Below, one piece after another: positions 1 to 64,000 of a DNA stretch of 64,000 nt. Positions within the stretch are counted from its first letter, which is position 1; each line of letters opens with the position of its first letter. Source of the stretch: an uncultured Solirubrobacteraceae bacterium. Its GTDB lineage: Bacteria > Actinomycetota > Thermoleophilia > Solirubrobacterales > Solirubrobacteraceae. The notes under the pieces are model-generated. The model was not told the origin of the DNA. It did not search any database and was given only the letters and a program-made list of their open reading frames with translations. The translations under genes and the position numbers were made by a program. Location of the stretch: positions 1,947,438 through 2,011,437 of the forward strand of contig OY969096.1 of the NCBI GenBank assembly GCA_963697725.1. The letters are read 5' to 3'.

Positions 1-360
1 TTCGCCGACGCCGAGATCCGCGAGACCTCCGCCGTGCTCGAGCCGGGCGACTCGCTCGCGCTCTACACCGACGGGCTGCTCGAGGCGCACGCGCCCGCAC
101 AAACGCTCACTGCCCGCGAGATGATCCAGGGCCTGGAGCGCAGCGCTCCCAGCGCCGCAAGCGAGTCGATCGACGCGCTGCTCGGGCTCGTCGAGCTGGA
201 CGAGCGGGTGCGCGACGACATCGCGATCCTCAGCGCACGCGTGACCCGGGCCGCGGGGCGGGTCACGAGCCTGAACCGGATGATCGACGTCGAGCAATCA
301 GCGCCGGGTAGCGAGCCCGGGCTCGCCGCCCCCGTAGGGCAAGACCGCCAGACCGGCTGA
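1..360 (+). CDS. SpoIIE/RsbU-like PP2C serine phosphatase, C-terminal part (5' end outside window)
   Basis: Frame open from base 1; motifs LYTDGLLEA and DDIAIL typical of PP2C_SIG/SpoIIE domains. Confidence 0.85.
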   Translation, partial: FADAEIRETSAVLEPGDSLALYTDGLLEAHAPAQTLTAREMIQGLERSAPSAASESIDALLGLVELDERVRDDIAILSARVTRAAGRVTSLNRMIDVEQSAPGSEPGLAAPVGQDRQTG

Positions 361-396
361 GCGGCTCCCGCAACCGTCTCTGATAGACCCCGCATA

Positions 397-1533
397 ATGG
401 GCGCGAGCGAGCCGCCGTCTCCCCGGCGATGGATCAGGCACCGGCGCGCGGGCGTGATCGTCGCGGCGATCCTGCTCGCCGGCCTGCTCGCGTTCGCGCT
501 CTCGCGCCTAGGCCTGCATCGGATTGGCCACGCACTCGTGACCGCAAGACCCGGCTGGGTCGCGCTGGCGTTCCTGCTGATGGCGAGTTCGCTGGTGCTG
601 CGCTCGATCTCCTGGCACCAGGTACTGCGCGCCGCGCTGCCCGAGACCCATATCCCCTGGCTCGCGGTCACGCGCGCGACGATGATCGGCGTGATGGGCT
701 CCGCCGTCGTGCCGGGCCGCATCGGCGAGCCCGCGCGCGCGGTCGTGATCACGCGCCGCTTGGACGGCTCGACGCGTCGCCAACTGCCGATCGTGGCCGG
801 CACCGTCTTCTCGCAGACGCTGATCAACCTGCTGGCGCTGGCGATCCTCGCGGGCATCACGTTCACGAGCGTGCCGCTGCTCAGCGGCCACCCCGCGGGG
901 ATCGCCACCGCGATCGCGATCCCGCTGCTGATCGCCGCGCTGGTCGTCGCGGGGCCGCGCCTGCTCGCGCTCGGCCAGCGCGCCCGCTCGCGGCGCATCG
1001 CTAGGTGGTCGGATGCGCTGGCCGGGGTGTTCGCGCTCGCGCGGCGCGGCCTGGTCGTGTTCGCGCGACCACGCTACGGCAGCACCGCGATCGGTGCCCA
1101 GCTACTCGCCTGGGCGCTGCAATGGCTCGCCTGCTACGCGGTGCTGCTGGCGCTCGGCCTGCAGCACAAGGCCGGGCTCGCCGCCGCCGCCGCGATCCTG
1201 CTAGCCGTCAACGTCAGCGCGATCCTGCCCGCGACCCCCTCGAACGTCGGCGTGTTCCAGGCCGCCTGCCTGGTCGTGCTCACCGCCTATGGGGTCGGCG
1301 GCGGGCAGGGTCTGGCCTACGGGATCATCCTGCAGGCCGTGGAGGTGCTGACCGCGCTCGGGCTCGGTATCCCCGCGCTGCTGGGCGAGGGCCTTACCTG
1401 GCGCGACATCCGCGCCGAGTCGCGGACCGAGGCCGAGCGCGCACGCACCGAGTCGATCGAGCTCGAGGCCTCAGAGGGAGCGCCCGAGGAGGCCGAGCCA
1501 GACGGAGTCTCAGCCGGCGATCGCGCGCAGTGA
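397..1533 (+). CDS. Lysylphosphatidylglycerol synthase TM-domain (UPF0104, flippase-like) membrane protein
   Basis: Many hydrophobic segments; PGRIGEPARA and PATPSNVGVFQ motifs; acidic tail; 24-bp convergent overlap with hpnH. Confidence 0.8.
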   Translation: MGASEPPSPRRWIRHRRAGVIVAAILLAGLLAFALSRLGLHRIGHALVTARPGWVALAFLLMASSLVLRSISWHQVLRAALPETHIPWLAVTRATMIGVMGSAVVPGRIGEPARAVVITRRLDGSTRRQLPIVAGTVFSQTLINLLALAILAGITFTSVPLLSGHPAGIATAIAIPLLIAALVVAGPRLLALGQRARSRRIARWSDALAGVFALARRGLVVFARPRYGSTAIGAQLLAWALQWLACYAVLLALGLQHKAGLAAAAAILLAVNVSAILPATPSNVGVFQAACLVVLTAYGVGGGQGLAYGIILQAVEVLTALGLGIPALLGEGLTWRDIRAESRTEAERARTESIELEASEGAPEEAEPDGVSAGDRAQ

Positions 1534-2511
1534 CTGACGCAAGGAGCTGGTCGTCTGCAGCACGGCAGTCGGCTCGTAGCCGCAGTGGGCCATGCAGTTT
1601 TCGCAGCGCGGGTCCTTGCCGCGACCGTACTTGTCCCAGTCGGTCGTCTCGATCAGCTCTTTGTAGGTCTTCGTGTAGCCGTCGGCCATCAGGTAGCAGG
1701 GACGCTGCCAGCCGAACAGCGAGTAGCTCGGGATGCCCCAGGCGGTGCAGTCGAATTCCGCCTTGCCCTCCAGGAAGTCCAGAAACAGCGGGCTGTGGTT
1801 CAAGCGCCACTTCTTGCGCCGGCCTTCGCTGAAGGCCTCCTTGAACAGCTTGCGAGTCTCGGTCACGCCGAGGAAGTGTTCTTGGTCGGGCGCTTTCTCA
1901 TACGCATAGGCCGGCGAGATCATCATTTCGTCGACTTCGAGGTCGTCGTTGAGGAAGTCGAGCACCTCGCGCACGGTCTTGGGCGAGTCCTGTGTGAAGA
2001 AGGTCGTGTTGGTCGTCACGCGGAAGCCTGCCGCCTTCGCGGCCTTGATCGCCGAGACCGCCTTCTCAAACACGCCCTCGCGCTCGACCGAGGCGTCGTG
2101 GCGCTCCTGCAGACCATCCATGTGCACGGCCCAGGAAAAGTAAGGGCTCGGCTTGAAGTTTTCGAGCTTCTTCTCCAGCAGCAGCGCGTTCGTGCAGAGG
2201 TAGACGAACTTCTTGCGTTTGATCAGTTCGTCAGCGATCACGTGAATCTCTGGGTGGATCAGCGGCTCGCCGCCCGCGATCGAAACCATCGGGGCGCCGC
2301 TCTCCTCGATCGCCCCGATCGCCTGCTCGACTGGCATCCGCCGGCGCAGCTCGTGCTCGGGGTGCTGGATCTTGCCGCAGCCAGAGCAGGCCAGGTTGCA
2401 CTGGAACAGCGGCTCGAGCTCGACGATCAGCGGGAACTTTTCGCGTTTGGCCAGACGCTGGCGCATCAGGTACCAGCCCATGCGCGTGCTCTGCCTGACT
2501 TTGGCTGCCAT
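1510..2511 (-). CDS. hpnH: Adenosyl-hopene transferase, radical SAM
   Basis: FPLIVELEPLFQCNLACSGCGKIQHP (CxxxCxxC), SIAGGEPLIHP, C-terminal CENCMAHCGYEP; inside hopanoid operon. Confidence 0.95.
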   Translation of the reverse strand: MAAKVRQSTRMGWYLMRQRLAKREKFPLIVELEPLFQCNLACSGCGKIQHPEHELRRRMPVEQAIGAIEESGAPMVSIAGGEPLIHPEIHVIADELIKRKKFVYLCTNALLLEKKLENFKPSPYFSWAVHMDGLQERHDASVEREGVFEKAVSAIKAAKAAGFRVTTNTTFFTQDSPKTVREVLDFLNDDLEVDEMMISPAYAYEKAPDQEHFLGVTETRKLFKEAFSEGRRKKWRLNHSPLFLDFLEGKAEFDCTAWGIPSYSLFGWQRPCYLMADGYTKTYKELIETTDWDKYGRGKDPRCENCMAHCGYEPTAVLQTTSSLRQSLRAIAG

Positions 2512-2521
2512 CGTTCGTACC

Positions 2522-3133
2522 TTAGCCCTCTGGGTCCCAGTCCTGAAGCGCGACCCTCGCAGCGTGGCGCAATGCCTGCGCCGCCTTTAGCGCCCCGCCT
2601 ACGGCCTGCACCCGAAAAAGCTCATGGCTGGGGCTGTCCAGCACGACCCGCACGACCGCGAACGGCCGCCCCGCCGCGCCGTCCGCGAGCCACGCCGACT
2701 CCATGTCGACCGCGAGCGCGCCCGCGGCGCGCAGCTGTTCGCGACGCTCGCCCGTGGCGATCTTACCCACGCCCACGATCGGCCCCGTGCGCACGATCAG
2801 CCCCGCGCGGTCGAGCGCGTCGCCGAGGCGTGCGGCGCCATCGCAGCGCGCCCGTACGGGGTCGCGGCCTTCGTCGCCGCTCGCCATCACCTCGTCGGCC
2901 ACGATCACTTCACCCGGGCGCGAGCGCTCGTCCAGACCACCGCAGAAGCCGAGCACCATCAGCGCATCGCCGCGTTCGCCGCGCAGCCGCTCCGCGGCGG
3001 CCAGCGACTTCTCGGGCCCCATCCCGGTCTTACGCACGTGCGCGCCGCGCGCGCCCGAGCGGATCAGCGCCTCCTCCACGCTCAGCGGGGCGGCTACCAG
3101 CACGTTGCCAATGCGGGGGGGCGACTGGCTCAC
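2522..3133 (-). CDS. hpnG: Hopanoid-associated phosphorylase/nucleosidase (PNP/MTAN fold)
   Basis: GFCGGL and AVDMESA motifs; GTG start at 3133 overlaps upstream TGA (GTGA); between hpnE and hpnH. Confidence 0.8.
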   Translation of the reverse strand: MSQSPPRIGNVLVAAPLSVEEALIRSGARGAHVRKTGMGPEKSLAAAERLRGERGDALMVLGFCGGLDERSRPGEVIVADEVMASGDEGRDPVRARCDGAARLGDALDRAGLIVRTGPIVGVGKIATGERREQLRAAGALAVDMESAWLADGAAGRPFAVVRVVLDSPSHELFRVQAVGGALKAAQALRHAARVALQDWDPEG

Positions 3134-4574
3134 GACGCTCCCACCGTCTCGGGCTCCAGCGTGCCCAGCGCGGCGCTCGCGGCCGCGTGCCCGCTCATCA
3201 CCGCGCTCTCGAGCGTCGCCGGCCAGCAGGTGTCGGTCCACGTGCCCGCCAGTGCTAGACCCGGCACGCGCGTGCGTGAGCTGGGGCGCAGCGCCGCGGT
3301 GCCAGGGCCCGCGCGGAACGTCGCCGCGTGCTCGCGGGTCGCCAGGAAGCGCTCCACCGTGGCGCCTCGCGCTCGCGGCAGCAGCTGCTCGATCGCGGGC
3401 AGGTAGCGCTCGCGCAGCGCCTCGACGCTCAGCTGCATCTCGTGCGCGGCGCCCGACAGCGAGACCGCGAGGTACTGGCAGCCCGGCGGCGCCTCCGCGG
3501 CGGCACTGCGATCAAACAGGTACTGCACGGGCGTATCCACGCCCGCCGCGAACGGCTGCTCGCACACAACCCGGTCATAGACGACGTGCAGGTTCACGAT
3601 CGGCGAGCTACCTAGGCCTTTGATCGCGCCGGCCGTCTCCGGCAGGAGCGGCTCGATCAGGCTCGCGGCGCGCGCGTGCGGCAGCGCGACGATCACGGCC
3701 TCGGCACTGAGGCCGTCACCGGTGTCAAAACCCTCCCCCCAGCCGCGCCCTCGTCGTCGGCCTCAGCATCGAGATGCCCTGCGGCTGGGGCACTTGGCGC
3801 GCCGCCCGCCCGGCCCTGGCCACCCTGCACCTCAAATCCACCCTCCGACCGTCGCAGCCGCTGCGCTCGCCAGCCGAGGCGAAACTCGACGCCGGCCTCG
3901 GCCAGCGCCGCCTGCGCCGGATCTCCAATCACGTCCGCGAGCGTCCCCACGTGGAACCCGATATCACCCGCATCCGCGCTCCCCAGCAGGCCGGTCTGGA
4001 ACACGAACGCGCCGAGCGCCAGGGAGGCCTCGGCGGCGGGCAGGTTGAGCGTGGGCAGCGCGATTAGGTCCCACAGCGCCGCCAGCGAACGCTCGTTCTG
4101 GCCGAGATCGGAGAGCCAGTCGCCGAGCGTTCGCTGATCGAGCGCCGGATCGCTCAAATCGAGCGCGCCGAGTGCCCGCGCCGCCAGCGCGGCGCTGAAG
4201 CGCTGCGCGGGGCTCAGGTGCGGATAGCGTGCCAGCGCGCCCGCCAGGTGCAGCGGCGGCGGCAGCGTGCCCCGACGTAGCACCACCGTCGGCTTGCCTG
4301 GGCTCAGCACCGGGATCTCCAGACGCTCCTGAACCGAGACGTGGTGCGCTGAGCCCAGCCGCTCCAGCAGCGCGCGGTAAGCAGTGCAGCAACGCAGGAA
4401 CACGTGCTGGCCGTTGTCCAGGCGCATGCCGTCGCGCTCGAAGGAGTAGGCCGCGCCGCCCAGTCGCCGCCTGACCTCCACCAGCGTCACCTTCGCGCCC
4501 GCGTCCGCGCAGTCGAGCGCCGCGGTAATCCCGGCGAGGCCGCCCCCGATCACGACCACACGATGAGCGCTCAC
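3130..4574 (-). pseudogene. hpnE: Hydroxysqualene dehydroxylase HpnE split by an apparent 1-bp frameshift (ORFs 3693-4574 and 3130-3696)
   Basis: 5' ORF has VIGGGLAGITAA and DNGQHVFLRCC; 3' ORF has SPIVNLHVVYD and LAGTWTDTCWPATLESAVMSG; frames join at a G6 run (C run 3735-3740); may be a sequencing error. Confidence 0.85.
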
Positions 4575-5509
4575 GTGCGGCCTCCCGCGATGCTGCGAAG
4601 CGCCACGAGCAGCTTCTCGCCGCCCGACAGCGAAGTGCGCGAGCTCAGCGCACGCGCGGGGTCCGCCTCGATCCGCTCCAGCAGCCGGTGGTAGATGCCC
4701 GCCATCGCCGAGACGCAGGCCGCGCTGCGTCGGTCAAGCAGCGGCACGAGCTGCAAGCCCCGGTCAAACCACTCCTGTGCACGCGCGGCCTGAAAGTGCA
4801 CGAGTTTCGCCAGCGCATCCCCCTCCCGGGCCGCCAGCTCGGCCAGCAGCCGCGCCGAGCGCGCCATCTCGACGGGCGCGACATCCTCGTCGTTGCCGAC
4901 CACGACGCCAAACCGGCGCAGGTCCTCCGCGGGTAGGTAGACGCGCCCGTTCTCCGCATCCTCGCGCACGTCGCGCAGGATGTTCGTCAACTGCAGCGCG
5001 ACGCCGAGCTCGTCGGCGAGCCGTTCCATCTCCTGCTGCTCGACCCCACCCTCGGCTCGCTTGGCGAAGATCGCCAGGCACACCCGCCCGATCGCGCCCG
5101 CGACCCGTCGGCAGTAGAGCACGAGATCCTCAAAGCGCTCGTAGCTAACCCCTTCGACGTCCATGCGCACGCCCTCGATCAGCTCCCCCAACGCTCCGGG
5201 CGGCAGCGAGAAGCGCCGATGCGCGTCCGCCAGCGCGATCAGCACGGGGTCCTGCGCGGGGACCGCGCCCGAGCGTTCGAGCTCGGCTAGCTGCTCCGCC
5301 CCCTCGTCCAGCAGCGTCAGCTTGCGACCGCGCTCGAGCTCGCCGTCGCCGATGTCGTCGATGCGGCGAGCGAACGCGTAGGCGGCGCACATCGCGCGCC
5401 GGCGCTCACGCGGGAGCAGGCGGATTCCGTAGTAGAAGTTGGCCGCCTGCGCGCGTGTGATCGCCTCGCAGCGGTCGTAGGCCTCGCTGGTGGAGATCGC
5501 GGGGCTCAC
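4571..5509 (-). CDS. hpnD: Presqualene diphosphate synthase
   Basis: NFYYGIRLLP, FARRIDDIGD, LQLTNILRDVREDAENGRVYLP. Confidence 0.92.
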   Translation of the reverse strand: MSPAISTSEAYDRCEAITRAQAANFYYGIRLLPRERRRAMCAAYAFARRIDDIGDGELERGRKLTLLDEGAEQLAELERSGAVPAQDPVLIALADAHRRFSLPPGALGELIEGVRMDVEGVSYERFEDLVLYCRRVAGAIGRVCLAIFAKRAEGGVEQQEMERLADELGVALQLTNILRDVREDAENGRVYLPAEDLRRFGVVVGNDEDVAPVEMARSARLLAELAAREGDALAKLVHFQAARAQEWFDRGLQLVPLLDRRSAACVSAMAGIYHRLLERIEADPARALSSRTSLSGGEKLLVALRSIAGGRT

Positions 5510-6408
5510 GCGGTAGACGGACCGCCCCCGGCGCGCGCGGCGCGGCGTCCGGCGAGGGTCGCGACGAGCGCGAGCAACCGGCGCGTCGAGGACGCCCGCG
5601 GCGGCCCTGAAAGCACTTCGTAGCCCGCGCGCTCGATCGCGTCGAAGGCCGCCCGCCCGCCCGCGGCGAAGGCGGCGACCGCCAGCCGCTCGCGACCACG
5701 CAGCTGCCCGATCAAGGGCGCGCCCTGATCCAGCAACCGCCGACCGCGCGCGACCTCAAACGCGAGCACCGCGCGCAGATCGCCGCCGCCGGATGAGCTG
5801 GCGGATGAGCCGCCGCCGACCTGCTCGGCCTCGCAACCGAAGCGCGCGAGGTCCTCGGCGGGCAGGTACACGCGCCCAGCGTCGTAGTCCTCGGCCACGT
5901 CCTGGCAGTGCTCGGCCAGCTGCAGCGCGGTGCAGATCGAGTCAGACAGCGCGATTCGCTCGGGGGTGGCGGCGCCGAAGACGCCGAGCACGATCTCGCC
6001 CACAGGGTTGGCCGATAGCGCGCAGTAAGCCCGCAACTGCTCCCAGGTCTCGTAGCGGCTAACGCGCTGGTCCATGCGGTTGGCCTCGATCAGCCGCCGA
6101 AACGGCTCCTGGGGCAGCCCACGGGCCCGTATCGTGACCGCGAGCCGCTGCATCAACGGATGCTGAGCGGCGCCCGCGTAGGCACGCTCCAGTTCGTCTT
6201 CCAGCCAGTCGAGCGCGACAAGCCGATCGCCCTCGCCGCTATCGCCCAGCTCGTCGACCAGCCGGGCGAAGCCGTAGACCGCGAGCAGATGCCCCCGCAC
6301 GCGCCGCGGCAGCGCCCTGCTGGCGACGGGGAAGTTCTCGGTCTCCGCGCGCGCCATCACCTCCCGCGCACTCGGGCCCGGCGGCGCGGCGTCGGCCAGC
6401 AGCATCAT
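5506..6408 (-). CDS. hpnC: Hydroxysqualene synthase
   Basis: ETENFPVAS, YGFARLVDELGD, LSANPVGEIVL, QDVAEDYDAGRVYLP; start trimmed to ATG 6408 just after the shc stop. Confidence 0.92.
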   Translation of the reverse strand: MMLLADAAPPGPSAREVMARAETENFPVASRALPRRVRGHLLAVYGFARLVDELGDSGEGDRLVALDWLEDELERAYAGAAQHPLMQRLAVTIRARGLPQEPFRRLIEANRMDQRVSRYETWEQLRAYCALSANPVGEIVLGVFGAATPERIALSDSICTALQLAEHCQDVAEDYDAGRVYLPAEDLARFGCEAEQVGGGSSASSSGGGDLRAVLAFEVARGRRLLDQGAPLIGQLRGRERLAVAAFAAGGRAAFDAIERAGYEVLSGPPRASSTRRLLALVATLAGRRAARAGGGPSTA

Positions 6409-6421
6409 CTCCGCCGCGCGG

Positions 6422-8359
6422 TCATCCCCGACAGCGGCCGAGCGCCATGATCGGGAACGCGAGACGGTACAGGTGATAGTTGATGTAGTAGTCAGAGGGG
6501 AAGCCCGTGCCGGTGTACTGCGGCTCGTCCCAGCCCCCGTCCGCGCGTTGGCTGCCCACCAGCCAGCTAATACCGCGCTCGATTGACGCCGCCGTCGCCG
6601 CACTCGCGGCGCCGATCTGCCCGTTCGCGCCCGACGAGCCCATGCCCGTTGAGGCGACCGCGTGCAACGCCAGCAGCGCCCAGCCGGTCTGCGAGGCGGT
6701 GCTCGGCCCGCGTCCGATCCACTCAACCTCGTCATAGGAGCGCGGATCCTCGCCCCAGCCGCCGTCTTCGTTCTGGTGCTCGAGCAGCCAGCGCACGGCG
6801 CGCGTGATACAGGGGTCAGATGGTTCGAGACCAGCTGCGATCAGCGCGGGCAGCGCGGCGCCAGTCCCGTAAACGTGGTTGACGCCCCAGCGCCCGAACC
6901 ACGAGCCGTCGTCCTCCTGCTGCTCGATCAGCCATTGCACGCCGCGGTGCCCCACAGGGGTGTCGATCCCGCCAAGCATCGCGAGCGCCTCGATCGCGTG
7001 CGCGCTGACGTCGGCGCTGGGCTCATCGATCACCTCGCCGAAGTCCAGGAACGGCAGCTCGCGCACGAGCGCCCTCGTGTTCTCGGCGTCAAACGCGCCC
7101 CAGCCGCCGTTCGCGCTCTGCATGCCCACCAGCCAGCGCGCCGCGCGATCGACCGCCGCGTCGAGCTTCGGGGTGCGGTTCAGACGGCGCAGTGCGAGCA
7201 CGACCTCGGCGGTGTCGTCGACGTCGGGGTAGTTGTCGTTCTCGAACTCAAACGCCCAGCCGCCAGGCTGAAGCTGCGGTCGGGCCACCGACCAGTCCCC
7301 GCGCACGGTCACCTCCTCGCCGAGTAGCCACTCACCCGCGCGCACGAGCGCGGGGTGGTCGGCAGGCAACCCCGCGTCGCTAAGCGCGATCAGCGACAGC
7401 GCCGTGTCCCAAACAGGTGACTGACACGCTTCCAGGCGGCGACTGGCGCCCACGGGCGCACCGACGCCGTGCTGGTCGTCGTGGTCCTCGACCATGAAGC
7501 GGTCAATTCCCTCCAGGCCACGCCGCATTACCGGGTGATCGATCGGGTAGCCGTTCAGGTGCAGGGCAATCAGCGAATAGACCCACGGCGGCTGGATCCC
7601 GCCCCAGGAGCCATCCGCCTCCTGGCGGCGGACGATCCAGCGCTCGGCGCGGGCGACCGCGAGGCGCTGCAGCGGACGGATCGGATGACGCTCATAAAAG
7701 CGCGTGACCGAGTCGAGCACCCGCAAGGCGCGCGAGCGCTCGGCACGGGCGTCAGCGCCGCCGTAGTCGAGCTCGTCGAGGTCGAACGGGAGTCGACGCG
7801 CCGGCCGGTGCGCTTTCACGAGCGACAGCGCGACGATCGTCTGGCGCGCCCAGCAGGCGAAGTCGTAGACGTTCAGCGGTACCCACGACGGCAGCAGGAT
7901 CACCTCCGGCGGCAGCGCCGGCACGCGGTCCCACGACCACAGCCCGAACAGCGCCAGCCACAAGTGCGTGAACACCCGCGCTCGCGCGACGCCACCCTGA
8001 GAGCGGATCCACTCGGCCGCGATCCGCATGTGCTCATCCGCGGGTGAGTCACCCGCCAGCCGCAGCGCCCAATAAGCCTCGATCGTCGTCGACAGCTCGC
8101 CCGGAGCCCCGTAGAAGTTTGCCCATGTGCCGTCGGCCCGCTGCTGCGAGCGAATCCAGGCCGCCGAGCGCTCGGTGCCCTCAGCCTCGCGCACGCCGAG
8201 GAACTCCCGCAGGAGCATGTCCTCGGCGTCCATCGTCACGTTCGTCTGCAGCTCTCCCTGCCACCAGCCGGCCTCGTCCTGAAGGGAGAGCAGGTACTCG
8301 CAGGCCTGCTGCAGCGCCACCTCAGCCTCGTTTCGGGCCTCTACTGTTGATGACGCCAT
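6422..8359 (-). CDS. shc: Squalene-hopene cyclase
   Basis: YPDVDDTAEV (DxDD), QW repeats (QRADGTW, QEADGSW, QEDDGSW, QNEDGGW), SPVWDTAL. Confidence 0.97.
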   Translation of the reverse strand: MASSTVEARNEAEVALQQACEYLLSLQDEAGWWQGELQTNVTMDAEDMLLREFLGVREAEGTERSAAWIRSQQRADGTWANFYGAPGELSTTIEAYWALRLAGDSPADEHMRIAAEWIRSQGGVARARVFTHLWLALFGLWSWDRVPALPPEVILLPSWVPLNVYDFACWARQTIVALSLVKAHRPARRLPFDLDELDYGGADARAERSRALRVLDSVTRFYERHPIRPLQRLAVARAERWIVRRQEADGSWGGIQPPWVYSLIALHLNGYPIDHPVMRRGLEGIDRFMVEDHDDQHGVGAPVGASRRLEACQSPVWDTALSLIALSDAGLPADHPALVRAGEWLLGEEVTVRGDWSVARPQLQPGGWAFEFENDNYPDVDDTAEVVLALRRLNRTPKLDAAVDRAARWLVGMQSANGGWGAFDAENTRALVRELPFLDFGEVIDEPSADVSAHAIEALAMLGGIDTPVGHRGVQWLIEQQEDDGSWFGRWGVNHVYGTGAALPALIAAGLEPSDPCITRAVRWLLEHQNEDGGWGEDPRSYDEVEWIGRGPSTASQTGWALLALHAVASTGMGSSGANGQIGAASAATAASIERGISWLVGSQRADGGWDEPQYTGTGFPSDYYINYHLYRLAFPIMALGRCRG

Positions 8360-8365
8360 GTAGGG

Positions 8366-8371
8366 AACTTA
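8366..8371 (-). promoter_or_regulatory. Candidate -10 (TAAGTT) of a leaderless shc/hopanoid operon promoter
   Basis: TAnnnT 6 nt upstream of the shc ATG, no Shine-Dalgarno; overlaps the stop of the upstream gene. Confidence 0.55.
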
Positions 8372-9952
8372 AATGTTTTGATCGGACGACGACATTTGCA
8401 GGTGCAACGGGCTTATGCCCGCGACCAACCTAGAGACGTCCGCGCCGCTCGGCACGAGCACCTCCGGATGGGCCAGCGTGATCACATGGCGGCGCAGTTC
8501 CGCCTCAGAGACTGTGCGAGGGATCGAGGATACGAAGCGATACACGATCAGCCCGTCGACGTTTCGCCGTTCGCGCAAACTAAAGCCGGGCGCAGGCGGA
8601 GAACTAGCCCCCTCGCGCAGCGGCGCGTAGCCCGTCTCATCGATCTCTGAGACCCTCACCGAGTCGTGTCGGGAAAGGTTTCGCAGGTGCATCGGCGCGA
8701 GGTAGAACTCCAGCGGCGCCGCTCCCAGCTCGACGGTCGTGAGCACCCGCTGCGGGCTCGCGGCGCCCTTGGGCGCGCCCTCGCGCAGCGCCTTAGCCAC
8801 GTCACGCCAGTTGCCGCGCTGTAGACGGGGACTCAGATCGACGTCGATCGAGATCGCCAGGAACGCGGTGATGCTCGCCGCGAGCAGCAACGCGCCGAGC
8901 GGACCCTCGATCGCGGCGAGCAGGATCGCGAGCAGCACGCTGAGGGGAATCATCGCGCCGACGAGGTTGCGCGGCGCGAGATAGTCGGCACCGAACGCGG
9001 CTAGCACGATCGGCGCGAGCACGGCGAAGGCCGTGATCGAAAAGGCAATCCAGGCCGCTTCGTGCTGGGCGCCAGGCGGACGCACGAGCAGGCGCCAGAG
9101 GCCGTAGGCCGCGCCAAGCAGGAGCGGCAGCGCGACCAGCAGCTCGACGCCGTGCCCGAGCGGCCCGCCGGAGTAGCCGGTGAGGTAGTACTGCGGGATC
9201 GCCTGCAGGCGGCTCGACAGCGCCCAGCGGCCGATCCACTGCGTGCCGTGACCGCCCTGCGCTGAGATCAACGGCAACAGCGCCAGGCCGACAAGCGCGA
9301 GCGCGCCAAGCGCCGGCAGCGCGGCCCTGCGCGTGGCCTTCTCGCGCAGCAGCCAGAGCGCCATCGGTAGCAGCAGGAACACCGCGAAGTAGTGGGTCAA
9401 GAGCGCCAACGCGCCGCTCAGCGCAAACGCCGCGATCCGCCCGCGCGTTGGCTGGTGCAGCGCGCGCGCGAAGCACAGCATCGCCAGGGCGCTCATCAGC
9501 ACGAACAGGCCATAGGCTCGCGCCTCCTGCGAGTACCACACGAACAGCGGGTTGACCGCGACGATCGCAGCGCCGATCAGCGCCACGCGTCGGCCCGCGA
9601 GCTCTTTGCCGAGCGCCCATACGGCCGGCACCGTGGCGATCCCCGCCAGCGCCGAGGGCAGCCGCAGCGCGAGCGCGCCGTCGCCGAGGAGGCGCACATC
9701 CACCCACGCCAGCAGGTACCACAGCGGGGGCGTGTTCTCGCTGTGCACGATCGAGTGCAGCGTCGCGCCGAGGCCCGCGTGCAGCACGTGCACGGGCGTG
9801 AACGCCTCGTCGTACCAGAAGCTCTGCAGTGTCAGCGTGCTCAGGCGCAGCGCCGCGGCGAGCACGATCAGCGCCGCCAGCGGCCACCACGACGGCGTCT
9901 GGCGTTCGCTCCTCGCCGCCGAGGGCGGCGCGGCGGCGGCAACGGCGCTCAC
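8369..9952 (-). CDS. GT-C glycosyltransferase, PMT/GT39-ArnT-like
   Basis: QSFWYDEAFT, ENTPPLWY, WYSQEARAYGL, THYFA motifs; multiple TM segments; GTG start overlaps upstream TGA. Confidence 0.85.
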   Translation of the reverse strand: MSAVAAAAPPSAARSERQTPSWWPLAALIVLAAALRLSTLTLQSFWYDEAFTPVHVLHAGLGATLHSIVHSENTPPLWYLLAWVDVRLLGDGALALRLPSALAGIATVPAVWALGKELAGRRVALIGAAIVAVNPLFVWYSQEARAYGLFVLMSALAMLCFARALHQPTRGRIAAFALSGALALLTHYFAVFLLLPMALWLLREKATRRAALPALGALALVGLALLPLISAQGGHGTQWIGRWALSSRLQAIPQYYLTGYSGGPLGHGVELLVALPLLLGAAYGLWRLLVRPPGAQHEAAWIAFSITAFAVLAPIVLAAFGADYLAPRNLVGAMIPLSVLLAILLAAIEGPLGALLLAASITAFLAISIDVDLSPRLQRGNWRDVAKALREGAPKGAASPQRVLTTVELGAAPLEFYLAPMHLRNLSRHDSVRVSEIDETGYAPLREGASSPPAPGFSLRERRNVDGLIVYRFVSSIPRTVSEAELRRHVITLAHPEVLVPSGADVSRLVAGISPLHLQMSSSDQNI

Positions 9953-10467
9953 CGCGTACAGGCCCCCTCGGCCTTGGCGGTGCCGAAGCAGCCATAGCGG
10001 TAGCGGCGCAGGTCTTCGTGCTTGGGTGGCAGATACCAGCCGCCCCGCGCCTTGCGATAACCGTGCAGGACCGGCCCTGTCATCTGCAAGCAGATCTGGG
10101 TGCGTTCTTTCGGCGGCCCCGGCGTCGTGTTGCCGCATACGGAGTCCGTCGTCGTGAAGTGCTTGACGTCCTGTTCGGTCGAGACGTTTTTGTAGTCGTG
10201 GCCCGTGTAGGCGCGCCAGGTGCGCAAGTCGGCGCTGAGGCGGTGGTTGACGTGCGTGCCGAGCACCACGTCGTTGACGGTCGCGACCGTCAACAGCAGC
10301 CCGACGATCAGCAACACGGCGGTCTCGATCCGCCAGCGCCGACCGCCGCCGTGGAGCTCGGTCTCGCGCGGGCGCAGCCGCGGCGGCAGCCACTGCCAGC
10401 CGCGATCGGAGGATGAGCGCCCCGCGGGCTGGGCGGGCGGGGTCGCAGATGTGGGCTGCGTGCTCAT
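9949..10467 (-). CDS. Hypothetical membrane-anchored protein with four Cys
   Basis: One hydrophobic segment then an extracytoplasmic-like domain; 4-nt overlaps with both neighbours. Confidence 0.7.
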   Translation of the reverse strand: MSTQPTSATPPAQPAGRSSSDRGWQWLPPRLRPRETELHGGGRRWRIETAVLLIVGLLLTVATVNDVVLGTHVNHRLSADLRTWRAYTGHDYKNVSTEQDVKHFTTTDSVCGNTTPGPPKERTQICLQMTGPVLHGYRKARGGWYLPPKHEDLRRYRYGCFGTAKAEGACTR

Positions 10468-11774
10468 GCGACGGGTGCGAACAGCGGCGTGAGTTGGTGG
10501 ACGATGAACAGCGCCTGGATAGCGAGCGTCGCGACCAGCAATCTGCGATCGCGCGAGATCGCCGCGAGCGGCAGCGGCCAGAGGATGTACCAGGCGAGCA
10601 GCCAGGTGCTCGTGACCGAGATCGCCAAGAGCGCCCAGCCCGACGCGGCGACCCAGTCATAGCCGCGCCAGGTGCGCCACAGCAGGTGCAGCACGATCAC
10701 GACGAGCGCCAGCTTCAGCAGGTCGTGGTCCACTGGAAACACACCCGGCTTGCCGAACAGGTGCGCGATCTCGGTGGCGAAGCTGTCGCTTGAGACGAAC
10801 GCGGCGTCGCGGTTCAGCGCGGCGACGATGTTCACGCCGTCGACGCCGAACACCGCGTAGGCGAGGACCGCGCCCGCCACGAGCGCCCCGAGCGCGCCGA
10901 GGATCTGCGCGCGACTACGGCGCGCGACGATCATGAATGGCAGCAGCGCCGCGACCGTCGCCTTGACGAGTGCCCCCGCGACGACCATCGCCGCGGCGGG
11001 CGCGTCGCGTCCGGCGAACGTCAGCGCGACGGCCGCCATCATCATCAACATCATGATCAGGTCGTTGTGCGCACCGCCCAGCGCATAGATCACATACAGC
11101 GGGTTCGCGCCGACGACCAAGAGTGCTGCCACGGGGTCGCGCCCGCGCAGACGTGCGCAGCGCCAGGTAAGCACGAGCGTGCCGGCGCTGGCGAGCATCG
11201 CCACGATCTTCATCCCCCACAACCCGCCGGTCACGCCGAGCAGGCCAAAGGGGTAGGAGATCAGCGTGTAGAGCGGGCCATAGGCGGTCTCGACCTTCTT
11301 CCAGTCCTGCCCGACGTAGTGGTAGATCGGATCGCTGGTGATCGCAATTGGGCCGTGGGTGTATGGGTTCAGGCCATGCTCGACGCCCATCCGCGCGTAG
11401 GCGATGTAGCTAAAGACGTCCGTCGAGAGCAGGATCGGACCGACGAACACGATCACGTGCAGCGCCACGACGAGCGCAACCGCCCAGCGTTTGGAGAAGC
11501 TGCGCGCGAACGCGATCAGGCCCGCGTAGCCCGCGGTGAACGCCAGCAGCGCGATCAGGAAGACGCGATAGCCCAGGCGCTCGCCGACGCCCGACAGCCA
11601 GCCTGCCAGCTGCGGGGACTTGGGAATCAGGATCGAGTGGCCGACCGCTCCATCGAGCACGACCTCGGCGGTCGCGGCGAGGATCACCAGCGCGCACGCG
11701 CCGGCCAGCAGTGGCGCCCACTGCGTGGTGCGGGTGCGGGCCAGCGGGACTTCGCTCTGCGCGGCGACGTTCAC
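10464..11774 (-). CDS. GT-C polyprenol-phosphomannose-dependent mannosyltransferase (MptB/GT87-like)
   Basis: LSTDVFSYIAYARM, AYGPLYT, GGAHNDLIM motifs; start trimmed to GTG 11774. Confidence 0.8.
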   Translation of the reverse strand: MNVAAQSEVPLARTRTTQWAPLLAGACALVILAATAEVVLDGAVGHSILIPKSPQLAGWLSGVGERLGYRVFLIALLAFTAGYAGLIAFARSFSKRWAVALVVALHVIVFVGPILLSTDVFSYIAYARMGVEHGLNPYTHGPIAITSDPIYHYVGQDWKKVETAYGPLYTLISYPFGLLGVTGGLWGMKIVAMLASAGTLVLTWRCARLRGRDPVAALLVVGANPLYVIYALGGAHNDLIMMLMMMAAVALTFAGRDAPAAAMVVAGALVKATVAALLPFMIVARRSRAQILGALGALVAGAVLAYAVFGVDGVNIVAALNRDAAFVSSDSFATEIAHLFGKPGVFPVDHDLLKLALVVIVLHLLWRTWRGYDWVAASGWALLAISVTSTWLLAWYILWPLPLAAISRDRRLLVATLAIQALFIVHQLTPLFAPVA

Positions 11775-11787
11775 GACGCCGCGCAGC

Positions 11788-13296
11788 TCACAAGGCGGTC
11801 CAGACGGTCTTCGTCTCCAGGTAGGCATCGAGGCCATCGTGGCCGTGCTCGCGCCCGAGGCCAGAGGCCTTGAAGCCACCGAACGGCGCGGGCGGCTCGA
11901 CGTTGCCCCAGGTGTTCACGTAGATCGAGCCCGCGCGCAGCATCGAGGCAAGCTTGTGCGCGCTTGAGAGGTCGCGCGTCCAGACGCCCGCTGCGAGCCC
12001 GTACTCGCCCTGATTGGCGCGCTCGGCGACCTCCTCGAGCGAGTCATAGGGCGAGGCCACGAGCACCGGGCCGAAGATCTCCTCGCGGGCGATCTTCAGC
12101 TCATCGGAGGTCGTGCTGAACAGCGTCGGCGCCACGTAGTAGCCGCCGCTGTCGGTCAGCACGGTCTCGCCGCCCGCCAGCAGCTCCGCGCCCTCATCCT
12201 TGCCGGAGTCGATGTAGCTCATCACGCGGTCACGCTGCTCGGCCGAGACGAGCGGGCCGAGCTGGGTCTCGGGGTCGAGGCCCGGGCCCAAGCGCGAGCC
12301 GTTCGCGGCCTGCGCCAGCGCGCCCATCACCTGGTCGAAGCTCTCCGACGGTACGAACAGGCGCGAGCCGGCGTTGCAGGCCTGTCCCGAGTTGAAGTAG
12401 ATCCCCTGGAAGGAACCCTTGATCGCCGCTTCGATGTCGGCGTCGGGGAGCATGATGTTCGGCGACTTGCCGCCGAGCTCGAGGGTCACGCGCTTGAGCG
12501 CTTTGCCAGCCTTCGCGCCGATCTCGCGACCGACCGCGGTCGAGCCCGTGAAGGCGATCTTGTCGACGCCGGGGCTGTCCACGAGCGCGGCGCCGGTCGC
12601 GCCGTCCCCGGTCAAGACGTTGATCACACCCGGCGGGAAGCCCACCTCGAGCGCCAGCTCGCCGATCCGCAACGCGGTCAGCGGCGTCTGCTCAGCGGGC
12701 TTGAGCACGGTCGTGCAACCCGCGGCGAGCGCCGGGCCGAGCTTCCAGGCGGCCATCAACATCGGGAAGTTCCACGGCACAATCTGTCCGCACACGCCGA
12801 CGGGCTCGCGGCGCGTGTAGCAGAGCATGTTGGGCGCGGTCACCGGCAGCACGCCGCCCTCGATCTTCGTGGGCCAGCCCGCGAAGTAGCGCAGGTGCGC
12901 GGCGGCGCCACGCACGTCGACGTACTTGGCCAGGCCGACGGGCTTGCCATTGTCCAGCGACTCGAGCTCCGCGAGCTCCTGGTCGTGGTCTTCGATCGCC
13001 TGCGCCAGCGCGTGCATCAGCTGCTCACGCCCGGTCGCCGGCAGGCTTGCCCACGGCCCGCTCTGGAGCGCCTCGCGCGCGGCGCGCACAGCACGCTCGA
13101 CGTCCTGGGTGCCGGCCTGCGCCACGGTCGCGAGCTCGCGCCCGCTCGAAGGGTCGAGCGTCGTGAAGGTCGCGCCATCGGCGGCGTCGAGGCGCTCGTC
13201 GCCGATCAAGAGCTGCTGCGGGCGCGCGAGGAACTCGCGCGCGGCGGCGCCTAGCGCATCGGGCAGGGCGGTTGCGGTGTCGGCGGCGGCGGTCAT
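11788..13296 (-). CDS. NAD-dependent aldehyde dehydrogenase
   Basis: GQIVPWNFP, FTGSTAVG, LELGGKSP, GQACNAG, EEIFGPV; AAGGAG RBS. Confidence 0.95.
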   Translation of the reverse strand: MTAAADTATALPDALGAAAREFLARPQQLLIGDERLDAADGATFTTLDPSSGRELATVAQAGTQDVERAVRAAREALQSGPWASLPATGREQLMHALAQAIEDHDQELAELESLDNGKPVGLAKYVDVRGAAAHLRYFAGWPTKIEGGVLPVTAPNMLCYTRREPVGVCGQIVPWNFPMLMAAWKLGPALAAGCTTVLKPAEQTPLTALRIGELALEVGFPPGVINVLTGDGATGAALVDSPGVDKIAFTGSTAVGREIGAKAGKALKRVTLELGGKSPNIMLPDADIEAAIKGSFQGIYFNSGQACNAGSRLFVPSESFDQVMGALAQAANGSRLGPGLDPETQLGPLVSAEQRDRVMSYIDSGKDEGAELLAGGETVLTDSGGYYVAPTLFSTTSDELKIAREEIFGPVLVASPYDSLEEVAERANQGEYGLAAGVWTRDLSSAHKLASMLRAGSIYVNTWGNVEPPAPFGGFKASGLGREHGHDGLDAYLETKTVWTAL

Positions 13297-13345
13297 AGCG
13301 GCTCCTTGTGCGCGACTTTACGGTTGTGCGCGGCTGCGCGCGACC

Positions 13346-14380
13346 CTAGGGTTGCAGGACGATCTTAAGCGCCTCGCGGCGGTCGTACAGAGCGTACGCC
13401 TCGGGGGCGTCTTCGAGGCTCATGTGATGCGTCACCAGCGGGCTGGGGTCGAGCCGTCCGCTGGACATCAGCTCCAGCACCTGGTCGACGTGCCCGATCA
13501 CGTTGGCGTGTCCCGAGCACATCTTCAGCGCCTTGATCCAGAACAAGCCCATGTGCACCTCGCAGCGCTCGGCATAGACGCCAATCGTCTGGATCGTGCC
13601 GCACTTGCGGGTCAGGCGAATCGCGAGCTCAAGCGCGCGTGGATCTCCCACGGCGTCGATGCACGCATCCACCCCGCGCCCCTCGGTCAGCTCCCGCACC
13701 GCGGCGCGGGGGTCTTCCTCGGTCAGGTGCACAGCCTTTGCGCCGAACGAGGCCGCCATCTGCAGGCGCTCGGGAACGGTGTCGACCGCGATTACGTGGG
13801 CCGCGCCGACGGCGAGCGCCGCCTGCACGGCACACAGCCCGACGGGGCCGAGGCCCAGCACCGCGGCGCTGTCGCCAGGTTGCAGCCCGCTTTCGACGGC
13901 GGCGTGATAGCCCGTGCCCATCACGTCGCCCGCGAACAGCGCGGTCTCATCGCTCATCCCGGCGGGTACCTTGCGCAGTACCAGGTCGGCGCTCGGCACG
14001 AGCGCCGAATCAGCCTGCGTACCCTGTAGTGATCCGAGCGCCGCGCCGTGGCCGAAGGTGCGCGAGGAATCGCACTTGTGAAACAGACCGCGGCGGCAGA
14101 AGAAGCAATGTCCGCAGGCGGTCTGAAAGCAGCCGAGCACGCGGTCGCCGACGGCCACGTTGCGGACCTCCTCGCCGACGGCGGTGACGGTACCGACGTA
14201 CTCATGTCCAATCGTGAAGCCGGGTTCGATCTTCACGCGGCCGTGGTAGATGTGCAGGTCCGAGCCGCACACGCCGCTGGCCTCGATCCGCACGATCGCG
14301 TCGGTCGGATCGACGAGCTCGGGCTCGGGAACCTCCTCGACGAGCACCTCGCCCGGGGCCTGGAAAGTGACTGCGCGCAT
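13346..14380 (-). CDS. Zinc-dependent alcohol dehydrogenase (MDR family)
   Basis: GVCGSDLH, GHEYVG, structural Zn motif CGHCFFCRRGLFHKC, GLGPVG. Confidence 0.93.
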   Translation of the reverse strand: MRAVTFQAPGEVLVEEVPEPELVDPTDAIVRIEASGVCGSDLHIYHGRVKIEPGFTIGHEYVGTVTAVGEEVRNVAVGDRVLGCFQTACGHCFFCRRGLFHKCDSSRTFGHGAALGSLQGTQADSALVPSADLVLRKVPAGMSDETALFAGDVMGTGYHAAVESGLQPGDSAAVLGLGPVGLCAVQAALAVGAAHVIAVDTVPERLQMAASFGAKAVHLTEEDPRAAVRELTEGRGVDACIDAVGDPRALELAIRLTRKCGTIQTIGVYAERCEVHMGLFWIKALKMCSGHANVIGHVDQVLELMSSGRLDPSPLVTHHMSLEDAPEAYALYDRREALKIVLQP

Positions 14381-14388
14381 CGGCGCCC

Positions 14389-14417
14389 ACCCTAGAGGAC
14401 CAACGCCGGTTTATGCT
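14389..14417. promoter_or_regulatory. Back-to-back candidate leaderless -10 elements (TAGGGT minus, TATGCT plus)
   Basis: 8 nt from the ADH ATG and 6 nt from the SDR ATG within a 43-bp divergent gap. Confidence 0.55.
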
Positions 14418-14423
14418 GCCCAG

Positions 14424-15275
14424 ATGTCCGAACCATCGAAGGCGGTGCTGATCACGGGCTGCTCAACGGGGATCGGCCGTGCGACCGCGCTGCGCCTAGC
14501 CGGCGCGGGCTGGAACGTGTACGCGACCGCGCGGCGGCCGGAGACGCTCGCGGAGCTGCAGGCCGCGGGCTGCGAGACGCTCGCCCTGGACGTGACCGAC
14601 GAGCAGTCAATGCAGGCGGCGGTCGCCCACGTCGAGCAGGCCGAGGGCGCGGTCGGGGTACTGATCAACAACGCGGGCTACAGCCAGAGCGGGGCGCTCG
14701 AGACGGTGCCGATGGAGGCGATGCGACGGCAGTTCGAGACCAACGTGTTCGGGCTCGTACGGCTGACCCAGCTGGTGCTGCCGAAGATGCGCGCGCAGCA
14801 CTGGGGCAAGATCGTCAACCTCGGCTCGATGGGCGGACGCCTGTCGTTTCCGGGTGGAGGGCACTACCACGCGACCAAGCATGCCCTGGAGGCGATCTCC
14901 GACGCGCTGCGCTTCGAGCTACGCGGCTTCGGCATCGACGTGGTGCTGCTGGAGCCGGGCCTGATCACGACCGAGTTCGGCGAGGCCGGGGCCGCCAGCA
15001 TCGCAGAGGTGCAGATGAGCGGCGAGGACCCCTACGCGAAGTTCAACACGACCGTGGGCGCGGTCACAAAAGGCGCCTACGAAGGCCCGATGAAGCTGCT
15101 TGGCGGCGGCCCCGACCGCGTTGCCAAGGTGATCGAGCGCGCAATCAAGCGCCGCAACCCTCCCGCGCGAATCACGATCACCCCCTCGGCAAAGCTAACC
15201 CTTGGCATGCGCAAACTCCTGCCAGACCGCCTCTGGGAAGCCGCCATGCGCGCCCAGTTCCCCCAGCCCCGGTAG
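14424..15275 (+). CDS. Short-chain dehydrogenase/reductase
   Basis: TGCSTGIG, NNAG, YHATK; start trimmed to ATG 14424. Confidence 0.93.
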   Translation: MSEPSKAVLITGCSTGIGRATALRLAGAGWNVYATARRPETLAELQAAGCETLALDVTDEQSMQAAVAHVEQAEGAVGVLINNAGYSQSGALETVPMEAMRRQFETNVFGLVRLTQLVLPKMRAQHWGKIVNLGSMGGRLSFPGGGHYHATKHALEAISDALRFELRGFGIDVVLLEPGLITTEFGEAGAASIAEVQMSGEDPYAKFNTTVGAVTKGAYEGPMKLLGGGPDRVAKVIERAIKRRNPPARITITPSAKLTLGMRKLLPDRLWEAAMRAQFPQPR

Positions 15276-15376
15276 GCACAAGCACAAGCGCCCCAGTTGC
15301 CTTAGCCACGCTAGGCGCAACCACAGCCGGCCCGAATGCCTTCGCCACGCTAGACGCAAGCACAGCCGGCCCGGAT
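15271..15376. repeat. 39-bp tandem repeat, two full copies plus a degenerate partial
   Basis: 15299-15337 and 15338-15376 match at 35/39; a preceding 28-bp partial matches about 20/28. Confidence 0.8.
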
Positions 15377-15508
15377 GGCCGGCCCTGTAACGGTCGTGGC
15401 GGCCGGAGCGTTCACAAGTTGTAGCGAGAAGCGGAGGCCGGCTCGACTAAGAGGCTGGATGCCGTTCACAGGGCGAAGCACAGGGCGGGTCTCGTGTCCA
15501 GATGCCGT

Positions 15509-16393
15509 TCACGGGTTTCGAGCAAACCCCGGCCCCGGCCGCCCAACCTCAAACCCCTGCGCGTAGTCCACCCCGTACTCCCGCAACAACCGCAGCGTCT
15601 CCTGATCCCCAACAAACTCGGCGATGGTCTTCTGGCCCATCTCGCGCACGAGCCCGACGAGCGCCCGTACGACGAGCTGGTCGTGGCTTGAACGCGGCAA
15701 GCCGCGGATGAAGGCACCATCGATCTTCAGATAGCTGAAGGGCAGATGCTTGAGGTAGTGAAAGGAGCCAAAGCCGGCGCCGAAGTCGTCGAGCGCAACG
15801 GCGGCCCCGAGCCGCTCGACGCCGGCGCAGAAGGCTCTGGCTCGCTGCATGTCGGAGATCGAGGCGGTCTCGGTGATCTCGATCACCAGCCGCGCGGGAT
15901 CGGCGCCGTGGTGCTCGAGCGCGCGCTCGATCTGGCCGAGCATGCCGCGGTCGGTGACCGACAGCGCGGACAGGTTCATCGCAACCCCGCCGGCGCCATC
16001 GCCACGATCCTCGCCGAGTAGCGTCGCGACCTTCTCGACCACCATCCGGTCAATCTCTCCAATCAGCCCGTAGCGCTCGGCCGCAGGCAGGAAGCTGGCG
16101 GCGCCGACCACGCTGCCGTCGTCTTCATCCGCGAGCCGCACGAGCGCCTCGTGATGGGAGACGCGCCCGTCGAGGAGCGAGACGATCGGCTGGTAGTGCA
16201 ACACAAACAGGTCCTCCGCCAGCGCGCGGCGCAGGCGCGCAAGCCATGGCCTCCGCTGCAGGCCCGCGGGCGAGCAGATCCGCTCGGCGCCGGGCTGGGG
16301 TACCGGCATCCCGCGATAGCGCTGCTGGGCCGAGCGACTGGGGGCACGCATCAACAGTCGTGGTTTGGCCCGGGCGATGGTCGAGGTCCGCAT
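15509..16393 (-). CDS. Standalone EAL-domain c-di-GMP phosphodiesterase
   Basis: LHYQPIV, HEALVR, IEITE, DDFGAGFGSFHYLKHLPFSYLKIDG, YAQGF; AGAGGA RBS; no GGDEF. Confidence 0.92.
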   Translation of the reverse strand: MRTSTIARAKPRLLMRAPSRSAQQRYRGMPVPQPGAERICSPAGLQRRPWLARLRRALAEDLFVLHYQPIVSLLDGRVSHHEALVRLADEDDGSVVGAASFLPAAERYGLIGEIDRMVVEKVATLLGEDRGDGAGGVAMNLSALSVTDRGMLGQIERALEHHGADPARLVIEITETASISDMQRARAFCAGVERLGAAVALDDFGAGFGSFHYLKHLPFSYLKIDGAFIRGLPRSSHDQLVVRALVGLVREMGQKTIAEFVGDQETLRLLREYGVDYAQGFEVGRPGPGFARNP

Positions 16394-16459
16394 CTCGGCG
16401 GTCCTCTTCGACGGGGCGCGCGCGTCCCCTGCGGCTGAGAGGTCGCGCCCGTGAGGCCT

Positions 16460-16476
16460 TGACCCTGCGCGGGTCA
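16460..16476 (-). terminator. Hairpin TGACCC-GCGCA-GGGTCA at the SEDS gene stop
   Basis: Perfect 6-bp stem including the TGA; no U-tract, so terminator role uncertain. Confidence 0.35.
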
Positions 16477-17841
16477 GGCGCGAGCGCGCGGCTCGTACGG
16501 TCGCCGCGCGCGATCTGAGACCACCAACAACAGCGCGAGCAGCACGAAGTTCATCACGACGGAGGAGCCGCCGTAGGCGACGAACGGCAGGGTTACCCCG
16601 GTCAGGGGGATCACGCGGGTGACACCGCCAACGATCACGAACACTTGCATCGCGACCACAAACGCAAGACCGGTAGCGAGCAGCTTGGAGAAGGAGTCGC
16701 GGGCCAGCACGGCGGTCTTCAGGCCGCGGGCGACGAACAGCAGGTAAACGACCAGCAGCGCCGCCGCCCCGGCAAGGCCGAGCTCGTTGGTGATGACGGC
16801 GTAGATCGTGTCGCTTTCTGGGACCGGCAGGATCGGCCCGCCGCCGTGGGGCAGGCGCAGCAGCGACTGGTCAAAGCCGGTGCCGAGCAGGCCGCCGTCG
16901 GCCTGAGCGAACAGCGACTGCGCGAGCTGGTAGCTGCCGCCCGCGGGCTTGTTGTAGAGCGCGGGGTCGAAGGGGTGTTCCCAGGCCAGCACGCGCGAGT
17001 GCACGTGGCTGACGTGCGTGGCGACGAACCAGGCGCCGAAGGCGAACAGCACGAGGCCGATAAAGGGAAAGGAGAAGCGCCCTGTGGCGACGTAGAGCAG
17101 CGCGAGGAAGGCGCCGTAGAACATCAGCGAGGTACCTAGCTCCCGAGTCAGCAGCAGCGTTCCCATCGCGGCGCCCCAGACGATCAACATCGGCCCGAAC
17201 TGCTTCATCGGCGGGATCGTGAGACCCAGCACGCGTCGCCCCGCGGTCACGAGCAGCTGTCGGTTATCGCGCAGATAGCTGGCGAGGAACACGACGATCG
17301 CGATCTTGGCGAGCTCGGACGGTTGGAAGGAGATGCTGCCGATGTGGATATCCAGATAGGCGCCGTTGACTTGCGCGCCGATCCCGGGCAGGCGCGGCAG
17401 CACGGTTATGCCGATGCCGATCGCGGCGATCGTGTAGCGGTAGCGCTCGAGCACGGCCACCCCGTTCTTGCGCAGGGCGATGATCGTCGCGGCGAACAGC
17501 ACCAGCCCAACGACCATCCACTGCGCCTGCTGACGCGCGAGCACGGGTTCGATGCGGTAGACCATCACGATCCCGACGCTGGCCAGCACGGCGGCCAGCG
17601 GGAACAGGTAAGGGTCGGCATGCGGCAGCGCGAAGCGGATCACCAGGTGGGCCGCCAGACAGAGCCCGAGGAACAGCGCCCCGTAGGTCAGCGAGACGCT
17701 GGAGGCGTGGTTCAGCGTGAGGTTGGTTGCCGCGCCGGGGGCGATGTCTTCGGCCTGGATGAAGATCGCGGTGAAGCCCGCAATCACCAGCAGCGCCGAG
17801 GGCAAGAGGCCCAGCAGCTCCCGGTTTCTGGCGCTCAGCAC
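16474..17841 (-). CDS. FtsW/RodA/SpoVE family SEDS protein
   Basis: SFQPSELAKI, RELGTSL, GGSYQLAQS, ESDTIYAVITNELG, IPLTGVTLPFVAYGGSS; GTG 17841 has TAGGCT 7 nt upstream. Confidence 0.92.
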   Translation of the reverse strand: MLSARNRELLGLLPSALLVIAGFTAIFIQAEDIAPGAATNLTLNHASSVSLTYGALFLGLCLAAHLVIRFALPHADPYLFPLAAVLASVGIVMVYRIEPVLARQQAQWMVVGLVLFAATIIALRKNGVAVLERYRYTIAAIGIGITVLPRLPGIGAQVNGAYLDIHIGSISFQPSELAKIAIVVFLASYLRDNRQLLVTAGRRVLGLTIPPMKQFGPMLIVWGAAMGTLLLTRELGTSLMFYGAFLALLYVATGRFSFPFIGLVLFAFGAWFVATHVSHVHSRVLAWEHPFDPALYNKPAGGSYQLAQSLFAQADGGLLGTGFDQSLLRLPHGGGPILPVPESDTIYAVITNELGLAGAAALLVVYLLFVARGLKTAVLARDSFSKLLATGLAFVVAMQVFVIVGGVTRVIPLTGVTLPFVAYGGSSVVMNFVLLALLLVVSDRARRPYEPRARA

Positions 17842-17969
17842 GGCTCCGAGCCTAGCCGCCCACCCGGCGCGGACACGCCGCATGGCTCGGTACGCTTGGC
17901 GCTCGGGCGTGCCTCCGGGGGGCTGCGCATGCCTATCGGCCCATATGAGCTGCCCAGAGCTGAAATCCC

Positions 17970-19529
17970 ATGGATGACGGACGCCTGCCATCACCCTCGC
18001 GCCGTATGTGGCTGCGTTTCGGTATCGCGGCGCTGTTGATCGCAGCGCTGTCGGGCGGCGCGACGGCGACGATCGCGCTGAACGAGGTCGAAAGCATCGG
18101 CGGGGAAATCTTCAAAGCGGACAACACCATCAAAGTCAAAAAAGGCCTGATCAAATACACGGGCGGCCCACAGACCTATCTGATCCTGGGCTCGGACCGT
18201 CGCGCGAAATCGAAGGATGCACTCGACCGCACGGACCCGCCCCACAGCGACACGATGCTGCTCGTGCGCTTCGACCCGAGCCAGGGCCAGACCTCGGTGA
18301 TGTCGATCCCGCGCGACCTGCTGGTGAACATCAAGAGCTCCAAAGGCGAGTACTACCCGCAGGAAAAGATCAACGCCGCCTACACCTACGGCGCGAGGCT
18401 GGGCGGCGTCAAAGGCTCGATGGAACTCGCGGCGGAAACGATCGAGAAAGAAGTCTTCCCGGGGCTGGTAATCAACGGCATCGTCGACGTGAACTTCGCG
18501 AGCTTCATCAAGATCGTCGACACGCTCGGCTGCGTCTACGTGAACGTCGACCACCGCTACCTGCACATCAACGGCGAAGGCGGGGAAATCTACTCGGAAA
18601 TCAACCTGCAACCTGGGTATCAAAAGCTCTGTTACAACAACGCGCTCAGCTACGTGCGCTACCGCCACGGCGACTCGGACTTCGTGCGGGTGGCTCGCCA
18701 GCAGGACTTCCTGCGCGCCCTGCGCGAGCAGGTCTCCTCAGAAAACCTGCTGAAACAGGTCAGGCACGTGGCCCACGTCGTGGGCAAGGCGATCGTGACG
18801 GCGGGCTTCAGCTCGGCTGCCAACCGCGTGATCGATCTCGCGAAGCTGATCGGCTTCTCCCAGGGCAAGCCGTTGCGCCAGGTGAAGTTCCGCGCGACCA
18901 GCACGAACTTCGCGTTGAAGGGCGGCTCCTACGTGACGAGCACGCCGGCGATGGAGCAGGCGACGCTGGAGGACTTCCTCAACGGCGATGAAACCGTCGC
19001 GGCGGAACCGAAGCCGGCGGCGCCGACGAACAAGGGCAGCCACGGCAAGCACTCACACAAGCACGCCCACCACGCATCGGCCCCCTCCGCGGCCTCGCTG
19101 GGACTCGCGCCGACGCCAACCTCGGGTGATGAGGAACTGGCGAAGCAGACGATCAGCATGCCGCTACGCGTGCTTTATCCCTCGGTGCAGACCGCGGTCA
19201 GCGAAGAGCAGCCCACGCGCGCCTACGACCTGCGTGATAAGGGCGGGCGCCTGCGCCACGCCTACGTGGTCGTGTGGAAACAGAACACGCTCGGCGGCTA
19301 TTACGACTTTGAGGGCACCGACTGGCCGAAGCCGCCGCTGATCGCACACCCGAACCAACAGCGCAAAATCGACCACAAGACCTACATGCTGTTCACGGAC
19401 GGCAGCCACATCCACGTGATCGCCTGGCGTCAGGGCAAAATGCTCTACTGGGTGACGAACACGCTGCTGGAGGATCTATCGAACCAGCAGATGCTGGCTA
19501 TCGCCCGCTCGGCAAAGCCTCTGCACTAA
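17970..19529 (+). CDS. LCP (LytR-CpsA-Psr) family glycopolymer transferase
   Basis: N-terminal TM, LILGSDRR, SDTMLLVR, MSIPRDL, KINAAY, YVRYRH, RVARQQDFL; start could be ATG 18006. Confidence 0.92.
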   Translation: MDDGRLPSPSRRMWLRFGIAALLIAALSGGATATIALNEVESIGGEIFKADNTIKVKKGLIKYTGGPQTYLILGSDRRAKSKDALDRTDPPHSDTMLLVRFDPSQGQTSVMSIPRDLLVNIKSSKGEYYPQEKINAAYTYGARLGGVKGSMELAAETIEKEVFPGLVINGIVDVNFASFIKIVDTLGCVYVNVDHRYLHINGEGGEIYSEINLQPGYQKLCYNNALSYVRYRHGDSDFVRVARQQDFLRALREQVSSENLLKQVRHVAHVVGKAIVTAGFSSAANRVIDLAKLIGFSQGKPLRQVKFRATSTNFALKGGSYVTSTPAMEQATLEDFLNGDETVAAEPKPAAPTNKGSHGKHSHKHAHHASAPSAASLGLAPTPTSGDEELAKQTISMPLRVLYPSVQTAVSEEQPTRAYDLRDKGGRLRHAYVVVWKQNTLGGYYDFEGTDWPKPPLIAHPNQQRKIDHKTYMLFTDGSHIHVIAWRQGKMLYWVTNTLLEDLSNQQMLAIARSAKPLH

Positions 19530-19942
19530 AGCCGGTTGGCGGCGCGCGCCTGATCCAAGGCCGCGTTGACGAGCGCGTCGGCGTCGGCGTTCTGGGCGCG
19601 CGGGACGGTTCGGATCGACCAACGCTCGAACCCCCGGAGGGCGGCGAGTGCCTCGCCGTGCAGGGGCTTGAGCGTGGCGTTCTTGACCTTGTACTGGCCC
19701 ATGACCTGCTTGGCGATGAGCTCAGAGTCGCCGATCACTTCGATCTCCTCGGCACCGAGCGCACGCGCCTGCTCTAGCCCCAGCAGCAGCGCACGATACT
19801 CGGCGACGTTGTTGGTGGCGTGGCCCAGCAGCTGCGCGTGCTCACCCAGCGTCTGCCCGTCGGGATCGGAGATCACACAGGCCGCCGCGGCGGGTCCCGG
19901 GTTGCCGCGAGCGCCGCCGTCGACGTGCACCACCACCTTCAT
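19526..19942 (-). CDS. rnhA: Ribonuclease HI
   Basis: VDGGARGNPGPAA, TNNVAEYRAL, GDSELIAKQ, NADADAL; start trimmed to ATG 19942. Confidence 0.92.
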   Translation of the reverse strand: MKVVVHVDGGARGNPGPAAAACVISDPDGQTLGEHAQLLGHATNNVAEYRALLLGLEQARALGAEEIEVIGDSELIAKQVMGQYKVKNATLKPLHGEALAALRGFERWSIRTVPRAQNADADALVNAALDQARAANRL

Positions 19943-19964
19943 CGGGGTGAAGTATGCAGAGCGG

Positions 19965-20210
19965 CTAGGCGGTTGCCTGCGCGAGCGGGGGGAGGTCCCC
20001 CGGCACGCGCGCACGTCGGCGGTCGCGCACGATGCGGCGTTGGCGGTGCTCGCTGGCCTCTGCCGTCGCGACGGAGCGTCCCTGACGGGCGCGCCGGTCG
20101 AACTCGCGACGATCTACGATCACGGTGACGTTGTCCTCGTTCTCGTAGTACTTGACGAGCTTGGGATACAGCTCGTCGGCCAGCGGCTTGGGTACGACGC
20201 AATAGATCAT
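19965..20210 (-). CDS. Small hypothetical protein (81 aa) with DRR/Arg-rich motifs
   Basis: MIYCVVPKPLADELY...VIVDRREFDRR; strong promoter-like sequence upstream. Confidence 0.7.
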   Translation of the reverse strand: MIYCVVPKPLADELYPKLVKYYENEDNVTVIVDRREFDRRARQGRSVATAEASEHRQRRIVRDRRRARVPGDLPPLAQATA

Positions 20211-20220
20211 CGTCGCGGGG

Positions 20221-20248
20221 ATCTTACTCCGTGATTTCCGATAATCAA
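20221..20248 (-). promoter_or_regulatory. Sigma70/SigA-like promoter TTGATT-N16-TAAGAT with overlapping imperfect inverted repeat
   Basis: Read directly upstream of the 81-aa ORF; GTGATT-N6-AATCAA at 20231-20248. Confidence 0.55.
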
Positions 20249-20316
20249 CCCTTGCGGGGCGATCCGAACAAATTCGGCCCACCAGAGAATTCGCCGCGAG
20301 GCCTTGCGACGCGGAC

Positions 20317-21024
20317 CTAGGGCAGCGCCAGAGCGCCGCGCTCATCCGCGAGCGCGTTCGCGAGCCGGTCCTCGGTACCGAGTTCTGAGAGCTCGGTGCC
20401 CTGCGCGAGGGCGCGAGCTTCGGGCCCCTGCATGTCGTCGAGGTCGACCTCGTAGGTGTACCAGCAGAGCTCCCAGGCGAGCACGATCACGATCGAGCTG
20501 GCGACGGCCTCGCCGGGACGCACGGTCACCTCGGGGGCACCCAGCGAGCGTGTGAGGCTGGCGACGCGGCGTGGGTACTCGCCGATGTTGAAGATGTCCA
20601 GGGCGTTCTGCAGCGGCCCGGCGCTCGTCGGCTGGGCGGGCTGCTCGTGGGGCCCCGCCGAAGCGCCGTGCGCCTCGCCCGCGTCGAGGAAGTCGAACGG
20701 CTGCGCCTCCTCCCCATTCTGCGCAAAGACCGCGCCGCGGTCGCTACCCTCGCCCGCGGTCTCTGCGTCGGTGCGGCGCGACTGGCGCAGGCGTCCGAGC
20801 AACGAGCGCCCCCGGCCGGCGCGTAGCGGCGCGTGACCCAGCGCGTGCTGCTCGGAGCCTCGCTTCCAGCCCTGATGGGCGGCACGGGGCGCGCACAGCT
20901 CGCAGACGATCCGCGGTTGACCGGCGGCCAGGAAGGTGTCGGGCTGCTCGCCGCGCAGCAGACGACGTTCGCAGACGTCGCAGGCGACGTCGGGCTGCGA
21001 GGTGACGATCGATCGGGTTGCCAT
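20317..21024 (-). CDS. Hypothetical protein with N-terminal CxxC...CxxC zinc ribbon
   Basis: CDVCERRLLRGE...CELC; ordered C-terminal block EYPRRVASL...AWELCWYTYEVDL; TACCCT 7 nt upstream. Confidence 0.75.
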   Translation of the reverse strand: MATRSIVTSQPDVACDVCERRLLRGEQPDTFLAAGQPRIVCELCAPRAAHQGWKRGSEQHALGHAPLRAGRGRSLLGRLRQSRRTDAETAGEGSDRGAVFAQNGEEAQPFDFLDAGEAHGASAGPHEQPAQPTSAGPLQNALDIFNIGEYPRRVASLTRSLGAPEVTVRPGEAVASSIVIVLAWELCWYTYEVDLDDMQGPEARALAQGTELSELGTEDRLANALADERGALALP

Positions 21025-21098
21025 CCGCGGGAGGGTATCGGGCCGCCGCCCACTCGTGGCGCTTGCATCGGCAAACCCGCGCCATTACCTTGTGCGGC

Positions 21099-23186
21099 GT
21101 GAAGGCGGTTCTGCGCGGTGGGGGGAGGTGGTCGGCGCTCGCGGGCGGCGTCGTCGTCGCGTGCGCGTTGTGGGCGAGCGCGGCGGGCGCGGCGACGATC
21201 ACGGTCAACACGACCGAAGACGCGATCGCGAACGACGGGCACTGCTCACTGCGTGAGGCGATCACGGCGGCAAACAACGACCAGCCTTCGGGAGTCAAAG
21301 CAGGCGAGTGCGCCAAAGGCGAAGGCCCGGACACGATCGTGCTGCCCGCGGGGATCTACAAGCTGACGCGCTTCGGCGCGCACGAGGAGGCGAACTCGAC
21401 CGGCGACCTCGACCTGACGAGCGCGGTCACGATCCAGGGCGCGGGCAGCGCGAACACGAAAATCGACGGGGACGCCAACGAAGCGGGCAGCGCGAGCGAT
21501 CGCGCGATGGACATACACGGCGTGCGCGTGACGATCGAGGGCGTAATGATCAACGCGGCTCGTGCTCCCTCGACCGTCGCGGGCGACGAGGACGGCGGCG
21601 GCATCCTGATCCATGAAGGCTCGAGCGTGACGCTTCAGGAATCGCGCGTGATCGGAGACGTCGCGGGCAACGGTCCACTGGACCAGCGCGGCGGCAACGG
21701 CGGCGGGATCGCAAACGCGGGCACGCTGACGATCGCCGCCAGCGAAATCGCAGAAGACGTCTCCGGCACCTCGAACAGCGGGCCGGGCTTCCCGACGGGA
21801 ATCGGCGGCGGCATCTGGAACACGGGCACGCTGACGATCGAGGACAGCCTGCTGTTCGAAAACTTCACCGCGATCCGCTCCAGCGAAGACGTGATAGGCG
21901 GCGACGGGGGCGCGATTGCGAACAGCGGGCTGTCGCTGACGATCGACGCGAGCACGCTGAGCACGAACGGCACGAGCAAAGGGGGCGCGAACGGCTCAGG
22001 GGAGAAGCGCGGAGGAAACGGCGGCGCGATCCTCAGCACGGCAGGCGCGCTCAGCCTGAGCGGCTCGACCGTGACCGCGAATCGCACGGGTATGGGCGGC
22101 GGGATCTTCGACGGCGAAGACGGCGGCAGCGGCGGCGGTGTCGCGGTCGAAGGCGGCAGCGCGACGTTCGTGAACGACACCTTCAACGGCAACGCGACCG
22201 GGGCGGGCGGCAACGGCGACCTCGCGCCGCCAGAACAACAAGGCGGCGACGGCGGCCCAGGTGCGGCGATCGCGGCCACGGGCGGCAGCGTGCTCTCGCT
22301 CGCCAATTTGACGATTGCCGACAACCTGACGGGCGTCGGCGGCACGGGCGCCAAACCCGGCCGGCGAGGCAGTGGTGCGCTAAGCGTGGGCGGCGGCGCG
22401 AGCGCGAGCGTGCGGGGAACGATCTTTGCGAACAACGAAGGCGGCAACTGCGCGGGCGCGCCGGCCGACGGGGGTCACAACATCGCCTTCGGCGGCGGCT
22501 GCCCGGCGGGCTTCTCGGGCGGCGATCCGATGCTGGCGCCGCTGCAGGACAACGGCGGCCCCACGAGCACGATGGCGCTCGGCGCGGGCAGCGCCGCGCT
22601 CGATCAGCTCCCGCTGGGCGCCGAGTGCCCCGCGAGCGACCAGCGCGGCGTGGCGCGCCCGCAGGGCCCCGCCTGCGACATCGGCGCCTACGAGCTCGCG
22701 CCGACGCCGCCGATCTCCGCCCCCAGCCCGGTCACGACGCCCGGCACGACGCCGACACCACCGCCGTCGACCGTACGCCGCGTTGCACCGGCGCTGGGGC
22801 CGCTGACGCTCTCCCCCACCGCGTTCCGCGTGGCCAAGTCCGGCGCGAGCATCGCGAAACTCCAGCCGCAGGGGACGAGCCTGGGCTACAACGACAGCGA
22901 CGTCGCGACGACGACGTTCGCGGTGCTGCGCTCCCAGCGCGGGGTCCGCAAGCGAGGCCGCTGCGTCGCCCCGCCGAAGCACGGCGGCGGCGGGCGGCCC
23001 TGCAAGCGGTTCGTGAAGGTCGGCGCCTTCACGCACGTCGACAAGACGGGTCACAACGGCTTCCGCTTCACGGGTCGGGTCGGTGGCAGCGCCCTGAAGC
23101 CGGGGGCTTATGAGCTTGAAGCGACGCCGCGACTCGGCGGGCTGAGCGGCGCGGCACGCACGGCGCGCTTTACGATCGTTCGCTGA
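21099..23186 (+). CDS. Secreted CSLREA-domain, Gly-rich beta-helix protein with choice-of-anchor Q-like segment
   Basis: Signal peptide ending AGA; ITVNTTED...HCSLREAITAAN; GG(A/G)I repeats; DPMLAPLQDNGGPTSTMAL...DQRG...CDIGAYE; GTG 21099. Confidence 0.88.
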   Translation: MKAVLRGGGRWSALAGGVVVACALWASAAGAATITVNTTEDAIANDGHCSLREAITAANNDQPSGVKAGECAKGEGPDTIVLPAGIYKLTRFGAHEEANSTGDLDLTSAVTIQGAGSANTKIDGDANEAGSASDRAMDIHGVRVTIEGVMINAARAPSTVAGDEDGGGILIHEGSSVTLQESRVIGDVAGNGPLDQRGGNGGGIANAGTLTIAASEIAEDVSGTSNSGPGFPTGIGGGIWNTGTLTIEDSLLFENFTAIRSSEDVIGGDGGAIANSGLSLTIDASTLSTNGTSKGGANGSGEKRGGNGGAILSTAGALSLSGSTVTANRTGMGGGIFDGEDGGSGGGVAVEGGSATFVNDTFNGNATGAGGNGDLAPPEQQGGDGGPGAAIAATGGSVLSLANLTIADNLTGVGGTGAKPGRRGSGALSVGGGASASVRGTIFANNEGGNCAGAPADGGHNIAFGGGCPAGFSGGDPMLAPLQDNGGPTSTMALGAGSAALDQLPLGAECPASDQRGVARPQGPACDIGAYELAPTPPISAPSPVTTPGTTPTPPPSTVRRVAPALGPLTLSPTAFRVAKSGASIAKLQPQGTSLGYNDSDVATTTFAVLRSQRGVRKRGRCVAPPKHGGGGRPCKRFVKVGAFTHVDKTGHNGFRFTGRVGGSALKPGAYELEATPRLGGLSGAARTARFTIVR

Positions 23187-23216
23187 GAGGATCGGAACGA
23201 GCACCCGGCGAGGCGC

Positions 23217-25304
23217 TCACGCGTGCGCCGCGGCCTGCTCCTGGCCCGCCTGTGTTAGGAGCTTCTGCGCCAGGTGCGCGGGAACTTCCTCGTAGCGCAG
23301 GAACTCCAGCGTGTAGTCGCCCTGGCCGCCGGTGATCGAGCGTAGGTCGGGCGCGTAGGCGAGCACCTCCGTCATCGGCACCTCAGCCCTGATCTCGGTC
23401 ATCGCGCCGACGGGCTCCATCCCCTGCGGGTGTCCGCGACGGCTGTTGAGGTCGCCGATCACCTCACCGACATAGGCCTCGGGGACCGACAGCGTGACGA
23501 GCATGATCGGCTCCAGCAGCACTGGGTCGGCCAGTTCCAGCGCCTGTTTCATCGCCTGCAGGCCCGCGAGCTTGAAGGCGATCTCAGACGAGTCCACGGA
23601 ATGATGCGACCCGTCGACGAGGTGCACGCGCACCCCCTTCACCGGATGACCCGCGAGCACGCCGCAGGACATCGCCTCGCGCACGCCCTTCTCTACGGCG
23701 GGGATGAACGAACTAGGGATCACGCCGCCCTTGATGCGATCCACGAACTCGAACTCCTCGCCGATGGCGAGCGGCTCGATCTCGATATGGCACTCCCCGA
23801 ACTGGCCGCGCCCGCCGGACTGCTTCTTGTGCTTGCCGTGAGCCTTCGCGGGCGTGCGAATCGTCTCCTGATAGGGCACGCGCGGCGGCTTCAGGCTGAC
23901 CTCGACGCCGAAGCGGTCGCGCAGGCGGTCAACGACGACTTCCACGTGCACCTGCGAGAGCCCCGCGACGATCTGCTCGCCGGTCTGCTGGTCGCGATGC
24001 AGGTCGATCGTGGGGTCCTCCTCCTGCAGGCGATGCAGCGCTGCGAACACCTTCTCCTCATCGCCCCTGCTCCTGGGCTCGATCGCGAAGGCCATCACGG
24101 GCGCGGGCAGCGCCAGTCGCGGCATCTCGATGGGCTCGTCGCGGTCGGCTAGCCAGTCGCCGGCGCGGGTCTGCTTCAGCTTCGCCACGGCGCCAATGTC
24201 GCCGGGCCCGAACTCGCCGACGTGCTGCACCTCCTTGCCCGCGAACACCAGCAGTTGCCCGATCCGCTCCTTGGCGTGGGCGTGCGTGTTGAGCACGTGG
24301 CTGTCGGCGGACATCACCCCCTGGTAGACGCGCAGCAGGTTGATGCGACCCGCGAAGGGATCCGCGCGAGTCTTGAAGACGTAGGCAAACAGCGGCTCCT
24401 CCTCGCTGGCGCACAGCTCTATTTCGCCGACCTGCAGAGCGCCGTGCTTGACCGGCGAAGGAAGGTCCTCGACGATCGCGTCGAGCAGCCGCGTGGTGCC
24501 GAGGTTGCGCGTCGCGACCCCGCAGACGACGGGGAAGATCTTGCCGTGGTTGGTGCCCTCCTTCAGCGCGTCGACGATCTCCTGGTGGGAAATCTCCTCG
24601 CCCTCCAAGTAGCGCTCCATCAGCGCGTCGGAGACTTCGCAGACCTCGTCCATCAGCTTTTCGCGGAACTCCTGCGCGCGTTCGGCCTCCGCCTCGGGGA
24701 TCGGGATTTCGCTCCAGGCCGCGCGCTCTGCGGAGTCTTGGCGAAAGGCCTTCATGTCGACCAGGTCGATCACGCCCTGCACGTCGTGCTCTGAGCCGAT
24801 CGGGATCTCGGTGGCGACGGCGTGCGGTCCGAACGCACGCTTGATCTGCTCCAGCGCCCGGAAGAAGTCGGCACGCTCGCGGTCGAGCATGTTCACGAAC
24901 AGCATGCGCGCGATGTCCAGCTCCGCGGCGCGCGTCCACAAACGACTGGTCGAGACCTCCACGCCCATCACGGCATTGATGACGAACACCGCCGACTCAC
25001 ACACACGCAGCGCACCCAGCGCGTCGGCGACGAAGCTGGGCTCGCCGGGCGTGTCGAGCAGGTTGATCTTGCGCTCGCGCCACTGAAACGAGCTGAGCGC
25101 CGCGGATATCGACATCTGCCGCGACTGCTCGTCGGGGTCAGAGTCTGAGACGGTGCTCGCATCGGGGACCGAACCCAGGCGAGGGATCACGCCCGCCTCG
25201 AACAGCAGCGCCTCGTGCAGCGAGGTCTTGCCCGCGCCGCGGTGGCCGACAAGGGCGACGTTGCGAATCCGGTCCGCCGGCAGGCGGTCTCCCATGGGTC
25301 GCAT
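23217..25304 (-). CDS. Elongation factor G-like paralogue (EF-G2 type)
   Basis: IRNVALVGHRGAGKTSL, LLDTPG, GLSQVHVEV, PYQETI, KKQSGGRGQFG, DGSHHSVDSSE; AGAGGAG RBS. Confidence 0.92.
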   Translation of the reverse strand: MRPMGDRLPADRIRNVALVGHRGAGKTSLHEALLFEAGVIPRLGSVPDASTVSDSDPDEQSRQMSISAALSSFQWRERKINLLDTPGEPSFVADALGALRVCESAVFVINAVMGVEVSTSRLWTRAAELDIARMLFVNMLDRERADFFRALEQIKRAFGPHAVATEIPIGSEHDVQGVIDLVDMKAFRQDSAERAAWSEIPIPEAEAERAQEFREKLMDEVCEVSDALMERYLEGEEISHQEIVDALKEGTNHGKIFPVVCGVATRNLGTTRLLDAIVEDLPSPVKHGALQVGEIELCASEEEPLFAYVFKTRADPFAGRINLLRVYQGVMSADSHVLNTHAHAKERIGQLLVFAGKEVQHVGEFGPGDIGAVAKLKQTRAGDWLADRDEPIEMPRLALPAPVMAFAIEPRSRGDEEKVFAALHRLQEEDPTIDLHRDQQTGEQIVAGLSQVHVEVVVDRLRDRFGVEVSLKPPRVPYQETIRTPAKAHGKHKKQSGGRGQFGECHIEIEPLAIGEEFEFVDRIKGGVIPSSFIPAVEKGVREAMSCGVLAGHPVKGVRVHLVDGSHHSVDSSEIAFKLAGLQAMKQALELADPVLLEPIMLVTLSVPEAYVGEVIGDLNSRRGHPQGMEPVGAMTEIRAEVPMTEVLAYAPDLRSITGGQGDYTLEFLRYEEVPAHLAQKLLTQAGQEQAAAHA

Positions 25305-25413
25305 GCGATCTCCTCTCTAGCTGTGAGATCACCATACCGCTGCCCGTTGGTAGGCGCTAGCGCTCCGCGCGTGAAGCCTGACTGTGCCGGCACGGCGCCG
25401 CGAGCGCAGGCGC

Positions 25414-26772
25414 TCAGCCGACCGCGAGCAGCTCCCAACCCTCGGGCACACCCTTCAGGCTGTGGACCCCGCGACTGGAGAACGCGTAGTCCGAGCCGGC
25501 GACGAGGTCCTTCACCGTGCGCGAGGCGAGCAGCTCGCCGGCGCCGGCGAGCGCCGCAACGCGTGCCGCGATGTGCACCCCGATGCCGGCTACGTCCTCG
25601 CCCCTGAGCTCGATTTCGCCCGTGTGCACACCTGCGCGGATCGGGATCCCGGCGTCGGCCAGCGACGAGCGCAGTGTGTCCGCGCAGCGCAGGCCCCTGA
25701 TCGGGGCATCGAACGTCGCAAGCAGTCCGTCCCCGGTGCTCTTTACCACGCGCCCGCCGCACTCAAGCACCGCGCCGCTGCAGATTCGATCGTGACGGTC
25801 GAGCAGCTCGCGCCATGCCCGGTCCCCGAGCGCCGCCGCGCGTGCGGTCGAGTCGACGATGTTGGTGAACAGCACCGTGGCCAGCACCCGCTCAGACGCC
25901 TGTGCAGGCCCGTGGCGGCCGGTGAGGAACTCTTGCACGATCCGCATCTCTGCCTCGGTGTCTCCCTGCCACGGCGGATGGGCCTCGCCCTCGCTTTCAA
26001 GCAGCCGCGCGTCGCGGATCCGCTCGGCCAGGTAGCGGCCGTATGCAACCGGCACCAGGCGATCCCCGGTGCGGTGCACAACCAGCGTCGGGCACTGGAT
26101 CGAGTCGAGCACCGGACGCAGATCCATCTCGCGGATCCACCGCCACGCCGCAAGCAGCCCGGCCGGCGTCGTCGTCATCCGCTCGACGCGGTTCATCCAG
26201 CGCACATACTCGGCGTCGTCAGCCTTGTGCGGCGACATCACCGGCACCGTCAGCGTCTGAGGCGTTCCCCAGCGTTCGGCCCACTGCGGCACCACCGCGT
26301 CGCCAAGCGCCGGGTCCATCCACGCAAACGAGCTGTGCATCACGAGCGCGCTCACGCGCTCGGGGTAGGTCGCCGCGAACATCGCCGCCGTCGAGCCGCC
26401 TTCCGAAACGCCCCCGAGCGCGACTCGCTGCACCCCGACCGCGTCGAGCACCGCCGCCAGATCGCCCAGCCGGTCGTCGAGCGTCGGCACCCCCACATCA
26501 CGATCGGACATTCCCTGACCGCGCTTGTCGTAGTGCACGAGCCGCACGAACGACCCGAGTCGCTGCAGCCAGCGCCGGGCCTCCGGGTCCTCCCAGATCA
26601 GCTCGATGTTCGAGACGATCCCAGGCAGGCCCACGAACGTGACCTCGCCTTCCCCGAAGGACTGGTAGGCGATGTGCACGTCGCCATTGTGGGCGTAGCG
26701 TGTCTCGGGGACCAGTCCCGACATCTCTGGCATCGCGCCCGGCACCATACGCGTCGGCCGATCCTCCCGCAA
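25414..26772 (-). CDS. Alpha/beta-hydrolase plus class III adenylate/guanylate cyclase fusion (LipJ/Rv1900c-like architecture)
   Basis: YDKRGQGMSD, GVSEGG; C-terminal VLFTNIVDST, KSTGDG, RAGVHTGE, VHIAARV; true start may be 26748. Confidence 0.9.
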   Translation of the reverse strand: MREDRPTRMVPGAMPEMSGLVPETRYAHNGDVHIAYQSFGEGEVTFVGLPGIVSNIELIWEDPEARRWLQRLGSFVRLVHYDKRGQGMSDRDVGVPTLDDRLGDLAAVLDAVGVQRVALGGVSEGGSTAAMFAATYPERVSALVMHSSFAWMDPALGDAVVPQWAERWGTPQTLTVPVMSPHKADDAEYVRWMNRVERMTTTPAGLLAAWRWIREMDLRPVLDSIQCPTLVVHRTGDRLVPVAYGRYLAERIRDARLLESEGEAHPPWQGDTEAEMRIVQEFLTGRHGPAQASERVLATVLFTNIVDSTARAAALGDRAWRELLDRHDRICSGAVLECGGRVVKSTGDGLLATFDAPIRGLRCADTLRSSLADAGIPIRAGVHTGEIELRGEDVAGIGVHIAARVAALAGAGELLASRTVKDLVAGSDYAFSSRGVHSLKGVPEGWELLAVG

Positions 26773-26804
26773 TTCCTGTCAGGCGAACCCAGCTAGGCCG
26801 AAGC

Positions 26805-27941
26805 TCAAGCCAACCCGAACCAGCGCGCGCGTCGGCTGGAGCCAAAACGCTCCTTCTCGGCCACCAGCGCCACCGACGGCTCCTGATAGGTACCCGTGGG
26901 CTTGGGCCCCGAGAGGAAGTCCACGTCCACCCGCCCGACGCGTCCGGCGCCGAACTCGATGTAGCAGGAGCCCTGCCCCTGATAGGCGGCGTCCGAAGCG
27001 CCGTTGTGAGCCCGCGCGATCAACTGTTCGGCCACGATCTTCGCCGCACCCTCCGCGAACACGCCCGCTTTCGGGACGCCAACCTGTGCCACGTCGCCGA
27101 TCGCGTAAACGTCCGGGGAGCTCGTCTGGAGCGTGGCGGGGTCAACGGGGATGTAGGACCCGTCGGTGATGCCGCTGTCGATCACGACCTGCGCCGCGCG
27201 ATGCTTGGGCACGCCCAGGAACAGGTCGTAGGGCAGCTCCGAGCCGTCGTCCAAGTTGACCACGCCTCGCGCCCCGTCCAGCGAGCTGACGCGCTTCTGA
27301 GGGATGAAGGCGATCTCACGCTCGGCGAACGCTGCTTCGAGCGCACTTGAGGTTTCCGGCGAGGGCGGCACCGGAGTGCCCAACGGGATCACAAACGAGA
27401 TCTCACACGCGTCGCGCACGCCCTTCGCCGAGAGATAGTCGTGCAGCAGCAGCGCCGTCTCGCTGGGGGCGGGCGGGCACTTGAAGGGTGCGCCGCACAC
27501 GCCGATCACCGCGTGCCCGCTCGTGAAGCTCGGGAGCACACCAGCCAGGCGCTCGGCGCCGGCGACGGAGTAGAACTCGTTGCCGGACTCCAGCAGGCCC
27601 GGCGTAGCGTCGTAGTCGTAGTCGGCACCCAGTGCGATCACCAGCGCGTCGGCATCGTGCGTGCCGGCGTCGGTCGTGACCGTCCGCGACTCGGGATCGA
27701 TCGCGGTCACGGTCTCGCGCAGGAAGCGCACCCCCGGTTTGGCAATCTTCGCGTACGGCAGCCGCACCGCCTCCGCGCTCGTGCGCCCGAACATCACGTC
27801 GAGCTTCGAGAAGCCGAACACGAAGGCGTCGCCCTTGTCGATCAGCGTCACCTCGATCTCTTCGCCAAGTGCCTGCGACAACATCGTCGCGAGCTCGAGC
27901 CCGCCAAAGCCCGCCCCCAAGATCAGAACACGCCGCGCCAT
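26805..27941 (-). CDS. FAD-dependent oxidoreductase, sulfide:quinone oxidoreductase/FCSD-like
   Basis: LILGAGFGG, DALVIALGA, FKCPPAP, YAIGDVA, PKAGVFAE, CYIEFG. Confidence 0.85.
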   Translation of the reverse strand: MARRVLILGAGFGGLELATMLSQALGEEIEVTLIDKGDAFVFGFSKLDVMFGRTSAEAVRLPYAKIAKPGVRFLRETVTAIDPESRTVTTDAGTHDADALVIALGADYDYDATPGLLESGNEFYSVAGAERLAGVLPSFTSGHAVIGVCGAPFKCPPAPSETALLLHDYLSAKGVRDACEISFVIPLGTPVPPSPETSSALEAAFAEREIAFIPQKRVSSLDGARGVVNLDDGSELPYDLFLGVPKHRAAQVVIDSGITDGSYIPVDPATLQTSSPDVYAIGDVAQVGVPKAGVFAEGAAKIVAEQLIARAHNGASDAAYQGQGSCYIEFGAGRVGRVDVDFLSGPKPTGTYQEPSVALVAEKERFGSSRRARWFGLA

Positions 27942-27944
27942 CGC

Positions 27945-28730
27945 TCAGTCGTCGAAGGACTCCTCTTGCATCCGCGAGCGCAGCCGCAGGACTGCCTTCG
28001 TGTGCATCTGCGAGACGCGCAACTCCGTCACACCGAGCACCTCGCCGATCTCGCGCAGGGTCAGGTTCTCGTAGTAGTAGAGCGCGATCACGAGCTTCTC
28101 GCGCTCGGGCAGCTTCGCAATCGAGTCCGCGATCCGGTCCTTCAGATCGCCCACATCCAACGAGCGTGCCGGGTCCGGGGCGTTCGGGTCCTCGATCGTG
28201 TCCATCAGCGAGACCTGGTCGCCGCTGGAGTCAGACACGCTCCACAGCTCATCCAGCGCCACCATCGAGGAGTGCGAGATCGCCAGCAGCGACTCGTTCA
28301 ATTCGTCGACCGTGATCCCGAGCTCGTCCGCGATCTCCTGGTCGGTGGGGGCGCGCTGCAGCGTGTTCTCGAGCTTCGCGTTCGCGCGCTCGACTTCACG
28401 TGCGCGCGCCCGCACGCTGCGGGGGACCCAGTCCATCGAGCGCAGCTCATCGATGATCGCGCCCTTGATCCGCATGATCGCGTAGGTCTCGAACTTGATG
28501 TCACGAGACAGATCGAAGCGCTCAATCGCCGAGATCAGGCCAACGAGGCCGTAGGAGATCAGGTCCGCCTCCTCGACATGCGGCGGCAAGCCGGCCGCAG
28601 TGCGGCCCGCTACGTACTTGACCAGCGGCGAATAGGCGACGACCAGCCGCTCACGGACCTTGCTGTCGCCGTCGGACTTGTATCGACGCCACAATTCCCG
28701 CAGCTCGATCGGTTTGACATTTGTCTCCAG
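27945..28730 (-). CDS. whiG: RNA polymerase sigma factor, FliA/WhiG (sigma28) family
   Basis: LVKYVAGR, DLISYGLVGL, IKFETYAIMRIKGAIIDELRSMDWVPRS, YYYENLTLREIGEVLGVTE; CTG start proposed at 28730 (track start 28694). Confidence 0.92.
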   Translation of the reverse strand: METNVKPIELRELWRRYKSDGDSKVRERLVVAYSPLVKYVAGRTAAGLPPHVEEADLISYGLVGLISAIERFDLSRDIKFETYAIMRIKGAIIDELRSMDWVPRSVRARAREVERANAKLENTLQRAPTDQEIADELGITVDELNESLLAISHSSMVALDELWSVSDSSGDQVSLMDTIEDPNAPDPARSLDVGDLKDRIADSIAKLPEREKLVIALYYYENLTLREIGEVLGVTELRVSQMHTKAVLRLRSRMQEESFDD

Positions 28731-28746
28731 GGTGCTTCCCCTTGTA

Positions 28747-29694
28747 TCAGGCCCGAGGGTGGCTGCGCGCGTAGGCGCTTTTCAGTCGCGCGGACTCTAC
28801 CCGAGTGTAAATCTGGGTGCTCGACACACTCGCATGGCCCAACAGCTCTTGGATGCTGCGTAGGTCCGCGCCGCCGTCCAACAGGTGCGTCGCGAAGCTG
28901 TGGCGAAGCGCGTGCGGCGAGATTGCGCCGCCCGCGCGCTCGGCCACAGCGCCCGCGCGCGCGGTCCACATCCGCAGGCGCCTGCGGACATCGCTCGTAC
29001 CTAGTGAGCGGCCGGTCTTCGACAGGAACAGGGAATCAGAGCCACCGTCTTGGCCGCGGGTAGCTCGTGGCTCGGCGGTCAGCGCGCCACGTCCACGGTC
29101 GAGATATTCGCGCAGGGCCTTCATCGCTGGCTCGCCCACGGGCACAAAACGCGTCTTTCGCCCCTTGCCCTCCACGCGCAGCTGCTCCCCGTCCCAGTCC
29201 ACGTCGATCTCCCGCAGCGAGACCAGCTCCTCAGCGCGCAGGCCGCAGGCGTAGGCCAACTCGAACATCGCTCGATCGCGCAGCTCAAGCGAGCCGCCGG
29301 CTGGAATCGCGTCCAGTAGACCAGCGGCTTCGCGTGTGCTCAACACGCGCGGCAGATGGGAGCCGCGGCGGGGCGTGGAGACCAGATCGGCGGGGTTCTC
29401 CGCGATCGCGCCGTGCTCACGCTGGCTCGCAAACAGCGCTCGCAGCGCGGCGAGCTTGCGCGCGCTCGTGCTCGGCGCCGCGCCTTGCTCCGAAAGATGC
29501 GCGATGTAGCGACGCACCGCCTTTGGGTCCACCCCGCCGGGCGAGAGACCCTGTACCCCCGCCCACTGTGCGAACTGCTCCAGGTCCACGCCATAGGCGC
29601 GACGGGTGCGCTCCGCCGCATCGCGACGAGCTAGGTCCTCCATCAGCAACCCGATCGCGCCGCGCCAGTCGCCATTCTCTTGTGCGGTCCCCAT
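28747..29694 (-). CDS. xerC: Tyrosine recombinase XerC/XerD family
   Basis: RDRAMFELAYACGLR, GKGRKTR, PHALRHSFATHLL, LLGHASVSSTQIYT; chromosomal context downstream of rnhB; start trimmed to ATG 29694. Confidence 0.9.
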   Translation of the reverse strand: MGTAQENGDWRGAIGLLMEDLARRDAAERTRRAYGVDLEQFAQWAGVQGLSPGGVDPKAVRRYIAHLSEQGAAPSTSARKLAALRALFASQREHGAIAENPADLVSTPRRGSHLPRVLSTREAAGLLDAIPAGGSLELRDRAMFELAYACGLRAEELVSLREIDVDWDGEQLRVEGKGRKTRFVPVGEPAMKALREYLDRGRGALTAEPRATRGQDGGSDSLFLSKTGRSLGTSDVRRRLRMWTARAGAVAERAGGAISPHALRHSFATHLLDGGADLRSIQELLGHASVSSTQIYTRVESARLKSAYARSHPRA

Positions 29695-29818
29695 GACCCC
29701 GCTTATTTCGCCGCCACCCCGCTTGCGCCCTGCCCGCTGACCTCGCGCTACATTCACCGGTATGAGCCTAGTGCCAAGCGGCTGCACCCACGGGCATTAC
29801 CCCGTCGAGGCGTTGTAG

Positions 29819-30712
29819 ATGTACGGGCCCGCCACAAAGGAGCGCTGGCAGGACGTCGACTGGCAGGCACACCAGCGCTGGATTGAGATCGAAGGCACGC
29901 CCGTCAATACCGTCGTACTTGGGCCCGAGCATGAGCAGGGCACCCAGCCAATCGTGTTCGTCCACGGCCTCTCGGGCTCCTGGCCCAACTGGCTCGAGCA
30001 GCTACCCATCTTCGCGGCCACGCATCGCGTCATCACGCTCGACCTGCCTGGCTTTGGACACTCGCCCATGCCGCGCCAGACGATCTCGATCGGGGGCTAC
30101 GCGCGCCTACTCGATCAGCTACTCGACCGACTCGAGGTCGACGCCGCGGCCGTCGTCGGGAACTCGATGGGCGGCTTCATCGCCGCCGAGCTTGCGATCG
30201 CCTTCCCTCAGCGCGTCGAGCAGCTTGTGCTCATCTCCGCCGCGGGCCTCTCCACCCACCAGCACCGTGGCTCCACAACCGTGCTGCCGGCCTTGCGCCG
30301 CGCCGAGCGCGTCCTGACGGCAACCAGCGCCTGGGCCGCCTCCAAGTCGGATGAGGTAGTGGGTCGCGCGCGACTGCGCGATGCCGCGCTCGGCGTGGTC
30401 GTGCGCCATCCCGACCGACTATCCGCCGCGCTCGCCGCCGAGCAGGTGCGCGGTGCTGGCAAGCCGGGCTTTATCCAGGGTCTCGAAACCGTGCTCGACT
30501 ACGAGATCCGCGAGCGCCTGCCCGAGATCGCCTGCCCCACGCTGATTGTGTGGGGCGATCGCGATCGCCTGATCAGCGTGCGGGACGCCGACGTGTTCGC
30601 CGAACTGATCCCCAACTCGCGCAAGGTCGTCTTCGGCGACACCGGCCACATGTCGATGCTCGAGCGGCCCGAGGCCTTCAACGCACTGCTAGAGGAATTC
30701 CTCGGGGAGTAG
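29819..30712 (+). CDS. Alpha/beta-fold hydrolase
   Basis: VFVHGLSG, DLPGFGHS, GNSMGG nucleophile, WGDRD, GHMSMLE. Confidence 0.92.
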   Translation: MYGPATKERWQDVDWQAHQRWIEIEGTPVNTVVLGPEHEQGTQPIVFVHGLSGSWPNWLEQLPIFAATHRVITLDLPGFGHSPMPRQTISIGGYARLLDQLLDRLEVDAAAVVGNSMGGFIAAELAIAFPQRVEQLVLISAAGLSTHQHRGSTTVLPALRRAERVLTATSAWAASKSDEVVGRARLRDAALGVVVRHPDRLSAALAAEQVRGAGKPGFIQGLETVLDYEIRERLPEIACPTLIVWGDRDRLISVRDADVFAELIPNSRKVVFGDTGHMSMLERPEAFNALLEEFLGE

Positions 30713-30735
30713 CGCTTACGCGCGTCGGGGTGACC

Positions 30736-32427
30736 TCAGAGTGCTACCGCGCCCTCTGAGGCGCTCCCCACGAGCTTGGCGTACTTGCGGATCGCGACGT
30801 CGATGTGTTCGTCCGCGCGCGGCGGGCGCTCGTAGGCCGCAACCCGCGTCGCTATCTCCTCCTCGGCCAGCGCCACGTCCAGGCGCCCGGCATCGACGTC
30901 GATGCTCACCACATCGCCGGTGCGCAAGGCCGCGATCGGGCCGCCGCGAACCGCCTCCGGTGCTACGTGGGCGACCATGAAGCCATGGGTCGCGCCCGAG
31001 AAGCGCCCGTCGGTGATCAAGGCTACCTCCTCACCTAGACCCTCGCCCACGATCGCGGCGGTCACCGCCAGCATCTCGCGCATGCCTGGCCCGCCGGCGG
31101 GACCCTCGGCGCGGATCACCACCACGTCGCCCGCTTCGATCTCGTGCGCCAGCACCGCCGCCATCGCGGCCTCCTCGCCGTCGAACACACGCGCCGGCCC
31201 GGAGTGTTTGCGTCGCTCGTGCCCCGATAGCTTGACCACACAGCCATCTGGAGCCACGTTGCCGCGGAGGATCGCGAAACCACCAGTCGGTTTCAGGGGG
31301 TTCGACAGCGGGCGCACAACCTGCTGCCCCGCCGTCTCGCGCGCCTCGTCCGCAGCTTCGCCGATCGTTGCGCCACTCACGGTTGGCGCGTCCTCATTGA
31401 GGATGCCCGCCTGCTTCAGTCGCGCCAGCACCAACGGCACACCACCCGCTTCATACAGCTCAGTCGCCACGTACTGCCCGCCCGGCTGCAGGTCGCAGAG
31501 CAGCGGCGTACGCTCGGAGATTCCCTCGAACTCGTCGATCGTCAGCGGCACGCCCATTTCGCGCGCGACCGCCAGCAGGTGGAGCACGCCGTTGGTCGAG
31601 CCGCCGCTCGTCGCCACGGCGGCGATCGCGTTTTCTAGCGCGGGCTTGGTGATCACGTCGCTGGGCCGCTGCCCGCGACGCAGCACGTCCACGACTAGTT
31701 CGCCGCACTGCGTCGCCACCTCGAGCTTGCGCCCGTCCTCCGCCGGCACCATCGCCGAGCCAGGCGGGGAGATCCCCAGCGCCTCGAAGGCCATCGCCAT
31801 CGTATTCGCGGTGAACTGGCCGCCACAGGCGCCCGCACCCGGCGAGGCGGCCTCCTCCAGTTCGTGCAGCTCCTGCTCGGTGATCTTGCCCGAGGCGAAC
31901 TGACCCACGGCCTCGAACACCTGCTGGATCGTCACCTCCGCGCCTTTGAAGTGCCCCGGCTTGATCGAGCCGCCGTAGAGCATCAGCCCCGGAATATTCA
32001 GGCGCGCTAGCGCCATCACCGTGCCCGGGATCGTCTTGTCGCAGCCGGAGATCGTCACCAGCGCATCGAAGGCGTGGGCGCTTGCGACCAGCTCGATCGA
32101 GTCCGCGATCAGCTCGCGTGAGACCAGCGAGGCGCGCATTCCCGCCGTGCCCATCGTGATCCCGTCGGAGATCGCGATCGTATTCAGCTCCATCGGCGTG
32201 CCGCCCGCGGCGCGGATTCCCTCCTTCACCTTCGCCGCCAACACGCGGTTGTTGAAATTGCAGGGCATCGTCTCGATCCAGGAGTGCGCCACGCCCACGA
32301 TCGGCTTGGCCAGATCCTCGGCCGAATAGCCAATCCCATGCAGGTAGGCGCGCGCCGCCGCGCGCTCGGGACCCTCGGTCAGGGCGCGACTACGGTGCTT
32401 CAGATCGAACTCGGTGGCGGTGCTCAC
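30736..32427 (-). CDS. ilvD: Dihydroxy-acid dehydratase
   Basis: [47 protein letters not shown]. Confidence 0.97.
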
Positions 32428-33050
32428 GCGGCGCGCACGATATCTGGTGCACCCTCGCCGCCGGTCTCACGCTCCCAACGCGTGAGCCGCGCTAGGTCGC
32501 GCTTGACGCGCTCAGGGTCGATCTGACGACCCGGCAGATGCATGTTCGCCTGCGCAATCAGGCGGCGCTCGTCCGCGTTCAGCGCCATCCACTTTGCCAG
32601 CACGTCGTCGGAGTCCGGTAGACGAGCACTGCCGTAGGGGCGCGAGTGATCCGGAAACGCCACGCAGTACTCGTTCAAAAGCGCACCGGTCTGCGGGACG
32701 TAAGCCACGATCGGACGGTGCGGGTAGATCAGGTAGGCATAGGAGGCTCCCGCCGCCTGCGCGCGCTCACCTAGGCCGCCCCACACGCGCAGAAACCCCA
32801 GGTCGCGATACATCGCCCAGTCGCGCTCCTCGATACAGGAGCGCAGCAGCGCACGCGCACGCTGCTCCGCGCGGCGCTCGCGGCCCGGGTCATAACCCAG
32901 CGGTCCGGCTTCGCGACGACGCCGCGCCCGCTCTCGTAGCGTCTGGACCTGTGCGCGGGCGAGCGCGAAGCCGCGCAGAACTCGCGAGCGCGCCAACTCC
33001 CACAGCAGCACCACCAGCACGATCGCCGCCGTGCCCAGCGCCAGCAGCAT
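32424..33050 (-). CDS. Hypothetical protein with N-terminal TM helix and EYCV...[13 protein letters not shown] motif
   Basis: Protein-like ORF 4 nt after the upstream stop; its TGA overlaps the ilvD GTG. Confidence 0.8.
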
Positions 33051-33054
33051 CGGC

Positions 33055-33333
33055 TCAGCGAGGGGTCCGCGAGGGCGGCGTCAGCGGTGCTCCACCGGCC
33101 GCACGCGGGAAGAAGATCACGCGCTCGGCATCCCGCGGCACCTCGCCAAAGCTCTTGACCAGCTCCGCCTCGCGGCGTCCATCGCGACGCTCGGTCGGTA
33201 CTGCGGCCCACATGCCCGCGTCCAGCTCGCGGCGAAAGGCCTCGATTAGCCGCTGCTCCTCCTCCTGCACCTCGACGTCGCCCTCCGCCAGCAAGATCTC
33301 ACCATGACCCGGCTTCATCCGCAAAAGCTTCAT
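33055..33333 (-). CDS. Small hypothetical protein with near-terminal FFPRAAGG motif
   Basis: 92 aa; CATAAT 9 nt upstream; di-Gly followed by an 11-residue tail. Confidence 0.8.
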   Translation of the reverse strand: MKLLRMKPGHGEILLAEGDVEVQEEEQRLIEAFRRELDAGMWAAVPTERRDGRREAELVKSFGEVPRDAERVIFFPRAAGGAPLTPPSRTPR

Positions 33334-33380
33334 CGTGCTCGGATTATGGCAAACAGCATCCTGCGTACCGACCGCTCGGC

Positions 33381-34247
33381 CTAGGACTGCTGCGAGGCCC
33401 GCGCCTGGGCTCTGATTCGCGCCAGACCCAGGACGTCAACGGGGCCAGGCCCAGCGCCCACGTCCCGCAGCCCATCACGCACCGCCTCGCCTGCGAGTGC
33501 GCGCGCGATGCGAGCCGCCTGCAGCGGCGTAGATCCCAGGGCCAGCTGCGCCGCTAGCAGCGAGGAATGCGTGCAGCCCGAGCCGTGCGCCGCGCCGTCG
33601 GGGTGACGCTCGCCCTCGATCTCGACCGGTGCAGCACCTGAGGTCGACTCCAGAAACAGATCTACCGAACGCTGGCGATGACCTCCCGTCACAACAACGG
33701 CATACGGCCCGAGCTTCAGCAGGGCGCGCGTCAGCGCTTCGACCTCGCGGTCCTCATCGTCCTCCGGTTCCGCGGCAGATAGGCCGGAGGCGCCGACCAG
33801 GACGCGTGCCTCAGGCATGTTAGGAGTCAACACGCTCGCGCGGGGCAGGATCCGTTCGACCAGCACCGACTGCGCCTCGGTCTCCAGCAGCCGTGCGCCG
33901 GACTCGGCGACCATCACCGGGTCGACTACGACCGGCACCTCGGCCGGCAGCTCCGCAAGTGCCTGTGCGACCGCGCGAGCGCTTTCGACCGTGCCCAGCA
34001 TCCCAACCTTGACCGCATCGATCTTGATGTCCGCAAACACTGCACGCACTTGCGCGAGGATCGCCTCGGCCGGTACTGACTGCACAGCTTCGACACCAAC
34101 CGTGTTCTGCGCTGTGATCGCGGTGATCGCCACGGTCCCGTGCACGCCGCAGCGCGCGAACGCCTTCAGATCGGCCTCAATTCCCGCACCACCGCCGGAG
34201 TCCGAGCCCGCGATGGTAAGCGCCGTGGGCGTGCGCTCCTCCACCAC
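33381..34247 (-). CDS. thiD: Hydroxymethylpyrimidine/phosphomethylpyrimidine kinase
   Basis: [52 protein letters not shown]. Confidence 0.95.
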
Positions 34248-34250
34248 CGC

Positions 34251-34709
34251 TCAAGAAGCCGGCGCCGCCGGACGGTTCCGATCGCCCGGACGCGGTGGGA
34301 AAATCGTGTAGCTGCCGATCGCCGTCACCAGCAGCCTGCCGTCCTCGTGGGAGACCTCGCTACGCAGGACCGCGCTGCGCCTGTTGCGCCGGTCGAGCTC
34401 CGTGCGACAGACGATCTCACCCTCGGTCGCGGTCTGCACATAGTTCACAGCGATGTTCAGCGTCGCGATCCGCTCCTCGCGCGTGGTCTGCGCCCACAGC
34501 GTCGAGCCCATGCAGTAGTCGATCAGCGCATAGGTCGCCACGCCCGAGAGCAGCCCACCCGCATTGATCAATTCGGGACGGATCGTGAGCCAAACCGTCT
34601 GTGGGTCCTCCCAGCGCATGCCCATGAACTCCGTAACTCCGTCGAACGCGCCAATCCTGCGTTCGCGTGCGTGGCCCGGGTCCGCCGGCGATTTGGTGTC
34701 CTCGCTCAC
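34251..34709 (-). CDS. PaaI family (hotdog-fold) thioesterase
   Basis: [28 protein letters not shown]; GTG 34709 with TAGCCT 8 nt upstream. Confidence 0.85.
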
Positions 34710-34775
34710 GGGCACGCAGGCTATCGCCCGCGCGAGCGCCCCTTGCATCCCAAGCCACGGCTAGCTTCACTCGAC

Positions 34776-35213
34776 GTGAGCTCCAACCCACGACTTGCCG
34801 ACCCGCACGAGCAGCAGCAGGCGCTCGGCCGGCGCGGTGAACAGCTGGCTGCCGAACATCTGCGCCGCGGAGGCCTCGAGCTGCTCGCGCGTAATGTGCG
34901 CACCGCGCGGGGCGAGATCGACCTGATCGCATTCGAACCCGCCGGCGGGGCGGACGGCGGGGTGCTCGTGTTTGTGGAGGTCAAGACGCGGCGCCTACAT
35001 GGCCGGAGCAGACACCCCCGCGAAGACCAACTGCCGCTCGCCGGGCTCGGCACCCGACAGCGCGCGCGCCTTCGGCGCCTGGCCGCAGCCTGGCTCGCCG
35101 ACCGCAGCCGGGTGCGGCCCTGGGCCGCGACGATCCGCTTTGACGCCGTGGGCATCGTGCTCGACCCGCACGGGCGCCTGCTGCAGATCGAGCACATACC
35201 GGGTGCGTGGTGA
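34776..35213 (+). CDS. YraN/UPF0102 family putative endonuclease
   Basis: LGRRGEQLAAEHL, RNVR...GEIDLI, VFVEVKTR, RFDAVGI; GTG 34776. Confidence 0.9.
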   Translation: MSSNPRLADPHEQQQALGRRGEQLAAEHLRRGGLELLARNVRTARGEIDLIAFEPAGGADGGVLVFVEVKTRRLHGRSRHPREDQLPLAGLGTRQRARLRRLAAAWLADRSRVRPWAATIRFDAVGIVLDPHGRLLQIEHIPGAW

Positions 35214-35243
35214 GCCGAGGAATAGGAAAGGGGCCTCGTCGCC

Positions 35244-35957
35244 TCAGAGCGCGAGCTGCTGATACGCCAGCGACTGAAACGACATGCGGTGCAACGGCGA
35301 GACGCCTTGGCGCAGGATCGCCTCGCGGTGCTCGGGTGTCGAGTAGCCCACGTGCTCGGCAAAACTCCAGCCGGGGTGCTCGCCGTCGGCATGGTGCATA
35401 TAGCGGTCGCGCGTCACCTTCGCCACGATCGAAGCCGCCGCGATTGCCGCGCTGGTCGCGTCGCCGTCCACGATCGCCCGCTGCGGGCGTCCGAAGTCGC
35501 GCACCGGAAAACCGTCGCTGAGGCACAGCACCTCGCCGGTGACCTCGCGCGTGACGCCGATCAGCGCGTCGCGCAGCGCCGCGAGGTTCGTCTTGTGCAG
35601 CCCGCGCGCGTCGATCCCGCGCACGCAACGGGATACAACGACCACCCGCGCCGCGCTGCGCAGCACCAACGGGAACAGCTGCTCGCGCGCGTCGGCGGTG
35701 TGTTGCTTGGAGTCGTTCAGCGCGCTGAGCGCTCGCAGCTCGCGTGTGCTGAGCGCGTCGTAGTCGAACAGTACGCCCGCGGCCACGAGCGGGCCCGCGA
35801 GGCACCCGCGCCCGGCCTCGTCGGCGCCCGCGACCAGCGGCACGCCGAGACGGCGATCGAACGCGAACAGGCGTCGTCCACTGCCCTTGCGACGAGCGCG
35901 GCGCCGTGCCCGAGCGCCACCCACCCCGCGACTCGCCTTATGCGCCTGTGCGCTCAC
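35244..35957 (-). CDS. rnhB: Ribonuclease HII
   Basis: AGADEAGRGCLAGP, LNDSK, DGDATSAAIAAASIVAKVTRD, HVGYST, HRMSF; start uncertain (35957 or 35984). Confidence 0.93.
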   Translation of the reverse strand: MSAQAHKASRGVGGARARRRARRKGSGRRLFAFDRRLGVPLVAGADEAGRGCLAGPLVAAGVLFDYDALSTRELRALSALNDSKQHTADAREQLFPLVLRSAARVVVVSRCVRGIDARGLHKTNLAALRDALIGVTREVTGEVLCLSDGFPVRDFGRPQRAIVDGDATSAAIAAASIVAKVTRDRYMHHADGEHPGWSFAEHVGYSTPEHREAILRQGVSPLHRMSFQSLAYQQLAL

Positions 35958-35997
35958 GACCTCGCCCTCACCGGCTGCGAGCACCTCTGCGACGACG

Positions 35998-36621
35998 CTA
36001 GAGGATGCCGATGCGGTCGGGGGGCCAGTAGGTGGCAAATGCCCCACCGATGATCCATCCGGTGGGGACTGGTCCCCAGAAGCGGCTGTCGTCGGATTCC
36101 CCACGGTTGTCGCCCATCATGAACCAGTGGCCGGGCGGAATCTTGATCGGTACCGGGAAGTTGCACTCCGAGACGCCAGGGCAAGGTCGTATGTAGGAGT
36201 CCGACTCACGTTTTCCGTTGCGGATCACGTGGCCTTCCACGATCTTGATCGTGTCTCCCGGTCCGGCCACCACGCGCTTGATGAAGTTTGTGCTCGTGTC
36301 CTCTTTCGGGACCGGTTCCGAGCAGGCCGATCCGCCCGGAGCGATCCGCGAACTCTGCCCGCACTCCTCTTGAGTAGCACCCTGCGGCGGGTGGAACACC
36401 GCGATCTCGCCGACATGCGGCTTGCCGAAATGCATGCCGATGCGGTTCACCAGCACGCGCTGGCCGATCGCGAGAGTCGGCTCCATCGAGCCGCTCGGGA
36501 TGCGATATGGCTTCACGATCCAGGCCTGAATCGCGAGCGCGAGGCCGAGCGCCACCAACACGATCACCACCAGCTCCACGATCGAGCCCGCCGTGGAGCG
36601 CTGGCGTTTGCTGCGTTTCAC
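35998..36621 (-). CDS. lepB: Signal peptidase I
   Basis: [39 protein letters not shown]. Confidence 0.95.
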
Positions 36622-37322
36622 GCCGGCTCGTCGCCGCCGACGTCCCCCTCGTCCGCATCGGCATCGGGGGAGCTCTCCGCGTCGGACTCGGCGCCGGCCT
36701 GCGACTGCGGGCCGGAGTCCGTGGCGTCCTCCGCGAGCGCCTCCGGCTCGATGTCGGCCTGCTCGTCCGTGGCGTCATCGCTGCCCGCCTTGGCGCCCCC
36801 GCCGGGCGCCGCTTGTGTCTGCTCAACCTCGGCGCCCGCCTCCACGGTCGCCTGCTCCTCCGCCGTCTCGACGGCGGCGTCCTGCTCAAGCACCGTCTCC
36901 TCCGCCGTCAAGCCGTCCGCGTCGGTGGCTCCCGCCGGCTCGTGCAGCAGACCCGGCTCGACGATCTCCTCTGGTCCGGAGTAGCGACGCTCGCGCACAC
37001 GCGCGCGCTTGCCAACCCGATCGCGCAGGTAATAGAGCTTGGCGCGGCGCACGTCGCCGCGCGCGGCCAGCTCGATCCGCTCGATCTTCGGCGAGTGCAC
37101 CGGGAACATACGCTCGACCCCGACGCCGAAGGACTGCTTGCGCACGGTGAACGTCTCGCGAATGCCGTGACCCTGGCGCTTGATCACAACCCCCTCGAAG
37201 ACCTGCACGCGGCGTCGCGAACCCTCGATGACCTGGAAGTGCACCTTCACACGGTCGCCCGGGGCGAAGCTGGGAACGCGGCGCAGTTGCGCGCGCTCGA
37301 TGGTTTCGATAACGCTGCTCAT
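36618..37322 (-). CDS. rplS: 50S ribosomal protein L19 with long acidic C-terminal extension
   Basis: [47 protein letters not shown]; about 120 extra C-terminal residues. Confidence 0.95.
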
Positions 37323-37338
37323 AACGGTTGCGAGGTGG

Positions 37339-37396
37339 CGCCGTGTCCCGGGCGGGCTGCTGCTGCAGTCCCCGGCCGGCGCGGCATGGAATGGTA
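37339..37396 (-). promoter_or_regulatory. rplS leader: -10 TACCAT followed by a three-helix stem-loop
   Basis: Nested pairings CGCCG/CGGCG, CCGGG/CCCGG, CTGC/GCAG within 37339-37381. Confidence 0.45.
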
Positions 37397-37419
37397 GCGG
37401 ACCGTCCACCAGCGCAGCG

Positions 37420-38151
37420 TCACTGCACCGACGCGGCGTCGTCCGTCGGCGCGTCGTACGCGCCCTCGGCCTCCCGCTGGCGCTCGCCTCGTTCGCGGCT
37501 GCGCTCCGCGCGCCAGCGCTCGATCTTGGCGTGGTGGCCCGAGAGCAGCACATCCGGCACGCCCCAGCCCCGATGCTCGGCCGGGCGCGTGTAGTGGGGG
37601 TACTCGGGATTTCCCTGAAGCGCAGGGCTGAAAGACTCCTCGACCGCTGAGCGCTCATCACCCAGCGCGCCCGGGAGCTTGCGGAGCACCGCATCGCTGA
37701 GCACCATCGCCGCGAGCTCGCCGCCCGAGAGCACGTAGCGCCCAATCGAGACGACATCGCTGCAGAAGTGCTCGACGATCCGCTCGTCAAAGCCCTCGTA
37801 GCGACCGCACAGGAGCGTCAGCGCCGGCTCAGCCGCGAGCTGATCGACCAGCGCGTCATCCAGCATGCGCCCGCCCGGCGCGAGCGCGATCACTCGCCGC
37901 TGCCGCGGCAGCTCCACGGGGTCGATCCCGTAGCGCGCGTGCAGCGCCGCTTCGATCACGTCGATGCGCAGCACCATCCCCGCCCCGCCCCCGAACGGCG
38001 TGTCGTCGACCTGTCCTCCGCTCAAGGTCGAATGCTCGCGGATCCCCACCGGGGTCAGCCGCGATCCCGATGCGAGCGCGTTGACGACGTGGCGTTGCTC
38101 TGAGAACCAGTCGAACCACTCGGGGAACAGCGTGAAGACGTCGATCTCCAT
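37420..38151 (-). CDS. trmD: tRNA (guanine37-N1)-methyltransferase
   Basis: [54 protein letters not shown]. Confidence 0.97.
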
Positions 38152-38161
38152 CGCGCCTCGC

Positions 38162-38683
38162 TCAGGCCCCGCGGGCATCGTCGAGACCCAGAAAGTCCGC
38201 GTCTACCGTCACGCGCCGCGCAGTGGCGTCGATTTCATGGATCGCGTCTCTGACCATCGGCACAAGCAGCGGTTCGGCGTCGGTCTCGCGGCGCACCTCC
38301 AGCGCCTCGCAGGAAGGCAGCTCGAGCATGCGCGCGACCCTGCCAAGCAGACGATCGCCCGCGAACACCTCGCAGCCCTCCAGCTCATGCGCCCACCACT
38401 CGCCCTCTCCCAGTTGCGGCGCCTCGATGCTCTGAACCGTCAGCCGCTCTCCACGCAGCTGCTCGGCTGCCGTGCGGTCGCCCACGCCCTGTAGGCGCAC
38501 GATCGGATGCGCGTCGGTGCCGGCGCGGCGCACGATCTCGGCGCTGCGTCCGCGCACGATGACGCTCGCGCCAAGCGTTAGTAGACGCGGCACGGGACCG
38601 GTCACATAGAAGCTGCCGTCGAGGCCATGCGCCCGCCCAACGCGGCCGGCCGGCAGCTCAGTCGACGATGTCGACGAGCACAT
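38162..38683 (-). CDS. rimM: Ribosome maturation factor RimM
   Basis: [26 protein letters not shown]; between KH gene and trmD; exact start uncertain. Confidence 0.9.
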
Positions 38684-38936
38684 GACAGCCCTCGCCGGTC
38701 GCGGCAGCTTTCACGACCGTGCGCAGCGCGTGCGCGGTGCGCCCGCCACGACCAATCACTCTGCCGTAGTCCTCCGCGCCCACGCACAACTCGAGCACGA
38801 TCGTGCCGCGCTCGCCGTCGAAGCGCTCGACCGAGACCTCTTCGGGCTCATCGACCAGGCCTTCGGCCAGGTACTCCAGCAGTCGCCTAGGCACTTCGCC
38901 CGGCTGCTCCTGACCCGATGCCCTCGGCTCGCTCAT
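38658..38936 (-). CDS. khpA: KH-domain RNA-binding protein (KhpA/UPF0109)
   Basis: DYGRVIGRGGRTAHALRTVV; downstream of rpsP. Confidence 0.88.
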   Translation of the reverse strand: MSEPRASGQEQPGEVPRRLLEYLAEGLVDEPEEVSVERFDGERGTIVLELCVGAEDYGRVIGRGGRTAHALRTVVKAAATGEGCHVLVDIVD

Positions 38937-38969
38937 CTGAAGTCGCAGACCAGCATCGCCGCTCCGGCG

Positions 38970-39224
38970 TTAGCTGCCGTGGACCTCTATGCCTTGAATA
39001 CGCAGCAGCCTGCCCACCGTGTTCGTGGGCTGCGCCCCGCGCGCCAGCCAGCTGCGCGCGCGCTCCTCGTCGAGCACGATCGTCGAAGGGTCCGTCTGCG
39101 CGTTGTAGTGGCCGATCGTCTCGATCACGCGGCCGTCGCGCGGCGAGCGCTGGTCGGCGACGACGATGCGCCAGATCGGGTCCTTCTTGCCGCCCACACG
39201 CGTGAGCCTGAGCCTAACCGACAC
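38970..39224 (-). CDS. rpsP: 30S ribosomal protein S16
   Basis: VRLRLTRVGGKK, RIVVADQRSPRDGRVIETIGHY; GAGGA RBS before GTG 39224. Confidence 0.97.
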   Translation of the reverse strand: MSVRLRLTRVGGKKDPIWRIVVADQRSPRDGRVIETIGHYNAQTDPSTIVLDEERARSWLARGAQPTNTVGRLLRIQGIEVHGS

Positions 39225-39315
39225 TTTTTCCTCTCTGCTGGATACAGATGACTGCGAAGTTTGCGAAGCAGAGCTTAGACGGTGCGCCACGCCGAAGCGG
39301 AGCGAGGAGCCTCGA

Positions 39316-40650
39316 TTAGCGCGCGCCCCGCATCAGCGCGCCGATGTCCGGCATTTTGCCGCGGCCCACCTGGCGCATGATCTTGCGCGTCTGACCGAAC
39401 TGCTTGATCAGGCGGCTGACGGCCTGCACGCTCGTACCCGAGCCGCGCGCGATGCGCAGCCGGCGCGATCCCTTGATCAGCTCTGGCCGCCGGCGCTCCT
39501 CGCGCGTCATCGAGAGGATGATCGCCTGAATCCGGTCCAACTCGCGCTCGTCGACCTTCATGTTCTGCAGCTGATGGCCAGCGAGCCCGGGGATCATCCC
39601 AAGCAGGTTGGTGAGCGGCCCCATTTTGCGGATGCTCCTCAGCTGGCCTAGGAAATCATCGAGGTCGAACTCGTTGCGGCGGAGCTTGCGCTCCAGCGCG
39701 GCGGCGTCATCCTCGTCGAACTGGCGCTCGGCCTGCTCGATCAGCGTCATCACGTCGCCCATGCCGAGAATTCGCTGCGCCATGCGATCCGGGTGGAAGC
39801 GCTCGAACTGGTCGAGCTTCTCGCCCGTGGAGGCGAACAGGATCGGCTTGCCGGTCACAGCCTTGACCGACAGCGCCGCGCCACCGCGGGCATCCCCGTC
39901 GAGCTTGCTCATCACAACCCCGTCGAACTTGACGGCCTCGGCGAACTGCTCGGCCACATTGACCGCGTCCTGGCCGGTCATCGCGTCGACCACCAGCAGG
40001 ACGCTGTGCGGTTTGACTGCGCCTCGCATCCGCACCAACTCATCCATCAGCTCTCGATCGACGTGCAGACGACCGGCGGTGTCGACGATCAGCACGTCCT
40101 TACCGTCCTCGCGGGCCCGCTCCAGCGCCCACTTGGCGATCTCCACCGGGTCGCGATCGGTCCCCTGCTCATAGGCCTCGGCGCCCGCCTGGGTCGCGAC
40201 CTTGACGAGCTGCTCGATCGCCGCCGGGCGATACACATCGCAGGCAGCCACGGCCACAGCCGAGGAATGCTCCTCGCGCAGGTAGCGCGCCAGCTTGGCC
40301 GTCGCGGTCGTCTTGCCCGAGCCCTGCAGCCCGGCCATCAGGATCACGGTCGGCGGTTTCGGCGCGAAGCTCAGCCCCGCCGAGGCGCCGCCCATCAGAT
40401 CGGTCAGCTGCTCACCCACCAGCTTCACCACCTGCTGGCCGGGGTTCAGCCCGCCGACCACGTCCGCGCCCATGCAGCGCTCCTTCAGCTCCGCCGTGAA
40501 CTGGCGGACGACCTTGAAGTTGACGTCGGCCTCTAGCAGTGCGAGACGGATCTCGCGCATCGCCGCGTCGATGTCCTGCTCGGTCAGCGTGCCGCGGTTG
40601 CGGACATCCGTCAGCGTCGCCTGCAGTTTCTCACCGAGCGCGTCGAACAT
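39316..40650 (-). CDS. ffh: Signal recognition particle protein
   Basis: LLEADVN, GLQGSGKTT, DTAGR, DAMTGQ, KLDGDARGG, Met-rich M domain. Confidence 0.97.
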   Translation of the reverse strand: MFDALGEKLQATLTDVRNRGTLTEQDIDAAMREIRLALLEADVNFKVVRQFTAELKERCMGADVVGGLNPGQQVVKLVGEQLTDLMGGASAGLSFAPKPPTVILMAGLQGSGKTTATAKLARYLREEHSSAVAVAACDVYRPAAIEQLVKVATQAGAEAYEQGTDRDPVEIAKWALERAREDGKDVLIVDTAGRLHVDRELMDELVRMRGAVKPHSVLLVVDAMTGQDAVNVAEQFAEAVKFDGVVMSKLDGDARGGAALSVKAVTGKPILFASTGEKLDQFERFHPDRMAQRILGMGDVMTLIEQAERQFDEDDAAALERKLRRNEFDLDDFLGQLRSIRKMGPLTNLLGMIPGLAGHQLQNMKVDERELDRIQAIILSMTREERRRPELIKGSRRLRIARGSGTSVQAVSRLIKQFGQTRKIMRQVGRGKMPDIGALMRGAR

Positions 40651-40653
40651 GGG

Positions 40654-41703
40654 CTACCCGTCGCCGCGCGGGCGCTCGCGCCGGTGCGGCGGGGGTGAGG
40701 GACGCCCAGGGCTCTCGGGAGAGCCAGCTGCACCTGGGCCGAGCTGTCCACTGGACTGCTCGTCGCTGGCGCCCGCGCCCGAGGGGCCGCCGGGTCCGTC
40801 ATCGCCGCGGCGCAGCAGCGCCTCGCCGATCCCGCCGAAGGCCTGCGCGAACTCCGAGGGCACCACGAATACCTTGTTCGAGTCACCTTCAGCGAGCTGG
40901 GGCAGCATCTGCAGGTATTCGTAGCTGAGCAGCTCGCGATTCGGTTTGCCCTCGTGGATCGCGCTGAACACCGTGTCGATCGCCTTGGCTTCGCCCTCCG
41001 CACGCAGGATCGCCGCCTGGCGCTCGCCCTCTGCATCAAGGATCGCAGCCTGCTGGGCGCCTTCGGCGGTCAGCACCGCGGCCTGCTTGGCGCCCTCGGC
41101 GGTGAGGATCTGCGACTGCTTCTCGCCTTCGGCGGTCAGGATCGCGGCGCGGCGGTCGCGCTCGGCACGCATCTGCTTCTCCATCGCCGAGCGGATGTCC
41201 GGCGGCGGGTCGACCGACTTGATCTCGACACGGTTGATCCTGATCCCCCACTTGCCGGTGGCCTCGTCGAGCACTACGCGGAGCTCGGTGTTGACGTTCT
41301 CGCGCGCGGTCAGCGTCTTCTCCAGCGTCAGCCCGCCGATCACGTTGCGCAGCGTCGTCACCGTCAGCTGCTCGATCGCCTGCAGCGGGTTGGCAATTTC
41401 ATAGGAGGCCGAGCGTGGGTCGGTGATCGTGAAGTAGAGGACCGTCTCGATGCCGACGACCACGTTGTCTTCGGTGATCACCGACTGCGGCGAGAAGTTC
41501 ACGACCTGCTCGCGCAGGTCGACTAGCGGCTTCACGCGATCGATGAACGGCGTGATGATCGTCAGGCCCGGCTCGAGCGTGCGGCTATAGCGGCCGAGCC
41601 GCTCGACCACGCCCGCCCGCGCCTGCGGGATTACGCGAATCGTGCGCGCGGCGACGACCAGGGCAAAAACGACCACGACGATGATGACGATGAGAGCGAC
41701 CAT
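40654..41703 (-). CDS. SPFH/band 7 (stomatin-like) membrane protein
   Basis: VVERLGRY, QSVITEDN, LRNVIGGL, WGIRINRVEIK, MEKQMRAERDRRA. Confidence 0.93.
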   Translation of the reverse strand: MVALIVIIVVVVFALVVAARTIRVIPQARAGVVERLGRYSRTLEPGLTIITPFIDRVKPLVDLREQVVNFSPQSVITEDNVVVGIETVLYFTITDPRSASYEIANPLQAIEQLTVTTLRNVIGGLTLEKTLTARENVNTELRVVLDEATGKWGIRINRVEIKSVDPPPDIRSAMEKQMRAERDRRAAILTAEGEKQSQILTAEGAKQAAVLTAEGAQQAAILDAEGERQAAILRAEGEAKAIDTVFSAIHEGKPNRELLSYEYLQMLPQLAEGDSNKVFVVPSEFAQAFGGIGEALLRRGDDGPGGPSGAGASDEQSSGQLGPGAAGSPESPGRPSPPPHRRERPRGDG

Positions 41704-41724
41704 GGTGCTAGCTCCTTTCGAGCG

Positions 41725-42159
41725 CTAGTGCATCACGAGCGCTGTTGCGCCCCGTATCTCGACGACCTCTACCCGCTCGCCGGCGGGAATGACCTCGTGT
41801 TCGTCATAGCTGCGCGCGGTCCACACCTCACCGCCGTCGATCTTCACGCAGCCGACGCCCTCGTCGTTGGCGATCCGCTCCAGCACGACGGCTGGGCGAC
41901 CGACCAGCGCGGCAGCTCCGGTGCGGATCGATGGCGGTATGCGCCGGTGGCGCTGCGCCACCGGGCGCAGCGTGGCGAACACCATGGCCGACGCCACGAC
42001 GAACACGACCGCCGACAGCGCCGCGCCGACGCCGAGCAGGCCCAGGATCGCCGCGAGCCCGGCACCGAGGGCAAACGGCGCCAAGTAGAAGCCACCCTGG
42101 TGCATCTCCCCGACCCCGAGAACGCAGGCCGCAATTAGCCAGATGACCCACACGTCCAT
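41725..42159 (-). CDS. NfeD family (short, OB-fold) protein
   Basis: Hydrophobic N-terminus, GEVWTARS, GERVEVVEIRGATALV; canonical pairing with SPFH. Confidence 0.9.
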   Translation of the reverse strand: MDVWVIWLIAACVLGVGEMHQGGFYLAPFALGAGLAAILGLLGVGAALSAVVFVVASAMVFATLRPVAQRHRRIPPSIRTGAAALVGRPAVVLERIANDEGVGCVKIDGGEVWTARSYDEHEVIPAGERVEVVEIRGATALVMH

Positions 42160-42197
42160 AGCTTCAGGTTATCCCTCAGCGCCTGCCGCGGGGCGCA

Positions 42198-43220
42198 TCA
42201 GCTCTGCGCGATCAGGGCGCGGGCAAATTCCTCGGAATCGAACGGGCGCAGATCCTCGACGGACTCGCCCACGCCGATCAGCTTTACCGGCAACTCCAGC
42301 TCGCGCGCAATCGCCAGCGCGATACCGCCACGCGCGGTCCCATCCAGCTTCGTGAGAACCACGCCGCTGACCTCCGCCGCCTGCGCGAACAGCTTCGCCT
42401 GGCGCAACCCGTTCTGCCCCGTGGTGGCGTCGATCGTCAGCAGCGTCTCGTGTGGCGCGCCCTCGAGCTGGCGAGCGATCACCCGACGCACCTTGGTCAA
42501 CTCACCCATCAGGTCATCCTGGGTGTGCAGGCGCCCGGCGGTGTCGATGATCACCACGTCAACGTCACGCGCGCGGGCCTGCGCGATCGTCTCGAACGCC
42601 ACCGCACCCGGGTCTGATCCCGGCTCGCCGGTCACGATCTCGCATTCGGCCCGCCTTGCCCAGCCCTCGAGCTGCTCGCTAGCCGCCGCGCGGAACGTGT
42701 CGGCCGCGCCGAGCAGCACCGAGCGGCCGAGCTCGTGGCGCAGGTGCCACGCCAGCTTGCCGATCGTGGTCGTCTTGCCGGTGCCGTTGACGCCGACAGC
42801 CATGATCACCGTGGGGCGGCTGCGAAGGTCGATCCGAGCCTCCCCCACGCGCGTGGTCTCAGCCAGCAGCGCGACCAGACGCTCGCTCAGCGCCTCACCG
42901 CCCTCGAGCTCGCCGTCGGTGGCCTCAGCCTCCAGCGTGCCCACGACCGAGGCCGTCGTGCTCGCGCCGACGTCCGCCATGATCAACGCCTCCTCCAGGC
43001 GTTCCCAGGTCTGCTCATCGAGCGGGCCGAATAGCGTCGCCTGCACCTCGGCCCCGAGCGCCTGGCGCGTCTTGGACATGCTCTCGCGCAGGCGCTTGAA
43101 CAGCCCGCGTTTACGCCCCGGCTCCGCGTCCTGACCCTCGCCCGTGCCGCCGTCCGTGCTCGCGCGCCCATCGGGGGCTGCGTTTTGCAGGATGAACAGG
43201 TCGCTCCATTCGCGCGTCAC
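42198..43220 (-). CDS. ftsY: SRP receptor
   Basis: LIMADVG, GVNGTGKTTTIGKLA, DTFRAAA, DTAGRLH, TKLDGTARGG. Confidence 0.97.
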   Translation of the reverse strand: MTREWSDLFILQNAAPDGRASTDGGTGEGQDAEPGRKRGLFKRLRESMSKTRQALGAEVQATLFGPLDEQTWERLEEALIMADVGASTTASVVGTLEAEATDGELEGGEALSERLVALLAETTRVGEARIDLRSRPTVIMAVGVNGTGKTTTIGKLAWHLRHELGRSVLLGAADTFRAAASEQLEGWARRAECEIVTGEPGSDPGAVAFETIAQARARDVDVVIIDTAGRLHTQDDLMGELTKVRRVIARQLEGAPHETLLTIDATTGQNGLRQAKLFAQAAEVSGVVLTKLDGTARGGIALAIARELELPVKLIGVGESVEDLRPFDSEEFARALIAQS

Positions 43221-43246
43221 GGGCGGGCGAAGATATCAGCGCTGTC

Positions 43247-43273
43247 TTGAGCGCTCCGCCTGGATGCCGATAC
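43247..43273 (+). promoter_or_regulatory. Candidate sigma28/WhiG-type promoter TTGA-N15-GCCGATAC
   Basis: GCCGATAC ends 6 nt before ATG 43280; -35 matches TAAA at only 2/4. Confidence 0.4.
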
Positions 43274-43279
43274 GGAACC

Positions 43280-44857
43280 ATGGACAGCACACAGGGACCG
43301 TCGGGCGCCCACGTGCCCGCGTTGCGCCCTGCCGCCTGGCACCTGCCCAGGGTGAGGACGCGACGGCTGCTGTACCTCGGTCTGCTGCTGGGGGCGCCGC
43401 TGCTGCCACACCTGAGCAGCAACGTGTTCTTCTTCCCCGCCGTCTCCAACGGCTGGGTCTGCCTGCCCTTCTGCGCGCTGCTGCTACTGCCCCTGATTGA
43501 TCTGCGCTCGCTGCGGCGCCCCCTGGCGCTCGACCTGCTCGCGCTCGCCGCGCTGTCGATCTGCCTGGTGTGCTGGCGACAGTGGCGCGAGTGGCCGATG
43601 GTGCTCGCCTGTGCGCTGCTGCTCTATCTGGCGGCGCGCATGCTCGCGATTGCACGCACGCCCGATCGGCCCAGCGCGGCGAGCGCTCCCACCTCGGGGA
43701 GCGCGTCAGGCCCCGCCGACGCGAACCTGGACCGCGCGGCGCCCCAGGCACTTCAGCTCCCCAGCTCCTGGCTGCTGCTCGGCATCGCGGTGCTCGCCGC
43801 CGTCCACATTAGCTGGGCGCTCGCAGGGACCGCGCGCGTGGACGTCGGCGAAAGCGGCGTGCAGGGCGCACAGAGCATCCTGCACGGGGGTCCGCTGTAC
43901 GGACGGCTCGCCTCCGAAGCGCGCGTTGATCGCCATCTGGACACCTACGGGCCCGCCGACTACGAGGCCTACCTGCCGTTCGTGGGTCTCCTAGGGGGTG
44001 ACTACGGCGCGGCGCGGCTGACCACCGTGTTCTTCGACCTGCTAACCGCGCTCTTGTTGTTCCTGCTGGGACGACGCGTCAGGGGCCCGACGAGCGGAAT
44101 CGTGCTCGCCTACTGCTGGCTCGCGTTCCCGTTCACGCTGTACTGCGACGCGCTCGGCCTCAACGACCCAATTCTCGCGGCCGCGCTCGTCGGCACGCTG
44201 CTCGCAGCCGCCGCTCCGCTTCGGCGCGGTGCGGCGGCGGCGCTCGCGGTGTGGGTCAAGTTCAGCCCGCTAGCGCTGCTGCCGCTGCTGGCAACGCATG
44301 GAGCTAGTACTCAGGCCCGAGGCCGCGTACTGCGCTTCTGTTTCGCCCTCCTATTGGTGAGCGCGCTGCTGTTCATACCCGCGCTCCTACACGGCAGCCT
44401 CGCGACCTTCGCCTCGCGCAGCTTTGGCTTTCAGACCGGGCGCCCACCGTTCGTTTCGATCTGGTCGGTCCTGATCCAGCGATTCTCAGTCTCCGCACCG
44501 TCGATCGTGACCGCCTCCCGCGTCGCCCACGGCGTGCTCGCCGCGCTCACGGGCGCCCTGGCGCTCGCGCTGCCGCGCATTCGCCGACGCACCGATGTGG
44601 TTGGCCTGGCCGCGGCCTGCGCGGCGCTGATGATCGCGCTCGAGCTGTGCCTGAGCTACTACGCCTTTAGCTATGTGCTGTGGTTCGCGCCGCTGGTGCT
44701 CGTGGCGCTGATTCTCGACGCATTCCCTACCGAGCGCCAAGCTTCGGTGATGCGCGAGGACGCGGGCGGCTCAGGCGACCTCGGCGACCCCGGCCATCTC
44801 GGCCACCTCGTCGGCCACCTCCGCGGCCTGCGCCCGCTCAGCGGGCAATCGTCGTGA
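43280..44857 (+). CDS. GT-C glycosyltransferase, GT87/DUF2029-like
   Basis: HLDTYGPADYEAYLPF, LGLNDP, VKFSPL, many TM segments; antisense insertion between smc and ftsY with 87-bp 3' overlap on smc. Confidence 0.78.
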   Translation: MDSTQGPSGAHVPALRPAAWHLPRVRTRRLLYLGLLLGAPLLPHLSSNVFFFPAVSNGWVCLPFCALLLLPLIDLRSLRRPLALDLLALAALSICLVCWRQWREWPMVLACALLLYLAARMLAIARTPDRPSAASAPTSGSASGPADANLDRAAPQALQLPSSWLLLGIAVLAAVHISWALAGTARVDVGESGVQGAQSILHGGPLYGRLASEARVDRHLDTYGPADYEAYLPFVGLLGGDYGAARLTTVFFDLLTALLLFLLGRRVRGPTSGIVLAYCWLAFPFTLYCDALGLNDPILAAALVGTLLAAAAPLRRGAAAALAVWVKFSPLALLPLLATHGASTQARGRVLRFCFALLLVSALLFIPALLHGSLATFASRSFGFQTGRPPFVSIWSVLIQRFSVSAPSIVTASRVAHGVLAALTGALALALPRIRRRTDVVGLAAACAALMIALELCLSYYAFSYVLWFAPLVLVALILDAFPTERQASVMREDAGGSGDLGDPGHLGHLVGHLRGLRPLSGQSS

Positions 44858-47800
44858 GAGCACCTTGGAGACGCCGTCGCCGCCCATCGAGACACCGAAC
44901 AGCCAGTCGGCGGCCTCCATCGTGCGCTTTTGGTGGGTGATCACGATGAACTGCGCACGACCGGCGTAGCGGCGTAGCAGCGCCAGGAAGCGGTCGAGGT
45001 TCAGATCGTCTAGCGCGGCCTCGACCTCGTCAAGGATGTAGAAGGGGCATGGCCGCGCGAGGAACACTGCGAACAGGAAGGCCAGCGCGGTCATCGACTT
45101 CTCACCGCCGGAGAGCAGCGACAGCCGCTTGCTGGACTTTCCCGCAGGCGTTATCTCGATCTCGACCCCCAGTAGATCCTCCTCGCGGAGCTCCTCGCGC
45201 TCAGCCTCCTGCTCGGCCGCAGCCTCCGCCGCCTCGGCATCCGCACCCTGCTCGCCCGCGGCAGCCGCGCCGCCGAGCCCGGAGCCCTGCGCCTTCGAGC
45301 CCTGCTCGCCCAACGAAGCGCCGCCGAGCACGCCGCGCGGCGGCTGCTCTTCGCTGACCAGGCGCAGGCGTCCAGAGCCGCCCGGAAACACATCGCCCAC
45401 CAGCTCCTCGAAGTTTCGTGCCGCCGCGTCGAAGGTCTCCTGGAAGGTCTCCTGGATCTGCCGATCGGTGTCACGGATCACCCCGCGCAGCTCCCTGAGC
45501 GCGGTCTCCAGGTCGGCGCGACGGCTCTCCATCTCCTCGACGTGCTCGAGCGCCTCGGCGTACTCCTCCTGCGCGAGTGGGTTTACCGGTCCGAGCTGCT
45601 CGCGTCGGCGCGAGAGCCGCTCAAGGCGCGTGCGCAGGGCTGCCAGCTGCTCCTCGTCCAGCCTCGCCGGCGCCTCGGCGACGGCTTCCTGAATCCCGTC
45701 AGGCCCCAGCTGGACCGACTGCGGTGCATCCGAGGAGGCTACGGCTACTGGGGGTGCCTCCAGGCCCAGGCGCTCGGCGACCGTCTTGCGCTCGAGTTCC
45801 GCGTCGCTCGCCTGGTCGCGCAGTCGCTGCGCGCCGACCTCGGCGCCCGTCACGGCCTCGCCGACCGCGCGCAGCGCCGCCTGTATCTCCGCCTCTTGGG
45901 CCGCGCACTCGCGCAGCTCGCCTGCCATCTCCTCGCCCGCGGCGCGATCGGCCACCAACTCACGCTCGAGTGCGGCAAAGCGCTCCTGCACCGCCTCGGC
46001 TGCCATCCGCAGCGCAGCCGATAGGCGCTCGGCGCGGGGAACTAGCGCCGCGTCCGCGGTCAGCTGCGCGCGCAAGCGCGCGATCCGGCTGCGCGCCTCG
46101 TGCTGCTCGCGCTGCACGCGCTGAGCGTGAGCGCGCTCGGATCCCAGCTCGCCCTCGAGCTCCGCCTTGCGCACCGCCAGCGGACCCTCCGCAGGGGCGG
46201 CGCGGCGCTGCTCAATTAGCCACTGCGACCGACGCGCCGCCTCGCCCGCCTCGGTGTGACGCCGCTCGCATCCCCGCAGCTCCTCCTCGGCGCCAGCGCG
46301 CGCCTGCTCGAGATTCTGAAGCGCGAGCAGCGTCTGCTCGTGGGCCAGCTTTACTTCCTGCTCGCCTTGCGCTGCCTGCTCGGTCGCGATGATCAGCCGA
46401 TCGCGTTCGTTGCGTCGAGCTAGCACGCGCTCGGTGCCGCCCTCGCTCAGCTGACGCACCTCGCCCCAGGCCGCGAACAGCACGCGCCCGGCGCGCGTGA
46501 CTGCGATCCCGGCGAAGTCCGGTGGCAGCAGCTCCAGGCGCTCGACCACCCAGGCGTCGGCCAGCAGCCGTCGCGCCAGCGCGAGCACCTCCGTCGGGCC
46601 GCTGACGAGGTCAAGCAGACGCTCGGAGCCCGGCGGCATCGCGGCGCGACCGTCGGGAGCGATCGCGCTAGCCTCACCCGCCGAGGTCCCGGCCAGCAGC
46701 GCGGTGCCCCCGTCGGGGCCAGCGCGGTCGAGCAGCGTCTCCGCGCCCGCCACGTCCTGCACGACCGCCGCGTCGAGCCGACCCCCCAGCGCAGCGGCGA
46801 GCGCCAGCTCGTAGCCATCGCCCACGCGCAGGTCCTCGCTAAGCGCCTTCACACCCTCGGCGCCGGCGCTATGCACGGCGGCGTGCCCCCGCAGGAATTG
46901 ATTGGCCGCGGCCAGCTCGGCGCCAACGCGCGCGGACTCACGCCGCGCCTCCTCGACCGCGCGCTCGGCCTGCATCAGCTGCTCGCGCGCCGCGCCCGTC
47001 TCGGCGTCGGCGCGCTCCCGCGCCGCCCGCGCCGCCGAGACCTGCTCGGCGATCTCCCGCACCTGCAGACTTTGGCGCTCCAGCTCCTGCTCCAGCTCTG
47101 CGACCTCCGCGCCGAGCTGCTGCTCACGCCGCGTCTCGATCTCGGCCAGCTCGGCCTCAAGCGCGGCGATGCGCCCCTCGCCCGCGGGTGCCTGATCCCC
47201 GGCGTCGGCCTGCTCGCGCTCGCGATCCAGCTCGGCCAGCTCACGTTCCAAGCGCTCAACGCGCCGGGCGAGCGTCTGCGCGCCCGCCGTCACCTGCTCA
47301 CCGCGCAGGCCCAGGCGCTCGTGCGCGGAGCGGCCCGCGTAGACGCGCCGCGACAGCTCGTCGTGACGCTCGGCGCGCTCTGACAGCGCGCGCTCGGCGC
47401 GGCCACGTCGGTCGACCGTCGCCTGCAACTTCCCCTCGGTCTGCTCGCGTGCCTGGCGTGTCTGCGCGACCAGCGCCTCCGCGCTCGCCAACTCGACGCG
47501 GCACGCCTCGGCCGCGTCGCTGGCCAGCTCCCAGCGCACCTCAAGCGCTTGACGCTCCAGACGCTCATGCAACTCCGCGGCTTCCGCCTGGCGCTTGAGC
47601 GGGCGCAAGCGCGTACGCGCCTCGCGCTCCACGTCCAATGCGCGGTCCAGGTTCTCCTGCGTGTGCTCGAGCTTCAGCTGGGCGCGACGACGACGCTTGC
47701 GGTGCTTACCGAGCCCCGCGGCCTCCTCGATCAAAAGCCGGCGGTCGCGTGCCTTGGAGGTGACGATCGCCTCGACGCGGCCCTGGGAGATTACGGAGTG

Positions 47801-48211
47801 CGTCTCCTTGCCCAAGCCCGTGTCGGAGAGCACCTCGATCACGTCGGTGAGCCGACAGCGCGCTCCGTTCAGACGGTAGCCGCCCTCGCCGTTTCGCTCC
47901 AATCGGCGCACGATCGAGATCTCGCTGAGCGGCAGATCGACCGTCCCGTCGGAGTTGTCGAGCACGATCTCGACCTCCGCCGCGCTGCGCGCCTGCACGC
48001 CATGGCCGCCTCCAAAGATCACATCCTGCATCGACTGCCCGCGCACGGCCAGCGGGGACTGCTCGCCCATCGCCCACAGCACCGCGTCGGTCACGTTGGA
48101 CTTGCCCGAGCCATTCGGCCCCACCACCACGCTCACGCCCGGCCCGAAATCCAGGTGCGTACGGTCGGGGAACGACTTAAAGCCCTTCAGCGTGAGCGAC
48201 TTCAGACGCAC
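44771..48211 (-). CDS. smc: Chromosome segregation protein SMC
   Basis: GFKSF, GPNGSGKSN, ISQGRV, coiled coils, LGPVNPLA, LSGGEKS, ILDEVEAALD, QFIVITH. Confidence 0.96.
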   Translation of the reverse strand: MRLKSLTLKGFKSFPDRTHLDFGPGVSVVVGPNGSGKSNVTDAVLWAMGEQSPLAVRGQSMQDVIFGGGHGVQARSAAEVEIVLDNSDGTVDLPLSEISIVRRLERNGEGGYRLNGARCRLTDVIEVLSDTGLGKETHSVISQGRVEAIVTSKARDRRLLIEEAAGLGKHRKRRRRAQLKLEHTQENLDRALDVEREARTRLRPLKRQAEAAELHERLERQALEVRWELASDAAEACRVELASAEALVAQTRQAREQTEGKLQATVDRRGRAERALSERAERHDELSRRVYAGRSAHERLGLRGEQVTAGAQTLARRVERLERELAELDREREQADAGDQAPAGEGRIAALEAELAEIETRREQQLGAEVAELEQELERQSLQVREIAEQVSAARAARERADAETGAAREQLMQAERAVEEARRESARVGAELAAANQFLRGHAAVHSAGAEGVKALSEDLRVGDGYELALAAALGGRLDAAVVQDVAGAETLLDRAGPDGGTALLAGTSAGEASAIAPDGRAAMPPGSERLLDLVSGPTEVLALARRLLADAWVVERLELLPPDFAGIAVTRAGRVLFAAWGEVRQLSEGGTERVLARRNERDRLIIATEQAAQGEQEVKLAHEQTLLALQNLEQARAGAEEELRGCERRHTEAGEAARRSQWLIEQRRAAPAEGPLAVRKAELEGELGSERAHAQRVQREQHEARSRIARLRAQLTADAALVPRAERLSAALRMAAEAVQERFAALERELVADRAAGEEMAGELRECAAQEAEIQAALRAVGEAVTGAEVGAQRLRDQASDAELERKTVAERLGLEAPPVAVASSDAPQSVQLGPDGIQEAVAEAPARLDEEQLAALRTRLERLSRRREQLGPVNPLAQEEYAEALEHVEEMESRRADLETALRELRGVIRDTDRQIQETFQETFDAAARNFEELVGDVFPGGSGRLRLVSEEQPPRGVLGGASLGEQGSKAQGSGLGGAAAAGEQGADAEAAEAAAEQEAEREELREEDLLGVEIEITPAGKSSKRLSLLSGGEKSMTALAFLFAVFLARPCPFYILDEVEAALDDLNLDRFLALLRRYAGRAQFIVITHQKRTMEAADWLFGVSMGGDGVSKVLSRRLPAERAQAAEVADEVAEMAGVAEVA

Positions 48212-48218
48212 GGGCTGC

Positions 48219-48890
48219 CTATGCCTCCAATTGCTCGACCGCCTTGCGGGCGGCCTCCTGCTCGGCGTGCTTCTTGCTGCGCCCGCTGCCGCTGCCTAGC
48301 TGACGCCCCGCGACGCGCGCGGAGACGGTGTAGGTGCGCTCGTGCGGCGGACCCTCCTCGGCCGTCACCGCGTAGTCGACCTCCTCGCCACGGCGCGCCA
48401 ACAGCTCCTGCAGCGCCGACTTGAAGTCGACCGGGTGCTCCAGCGCCTCCTCGATCTCCGGCGCAAATGCCTCCACGACCGCCTGCGCGGTGCGCTCGTA
48501 GCCCGCGTGCAGGTAGCAAGCACCGATCACGGCCTCGATCACCGACGCCAGCACGCGCTCGGTCTCCACCAGCGCCGCGGCGCTGCCCTGCACGCCCGCG
48601 GGCGCTGCAGCACGCAGCCGTTCCGGGAGCTTCAGGCGTTCTGCCACCGCGCGACAGGATGGGCCCGAGACGGCCTGGGCGCGGATCTTCGTCAGCCGTC
48701 CCGCGCCAAAGCGCTCGGCTTCCAGGCGTGGATAGAGATGGGTGGTCACCGCCAACGCCAACACGCTGTCGCCTAGGAACGCCAGGCGCGCGTAGGAGTC
48801 GCCGCGGCGCTCGCTCCAGGAGGCGTGCGTGAACACCTGACGCGCGAGATCCTCCGGCAGCTCCTCGAGCAGCTCGCCGAGCAGCTTCAT
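48219..48890 (-). CDS. rnc: Ribonuclease III
   Basis: RLAFLGDSVL, ASVIEAVIGACY, DFKSALQE, GPPHERTY, SKKHAEQEAA. Confidence 0.95.
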   Translation of the reverse strand: MKLLGELLEELPEDLARQVFTHASWSERRGDSYARLAFLGDSVLALAVTTHLYPRLEAERFGAGRLTKIRAQAVSGPSCRAVAERLKLPERLRAAAPAGVQGSAAALVETERVLASVIEAVIGACYLHAGYERTAQAVVEAFAPEIEEALEHPVDFKSALQELLARRGEEVDYAVTAEEGPPHERTYTVSARVAGRQLGSGSGRSKKHAEQEAARKAVEQLEA

Positions 48891-49156
48891 GGGCGCCCAT
48901 TCGCCGCCCCGTCATGCGCGAGCACGAAGTCGACGGCCTGGCCAACGGTCAGGATCTGCGCCGCCTGCTCGTCGGACATGCTCACGCCGTAGGTGTCCTC
49001 CAGCTCCTGCACGAGCGTGTAAAGGTCCAGCGAATCGGCCTCGAGGTCCTCCTTGAAGCGCGTATCCAGCACGATCGCGGCGGGCTCGACGTCAAGTTCG
49101 TCGACCAGATGCGCCTGGATCAGCGCGAACACTTGCTCGCGCGTGCGGGCACTCAT
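48887..49156 (-). CDS. acpP: Acyl carrier protein
   Basis: FKEDLEADSLDL (phosphopantetheine Ser), LEDTYG, TVGQAV; ATG 49156. Confidence 0.93.
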   Translation of the reverse strand: MSARTREQVFALIQAHLVDELDVEPAAIVLDTRFKEDLEADSLDLYTLVQELEDTYGVSMSDEQAAQILTVGQAVDFVLAHDGAANGRP

Positions 49157-49235
49157 CGCGTCGTGCGCGCGGGCGAGGCAAAAGCCGTCGCACAGGCGCG
49201 CGCACGCCACCTCCTCGTGGACGAGATCGAAGGGG

Positions 49236-50312
49236 TCATTCGCTGTCGGGCAGGCTAGCGCCCGAGGCGGACATGGGCGAGCCCCTGAGCGCGCCCGCGT
49301 CGGCCAGCGCGCGCTCGGTGCGCCCGACGATGTCCTCGCGCGCGCCGCGCTGCGCGCGCAGGATTGCCTCGGCGAAGCCGACGCGCGTGAAGCGCCCGTG
49401 AGGGACCACGCCGAGGCGACGCAGGCCCAGCAGATAGGCCCCGCCCTGCAGCTCGGGGTCGACCTGTGCGCGGAAGGTGCCCAGGGGACGTCTCAGTAGC
49501 AGCCCCCCGAGCTTGCCGCGCGTCGATGAGGTCGCGGCGTCGCGCACCGCGCGCAGCATCGTCTGCGAGGTGGCCTCGATCAGCTTCAGCGCGACGTTCC
49601 CGGTGAAGCCGTCGGTCACGACGACATCGACCGCGCCGCCGAGCACGTCGTTGCCCTCAACGTTGCCCACGAACTCGAACCCGGCCTCACCCGTGCCCTG
49701 CGCCAACTCCGCGTTGGTTTCCACGACTAGCTCGCTACCGCGAGCGGCCTCCTCGCCGTTGGAGAGCAGCCCCACGAGCGGACGCTCGACGCCAAGCACA
49801 GTGCTCGCGAGTGCCGCCCCCATGAACGCGAATTGCACCAGATGCTCGCGGCGCGCTGCGGCATTGGCGCCGACGTCCAGCAGCGTCACGGTTCGCCCGG
49901 GAAACGGCAGCGGCAGCGCCAGCGCCGGACGGTAGATGCCGCGCGTGCGTTTGATGTTGAACAGCCCCGCGGCCAGCGCCGCGCCGGTCCCACCAGCGCA
50001 TACGAGCGCTTGGGCGCGTCCATCGGCCACCGCTCGCGCGGCCTGCACGATCGAAGCCTCGGGATTGGTGCGCACCGCGCTGGCCGGGTCCGCGCTCTTG
50101 GCGATCGAAACCGGCGCGTCGATCAGCTCGACGCCTGCAGGTGCGTGGCCCAGCTCGGCCAGCGGCCCAAACAGCAGCGTGCGAGCGCCCCGTTCGGCCG
50201 CTAGCGCCGCCCCCGCCGCGACCTCGGCCGGACCCAGGTCCGCGCCGTTACAGTCGACCGCGACGATCGGAGACGTGGGGTCGCCTCCGCCGCTGCGCGG
50301 GATCGAAGACAA
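49236..50312 (-). CDS. plsX: Phosphate acyltransferase PlsX
   Basis: IVAVDCNGAD, RPALA, LLDVGAN, VGLLSNGEE, FVGNVEG, VVVTDGFTGNVALK; start uncertain (TTG 50312 proposed). Confidence 0.9.
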   Translation of the reverse strand: MSSIPRSGGGDPTSPIVAVDCNGADLGPAEVAAGAALAAERGARTLLFGPLAELGHAPAGVELIDAPVSIAKSADPASAVRTNPEASIVQAARAVADGRAQALVCAGGTGAALAAGLFNIKRTRGIYRPALALPLPFPGRTVTLLDVGANAAARREHLVQFAFMGAALASTVLGVERPLVGLLSNGEEAARGSELVVETNAELAQGTGEAGFEFVGNVEGNDVLGGAVDVVVTDGFTGNVALKLIEATSQTMLRAVRDAATSSTRGKLGGLLLRRPLGTFRAQVDPELQGGAYLLGLRRLGVVPHGRFTRVGFAEAILRAQRGAREDIVGRTERALADAGALRGSPMSASGASLPDSE

Positions 50313-50334
50313 CGGCTCAAGCGCCCCCGGGGCG

Positions 50335-50547
50335 CTACTCGTCGTGCTCGTGGTCGTGGTCGTGGCCGTGCGCGGTCGAGGACACGACCTCGCGTCCGGC
50401 GTAGTAGCCACACACTGGGCACACGCGGTGCGGGCGGCGTGGGCTGTGGCACTGTGGGCACGCGTTTACCGACGGCGTGCCGATCTTGTGCTGGGCGCGC
50501 CGCTTGGCCGTGCGACTGTGAGACTGCTTTTTCTTGGGGACTGCCAT
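50335..50547 (-). CDS. rpmF: 50S ribosomal protein L32 (Zn-ribbon form) with His/acid tail
   Basis: MAVPKKKQSHSRTAKRR, CPQC...HRVCPVCGYY, tail HGHDHDHEHDE. Confidence 0.96.
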   Translation of the reverse strand: MAVPKKKQSHSRTAKRRAQHKIGTPSVNACPQCHSPRRPHRVCPVCGYYAGREVVSSTAHGHDHDHEHDE

Positions 50548-50608
50548 TAGCAGCACGGAAGGCTACCAGCCGGCAGGACGCCTGCCCGAAACGCCGAACC
50601 CGTGCCGC

Positions 50609-51127
50609 CTACTCGAGCTCGAGCTCGCGTAGCTTCGCCCAACGTGGATCGGGGGGGCGCTCGTGTCTGTGCTCGGGACCGGCCTCGTTGAGATCGGCGG
50701 CGCAGATCGGGCAAAGACCAGCGCAGTCCTCGCGACACAGCACCTGGTTGGGCGTCGCAAGCACAAACGCGTCGTGCGCCCACCCGGCCAGGTCAAGCGT
50801 CTCCTGCTCGACGTATGGGCTGTCGAGCTCCTCCCCTTCGCCTGGCCGATCGACCTCGCGGGAGTCGACCTCGATCGTCGGGCGCGCTGGCTTCAGACAG
50901 CGCATGCAGGGACCGCTCAGCGCGGCCGCGAAGCGCAACCGCAGCGCATAACCACCCCCCATCATGCGCGAGACGTCAAGCACCACCGGCACCTGCGCGG
51001 GCTCGGCTTGATAGTGCTCGCCGCCCAGCTCAAACGCCTCGATCGGGACCTCAAGCTCCAGGCGCCGCCCCTCGCCGGAGCTAAGGCGCAGCGCGCCGAG
51101 GTCGAATTCATTCCTCTCAGCGACCAT
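50609..51127 (-). CDS. DUF177/YceD family protein
   Basis: PCMRCL, LCREDCAGLCPICAADLN, DPRWAKL; directly upstream of rpmF. Confidence 0.92.
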   Translation of the reverse strand: MVAERNEFDLGALRLSSGEGRRLELEVPIEAFELGGEHYQAEPAQVPVVLDVSRMMGGGYALRLRFAAALSGPCMRCLKPARPTIEVDSREVDRPGEGEELDSPYVEQETLDLAGWAHDAFVLATPNQVLCREDCAGLCPICAADLNEAGPEHRHERPPDPRWAKLRELELE

Positions 51128-51203
51128 CTCCCTCCAGGCTAGCGAGGCTTCGTCGCACTGCGGCTCGCCAACCAGCCAGAACTCGCGCCCGCGTGAGCGT
51201 CGG

Positions 51204-52814
51204 CTAGGCAGCCTGCAGTTCGCGCTTGAGCACCTTGCCCGTGGCGTTGCGCGGCAGCTCATCGAGGAAGATCACTTCGCGCGGCACCTTGTAGCGGGCG
51301 AGGTTGGCCTTGACGTAGGCCTGGACGTCGGGCTCGCTGAGCACGGCGCCCTCACGCAGCACGACGAAGGCCTTCAGACGCTGGCCGAACTCCTCGTCGG
51401 GCACGCCAACGACCGCGGCCTCCTCGATCGACTCGTGATCGGCCAGCAGATCCTCGACCTCGCGCGGGAACACGTTCTCACCGCCACTGACGATCATCTC
51501 GTCGTCGCGGCCGTCGACAAACAGGCGTCCAGCGCGATCGAAGTGCCCCACGTCGCCCGTGCTCATCAGCCCCGCGACGATTTCCTTGTTGCCGCCGCCG
51601 GTGTAGCCCTCGAACATCAGCTCGTTCGCCACGAAGATGCGCCCCCCCTCGCCGGGCGCCACCTCGCGCCCATCTGGATCGAGCAGCTTGACGACGGTGC
51701 CCATCGGCGGGCGCCCTGCGGTCCCCGGCGCGGCGCGCAGGTCCTCGGGCGTAGCGATCGTCGCCCAGGCGACCTCGGTGGAGCCGTAGAGGTTGTAGAG
51801 CACGTCGCCGAATGCGTCCATCGCACGTGTGGCCAGCTCGCCGGGGAGCGCCGAGCCGCTGACCGCGATCACCCGCAGGCTGGTGGTGTCGTAGCGCGCG
51901 AGCACCTCCGGGCCCAAGTCGAGGATCCGTTGCAGCATCACCGGCACGACCGCCAGCGCGCTCGCGCGATGCTGGGAGATCGCGCTGAGCGTCTGGAGCG
52001 GGTCGAAGCGACGGCGCAGCACGAGCGTCGAGGAGAGCGCCAGACCGAGCGTGAAGTGGGCGTAGCCCCAGGAGTGGAACAACGGCGCCGCGACCACGGT
52101 TGTCTCGCGCGCCTTCAAGGGGATCTTCGAGAACAGGGCGGCCGCCGGCTCAAGCGTGTCGGGCTGTTTGCGCGAAGCGCCCTTGGGCGTGCCGGTCGTA
52201 CCCGAGGTGAGGATCACGACGCGGCCTTTATCCGCCGGCGGCGCCAGCTCGGCGCCCGACCCGGCTGCGATCAGCTGCTCTAGCGTCGAGTCGCCAACTT
52301 CGTCACCGGGCTCGCACCACGCGACGAACCGTTTACGGCCCTCCGAGCCCTCGCCGACGAGCTCGGCGAACTCCTGGTCGTAGATCACGGCCGCCGGGTC
52401 TTCGCGGCGCAGCACATCGGTGATCTGCGGGCCCGCGAACGCGGTGTTCAGATACAGCGCGCCCGCGCCGAGCTTCGCGCAGGCGACCGTCGCCTCGATG
52501 AAGCCACGGTGGTTGCGGCACATGATCGCCACGTCGTGCTCTTCGCGGATGCCCGCGCGGCGCAGCTCGCTGGCGAGCGCGTTCGTGCGACGGTGCACCT
52601 CCCGGAAGCTGACCGCACCGCGGTCATCGATGATCGCCGCGCGGTCGGGGAAGCGGATCGCGCCGCCGAGGTAGGCCGCGGGCGAGCTAGGGCCCCAACG
52701 CCGCAGCGCACCCAGTGAGCGCAGCGACTTGTCCAGCCGTTCGGGCTGGATGATTCCGGTCCCCAGCAGCGTCCTGGCGACCTGCAGCTTGTAGCGAGCT
52801 TCACGCGCGTCCAT
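51204..52814 (-). CDS. Acyl-CoA synthetase (AMP-binding, FadD-like)
   Basis: ILTSGTTGTPKG, PLFHSWG, YGSTE, STGDVG, GRDDEMIVSGGENVFP, PRNATGKV. Confidence 0.95.
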   Translation of the reverse strand: MDAREARYKLQVARTLLGTGIIQPERLDKSLRSLGALRRWGPSSPAAYLGGAIRFPDRAAIIDDRGAVSFREVHRRTNALASELRRAGIREEHDVAIMCRNHRGFIEATVACAKLGAGALYLNTAFAGPQITDVLRREDPAAVIYDQEFAELVGEGSEGRKRFVAWCEPGDEVGDSTLEQLIAAGSGAELAPPADKGRVVILTSGTTGTPKGASRKQPDTLEPAAALFSKIPLKARETTVVAAPLFHSWGYAHFTLGLALSSTLVLRRRFDPLQTLSAISQHRASALAVVPVMLQRILDLGPEVLARYDTTSLRVIAVSGSALPGELATRAMDAFGDVLYNLYGSTEVAWATIATPEDLRAAPGTAGRPPMGTVVKLLDPDGREVAPGEGGRIFVANELMFEGYTGGGNKEIVAGLMSTGDVGHFDRAGRLFVDGRDDEMIVSGGENVFPREVEDLLADHESIEEAAVVGVPDEEFGQRLKAFVVLREGAVLSEPDVQAYVKANLARYKVPREVIFLDELPRNATGKVLKRELQAA

Positions 52815-52933
52815 ACCGCGGGGACCCTACCCCAACATGGGCTGAGAGAAGCGTGCGTTTCCTCACACGCAGACGATCCCCATTGGGCGGGCGAAGCAAG
52901 ATTGAGCGTCACGCGGGCTAGGGCGTCGCTGGG

Positions 52934-52996
52934 CAAGCGGGACAAGGACGCAGGGAGCGAAGCGTGCGAACAGCACGCGAGCGACCGAGGACGCAG
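52934..52996. repeat. Intergenic repeat copy A (about 62 bp, internal hairpin)
   Basis: About 80% identical by eye to 57050-57110; core CAAGGACGCAGGGAGCG identical; hairpin GCGTGC-GAACA-GCACGC. Confidence 0.8.
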
Positions 52997-53018
52997 TAGC
53001 GCGCCGCTCAGCGACGTC

Positions 53019-53483
53019 CTAGCCGACTTCGGCAGGTTCGTCCTTGCCTTGGAGTCGCTCGCGACCGCGCTGCACGGCGGCAATGAACTTCGAAAGGTTG
53101 ACCTCGAGCGTGTTGAGAATCTCATCCGCGTAATCCTCAGCGCCCAGGCGAATCTCGCGCTCGCGGGCGCGAGCGTCCTCAACGATGTCCTCGGCGGCGC
53201 GCTCGGCCTGCTTGGTGACCTCCTCCTCGCCGACGAGTTTCTCCTGGCGCTCGCGCGCGTCCTTGATGATCCGCTCGGCCTCTTTCTTGGCCTCTGCGAG
53301 CATCTCCTGGCGCTCCTTGACGATCCAGCGCGCCTGCTTGATCTCCTCGGGGATCGTCGCGCGCATCTGGTCGAGGATGTCGTAGATCTCCTCCTTGTCC
53401 ACACGCACCTGATCGGTCATCGGCACCGATTTCGCGTTGTGCACGAGGTCGTCGAGCTTGTCTATGAGTACGAGGACGTCCAT
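53019..53483 (-). CDS. SepIVA/DivIVA-like coiled-coil protein
   Basis: LIDKLDDLVHNAKSVP, IPEEIKQARWIVKERQ, GAEDYADEIL; usual position between coaD and DUF177. Confidence 0.8.
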   Translation of the reverse strand: MDVLVLIDKLDDLVHNAKSVPMTDQVRVDKEEIYDILDQMRATIPEEIKQARWIVKERQEMLAEAKKEAERIIKDARERQEKLVGEEEVTKQAERAAEDIVEDARAREREIRLGAEDYADEILNTLEVNLSKFIAAVQRGRERLQGKDEPAEVG

Positions 53484-53560
53484 GTTCTATCTAGCTGAGC
53501 GTGGTCTGCGGCCGGTGTGCGGCGGAAGTCTGAATGATCACGTGTCGGGGTCCCATTTCG

Positions 53561-54061
53561 TCAGCGTCGCAACTCTTCCTGCAAGCGTCTAGCGACCTCC
53601 TCGGGGACCAGATCGTCGATCCTGCCCCCAAATGTGGCCAGCTCCTTGACGCCGCTGGATGACAGAAAACTGTACTGCGGGCTCGCCATTAGGTAGACGG
53701 ACTCTATCTCGGGGTCCTGGCGACGGTTGAGTTGGTTCATCTCCAGCTCGTACTCGAAGTCCGAGATCGCGCGCAATCCCTTGACGATCGCGCGGGCGCC
53801 GACCTTGCGCGCGAACTCCACGACCAGCGTCGAGAACGGCTCGGCGCGAACCCCCTCCAGATCGACGATCGCCCGTTCGATGAAGCCCATCCGTTCGTCG
53901 ATGTCAAACAGCGCGCTGCTCTTGCGCACGGAGCGGTTCACGACCGCAACGACCACCTCGTCATACAGGCGGGCCGCGCGCCGAATCACATCGAGATGGC
54001 CGTTGGTCAGCGGGTCATACGAGCCCGGACAAACGGCTATTGACTTCGTGGACGGCGTCAT
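53561..54061 (-). CDS. coaD: Phosphopantetheine adenylyltransferase
   Basis: CPGSYDPLTNGHLDVI, IVKGLRAISDFEYE, SFLSSSGVKE. Confidence 0.97.
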   Translation of the reverse strand: MTPSTKSIAVCPGSYDPLTNGHLDVIRRAARLYDEVVVAVVNRSVRKSSALFDIDERMGFIERAIVDLEGVRAEPFSTLVVEFARKVGARAIVKGLRAISDFEYELEMNQLNRRQDPEIESVYLMASPQYSFLSSSGVKELATFGGRIDDLVPEEVARRLQEELRR

Positions 54062-54600
54062 TGATGCAGGTGGATCCTGATTGAAGTGTCCCCGTATCGT
54101 CGCTCGCGCTCAAGTCCGAGCGCCATCTGCAGGGGCTCGCGTCGATCGCTCTCGACCACCACACGCGCCGCCGGCCGGAGCAGTTGCGGCAGCAGCGCCG
54201 ACAGCTCGGGCCCCCAGTCACGCGCCTGGCTGTAGGGGGGGTCGATGAATACAAGATCGTATGTCTCTTTACGCTCCCGTGCGCTCCGGAGCGCGTCGAG
54301 CGCCTCCGCGCGGCGCGCCTGGGCACGCGGCGGCACGAGCCCCAACGCGTCGAGGTTGGCCTGCAGCGAACGCAGCGCGGCGGCGTCGCGCTCGACGAAC
54401 ACCGCCTGCTCGGCGCCGCGCGAGAGCGCCTCGATGCCGAGCGCCCCACTGCCCGCGAACAAATCCAGCACGCGCGCTTGAGCGAGCGGCCCCAGCATCG
54501 AGAACAGCGCCTCGCGCACACGATCGGCCGTCGGCCGCGTGGCCCTCCCCCGCGGTGTCTTTAGGCGACGGCCACCGAGCTCTCCTGCAATTACGCGCAT
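54058..54600 (-). CDS. rsmD: 16S rRNA m2G966 methyltransferase
   Basis: MRVIAG, TRPTADRVREALF, LDLFAGSGALGIEALSRGA, VFIDPPY; ATG 54600. Confidence 0.95.
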   Translation of the reverse strand: MRVIAGELGGRRLKTPRGRATRPTADRVREALFSMLGPLAQARVLDLFAGSGALGIEALSRGAEQAVFVERDAAALRSLQANLDALGLVPPRAQARRAEALDALRSARERKETYDLVFIDPPYSQARDWGPELSALLPQLLRPAARVVVESDRREPLQMALGLERERRYGDTSIRIHLHQ

Positions 54601-54682
54601 ATCGGGACGGTAACGCGCCCCGCACCCGATCCCGGACCCCGCGCGGCAGCGCGGCTGGGCATTTGCACGTCGGAGGTGCCCT

Positions 54683-56995
54683 TTAGGCGGGGATCGGCTC
54701 CAGCGCTTCGCCGCCGAACTCGTTGCGCAGCCGCTCGCCCAGCAGCGTGTTCTCAGGCGCGCGCAGCTGCGGGTCGTCGCCGAGCAGCACCTCAGCGCAG
54801 GCCCGCGCCCGCTCCAGCAGGCCCGCATCTTGGGGCAGCTCGGCAATCACAAACTGGCGCAGTCCCGACTGGCGCGTGCCGACGAGCTCGCCCTCGCTCC
54901 GTAGCTGTAGGTCGATCTCCGCGAGCCGGAAACCGTCTGCGTGCTCGGCCAGCGCGCGCAGTCGCGCCGAGCCGGGTGGTCCCATCAGGCGGCAGCTGGC
55001 GCGATGCTCGCCGCGCCCGATGCGTCCTCGCAGCTGATGCAACTGGGAAATGCCGAAGCGCTCGGCGTTCTCCACCAGCATCATCGTCGCGTTCGGCACG
55101 TCGATGCCCACCTCGATCACGGTCGTGGCGACAAGCACATCAGCGCGGCCCGAGGCGAACGCCGCCATCGCCTCCTGCTTCTCGCGCGGGCGCATGCCGC
55201 CGTGGAGCAGTACCAGCTCATAGCCCTGCAACTCACCCTCGCGCAGCCGCTGCAGCTCCGCGGTGGCGGCGCGCAGCTCGCCGAGCGCGCCGCGCGCCGC
55301 ACCAGCGCCCGCGGCTTCGGCGGCCTCCGCGCTTGCACCGCTCGGAGCAGAGCCCGAGGGCGCTGCGGCGCCTGGCTGCTGGGGCTCCTGCTCGATCAGC
55401 GGGCACACCACGAATGCCTGACGCCCCGCGCGCAGCTGCTCGCGCAACTCCTCATAGGCCCGCGCCCGGGCGCGCTCGCCCGCGACGATGCGCGTGTCGA
55501 TCGGCTGGCGCCCGAGCGGCAGCTCACGCAGCGCGCTCGTTTCAAGATCGCCGTAGCGCGCCAGCGCCAGCGTGCGGGGGATCGGTGTGGCGGTCATGTG
55601 CAGCATGTGCGGCGTGCCCTTCTCGTGCAGTGCCGCGCGCTGGCGCACGCCGAAACGGTGCTGCTCGTCGATGACCGCGACCGCTAGCGAGCGGAACTCG
55701 ACGTCGGGCTCGATCAGCGCATGTGTGCCCACGAGCAGCGAGCACTCACCGCTTGCCAGCTTGCCCAGCGTGTCGCGCCGAGCGCGGGCGGCGGTCGATC
55801 CCGTCAACAGTGCACAGCTCACGTTTTCGGGGCCGAGCAGCCGCTGGATCGTGGCGAAGTGCTGTTCGGCCAACGTCTCCGTCGGCGCCATCAGCGCCGC
55901 CTGCGCCCCGTGCTCGACCGCGCGCAGCATCGCGTACAGCGCTACGACGGTCTTGCCGCTGCCGACCTCGCCCATCAGCAACCTCTGCATCGCCCGCGAG
56001 CCCGCGAGGTCCGCGTCGATCTCGGCGATCGCCCGCAGCTGGTCGCCCGTGGGCACGAACGGCAGCACCTCTCTGAGCCAGCGCGCGCTCAGCTCCGGCG
56101 CTTGCTCGAGCGCGGGTGCACCCTCGTGCTGGCGCCGGCGCGCGCGGCGCAGCAGAAACACGAGCTGCGTCAGCAGCAGCTCGTCGAAGGCCAGCCGCGC
56201 CCGACCCTGCGCAGTGTCCTCGGGATCGCGCGGGAAGTGCATCGCCGCCAGCGCGCTCGCGCGATCGGGCAACCTCTGTTGCGCGCGAGTCAACCCCGGC
56301 AGCGGCTCGCTCACGTCGGCGAGGCGATCGCTGAGGCCCCGCACCAGCGTCAGGATCTGCGTCGAGCTGACGCCCTCGCTCGCGGGATAGTGCGCCACCG
56401 CCTCCCCCCCGCCTGGCGCCTCACTCGCACCGAGGCCGATCTGCCCGCCGAGCGCGTGGTGTGAGACGCGAAAGCCGCCGCGCTCGTCGGCCTTGCCGTG
56501 CAATAGGAGCGTCGTACCCGGCGAATAGCGCTGCACCAGCCAGGGCTGGTTGAAGAACGTCGCGCGCATGCTGCCGGTCTCATCGTGCACGGTCGCCTCG
56601 ACCAGCGGGCGCATCCCACGCCGCCTCACGGGCCGCGCCGCGATCGCGCGCACGCGCACCGCCACCGTGGCCTGCTCGCCCGGGCGTAGGTTCGCGACCG
56701 TGCGTGCCTCGCGACTGTCGCGCGGCAGGTGTTCGAGCAGGTCGCCGACGGTCTGGAGGCCTAGCGCGTCCATCCCTTCGGCGACCTTGCCACCAGGCAG
56801 CTCTAGTGGCTCCTGTAGTCGCTGCGGCCGGGGCCAGCGAAGCGGCGCAGCCTGCATCTCGGCGCGTTCTAGCGCGCGCGTCTCGCCAAACGCCCTAGGG
56901 CCACGCCAGCCGTCCTCGATGATTCGCTTGACCGACGGCTCCGCGTCCGCGCTCTCACGCTCCGCCTCAATCATCTCGGTCCTCGTCGCGGGCAT
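54683..56995 (-). CDS. recG: ATP-dependent DNA helicase RecG
   Basis: FFNQPW, RLLMGEVGSGKT, MAPTETLAEQH, IDEQHRFGV, MTATPIPRTL, ERFGISQLHQLRGRIGRG; start uncertain. Confidence 0.96.
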   Translation of the reverse strand: MPATRTEMIEAERESADAEPSVKRIIEDGWRGPRAFGETRALERAEMQAAPLRWPRPQRLQEPLELPGGKVAEGMDALGLQTVGDLLEHLPRDSREARTVANLRPGEQATVAVRVRAIAARPVRRRGMRPLVEATVHDETGSMRATFFNQPWLVQRYSPGTTLLLHGKADERGGFRVSHHALGGQIGLGASEAPGGGEAVAHYPASEGVSSTQILTLVRGLSDRLADVSEPLPGLTRAQQRLPDRASALAAMHFPRDPEDTAQGRARLAFDELLLTQLVFLLRRARRRQHEGAPALEQAPELSARWLREVLPFVPTGDQLRAIAEIDADLAGSRAMQRLLMGEVGSGKTVVALYAMLRAVEHGAQAALMAPTETLAEQHFATIQRLLGPENVSCALLTGSTAARARRDTLGKLASGECSLLVGTHALIEPDVEFRSLAVAVIDEQHRFGVRQRAALHEKGTPHMLHMTATPIPRTLALARYGDLETSALRELPLGRQPIDTRIVAGERARARAYEELREQLRAGRQAFVVCPLIEQEPQQPGAAAPSGSAPSGASAEAAEAAGAGAARGALGELRAATAELQRLREGELQGYELVLLHGGMRPREKQEAMAAFASGRADVLVATTVIEVGIDVPNATMMLVENAERFGISQLHQLRGRIGRGEHRASCRLMGPPGSARLRALAEHADGFRLAEIDLQLRSEGELVGTRQSGLRQFVIAELPQDAGLLERARACAEVLLGDDPQLRAPENTLLGERLRNEFGGEALEPIPA

Positions 56996-57049
56996 GCCGC
57001 GCCATGATGATCGCCTCGGCGGTCGTTGCGGGATCAGCGGGTCGCCGAC

Positions 57050-57110
57050 CAAGCGGAGCAAGGACGCAGGGAGCGTGGCGTGCTCGCCACGCGAGCAACC
57101 GAGGGCGCCG
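57050..57110. repeat. Intergenic repeat copy B
   Basis: Homologous to 52934-52996; hairpin GCGTGGCG-TGCT-CGCCACGC. Confidence 0.8.
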
Positions 57111-57136
57111 CTCCGCGCAGCGTCGACGGCCCGCGA

Positions 57137-58903
57137 TTACTCCGCCGCGAGCAGCCACCAGTATGCGGGCTGGCCGCCCTGGCGCAACTCGAGCTCGACC
57201 CCGCCGTTGACCATACCCTCGATCTCGCCGAGGCCCAGCGGCGCGTCCTCGCCCGCCAAAACGCTGATCAGCTCGGGCTCTCCGCGCTCGCCGTCCCCCG
57301 CCGCGAGCGCCTGCAGGATCTTGCGCAGCGTCTCGGTGGGATCGCCCCAGGCCAGCACCTCATCTTGCACGAAGCCGACCGCCTCGCCGCGCGTGAAGCG
57401 TCCCTGCGCATCGTCGCGCGCTGCGGGCGCCACCGCGCCCGTGCGCACGTGCGCCAGCGCCTCGTTCATGGCCCGCGCGTTTTGCTCGACGGTGCGGTCC
57501 GGCGACAACGCCACCGCCGCGGCCAGGCCCGCCTGCTGGCTGGTCGTGGGCGCCACGTGGACCTCCTTGTCCGATAGCCGCGCCGCGTGCTCGGCAGCCA
57601 TGATCACGTTCGCGCTGTTCGGCAGCACCACGACCTCCTCCGCGGGGACCTCGTGGATCGCGGCCAACAGGTCGTAGGTCGAGGGGTTCAACGTCGGACC
57701 CCCGTCCAGCGTCCGTACGCCAAGCTCGCGGAACAGCTCGGCTAGTCCCTCGCTGCTGACGACCGCCACCGCACCACAGCGAGCGTGGCGCGCGGGTCCG
57801 CTCGGGCTCGCGCCGTTCGCGGACGAGCCGATCGCCGAGGCTCCGTTTGGCGACGCACCGTTCCTGCCAGCCACCGCCCCGTTGCTCGCGCCGGCGTGCT
57901 CGTACGCCAAGCGTGCGTCGCGATCATGAACCTGCAGACGCATATCAGCGACGTCCAACCGCGAGACCTCGCCCGCATCCGCGAACACCGCCGTGGCGCG
58001 CTCGGGCTCGTCGGTATGCAGGTGGACCTTGAGCGTCTTTGCGTCGCCCACCACCAGCACCGAGTCACCCAGCGACTCCAATGGCTCGATGAAACGCCCG
58101 GGACTTAGGCCGCTGCCGGTGACGGCGAAGTTCGTGCAGAAGCGGTAGGTGCCCGAGCTGTGCTCGGGGTGCGTGATCCGCGCCGGGGCGTAGTGGTCGA
58201 GCTCGGGCGCCTCGTCGCCGCGCAGCGCGGCGACCACGCCCGCGAACATGATCGTCAGCCCGTAGCCGCCCGCGTCGACGACGCCCGCGTCGCGCAGCGC
58301 CGCCAGCAGCTCGGGGCCGCGCTTGACGGAGTCCTGGCCCGCGATCACCGCGCGCTCCAGCGCCGCCGCGATCGCCGCGTCCTGCTCGCTGGGTTCGGTC
58401 GCTGGGCCCAGGCGCGGGTTCTCGGAGCTGTGCGCGACGTCGGTCACGATCTTGTGCGCCATCTCGCGCGCGACCGTCAGGATCGTGCCCTCGGCGGGTT
58501 CGCGCACCGAGGAGTAGGCGCGGTCCGCGGCTTTCGCGAGCGCCGCGCCGATCAGCGTCGCGTCGATCAGCTGGCCCGGCCGCGAGACGAGCTCCTCCGC
58601 GGCGCCGCGGATCAGCTGCGAGAGGATCACGCCCGAGTTGCCACGCGCACCCAACAGCGCCGCACGCGCCACGGACTCGACGATCTCCTCGCGTCCAATC
58701 TCGTCGATCGTGCGGGGCCCATCGCTCTGTAGACGGTCCAGCTCCTCGAGCACCGCGCGCAGCGTCAAGGCCATGTTGTCGCCGGTGTCGCCGTCGGCCA
58801 CCGGAAACACGTTCAGGTCGTTGACCTCCTGGCGACGAGATTCCAGATGCGCCAGCGCCCCCGCCACAGCGGTGCGAAAGCGGCCCAGATTCGTATCTGT
58901 CAC
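57137..58903 (-). CDS. DAK2-domain fatty acid kinase subunit A-like (FakA/YloV)
   Basis: VNDLNVFPVADGDTGDNM, GARGNSGVILSQ, EGTILTV, VVDAGG, FCTNF, KVHLHT, NPST, GGQPAY. Confidence 0.93.
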   Translation of the reverse strand: MTDTNLGRFRTAVAGALAHLESRRQEVNDLNVFPVADGDTGDNMALTLRAVLEELDRLQSDGPRTIDEIGREEIVESVARAALLGARGNSGVILSQLIRGAAEELVSRPGQLIDATLIGAALAKAADRAYSSVREPAEGTILTVAREMAHKIVTDVAHSSENPRLGPATEPSEQDAAIAAALERAVIAGQDSVKRGPELLAALRDAGVVDAGGYGLTIMFAGVVAALRGDEAPELDHYAPARITHPEHSSGTYRFCTNFAVTGSGLSPGRFIEPLESLGDSVLVVGDAKTLKVHLHTDEPERATAVFADAGEVSRLDVADMRLQVHDRDARLAYEHAGASNGAVAGRNGASPNGASAIGSSANGASPSGPARHARCGAVAVVSSEGLAELFRELGVRTLDGGPTLNPSTYDLLAAIHEVPAEEVVVLPNSANVIMAAEHAARLSDKEVHVAPTTSQQAGLAAAVALSPDRTVEQNARAMNEALAHVRTGAVAPAARDDAQGRFTRGEAVGFVQDEVLAWGDPTETLRKILQALAAGDGERGEPELISVLAGEDAPLGLGEIEGMVNGGVELELRQGGQPAYWWLLAAE

Positions 58904-58947
58904 GGAGAACGTCTTATCAGCTTGCGCAGCCGGAACGTCGCTCGCTA

Positions 58948-58965
58948 GGCGGACATCGGTCCGCC
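58948..58965. terminator. Hairpin GGCGGAC-N4-GTCCGCC downstream of rpmB
   Basis: Perfect 7-bp stem; no downstream U-tract on the coding strand. Confidence 0.4.
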
Positions 58966-58972
58966 GAAAAGG

Positions 58973-59164
58973 CTAGACAGCCTTCTGTACCTTGCCCGCC
59001 TTGAGACACCGGGTGCAGACGTAGACGCGTCGGGGCGCCTTGCCCACGAGGATCCGCACCTTCTGCAGGTTCGGGTCGAAGCGACGCCTGGTCGCGACCA
59101 TCGAGTGGCTGCGGCTGTTGCCGAACGCCGGCCCCTTCCCGCAGCTGTGACACACCTTTGCCAT
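58973..59164 (-). CDS. rpmB: 50S ribosomal protein L28 (Cys-containing form)
   Basis: MAKVCHSCGK, GNSRSHS, RRFDPNLQ, VCTRCLK; TAGACT 7 nt upstream. Confidence 0.96.
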   Translation of the reverse strand: MAKVCHSCGKGPAFGNSRSHSMVATRRRFDPNLQKVRILVGKAPRRVYVCTRCLKAGKVQKAV

Positions 59165-59174
59165 CGCGGGCAGT

Positions 59175-59609
59175 CTAGCCGGTCGCGAGCCGAGCGCGAA
59201 GCTCCGCCATCTGCAGCACGGCTTCGGCGGCGTGGCGCCCCTGGTCACGCTTGCCGCCGCCCGAGCGCGCGAGCGCCTGCTCCATGTTCTCCACCGTGAG
59301 CACGCCGAAGGCGCAGGGCACGCCGGTCTCCAGCTGCACCTGCATGAGCCCGCGCGCCGCCTCCGCGCAGACGAACTCGTAGTGGTCGGTCTCTCCCCTG
59401 ATCACCGCGCCCAGGCAGGCCACACCCGCGAAGCGGCCCGAGCGGGCGGCGTAGCTCGCCGCGAGCGGCAGCTCATACGCGCCGGGCACGTCGAACACCT
59501 CGACCGCGTGCTCACCGTCCTCGGCGAACGCCGTCTTCGCGCCGTCCACCAGGCGTTTCGCAAGATCCTCATAGAAGCGACCGACCGCGATCGCATAGCG
59601 CTCGGCCAC
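59175..59609 (-). CDS. ribH: 6,7-dimethyl-8-ribityllumazine synthase
   Basis: VPGAYELP, CLGAVIRGETDHYEFV, FGVLT; GTG overlaps the ribBA stop. Confidence 0.96.
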   Translation of the reverse strand: MAERYAIAVGRFYEDLAKRLVDGAKTAFAEDGEHAVEVFDVPGAYELPLAASYAARSGRFAGVACLGAVIRGETDHYEFVCAEAARGLMQVQLETGVPCAFGVLTVENMEQALARSGGGKRDQGRHAAEAVLQMAELRARLATG

Positions 59610-60916
59610 TAGCCCTCCTCGCCCTCGGGGCGCTCGCGCTCGGCGCGGTCGTGCTCGCGCTCGGCGTGCAGCAGCTCCGCGTCGAGGTTCAGCCCCTGGT
59701 GGTGCAGCGTGTGCCCCATGCGCTGGGCCTTCGTGCGCAGGTAGGACTCGTTGTGCTCGTTCGGCGCGTGCTCGATCGGGATCTGCGCGCTGACCGACAG
59801 CCCGTAGCCCTCCAGGCCGCGGATCTTCTTCGGGTTGTTGGTGAGGATCCGGATCGAGGACAGGCCCAGGTCCGCCAGGATCTGCGCGCCGATCCCGTAG
59901 TCGCGCAGGTCCGCGGGCAGGCCGAGGCGCTCGTTGGCTTCGACGGTGTCGAGGCCGTCCTCCTGCAGCCGGTAGGCCTTCAGCTTGTTCAAGAGGCCGA
60001 TCCCGCGCCCCTCCTGGGCGAGGTACAGCAGCACGCCCTGGCCCTCGCGCTCGATCATCGCCAGCGCCGCCTCGAGCTGCTCGCCGCAGTCGCAGCGCAG
60101 CGAGTGGAACACGTCGCCCGTGAGGCACTCCGAGTGCACGCGCACCAACACGTCGGCCTGGCCCGCGACCTCGCCCTTCACGAGCGCGACGTGGTGCTTG
60201 TCGTCGATCATCGAGCGGTAGCCGATCGCCTGGAAGTCGCCGAAGGTGGTGGGCAGACGCGTGGAGACCACGCGCTCGATCAGCCGATCGTTGCGCCGGC
60301 GATAGGCGATCAGGTCCGCGATCGTGACCATCTTCAGGTCGTGGCGCTCGCAGTACTCGGCGAGGTCGGGGACGCGCGCCATCGAGCCGTCCTCGTTCAT
60401 CACCTCGCAGATCACCCCCGCGGGGATCAGGCCCGCCAGGCGCGCGAGGTCGACGCTCGCCTCGGTGTGACCCGTACGCTCGAGCACGCCGCCGGGCTTG
60501 GCCTTCAGCGGATTGACGTGGCCAGGCTGGGTCAGGTCCTCGGGCTTGGTGTTGGGGTCCACGGCGACCTGCATCGTGTGCGCGCGGTCGTGCGCAGAGA
60601 CGCCGGTCGTGACGCCGTGGCGCGCCTCGATCGTGATCGTGAACGGCGTCTGCAGGGCGGACTCGTTCTTCGCGGTCATCAGCTCCAGCCCGAGCTCCTC
60701 GCAACGCTCGGGCGTCAATGCCAGGCAAATCCAGCCACGCGCCTCCTTGGCCATGAAGTTGATCGCCTCGGGCGTCACGAACTGTGCCGCCATCACCAAA
60801 TCGCCCTCGTTCTCGCGATCTTCGTCGTCGCAGACGACGACCATCTTTCCCTCGCGGATCTCGTCCAGTGCTTCCTCGACCGTCGCAAACGGCGTGGTCG
60901 TGCGTGCTGTGCTCAT
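59609..60916 (-). CDS. ribBA: Bifunctional DHBP synthase / GTP cyclohydrolase II
   Basis: DDEDRENEGDL, RTGHTEA, RVHSECLTGDVFHSLRCDCG, QEGRGIGL, LTNNP. Confidence 0.97.
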   Translation of the reverse strand: MSTARTTTPFATVEEALDEIREGKMVVVCDDEDRENEGDLVMAAQFVTPEAINFMAKEARGWICLALTPERCEELGLELMTAKNESALQTPFTITIEARHGVTTGVSAHDRAHTMQVAVDPNTKPEDLTQPGHVNPLKAKPGGVLERTGHTEASVDLARLAGLIPAGVICEVMNEDGSMARVPDLAEYCERHDLKMVTIADLIAYRRRNDRLIERVVSTRLPTTFGDFQAIGYRSMIDDKHHVALVKGEVAGQADVLVRVHSECLTGDVFHSLRCDCGEQLEAALAMIEREGQGVLLYLAQEGRGIGLLNKLKAYRLQEDGLDTVEANERLGLPADLRDYGIGAQILADLGLSSIRILTNNPKKIRGLEGYGLSVSAQIPIEHAPNEHNESYLRTKAQRMGHTLHHQGLNLDAELLHAEREHDRAERERPEGEEG

Positions 60917-61530
60917 GACACTCCTTCGGTCGTCGGTGCCTGCACCTGCGACCCCATTAGGCGCTCGACGTGCTTGGCCAGCACGTCGACCTCGACATTC
61001 ACCTCAGCCCCCACCTCCACGTCTGAAAGCCTCGTCCGCTGCAGGGTCTCGGGAATCAGCGAGACCGCGAAGCCCTGCTCGCCGATCGCGCTCACCGTCA
61101 GGCTGACGCCGTCGAGCGCCACCGAGCCCTTCTCCACCAGATAGCGCGTGAGCCGCGGCTCGACCTCGACCTCGAGCACGCGCGCGATCCCGTCGGCGAC
61201 GATCGCCGTGACGGTCCCCGTGCCGTCGACGTGACCCTGCACCACGTGGCCGCCGAGCCTGTCGCTCGCACGCAACGGCAGCTCCAGGTTGACCGCCGCG
61301 CCGGGCGCCAGCGCGCTCAGCGACGAGCGCCTCAGCGTCTCAGACATGACCTCCGCCGTGAAGCCCTCCGCACGCACCTCGGTCGCCGTCAGGCAGACGC
61401 CGTTGACCGCGATCGAGTCCCCCTCGCCGAGCTCCGCGGCCAGGCGCGTGGCGATGCGCACGCGCGCGCCCGCGTCGTCGAGCTCCAGTGAGCTGACGCT
61501 GCCCAGGTCTTCGATCAGCCCCGTGAACAT
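60913..61530 (-). CDS. ribE: Riboflavin synthase (alpha chain)
   Basis: MFTGLIE, GDSIAVNGVCLT, LGGHVVQGHVD, KGSVALDGVSLTV, NVEVD. Confidence 0.96.
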   Translation of the reverse strand: MFTGLIEDLGSVSSLELDDAGARVRIATRLAAELGEGDSIAVNGVCLTATEVRAEGFTAEVMSETLRRSSLSALAPGAAVNLELPLRASDRLGGHVVQGHVDGTGTVTAIVADGIARVLEVEVEPRLTRYLVEKGSVALDGVSLTVSAIGEQGFAVSLIPETLQRTRLSDVEVGAEVNVEVDVLAKHVERLMGSQVQAPTTEGVS

Positions 61531-61540
61531 CCGCCGCGCC

Positions 61541-61570
61541 TTTTTTTATTTCGATTAATCATTAAAAATT
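61541..61570. other. Extremely AT-rich spacer between ribD and ribE
   Basis: TTTTTTTATTTCGATTAATCATTAAAAATT in an otherwise GC-rich window; contains palindrome GATTAATC. Confidence 0.85.
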
Positions 61571-62703
61571 CACCACTCGCGCAGTCGTGCGGAGATCAGC
61601 AGATCCCCGCCCACACGCTCGCAGTCGAAGCTCAGGGCGCGCATCGCCTCGGAGATTCGCTCCACGCCCATCCCCTCCAGCGGGTCGCGCGCCGCGCTGC
61701 CGCCCAGCAACAAAGGCGCCAGGAACAGGCGCAGCTCGTCGATCTCACCCGCGTCCAGGAACGCGCCCGCCAGATGCGGGCCGCCCTCCAACAGCGCCGA
61801 GGCCACGCCCATCGTGCCCAGCTGCTCGAGCGCCGAACGCACGCGCGCGGGCTCGTTCTCGCCCGTGGCGACCAGCACCTGGGCGCCCGCGGCTTCCAGC
61901 GCATCCGTGTCGGAGCGGGCCGCCGCGCGCGAGACCACCACGGTCAGGGGGATCTCGCTCGCGGCCGAGACCAGCTGCGAGCTTGGCGGAAGCCGCCCCA
62001 GCGTGTCGAACACCACGCGCCGCGGCTGCTCGGAGGGGTCCGCGGGCTCGCCCTCGGGCCTCGCCGTCAGCCGCGGGTCGTCCGCGAGCGCGGTGCCAAT
62101 CCCCACCACGACCGCGTCGACCGAAGCCCGCCAGTGATGCGCGAGCGCGCGGCTGTCCTCGCCGCTGATCCATTGCGAGTCGCCCGTGCGCGTGGCGACC
62201 TTGCCGTCGAGCGTCATCGCCGACTTGAACAGCACCCACGGCCGCCCCACGCGCGCGTGCTTGCGGAACGCCTGGTTCAACAGCCGTGCCCGCGTAGCCT
62301 GCTCACCGTCGGCCAGCACCACCTCCACGCCCTCGTCGCGCAGGATCCCCAGGCCCCGGCCCGAGGCCTTCTCGGTCGGGTCGTCCGAGCCCACGACCAC
62401 GCGCCTGATCCCCGCCTGCAGGATCGCGTCCGTGCAGGGCGGCGTCTTGCCCTCGTGGCAGCAGGGCTCCAGCGACACGTACAGCGTCGCCTCGCTCAGG
62501 TCCTCAAGGCCACAGGCCTCGATCGCGTTAACCTCCGCGTGGGCGGCCCCGTAGCGCTCGTGCCAGCCCTCACCCAGCACCTCCTCACCGCGGGCGATCA
62601 CCGCGCCCACCACGGGGTTCGGCTTCACCGAGCCCGTGCCGTTGCCCGCCAGCTCGATCGCCCGCGCCATGTGTGCCCTGTCGGTGTCGGTGCTGATCGT
62701 CAT
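61570..62703 (-). CDS. ribD: Bifunctional riboflavin deaminase/reductase
   Basis: PNPVVGAV, HAEVNA, SLEPCCHEGKTPPC, KSAMTLDGK, LLEGG. Confidence 0.97.
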   Translation of the reverse strand: MTISTDTDRAHMARAIELAGNGTGSVKPNPVVGAVIARGEEVLGEGWHERYGAAHAEVNAIEACGLEDLSEATLYVSLEPCCHEGKTPPCTDAILQAGIRRVVVGSDDPTEKASGRGLGILRDEGVEVVLADGEQATRARLLNQAFRKHARVGRPWVLFKSAMTLDGKVATRTGDSQWISGEDSRALAHHWRASVDAVVVGIGTALADDPRLTARPEGEPADPSEQPRRVVFDTLGRLPPSSQLVSAASEIPLTVVVSRAAARSDTDALEAAGAQVLVATGENEPARVRSALEQLGTMGVASALLEGGPHLAGAFLDAGEIDELRLFLAPLLLGGSAARDPLEGMGVERISEAMRALSFDCERVGGDLLISARLREW

Positions 62704-62727
62704 CTCAAGCTCTCAGGATAACCCTGC

Positions 62728-64000
62728 TCAGCGCGCACACCTGCCCCCGCGTAGGCGGTAGATCGTGATCGTGGGCCCCGGCCGGTGGTAGGCCAGCGGG
62801 TAGTAGTCGAAGCTCCAGTCAAAGCCGAACGGCACCGGACCCGCGCCGGCGGCGTAGGGCGAGGAGCGGAATACGACTTCGCCGCGTTCTTTCAGCGCGC
62901 GGTAGTAGGCGATCGCCAGCGGCACCGCGCGCGGATCCGCGAACGCCCGGCCCGACTGCGTGGAGCCACTTACGACCCAGCAGTAGCCGCGCTGTTCGTA
63001 GTAGTCCACCAGCGCCGGGCTCAGCGTGCGCACGTAGTTCTCAAGGCCCACGATCTTCAAGCCGTGTTCGAGCAGCGGGCCCGAGGGATCGCTCGGCGAC
63101 AGGCGGCTGACGAGGTCCGGGTACTTGCGCCACACGCCGGGGTTCTCGCTCGGCGGCACGCTGCCGGGGTACTCGCGCGCCCACCCGTCTGGCGAGATCG
63201 GCTCCGCCACGATCCGCGCGCGGCGCGGCAGGTTCTCGAGCATCCATTCGCGGGTGAGGTTGCGCGTGTCCGCGCGCGCCAGCACGAGCCCGGAGTGGAC
63301 GCTGTAGACGAGCCCTTGGGCCAGCAGCAGCGCCGCCAGCACGCCCGCCGCCGCGAGCCCCACGGCTCTGCGGTGCGGGCGGATCGCCGCAGCGATCCAG
63401 GCCGCGGCCTGTAGCGCGAAGAACGCCGCCAGCAGGCACAGCAGCGGCAGGATCGGCATCAGCCAGCGCCCGAAGTAGCGGCCCTGAAGGCCCATGAACG
63501 CCAGGAACAGGATCGGCGCGGGCACCAGCAGCCAACCGAGCGCCTGCCTGCGCCACCAGATCGCGACCGCGCCGCCGAGCGCCGCGAGCGCGGGCAGCCA
63601 ACCGAGGCCCCAGCTCAGCGACCACAGGTAGTAGACGAGGCCGCCCCGTTTCGGCGCGCCGAGCTTGCCCTGGGCTTCGGCCGAGAGCGAGGACTGGTGG
63701 ACCAGTTCCGCGTGAAAGGCCTTGTAGTCCAGTAGCCAGAAGGGGTTTGCCGCGAAGAAGGCCGCGAACGCCAGCAGCGCCATCAGCGCGACGCCGAGCG
63801 CGGCGTGCAGCAGGGGCTTCGAGCGCTCCTCGGAGTTGGTGCCAAGGCCGGGTTTGGATGCGGGGTCGGGGTCGGAGCTGGAGCCGGGGTTGGCCTCGGG
63901 GTCGGGTTCCGAGTCGCCCCGCCACAGGACGCGCGCCGCCACCGCGGCGATGAACGGCAGCAGCACGATCCCCGCGGTGTACTTGGTCGCACACGCCAGC
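62728..64000 (-). CDS. GT-C glycosyltransferase (GT39/ArnT-like), 5' end outside window
   Basis: Frame stays open to the window edge (LACATKYTAG); NPFWLLD, RYFGRWLMPILP, many TM segments. Confidence 0.75.
   Translation of the reverse strand, partial: LACATKYTAGIVLLPFIAAVAARVLWRGDSEPDPEANPGSSSDPDPASKPGLGTNSEERSKPLLHAALGVALMALLAFAAFFAANPFWLLDYKAFHAELVHQSSLSAEAQGKLGAPKRGGLVYYLWSLSWGLGWLPALAALGGAVAIWWRRQALGWLLVPAPILFLAFMGLQGRYFGRWLMPILPLLCLLAAFFALQAAAWIAAAIRPHRRAVGLAAAGVLAALLLAQGLVYSVHSGLVLARADTRNLTREWMLENLPRRARIVAEPISPDGWAREYPGSVPPSENPGVWRKYPDLVSRLSPSDPSGPLLEHGLKIVGLENYVRTLSPALVDYYEQRGYCWVVSGSTQSGRAFADPRAVPLAIAYYRALKERGEVVFRSSPYAAGAGPVPFGFDWSFDYYPLAYHRPGPTITIYRLRGGRCAR

Follow-up and report, generated by a model that had tools for sequence, protein, structure and literature searches.

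ThiS, CysO, QbsE, and TtuB are GG-terminated β-grasp sulfur carriers that work with a ThiF-type E1 in housekeeping or biosynthetic contexts (Iyer et al., 2006, PMC1779556); some bear short tails beyond the GG, and some become covalently linked to a cysteine of their partner. In the MoaD/MoaE pair, the tail of MoaD inserts into MoaE. Urm1, the SAMPs, and TtuB, which are ThiS/MoaD-like, can carry sulfur as thiocarboxylates and can also modify proteins. Pup is a disordered protein of ~64 aa that ends in GGQ or GGE and has PafA/Dop nearby. An unlinked JAMM protease cleaves extended or fused forms of MoaD (MoaD–MoaE) in trans and so exposes the terminal glycine (PMC8832034). Bacterial operons of the Bil/Bub type bring E1, E2, and deubiquitinase together, often as mobile defence cassettes (PMC11601603; Iyer et al., 2006, PMC1779556).

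Few groups of soil actinobacteria are as abundant, or as little studied, as the Solirubrobacterales. The window analyzed here, a 64,000-nucleotide (nt) stretch of DNA from an uncultured Solirubrobacteraceae bacterium, contains two adjacent genes, here called A and B, whose sequences suggest a previously undescribed carrier or modifier system of two proteins that depends on a GG. The pair is found in hundreds of species-level genomes and among thousands of metagenomic proteins without a family assignment, and its conservation exceeds that of many housekeeping genes.

Gene structure, distribution, and promoter of the A/B pair

A and B are real genes. An earlier note on the window described a 92-aa protein with a GG and an 11-aa tail, followed 4 nt later by a 208-aa protein, and both the open reading frame (ORF) list and the sequence agree (Table 1). 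The conserved core of gene A ends ERVIFFPRAAGG, after which come the tail and the stop. The G+C contents at the three codon positions, 0.76/0.49/0.80 in A and 0.77/0.52/0.79 in B, are the coding signature of a 70% G+C genome. The two genes are translationally coupled, and in essentially all loci the A stop lies ~0–20 nt from the B start or overlaps it.

Table 1. Features of the A/B locus, in coordinates of the window
Feature	Position	Strand	Description
Gene A	33055-33333	-	92 aa ORF
Gene A conserved core, residues 1-81	33091-33333	-	strand-strand-helix-strand-strand-(3-10 helix)-strand predicted, RVIFFPRAAGG at end
Gly80-Gly81 codons, invariant core end	33091-33096	-	same in every orthologue examined
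Gene A tail, 11 codons (APLTPPSRTPR) and stop	33055-33090	-	sequence and length unconstrained
Gene B	32424-33050	-	208 aa: N-terminal membrane anchor, Arg-rich juxtamembrane helix, conserved ~145-aa domain, predicted cytoplasmic
Gene B hydrophobic signal-anchor helix, residues 2-19	32994-33047	-	from hydropathy and alignments
Gene B patch conserved only with A, residues 129-176	32523-32666	-	Cys129 codon 32664-32666
GTGA, overlap of B stop and ilvD start	32424-32427	-	from ORF coordinates
ilvD	30736-32427	-	start overlaps B stop
Promoter-like element GTTTGCCATAATC, TGn-extended -10	33342-33354	-	CATAAT at 33343-33348

The earlier note also likened A and B to a recurring unannotated gene pair, and such a pair proved real. 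In a scan of species representatives, at least 564 Solirubrobacterales genomes encoded B, and A stands directly upstream of B at 79 of the 79 loci with sufficient upstream DNA. Co-occurrence stands for these coupled loci and fails for five divergent B proteins that lack A; the pairing is thus not universal, and in a rough neighbor-joining tree these five do not form a single clade. Protein searches with A and with B each returned at least ~8000 matches, almost all named “hypothetical,” and B was matched by only 349 clusters (50% identity, E ≤ 1e-3) among 1.84 billion representatives. Sequence searches of Pfam, NCBIfam, and the PDB, with single sequences as well as profiles, gave nothing above noise for either protein; matches to Imm51, DUF6400, troponin, and NDUFA5 (E > 0.01) were judged spurious. 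One member of the A family carries the automatic JGI name “molybdopterin converting factor small subunit.”

A and B form a single-copy, two-gene module that is inherited vertically in the core chromosome, with the order thiD–A–B–ilvD in an rplS–lepB–rnhB…xerC neighbourhood. At most loci ilvD lies downstream of B, A-less loci included, and the survival of this linkage in the absence of A means that B has some A-independent role, a point against the carrier reading of the pair. Adjacency to thiD is kept in the A-less locus L083 and is thus a property of B rather than of A. An apparent A–B fusion in L023 is consistent with a single-base indel of the MAG assembly and was left out of the evidence. 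In the 50%-identity library, many of the long or “fusion” entries are chimeras in which frameshifts join A, B, and ilvD, and these were excluded.

The CATAAT hexamer that the earlier note had offered as the pair's own −10 is present where it was placed, and belongs to a TGnCATAAT element found upstream of A at 77 of 88 loci, most commonly at a distance of exactly 9 nt from the ATG. In the window, the element, GTTTGCCATAATC, ends 9 nt before the A start codon, a spacing by which the mRNA would have little or no leader. No −35/−10 pair upstream of A meets a two-hexamer rule. An Rfam search of the same region matched no family, leaving a riboswitch or other RNA element there unsupported. In a transcript search, the sequence was present in three soil DNA runs only. 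A and B would share a conserved leaderless-type promoter of their own, which, combined with translational coupling, suggests that the two proteins are made together.

The GG terminus of protein A and its likeness to MoaD

Across 79 species-level loci, residues 71–81 of A (RVIFFPRAAGG) have a column entropy of 0 bits, apart from R77 at 0.1, and the entropy jumps to 1.2–2.8 bits immediately past Gly81. The GG singled out by the earlier note is invariant in all A orthologues examined, both at the 84 loci that represent the tail-bearing type with its relatives and in 77 distinct GG-ending sequences. Most orthologues in the clade of the window protein carry a tail beyond it. This tail is hypervariable, rich in Ala, Arg, Pro, and Gly, and 0–98 aa long, tandem-repeat expansions included; at 33 of the 84 loci it is 0–3 aa. 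The C-terminus is exactly GG in L087 and L089/L090, and GG are likewise the last residues throughout a sister clade of at least 120 metagenome contigs, the source of the 77 distinct sequences. That these natural orthologues, 80–82 aa long, stop exactly there argues that the GG end is the functional terminus of A, as in mature MoaD, ThiS, and Urm1.

The tail had been taken for a protease-processed propeptide, which it need not be. In some orthologues it is 0 aa long, and its stop codon lies within a few nucleotides of the B start at nearly all loci, so it may be a translated spacer. Where present, it would block adenylation of A unless removed, and this counts against a carrier role; on the other side, the trans cleavage of extended MoaD noted above is a precedent for such removal. 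The succession of conserved region, GG, and hypervariable C-terminus is also a superficial fit to a long-leader RiPP precursor (NHLP/Nif11-like), in which a leader of ~80 aa would run to the GG and a hypervariable core would be cleaved and exported. Such a precursor is extremely improbable, being effectively refuted by the zero-tail orthologues: a core peptide would be all but missing from the 33 loci with the shortest tails and wholly absent from the sister clade. Moreover, the tails are not rich in Cys, Ser, or Thr, no NCBIfam leader family matches A, neither a RiPP maturase nor a peptidase-ABC exporter lies near A/B, and the pair is a single-copy, core-chromosome one. An identity with Pup was likewise rejected, since the residue after the GG is A, R, S, C, T, or none and never Q/E, A is predicted to be structured, and there is no PafA/Dop in the window.

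On profile comparison, the C-terminal strand of A is specifically MoaD-like. In hhalign, its final 21 residues pair with MoaD residues 61–81, GG over GG, at 43% identity. The score against the MoaD family, 22.5 (P ~1e-3, hhalign probability 22%), was reached by 0 of 300 column shuffles, which gave 10.0 ± 2.1 with a maximum of 17.8. The core of A is 81 aa long, as in E. coli MoaD. Among 25 diverse A orthologues, four had sub-threshold Pfam ThiS matches (best E 0.049), and ThiS was the top Pfam family by member count, all matches being weak; PF02597 gave no match at E ≤ 10 for the window protein or its 36 close homologues. An AlphaFold2 model of A, built like that of B on a shallow alignment and of low confidence (mean pLDDT only 62.8), has the secondary-structure order of a β-grasp. 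Searched against the PDB with Foldseek, this low-confidence model returned nothing at E < 0.6 and scattered β-grasp matches in the noise; for A and B alike, the non-significance of Foldseek matches follows from the low confidence of the models.

Protein B and its A-linked cysteine

The N-terminal transmembrane helix assigned to B in the earlier note is borne out by Kyte–Doolittle hydropathy, which in a 19-residue window reaches 2.39 at residue 1 and at most 1.03 elsewhere, and the helix is conserved in alignments, those of A-less B proteins included. Residues 20–50 hold 10 Lys/Arg against 2 Asp/Glu, which by the positive-inside rule would make the C-terminal domain cytoplasmic. B contains the block YLIYPHRP...EYCVAFPD...AN, in which 14 protein letters before the AN are not shown. 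The cysteine flagged there earlier, Cys129, is kept in every B protein with A upstream (145/145; 80/80 + 65/65). All five B proteins that lack A have another residue at that position (S, D, A, H, or R), although 17 other invariant positions are still conserved in those five. This pattern, kept with A and lost without it, argues that Cys129 works with A. Around it lies a patch likewise conserved only in the presence of A, made up of Cys129, Phe132, Pro145, Asn169, and Gln176, and in part Asp134 and His171.

The A-linked Cys, His, Asn, and Gln recall papain-like catalytic residue types. B might then be solely an A-specific cysteine peptidase or isopeptidase that uses Cys129, His171, Asn169, and Gln176 to trim the tail or to remove A from targets, in keeping with the tails present in this clade and the lack of a linked JAMM gene. 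We consider this improbable: the zero-tail clade has nothing to trim, yet its B proteins conserve Cys129 (65/65), Asn169 (57/59), His171 (54/59), and Gln176 (57/58), and no peptidase family in Pfam or the PDB matches B. The suggestion that B is E2-like in fold gained no significant support. Against an E2/UEV profile, hhalign scored B at 14.3, a score that 38 of 200 shuffles also reached, and Foldseek of the low-confidence B model (mean pLDDT 57.6) gave UEV/E2/RWD matches only at noise level (E ~1). The HPN motif of E2 enzymes is absent from B, and in a single local B–E2 alignment it is Ser147, not Cys129, that occupies the position of the E2 cysteine. Comparison of B with E. coli MoaE detected no similarity.

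In agreement with the earlier note, no ThiF/E1 or JAB domain was found among 50 Pfam-scanned genes of the window. Nor were E1/ThiF, MoaE, or JAMM genes found within ±6 kb at ~210 related loci (1.49 Mb), which counts against a carrier role, and tblastn with E. coli MoeB gave no match. A lack of linked E1 or JAMM genes would suit a purely non-covalent association, in which A, as a small subunit or regulator in the cytoplasm, docks on B, perhaps in connection with IlvD. The GG, a flexible end of the fold, would then sit in a Cys129-lined pocket, much as the MoaD tail does in MoaE, with no activation or transfer chemistry. The same complex would accommodate the tolerance of any tail length on A, tandem-repeat expansions included, the 1:1 stoichiometry suggested by translational coupling, and the B–ilvD linkage that remains without A. 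It is a tentative possibility, well short of an even chance, since an invariant 11-residue, GG-ending segment that resembles the MoaD tail is the signature of adenylated carriers, and since the A-dependent cysteine with Asn169, His171, and Gln176 looks like a reactive site rather than a packing contact.

Proposed mechanism and comparison with known systems

Judged by their sequences, A and B are probably a new ThiS/MoaD-type GG carrier and its Cys-dependent membrane partner. The earlier proposal of a GG carrier with a membrane-anchored cysteine ligase or acceptor is upheld in part, for its GG, its gene pairing, its MoaD-like strand, and its A-dependent cysteine. To the more definite statement that A is a divergent ThiS/MoaD-type carrier working via its Gly81 carboxylate, with B as its dedicated membrane partner, we give about an even chance. 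A would then be a small protein with a ubiquitin fold of the ThiS/MoaD type, its working end the Gly81 carboxylate, and the 11 residues that follow would form an unconstrained extension, trimmed or merely tolerated. B would be its dedicated partner, with the N-terminal helix in the membrane and a ~145-aa domain in the cytoplasm. An E1-type adenylyltransferase encoded at an unlinked site may activate the GG tail in trans, much as MoeB does for MoaD in E. coli, and the activated A may then be passed to Cys129 of B at the inner membrane face as a covalent intermediate.

Our first choice for the chemistry, itself tentative, is an acyl-thioester on B that is handed on to an acceptor, which would be an E2-like function and not necessarily an E2 fold. 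The second choice, a rather unlikely one, Similarly doubtful is a housekeeping form of ubiquitin-like transfer, in which A, as a thioester on Cys129 of a new-fold B, would go to membrane-proximal proteins or to lipid or envelope precursors, by a system fixed in the core genome without dedicated E1, E3, or deubiquitinase genes. If A is indeed a carrier or modifier and B its membrane cysteine partner, the pair would be a new architecture in the ThiS/MoaD/ubiquitin world, a minimal and vertically inherited module that has nothing to do with phage defence. Nature offers ready-made experimental controls in the clades that bear or lack the tail and the lineages that have or lack A.

Among the known systems, the Bil/Bub-type operons share with A/B a GG-ended protein, ubiquitin-like there and putatively so in A, a Cys-containing protein, and post-GG tails, but A/B is vertically inherited in the core chromosome, and no E1 or JAB/DUB gene was found alongside. 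In the ThiS/CysO/QbsE/TtuB group, genes for E1, JAMM, or user enzymes are usually clustered with the carrier, whereas A has none within the ±6 kb searched at ~210 loci. The carrier-or-modifier ambiguity of Urm1, the SAMPs, and TtuB applies to A too; those proteins, however, need a known E1 (Uba4, UbaA, and TtuC) and have no dedicated membrane-anchored cysteine partner. MoaD/MoaE differs in that B has no detectable MoaE similarity, is membrane-anchored, and bears an essential-looking cysteine, in that no moa genes lie near A/B, and in that the window A protein lacks a significant PF02597 match. Yet the likenesses to MoaD/MoaE are several: A is ~81 aa long and ends ...D-x-[DE]-x-V-x-F-F-P-x-x-x-G-G, the gene for the small protein directly precedes, and is coupled to, that of its partner, and in E. 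coli the E1 gene moeB is likewise unlinked from moaD.

Cys129 of B and the presence of A

In B, the 208-aa membrane-anchored protein encoded directly downstream of the 92-aa GG protein A, Cys129 occurs in all 80 sequences of the main, tail-bearing clade and in all 65 of a sister clade whose A ends exactly at GG, every one of these with A upstream. It is also kept in five extra divergent loci containing A. The earlier note had cast B as a Cys-dependent ligase or acceptor; the invariance of its cysteine stands for these 145 of 145 proteins and fails in five divergent B, which carry S, D, A, H or R at that position and in every case lack the A gene upstream (in one, L083, thiD adjoins B directly). 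Phe132, Pro145, Asn169 and Gln176 are likewise lost in these five proteins, which do not form one clade in a rough NJ tree and which keep 17 other invariant positions, including YLxYPH, DDxLxxW and E161. Since Cys129 and its patch are kept with A and lost without it while other positions are retained, selection on the patch depends on A. This dependence, a comparative one, is the strongest new result of the analysis.

B is followed at once by ilvD, the stop of the first frequently overlapping the start of the second, also in lineages that have lost A (L082–L086, L092); something else follows B in a few loci only (L056, L068, L088, L089). That the adjacency lasts without A means that B also has an A-independent role or constraint.

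Gene order, promoter and distribution

Features of the A–B locus
Feature	Position	Strand	Remark
thiD	33381–34247	minus	upstream neighbour of A
GTTTGCCATAATC	33342–33354	minus	extended -10 of form TGnCATAAT, kept upstream of A
A	33055–33333	minus	92 aa
B	32424–33050	minus	208 aa
ilvD	30736–32427	minus	directly downstream of B

In the window, 4 nt separate the A stop from the B start, and the B stop overlaps the ilvD start in the sequence GTGA (32424–32427). In their G+C content by codon position, A and B alike resemble real genes of this genome (70% G+C). The wider order is ftsY, ffh, rpsP, rimM, trmD, rplS, lepB, rnhB, yraN, thioesterase, thiD, A, B and ilvD, followed by a hydrolase, xerC/D, a sigma factor and fusA; the surroundings are core chromosome. 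The earlier description of the pair proved correct in all its elements, the CATAAT at 33343–33348 included, as did the statement that the window lacks E1/ThiF and JAB proteins: neither domain turned up when 50 of its genes were scanned against Pfam, and tblastn with E. coli MoeB likewise found no ThiF-type E1.

Elsewhere in the window, a hopanoid-type cluster (1510–8359, minus strand) encodes a radical-SAM/DUF3463 protein, a PNP-family phosphorylase, an amine-oxidase-type flavoprotein, two squalene/phytoene synthases and a squalene-hopene cyclase, and is followed by two membrane glycosyltransferases, PMT_2 and GT87. Five long ORFs of coding-like composition have no Pfam match at E ≤ 1e-5: 21018–23186 (+), 43247–44857 (+), 62728–63966 (−), 20317–21024 (−) and 53019–53483 (−).

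Of 88 loci, 77 have the TGnCATAAT motif ahead of A, and its commonest distance from the ATG is exactly 9 nt. Such conservation and spacing would imply that A has its own promoter within the thiD...ilvD string and a leaderless or near-leaderless transcript. Between motif and start, about 32 nt of the A 5′ end are duplicated in many loci (L006, L008, L009, L010, L016, L023, L025, L028 and about 10 more), creating in several an 11-codon upstream ORF (e.g., MKLLRLKPGLR*) that ends in a TGA overlapping the start codon of A as ATGA; elsewhere the copy has decayed.

Neither Pfam nor NCBIfam holds a family for A or B. Protein searches with each returned at least about 8000 matches, named "hypothetical" almost throughout, and the matches listed all come from Solirubrobacteraceae/Solirubrobacterales metagenome-assembled genomes; at least 564 species-representative genomes carry B. 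Among the best 80 loci, the order thiD-A-B-ilvD is almost universal and all 79 with sufficient upstream DNA have A immediately before B, bearing out the recurring pair that the earlier note had described. When 1.84 billion cluster representatives were searched exhaustively by HMM, no more than 349 B clusters reached E ≤ 1e-3, with frameshift chimeras frequent among them; the family is therefore restricted to one lineage. Many representatives in the 50%-identity library (P0241–P0390) are frameshift chimeras that run across A, B and ilvD out of frame (e.g., P0320, P0326, P0332), and apparent "fusions" and non-Cys variants there need DNA-level checking. Locus L023 (about 5650–6550) has an apparent in-frame A–B fusion of 298 aa; this could be an artefact of assembly and not a true fusion, given that L023 belongs to a MAG assembly and that a single-base indel would explain how its junction differs from relatives.

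The GG end of A and its kinship

Across 79 species-level loci, the A core is exactly 81 aa. Residues 71–81 (RVIFFPRAAGG) have zero entropy, except 0.1 bit at R77, so that the GG singled out earlier is fully conserved; from residue 82 onward entropy leaps to 1.2–2.8 bits. In 84 loci, window counted, that belong to the tail-bearing type or to divergent relatives of it, the Ala/Arg/Pro/Gly-rich tail varies from 0 to 98 aa (0 aa, n = 2; 1, n = 11; 2, n = 8; 3, n = 12; 6, n = 34; up to 98, n = 1) and is lengthened in some by tandem repeats. Repeats of this kind (ETATRNGRVGPA five times, PQPG[MI], TQTKA) occur in L045, P0164, P0177, P0179 and P0143, in tails of up to 98 aa.

In the more divergent lineages L087 and L089/L090, A stops exactly at GG. 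The DNA pattern FFP[RP]AAGG plus TGA occurs in at least 120 metagenome contigs, 80 of which gave 77 distinct A proteins of 80–82 aa, with B next in the same synteny. These zero-tail orthologues, in which GG is the actual end, point to GG as the functional end of A and to the tail as dispensable. They also rule out a reading of A as a RiPP precursor. The A stop always lies at the B start or within about 20 nt of it, and overlaps it in 20 zero-tail loci; the tail can thus be read as a translated spacer held open for translational coupling. Its removal by cleavage is possible.

In profile-profile comparison, the C-terminal 21 residues of the A protein (SFGEVPRDAERVIFFPRAAGG) match E. coli MoaD 61–81 (SFDHPLTDGDEVAFFPPVTGG), GG on GG (P = 0.0038 against EcMoaD alone). 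A five-member MoaD alignment, made of EcMoaD from the genome record and four other sequences, gave a score of 22.5 (P about 1e-3), reached by 0 of 300 column shuffles (mean 10.0, sd 2.1, maximum 17.8). Sub-threshold Pfam ThiS matches occur in 4 of 25 diverse A orthologues, so that ThiS matches more members than any other family, and one homologue was auto-named MoaD subunit by JGI. The AlphaFold2 model (mean pLDDT 62.8) has its secondary-structure elements in beta-grasp order; Foldseek gave no significant structural match for it. A is probably a divergent member of the ThiS/MoaD superfamily.

Architecture of B and a possible carrier mechanism

B begins with a conserved hydrophobic helix followed by an Arg-rich segment, an arrangement that predicts a cytoplasmic main domain. 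Residues 38–84 (about 32799–32939) form an Arg/Glu-rich helix after the anchor, with weak matches to DUF6400, an actinobacterial family, in 7 of 26 B homologues (best E 5.6e-4). The ~145-aa domain has no relative detectable by sequence or profile searches. On visual inspection, the succession of motifs YPxxP ... D-V-L-x-x-W ... A-N-x-x-x-P resembles E2/UEV proteins, and Foldseek matches to a poor AlphaFold2 model (pLDDT 57.6) include TSG101-UEV, UbcH5 and an RWD domain, all at noise level. The E2-like fold raised in the earlier note gained no significant support in profile comparison with E2/UEV, where 38 of 200 shuffles score as well, and in the lone local alignment the residue opposite the E2 Cys would be Ser147 rather than Cys129; E2 kinship is therefore only a lead.

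The data fit a GG-dependent carrier, its tail acting at the Cys-containing site of a co-translated, membrane-anchored partner. In the favoured option, prompted by a Cys, Asn, His and Gln patch suggestive of acyl-enzyme chemistry, Gly81 of A would form a thioester on Cys129 of B and then be handed to some acceptor; a thiocarboxylate or persulfide sulfur relay would be the second option, and a purely non-covalent A–B complex is the main rival. Conservation of the patch in the zero-tail clade, where A has no tail to remove, speaks against a role for B limited to tail proteolysis. Activation of A would require an unlinked E1, on the model of E. coli MoaD, whose activating enzyme MoeB is unlinked to it. 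Tail removal would likewise require an unlinked protease; the MoaD–MoaE fusion is cleaved by one such enzyme, DR0402 (PMC8832034).

Follow-up and report, generated by a model that had tools for sequence, protein, structure and literature searches.

The question raised by this locus is why two similar hairpin-forming stretches, each at the end of a minus-strand gene, should occur in one window of 64,000 nt (the whole stretch of DNA analysed here), and whether they belong to a structured element that spreads. On the best reading the element resembles palindromic repeats of the REP, MITE and TRIT type and is lodged on stop codons. We think it rather likely that both stretches belong to a family, found across the Solirubrobacterales, of imperfect-palindromic interspersed repeats of about 105 nt without a recognisable transposase partner, i.e. 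an "orphan repeat".

The two stretches, copies A and B, align over about 140 columns with 80% identity and share a 16-mer, AAGGACGCAGGGAGCG, that has exactly two occurrences in the window. The preliminary description had them as similar copies of about 62 bp; the similarity is real, but the unit measures about 105 nt. Both are members of one family, and the expectation of a genome-wide repeat with more than two copies and with differences between relatives was correct, as the 3.23-Mb genome (67.7% GC) holds 44 copies by nhmmer and 45 by covariance model, far more than chance would give, 27 of 31 related genomes are carriers, and copy number within the genus ranges from 0 to 71. A search with the core pattern returned at least 120 stretches, nearly all from Solirubrobacterales MAGs. 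The family also appears not to be a described one, since nothing in the window reached the Rfam gathering score, copy A giving only a chance match (E = 6.6), and a literature search for this repeat family found no description.

Each copy folds as a single long irregular rod-like hairpin, composed of an outer helix P1 of 17 bp, a helix P2 of 7 bp, an inner helix with conserved tandem G.A mismatches, and an apical 6-bp hairpin, P3 (Table 1). The fold of copy A has an energy of -65.9 kcal/mol (z = -7.75) on the plus strand and -52.5 on the minus strand. The inverted repeats and inner hairpins already recognised around and within each copy are the family helices P1 and P2 and the family hairpin P3, respectively; in copy B a G-to-C change yields an alternative 8-bp GCGTGGCG/CGCCACGC in place of GCGTGC/GCACGC. 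The purine-rich 5′ block is near-invariant across 40 copies and in copy A is partnered by the purine-rich 3′ block via G-C pairs and tandem G.A mismatches. The purine-rich "loops" consist of tandem G.A mismatches, and in the order's other families these columns form normal helices that covary. The direct repeat noticed in copy A is genuine, and its AGGACGC(AG) turned out to be present family-wide, with a mirror layout (AGGACGC..GAGCG, hairpin, GAGCG..AGGACGC) kept across the order.

Table 1. Positions in the window of the two copies, their helices and conserved blocks, and the genes that they abut
Feature	Position	Strand	Remarks
Copy A, whole element	52918..53022	+	Covariance-model match at genome 2000352-2000462
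Copy A P1 5′ arm, CTAGGGCGTCGCTGGGC	52918..52934	+	Partner 53006-53022; 17 bp including 2 G.T
Copy A P2 5′ arm, GCGGGAC	52937..52943	+	Partner GTAGCGC 52996-53002; two central mismatches in copy A
Copy A conserved purine-rich 5′ block, AAGGACGCA-GGGAG-CGAA	52944..52961	+	Motifs X, P2b, P2c
Copy A apical hairpin P3	52962..52978	+	GCGTGC, loop GAACA, GCACGC
Copy A conserved purine-rich 3′ block, GAG-CGACC-GAGGACGCA	52979..52995	+	
Copy A P1 3′ arm, GCTCAGCGACGTCCTAG	53006..53022	+	
CTA within copy A P1 3′ arm	53019-53021		TAG stop of the minus-strand 154-aa gene
154-aa coiled-coil protein gene	53019..53483	-	Copy A has this gene's stop codon as its outermost part
Copy B, whole element	about 57034..57137	+	Covariance-model match at genome 2004468-2004577; fold computed
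Copy B P1	about 57037-57050 with about 57120-57134		
Copy B P2 5′ arm, GCGGAGC	57053..57059	+	Partner GCTCCGC 57110-57116
Copy B apical hairpin	57073..57092	+	Copy-specific 8-bp form: GCGTGGCG, loop TGCT, CGCCACGC
fakA-like gene (Dak2 / FakA-like_C)	57137..58903	-	Stop adjoins copy B

Copies evolve through compensatory substitution, as had been proposed from the two copies alone. Among copies from this genome 25 of 30 pairs show compensatory changes, a value reached by 0 of 500 shuffles, and 88% of cells are paired versus 68% in shuffles; among 106 copies drawn from about 100 other genomes the figures are 27 of 30 pairs and 90.9% paired versus 63.6%. One of the alignments (A3) had been fitted to the model. 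All 17 pairs of P1 and all 7 of P2 covary within the family, and in P3 the pair 49-63 is CG in 27 copies and UA in 11. P1 arms are shared between loci, with 21 of 820 arm pairs identical at 10 or more of 12 positions versus a background of 2.9, i.e. the arms travel along with the element, and cores were probably exchanged among copies. The two strands are not equivalent. Mismatches on the better-folding strand are G.U (138, versus 39 A.C) and G.A (132, versus 27 C.U), minimum free energy is lower on that strand in 37 of 40 copies from this genome and 87 of 106 from others, and the strand in question is antisense to the abutting gene, as in copy A, where the plus strand runs antisense to the 154-aa gene that has its stop inside the element. 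The gene-sense strand is 39% C and 30% G.

Position relative to the stop codon is the most regular property of the family. The element starts on a neighbouring gene's stop codon or no more than about 7 nt from it, in a single orientation, a rule that about 38 of 41 loci follow, and the positional peak at the stop recurs in other genomes. The unit bears a stop triplet (TAG, TGA or TAA) at the gene-proximal end and, paired with it, the complementary triplet at the distal end; the terminal tetranucleotide varies (CTAG, GTAG, CTGA, TGAG, CTAA). From 83–100%, pairing drops to 39% and next to about 25% immediately beyond the base preceding the stop. The copies had first been placed 22–26 bp past a stop, which was mistaken, as the outer stem of copy A contains the stop and copy B ends beside the TAA of the fakA-like gene (TTA 57137-57139, minus strand). 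Several simpler origins of this register were considered. Gradual outward growth of a palindrome is rejected because of the sharp pairing boundary at the stop. Insertion into existing terminator hairpins is rejected because hairpins starting at stops are not enriched genome-wide and P1 arms recur at unrelated loci, and the same findings leave an outer stem made as an inverted copy of adjacent DNA unsupported here. Replication was also rejected as what sets orientation, since by our reading of the positions no more than about 68% of abutting genes run co-directionally with it, whereas orientation follows the gene at about 38 of 41 loci.

Spread within operons, as first suggested, proved to be half of the picture. 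About half of the copies do lie between co-directional operon genes, some of them in the tight operons gyrB-gyrA, secE-nusG-rplK and rpsG-fusA, where spacers in relatives are 0–25 nt, but the other half (about 49%, versus 39% genome-wide, both on crude, GC3-based gene calls) have convergent genes on either side; the governing rule is a fixed orientation at the stop codon of one neighbour. We take the abutting genes to be mostly housekeeping (gyrB, rpoD, rho, secA, secE, nusG, rpsG, rpsT, nrdJ and others), and their GC3 is slightly above that of the genome (p = 0.016). A scan for terminators at the copies found none, with a mean of 2.6–3.0 T in the 15 nt past the hairpin in either direction versus 2.4 expected, and neither alignment nor scan found a conserved promoter upstream in the antisense direction; identity as a classical terminator or promoter was accordingly rejected.

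Related species differ by gain and loss of copies. Orthologous sites are mostly empty in three relatives (G003, G008 and G014), and at the copy-A site the element is missing from 13 of 16 same-genus genomes and from 57 of 61 metagenome loci. The presence of the element leaves the protein end unaltered relative to empty orthologous sites: a relative's stop is at the same aligned position at 27 of 35 loci, and the end of the 154-aa gene is unchanged in relatives that are without copy A. Copies also decay, by nested insertions and by deletion between two GCGTCCT repeats.

Two ready explanations of such spread had been offered, a REP/REPIN system with its RAYT and a MITE; the first is excluded and the second, in its classical form, is not supported. 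Searches for Y1/RAYT (PF01797), for which positive controls worked, found no match either here or in any of the 18 same-genus genomes, which excludes the REPIN/RAYT system; PF01797 matches were present in 2 of 31 relatives, both low in repeat copies. Reverse transcriptase (RVT_1, PF00078) and IS110 (PF01548) are absent from this genome as well, none of the three families correlates with repeat copy number, and all were rejected as partners on these grounds. No multicopy IS was found in this genome by self-megablast. As for a classical MITE, target-site duplications are lacking, with 0 of 41 copies having a flanking direct repeat of at least 3 nt. Duplication of TA, TAG or CTAG by an IS630- or IS5-like element was rejected on this count and from the ends (GTAG..CTAC, CTAA..TTAG, CTGAG..CTCAG), of which GTAG..CTAC and CTAA..TTAG are inverted rather than direct.

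Several described systems share some of these features. TRIT, the Tuberculosis Rho-independent terminator motif, has about 150 copies per genome and is reported as restricted to Mycobacterium (PMC3152330), with a very narrow position at the stop codon and terminator activity that is not proven (PMC3152330, PMC13714241), and on re-examination in 2026 it was proposed to be an RNase III substrate (PMC13714241). Like the present family it is actinobacterial, lineage-restricted, conserved in sequence and structure and narrowly positioned at the stop codon, and for neither is terminator activity proven. As described, however, TRIT forms just one hairpin, about 50 nt long and for the most part bidirectional, with its centre about 8 nt into the coding sequence, whereas the present element builds a nested rod about 105 nt long that has tandem G.A motifs, a strict orientation and a start at the base before the stop, and its core pattern is found almost only in Solirubrobacterales rather than in Mycobacterium. 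The GTAG-tagged REP/REPIN sequences (PMC3733652) are extragenic palindromes at gene ends that vary in copy number and act as single-stranded hairpins. The present element is likewise extragenic, multicopy, at gene ends and variable in number among relatives, but it is three to four times longer than the 20–40 bp REP palindrome, and its end tetranucleotide is variable and paired with the other end where REP has a fixed, unpaired GTAG (or CGTC) tag. Correia elements of Neisseria and ERIC/IRU of Enterobacteria are comparable as imperfect intergenic palindromes of 100–150 bp that are polymorphic between relatives, and Correia elements are transcribed as hairpins cleavable by RNase III. Correia elements, however, carry fixed terminal inverted repeats of 26 bp that are related to an IS family, and they duplicate their TA target, while the present element differs from such MITEs in showing no target-site duplication, no partner IS in the self-megablast, variable arms around a conserved centre, and stop-codon placement in one orientation. 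Integron attC sites are also placed just past the stop of the upstream ORF and keep structure while sequence varies, and the strand of attC that folds is the one antisense to the ORF (bottom-strand recombination). The RYYYAAC / GTTRRRY cores of attC are, however, absent from the alignments of this element, which is dispersed behind syntenic housekeeping genes rather than in cassette arrays.

On the orphan-repeat reading, the family would spread, or would have spread, as DNA, by a mechanism that homes to stop codons and leaves no duplication. In homing, the distal YYA end may pair with the stop triplet. The relevant folded form would be the strand antisense to the abutting gene, in the shape of either single-stranded DNA or an RNA made by convergent transcription. 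Host effects would be secondary, possible ones being a 3′-end hairpin, an RNase III-type processing site and a block to convergent transcription. There are considerations on the other side. Neither a mobilising enzyme nor a transposition intermediate came to light, and the only enzymatic precedent known to us for stop-codon precision is the guide-type pairing of HUH transposases, which are absent here. Forty-five well-kept copies without an evident transposase could reflect selection on each copy instead; near-invariant blocks with almost saturated stems are what one usually sees in a functional RNA or a site bound by protein; and the predominance of housekeeping genes and their slightly higher GC3 point the same way.

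The strongest of the alternatives, possible though doubtful in our view, is a functional 3′-UTR element of the upstream mRNA in the gene-sense direction (factor-dependent terminator, RNase III site or 3′-end stabiliser, like TRIT or REP), copied around because it is useful. It would fit the fixed register and single orientation, the kind of upstream gene, the equally narrow placement of TRIT, and a C-rich sense strand resembling a Rho-utilisation site, but that strand is the one that folds worse, having A.C and C.U mismatches where the opposite strand has G.U and G.A. The hairpin is moreover without a U-tract in either direction, copies lie within tight operons, copy number ranges widely among congeners, and orthologous copies decay.

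A more specific version of the mobile repeat seems unlikely. Here a stop-codon-homing hairpin, as a single strand of antisense polarity, would read the stop via its own distal YYA and be integrated without duplication by a conserved host or orphan enzyme, with the tandem G.A rod as that enzyme's recognition structure.

It is distinctly unlikely that the element works as RNA of antisense polarity, in which the hairpin would stop or process convergent transcripts (an insulator against antisense read-in) or be a small RNA of its own. Consistent with this are the strand asymmetry in wobble pairs, G.A pairs and folding energy, the copies between convergent genes, and the tandem G.A motifs, which are typical of structured RNA, but the convergent share is not far above the crude genome-wide one, no convergent transcript is expected for the half in co-directional operons, and promoter and U-tract are lacking in that direction. 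A DNA-level binding or cruciform site at busy gene ends for a host protein such as gyrase or a nucleoid protein, as in the gyrase and IHF sites of BIME/REP, is very improbable, because although the order-wide mirror layout could represent dimer half-sites (the symmetric X and Y motifs) and the location behind housekeeping genes would suit it, covariation indicates that intrastrand pairing is kept rather than duplex sequence, strand asymmetry is unexpected for a duplex site, and a candidate protein is wanting.

If the orphan-repeat reading is true, an entire order of soil actinobacteria, abundant and for the most part uncultured, would host a repeat able to locate stop codons almost to the nucleotide, without a known transposase and without damage to genes. 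The family would then offer a clean natural case in which to study what directs REP, TRIT, Correia and other palindromic repeats to the ends of genes, and possibly a handle on 3′-end formation in high-GC bacteria that are without classical terminators; the strand bias and conserved tandem G.A motifs yield concrete predictions open to test. It could have practical use as a lineage marker, and gene callers would call for caution at such sites because the repeat supplies stop codons and short spacers.

As to the genes at the two window copies, the 154-aa product gives weak DivIVA and ATP-synt_B matches only in Pfam, from which the neighbours of copy B, placed between the fakA-like (Dak2) gene and recG, are also named. 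In a search for a strain-level empty site, a JGI contig with an exact-protein match showed a spacer of 79 nt versus 204 nt here.

The two look-alike stretches in the window (copies A and B) are present as the preliminary description had them and are 80% identical on alignment, but the full unit is ~105 nt rather than ~62 bp and they are not just one pair. Iterated nhmmer gave 44 matches in this genome, a single contig (C1) of 3.23 Mb and 67.7% GC in which the window spans C1:1947438-2011437, and a covariance model built from 40 copies recovered 45 at E-values that are rough, counting a tandem array of four units that repeat every 99 bp. The units of this array lie head-to-tail with a well-paired outer stem (P1) only in the gene-proximal unit, and it looks like tandem duplication, not repeated insertion. 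There was no match in Rfam at the gathering score and a single chance match at relaxed E-values. Copy numbers in genomes of the same genus were 0, 0, 1, 2, 6, 9, 12, 13, 15, 16, 20, 21, 25, 32, 42, 43, 55 and 71, those in other families of Solirubrobacterales ranged from 0 to 57 per genome, and the core pattern occurred in at least 120 stretches of a species-level genome collection, nearly all of them Solirubrobacterales MAGs. In one genome of another family (G019; loci L313-L332) there were at least three subfamilies with differing apical helices, whose copies, near-identical over their full length even outside P1, look like the products of recent bursts in which a longer unit, ~125–150 nt, multiplied; a crude ORF test there showed no clear adjacency of copies to stop codons.

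Positions of the repeat copies and of neighboring or similar features
Feature	Position	Description
Copy A, full unit	window 52918-53022	carries TAG of the gene for a 154-aa coiled-coil protein; precedes AMP-binding enzyme gene
Copy B, full unit	window ~57034-57137	ends beside TAA of fakA-like (Dak2) gene; precedes recG
TAGGGT box	window 52823-52833, minus strand	GGGGTAGGGTC; -10-like, 7-10 nt before start codon of AMP-binding gene
Tandem array	C1:585040-585445	outside the window
Palindrome array	C1:2318009-2318105	units are perfect palindromes of 22-24 bp with [GA]CATG[CT] at the centre

Read 5′ to 3′ on the plus strand of the window, the element consists of a variable P1 of 17 bp that often starts CTAG or CTGAG, CAAGC, a variable second stem (P2) of 7 bp, a first conserved block, AAGGACGCAGGGAGCG(TG/AA), the hairpin at the apex, G(C/T)GTGC-loop-GCAC(G/A)C, a second conserved block, GAGCGACCGAGGACGC, the 3′ arm P2′, GCGCCG, and P1′, which often ends CTAG or CTCAG. 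The claim that the stems keep pairing while their sequence changes was borne out in an alignment of 40 copies from this genome, in which 25 of 30 pairs were altered on both sides. There, 88% of cells paired, compared with 68% after shuffling (0 of 500 shuffles reached the true value) and only 28–45% when the partner was slid out of register; such shuffle statistics overstate significance because related copies are non-independent observations. Among 106 copies from ~100 other genomes, both sides had changed in 27 of 30 pairs and 90.9% versus 63.6% of cells paired, in an alignment whose fitting to the model somewhat favours structure. Copies from three genomes of other families (G019, G025 and G028) swap C-G for A-U at columns 44-88 and carry compensatory changes at pairs 50-83, 51-82, 52-81, 54-79, 55-78 and 56-77, the equivalent positions in the own genus being G.A or A.G. 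These substitutions show that the conserved “loops” of the own genus belong to the helix. Each unit thus forms a single unbroken, irregular rod of ~45 bp that includes several tandem G.A mismatches, which may be sheared pairs.

By crude, heuristic GC3-based gene calls, the right end of the element in model orientation abuts the stop of an opposite-strand gene in a fixed register at ~38 of 41 loci, the model orientation thus being antisense to the abutting gene. Viewed in the direction of the gene, the stop fell inside the outermost 3–5 nt of P1 in 24 of the 34 copies that could be scored and 2–7 nt upstream of P1 in the remainder, and stop triplets pair within the element (TAG with CTA, TGA with TCA, TAA with TTA). 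Pairing was 83–100% inward from the base before the stop, 39% one base outward and ~25% beyond, so the unit ends sharply. Copies from other species had a matching stop peak, 43 of 88 at 11–13 nt from the core, with no comparable peak on the opposite side. The abutting genes, named outside the window from translations without a Pfam test, are mostly what we take to be housekeeping genes (gyrB, ychF, nuoD, metH, clpS, guaB, guaA, rho, sodA, rpsT, uvrC, secA, rpoD, rpsG, nusG, secE, L25, nrdJ). Spreading within operons, as originally envisaged, fits only the roughly half of loci that are co-directional operon junctions, the other half being convergent. Stops in this genome, by the same crude calls, were TAG 39%, TGA 53% and TAA 8% at 67.7% GC, and CTAG occurred 3404 times. 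The TAGGGT box was kept in most relatives regardless of spacer, its conservation suggesting a leaderless transcript of the AMP-binding enzyme gene.

When orthologous gene ends of 35 loci were compared in three congeners, almost all sites were empty, and at 27 of the 35 at least one relative had its stop at the exact aligned position, so the insert spares the protein end. At tight junctions such as gyrB-gyrA, secE-nusG and nusG-rplK, relatives have spacers of 0–25 nt versus the element here. The copy-A site was filled in two congeners (G003 and G009), empty in 13 others and filled in 4 of 61 metagenomic loci; it was empty on contig L236 even though the downstream flank there most resembles that of this genome. 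Filled alleles (own, G003, L237, L242, L261) are related in their P1 arms (TAGGACGCC...), which differ by compensatory changes, while P2 and core come from different subfamilies, which suggests exchange between copies or re-insertion. A 194-kb contig of JGI sample 3300067032, with an identical 154-aa protein and a spacer of 79 nt to the AMP-binding gene versus 204 nt here, probably represents a strain-level allele that lacks copy A. Decay was seen as small palindromes nested in the GCGTCCT motif of copies in G003 (L128, L228) and in L237, of the type CCGATCG..CGATCGG, as two nested copies of ACCGAAGCCGGGAGACAC..CATCCCCGTTTCGGCCAGC in a G009 copy (L133), and as a deletion inside the G008 uvrC copy between its two GCGTCCT repeats.

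Taken as a whole, we favour, if guardedly, reading the family as an orphan: a palindromic interspersed repeat homing to stop codons and persisting as a rod-like hairpin. Functionally it would stand close to REP, MITE and TRIT, the last a Mycobacterium stop-codon hairpin motif. In the main alternative, what matters is the RNA hairpin of the gene-sense strand, a proposal already made for TRIT, which is equally narrowly placed at stops (PMC3152330) and for which a role as RNase III substrate has lately been suggested (PMC13714241). As a primary explanation this seems unlikely, being opposed by the intra-operon copies, the range of 0–71 copies, the decaying orthologues and the strand bias, and such a role may instead be a side effect of the element. 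Mismatches in model orientation were G.U 138 and G.A 132, compared with 39 and 27 for the same mismatches on the gene-sense strand (92 versus 28 in copies of this genome). The predicted fold was more stable on the antisense strand in 37 of 40 own and 87 of 106 other copies, by a predicted mean of 4–7 kcal/mol (copy A, -65.9 versus -52.5 kcal/mol). Several variable columns go via G.U and hardly ever A.C (21:1, 15:0, 15:1), which looks like selection on the modelled antisense fold, not one inherited mismatch. Purines dominate the antisense strand (G 39%, A 20%), which makes the gene-sense strand C-rich. There was no U-tract behind the hairpin in either direction, and consensus scans detected neither promoters nor terminators at the copies.

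Family membership, structure, register, orientation, gain and loss of copies and the lack of target-site duplications and of the three enzyme families searched for are observed directly; that the repeat moves at all, how it homes, whether copies exchange sequence and whether the host is affected are inferred. The folded molecule would be either single-stranded DNA or RNA from convergent transcription. Target-site duplications of at least 3 nt were found in 0 of 41 copies; ends are GTAG..CTAC, CTAA..TTAG or CTGAG..CTCAG, so the outermost bases form inverted repeats and are not target duplications. Similar P1 arms were found at unrelated loci (at least 10/12 identity in 21 of 820 arm pairs, versus 2.9 in background samples) and therefore move with the element, and this recurrence argues against their being copies of local flank in this genome. 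Stop-codon hairpins other than the element were not enriched. The RAYT/IS200-type transposase considered at the outset has no counterpart here, as the genome has no Y1/RAYT gene; it also has no RVT_1 gene, IS110 gene or multicopy IS, and in relatives Y1/RAYT, RVT_1 and IS110 genes do not track with copy number. The link to stop codons has a precedent in GTAG REPs, which are known to supply adjacent ORFs with TAG stops (PMC3733652).

Other repeats were also seen. In the palindrome array every unit has a different stem, with a period of ~24, and similar arrays occur at L198, L199, L134, L240, L256, L262 and L275; those of relatives directly follow stops, sometimes where this genome has the 105-nt element. 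On metagenome contig Ga0187779_10010635 (L304), at least five tandem ~36-nt units (AATAAGGCGCCGCCGTCAGGCGCCGCCGCCTATCTC) lie directly behind the stop of the orthologue of the 154-aa gene.
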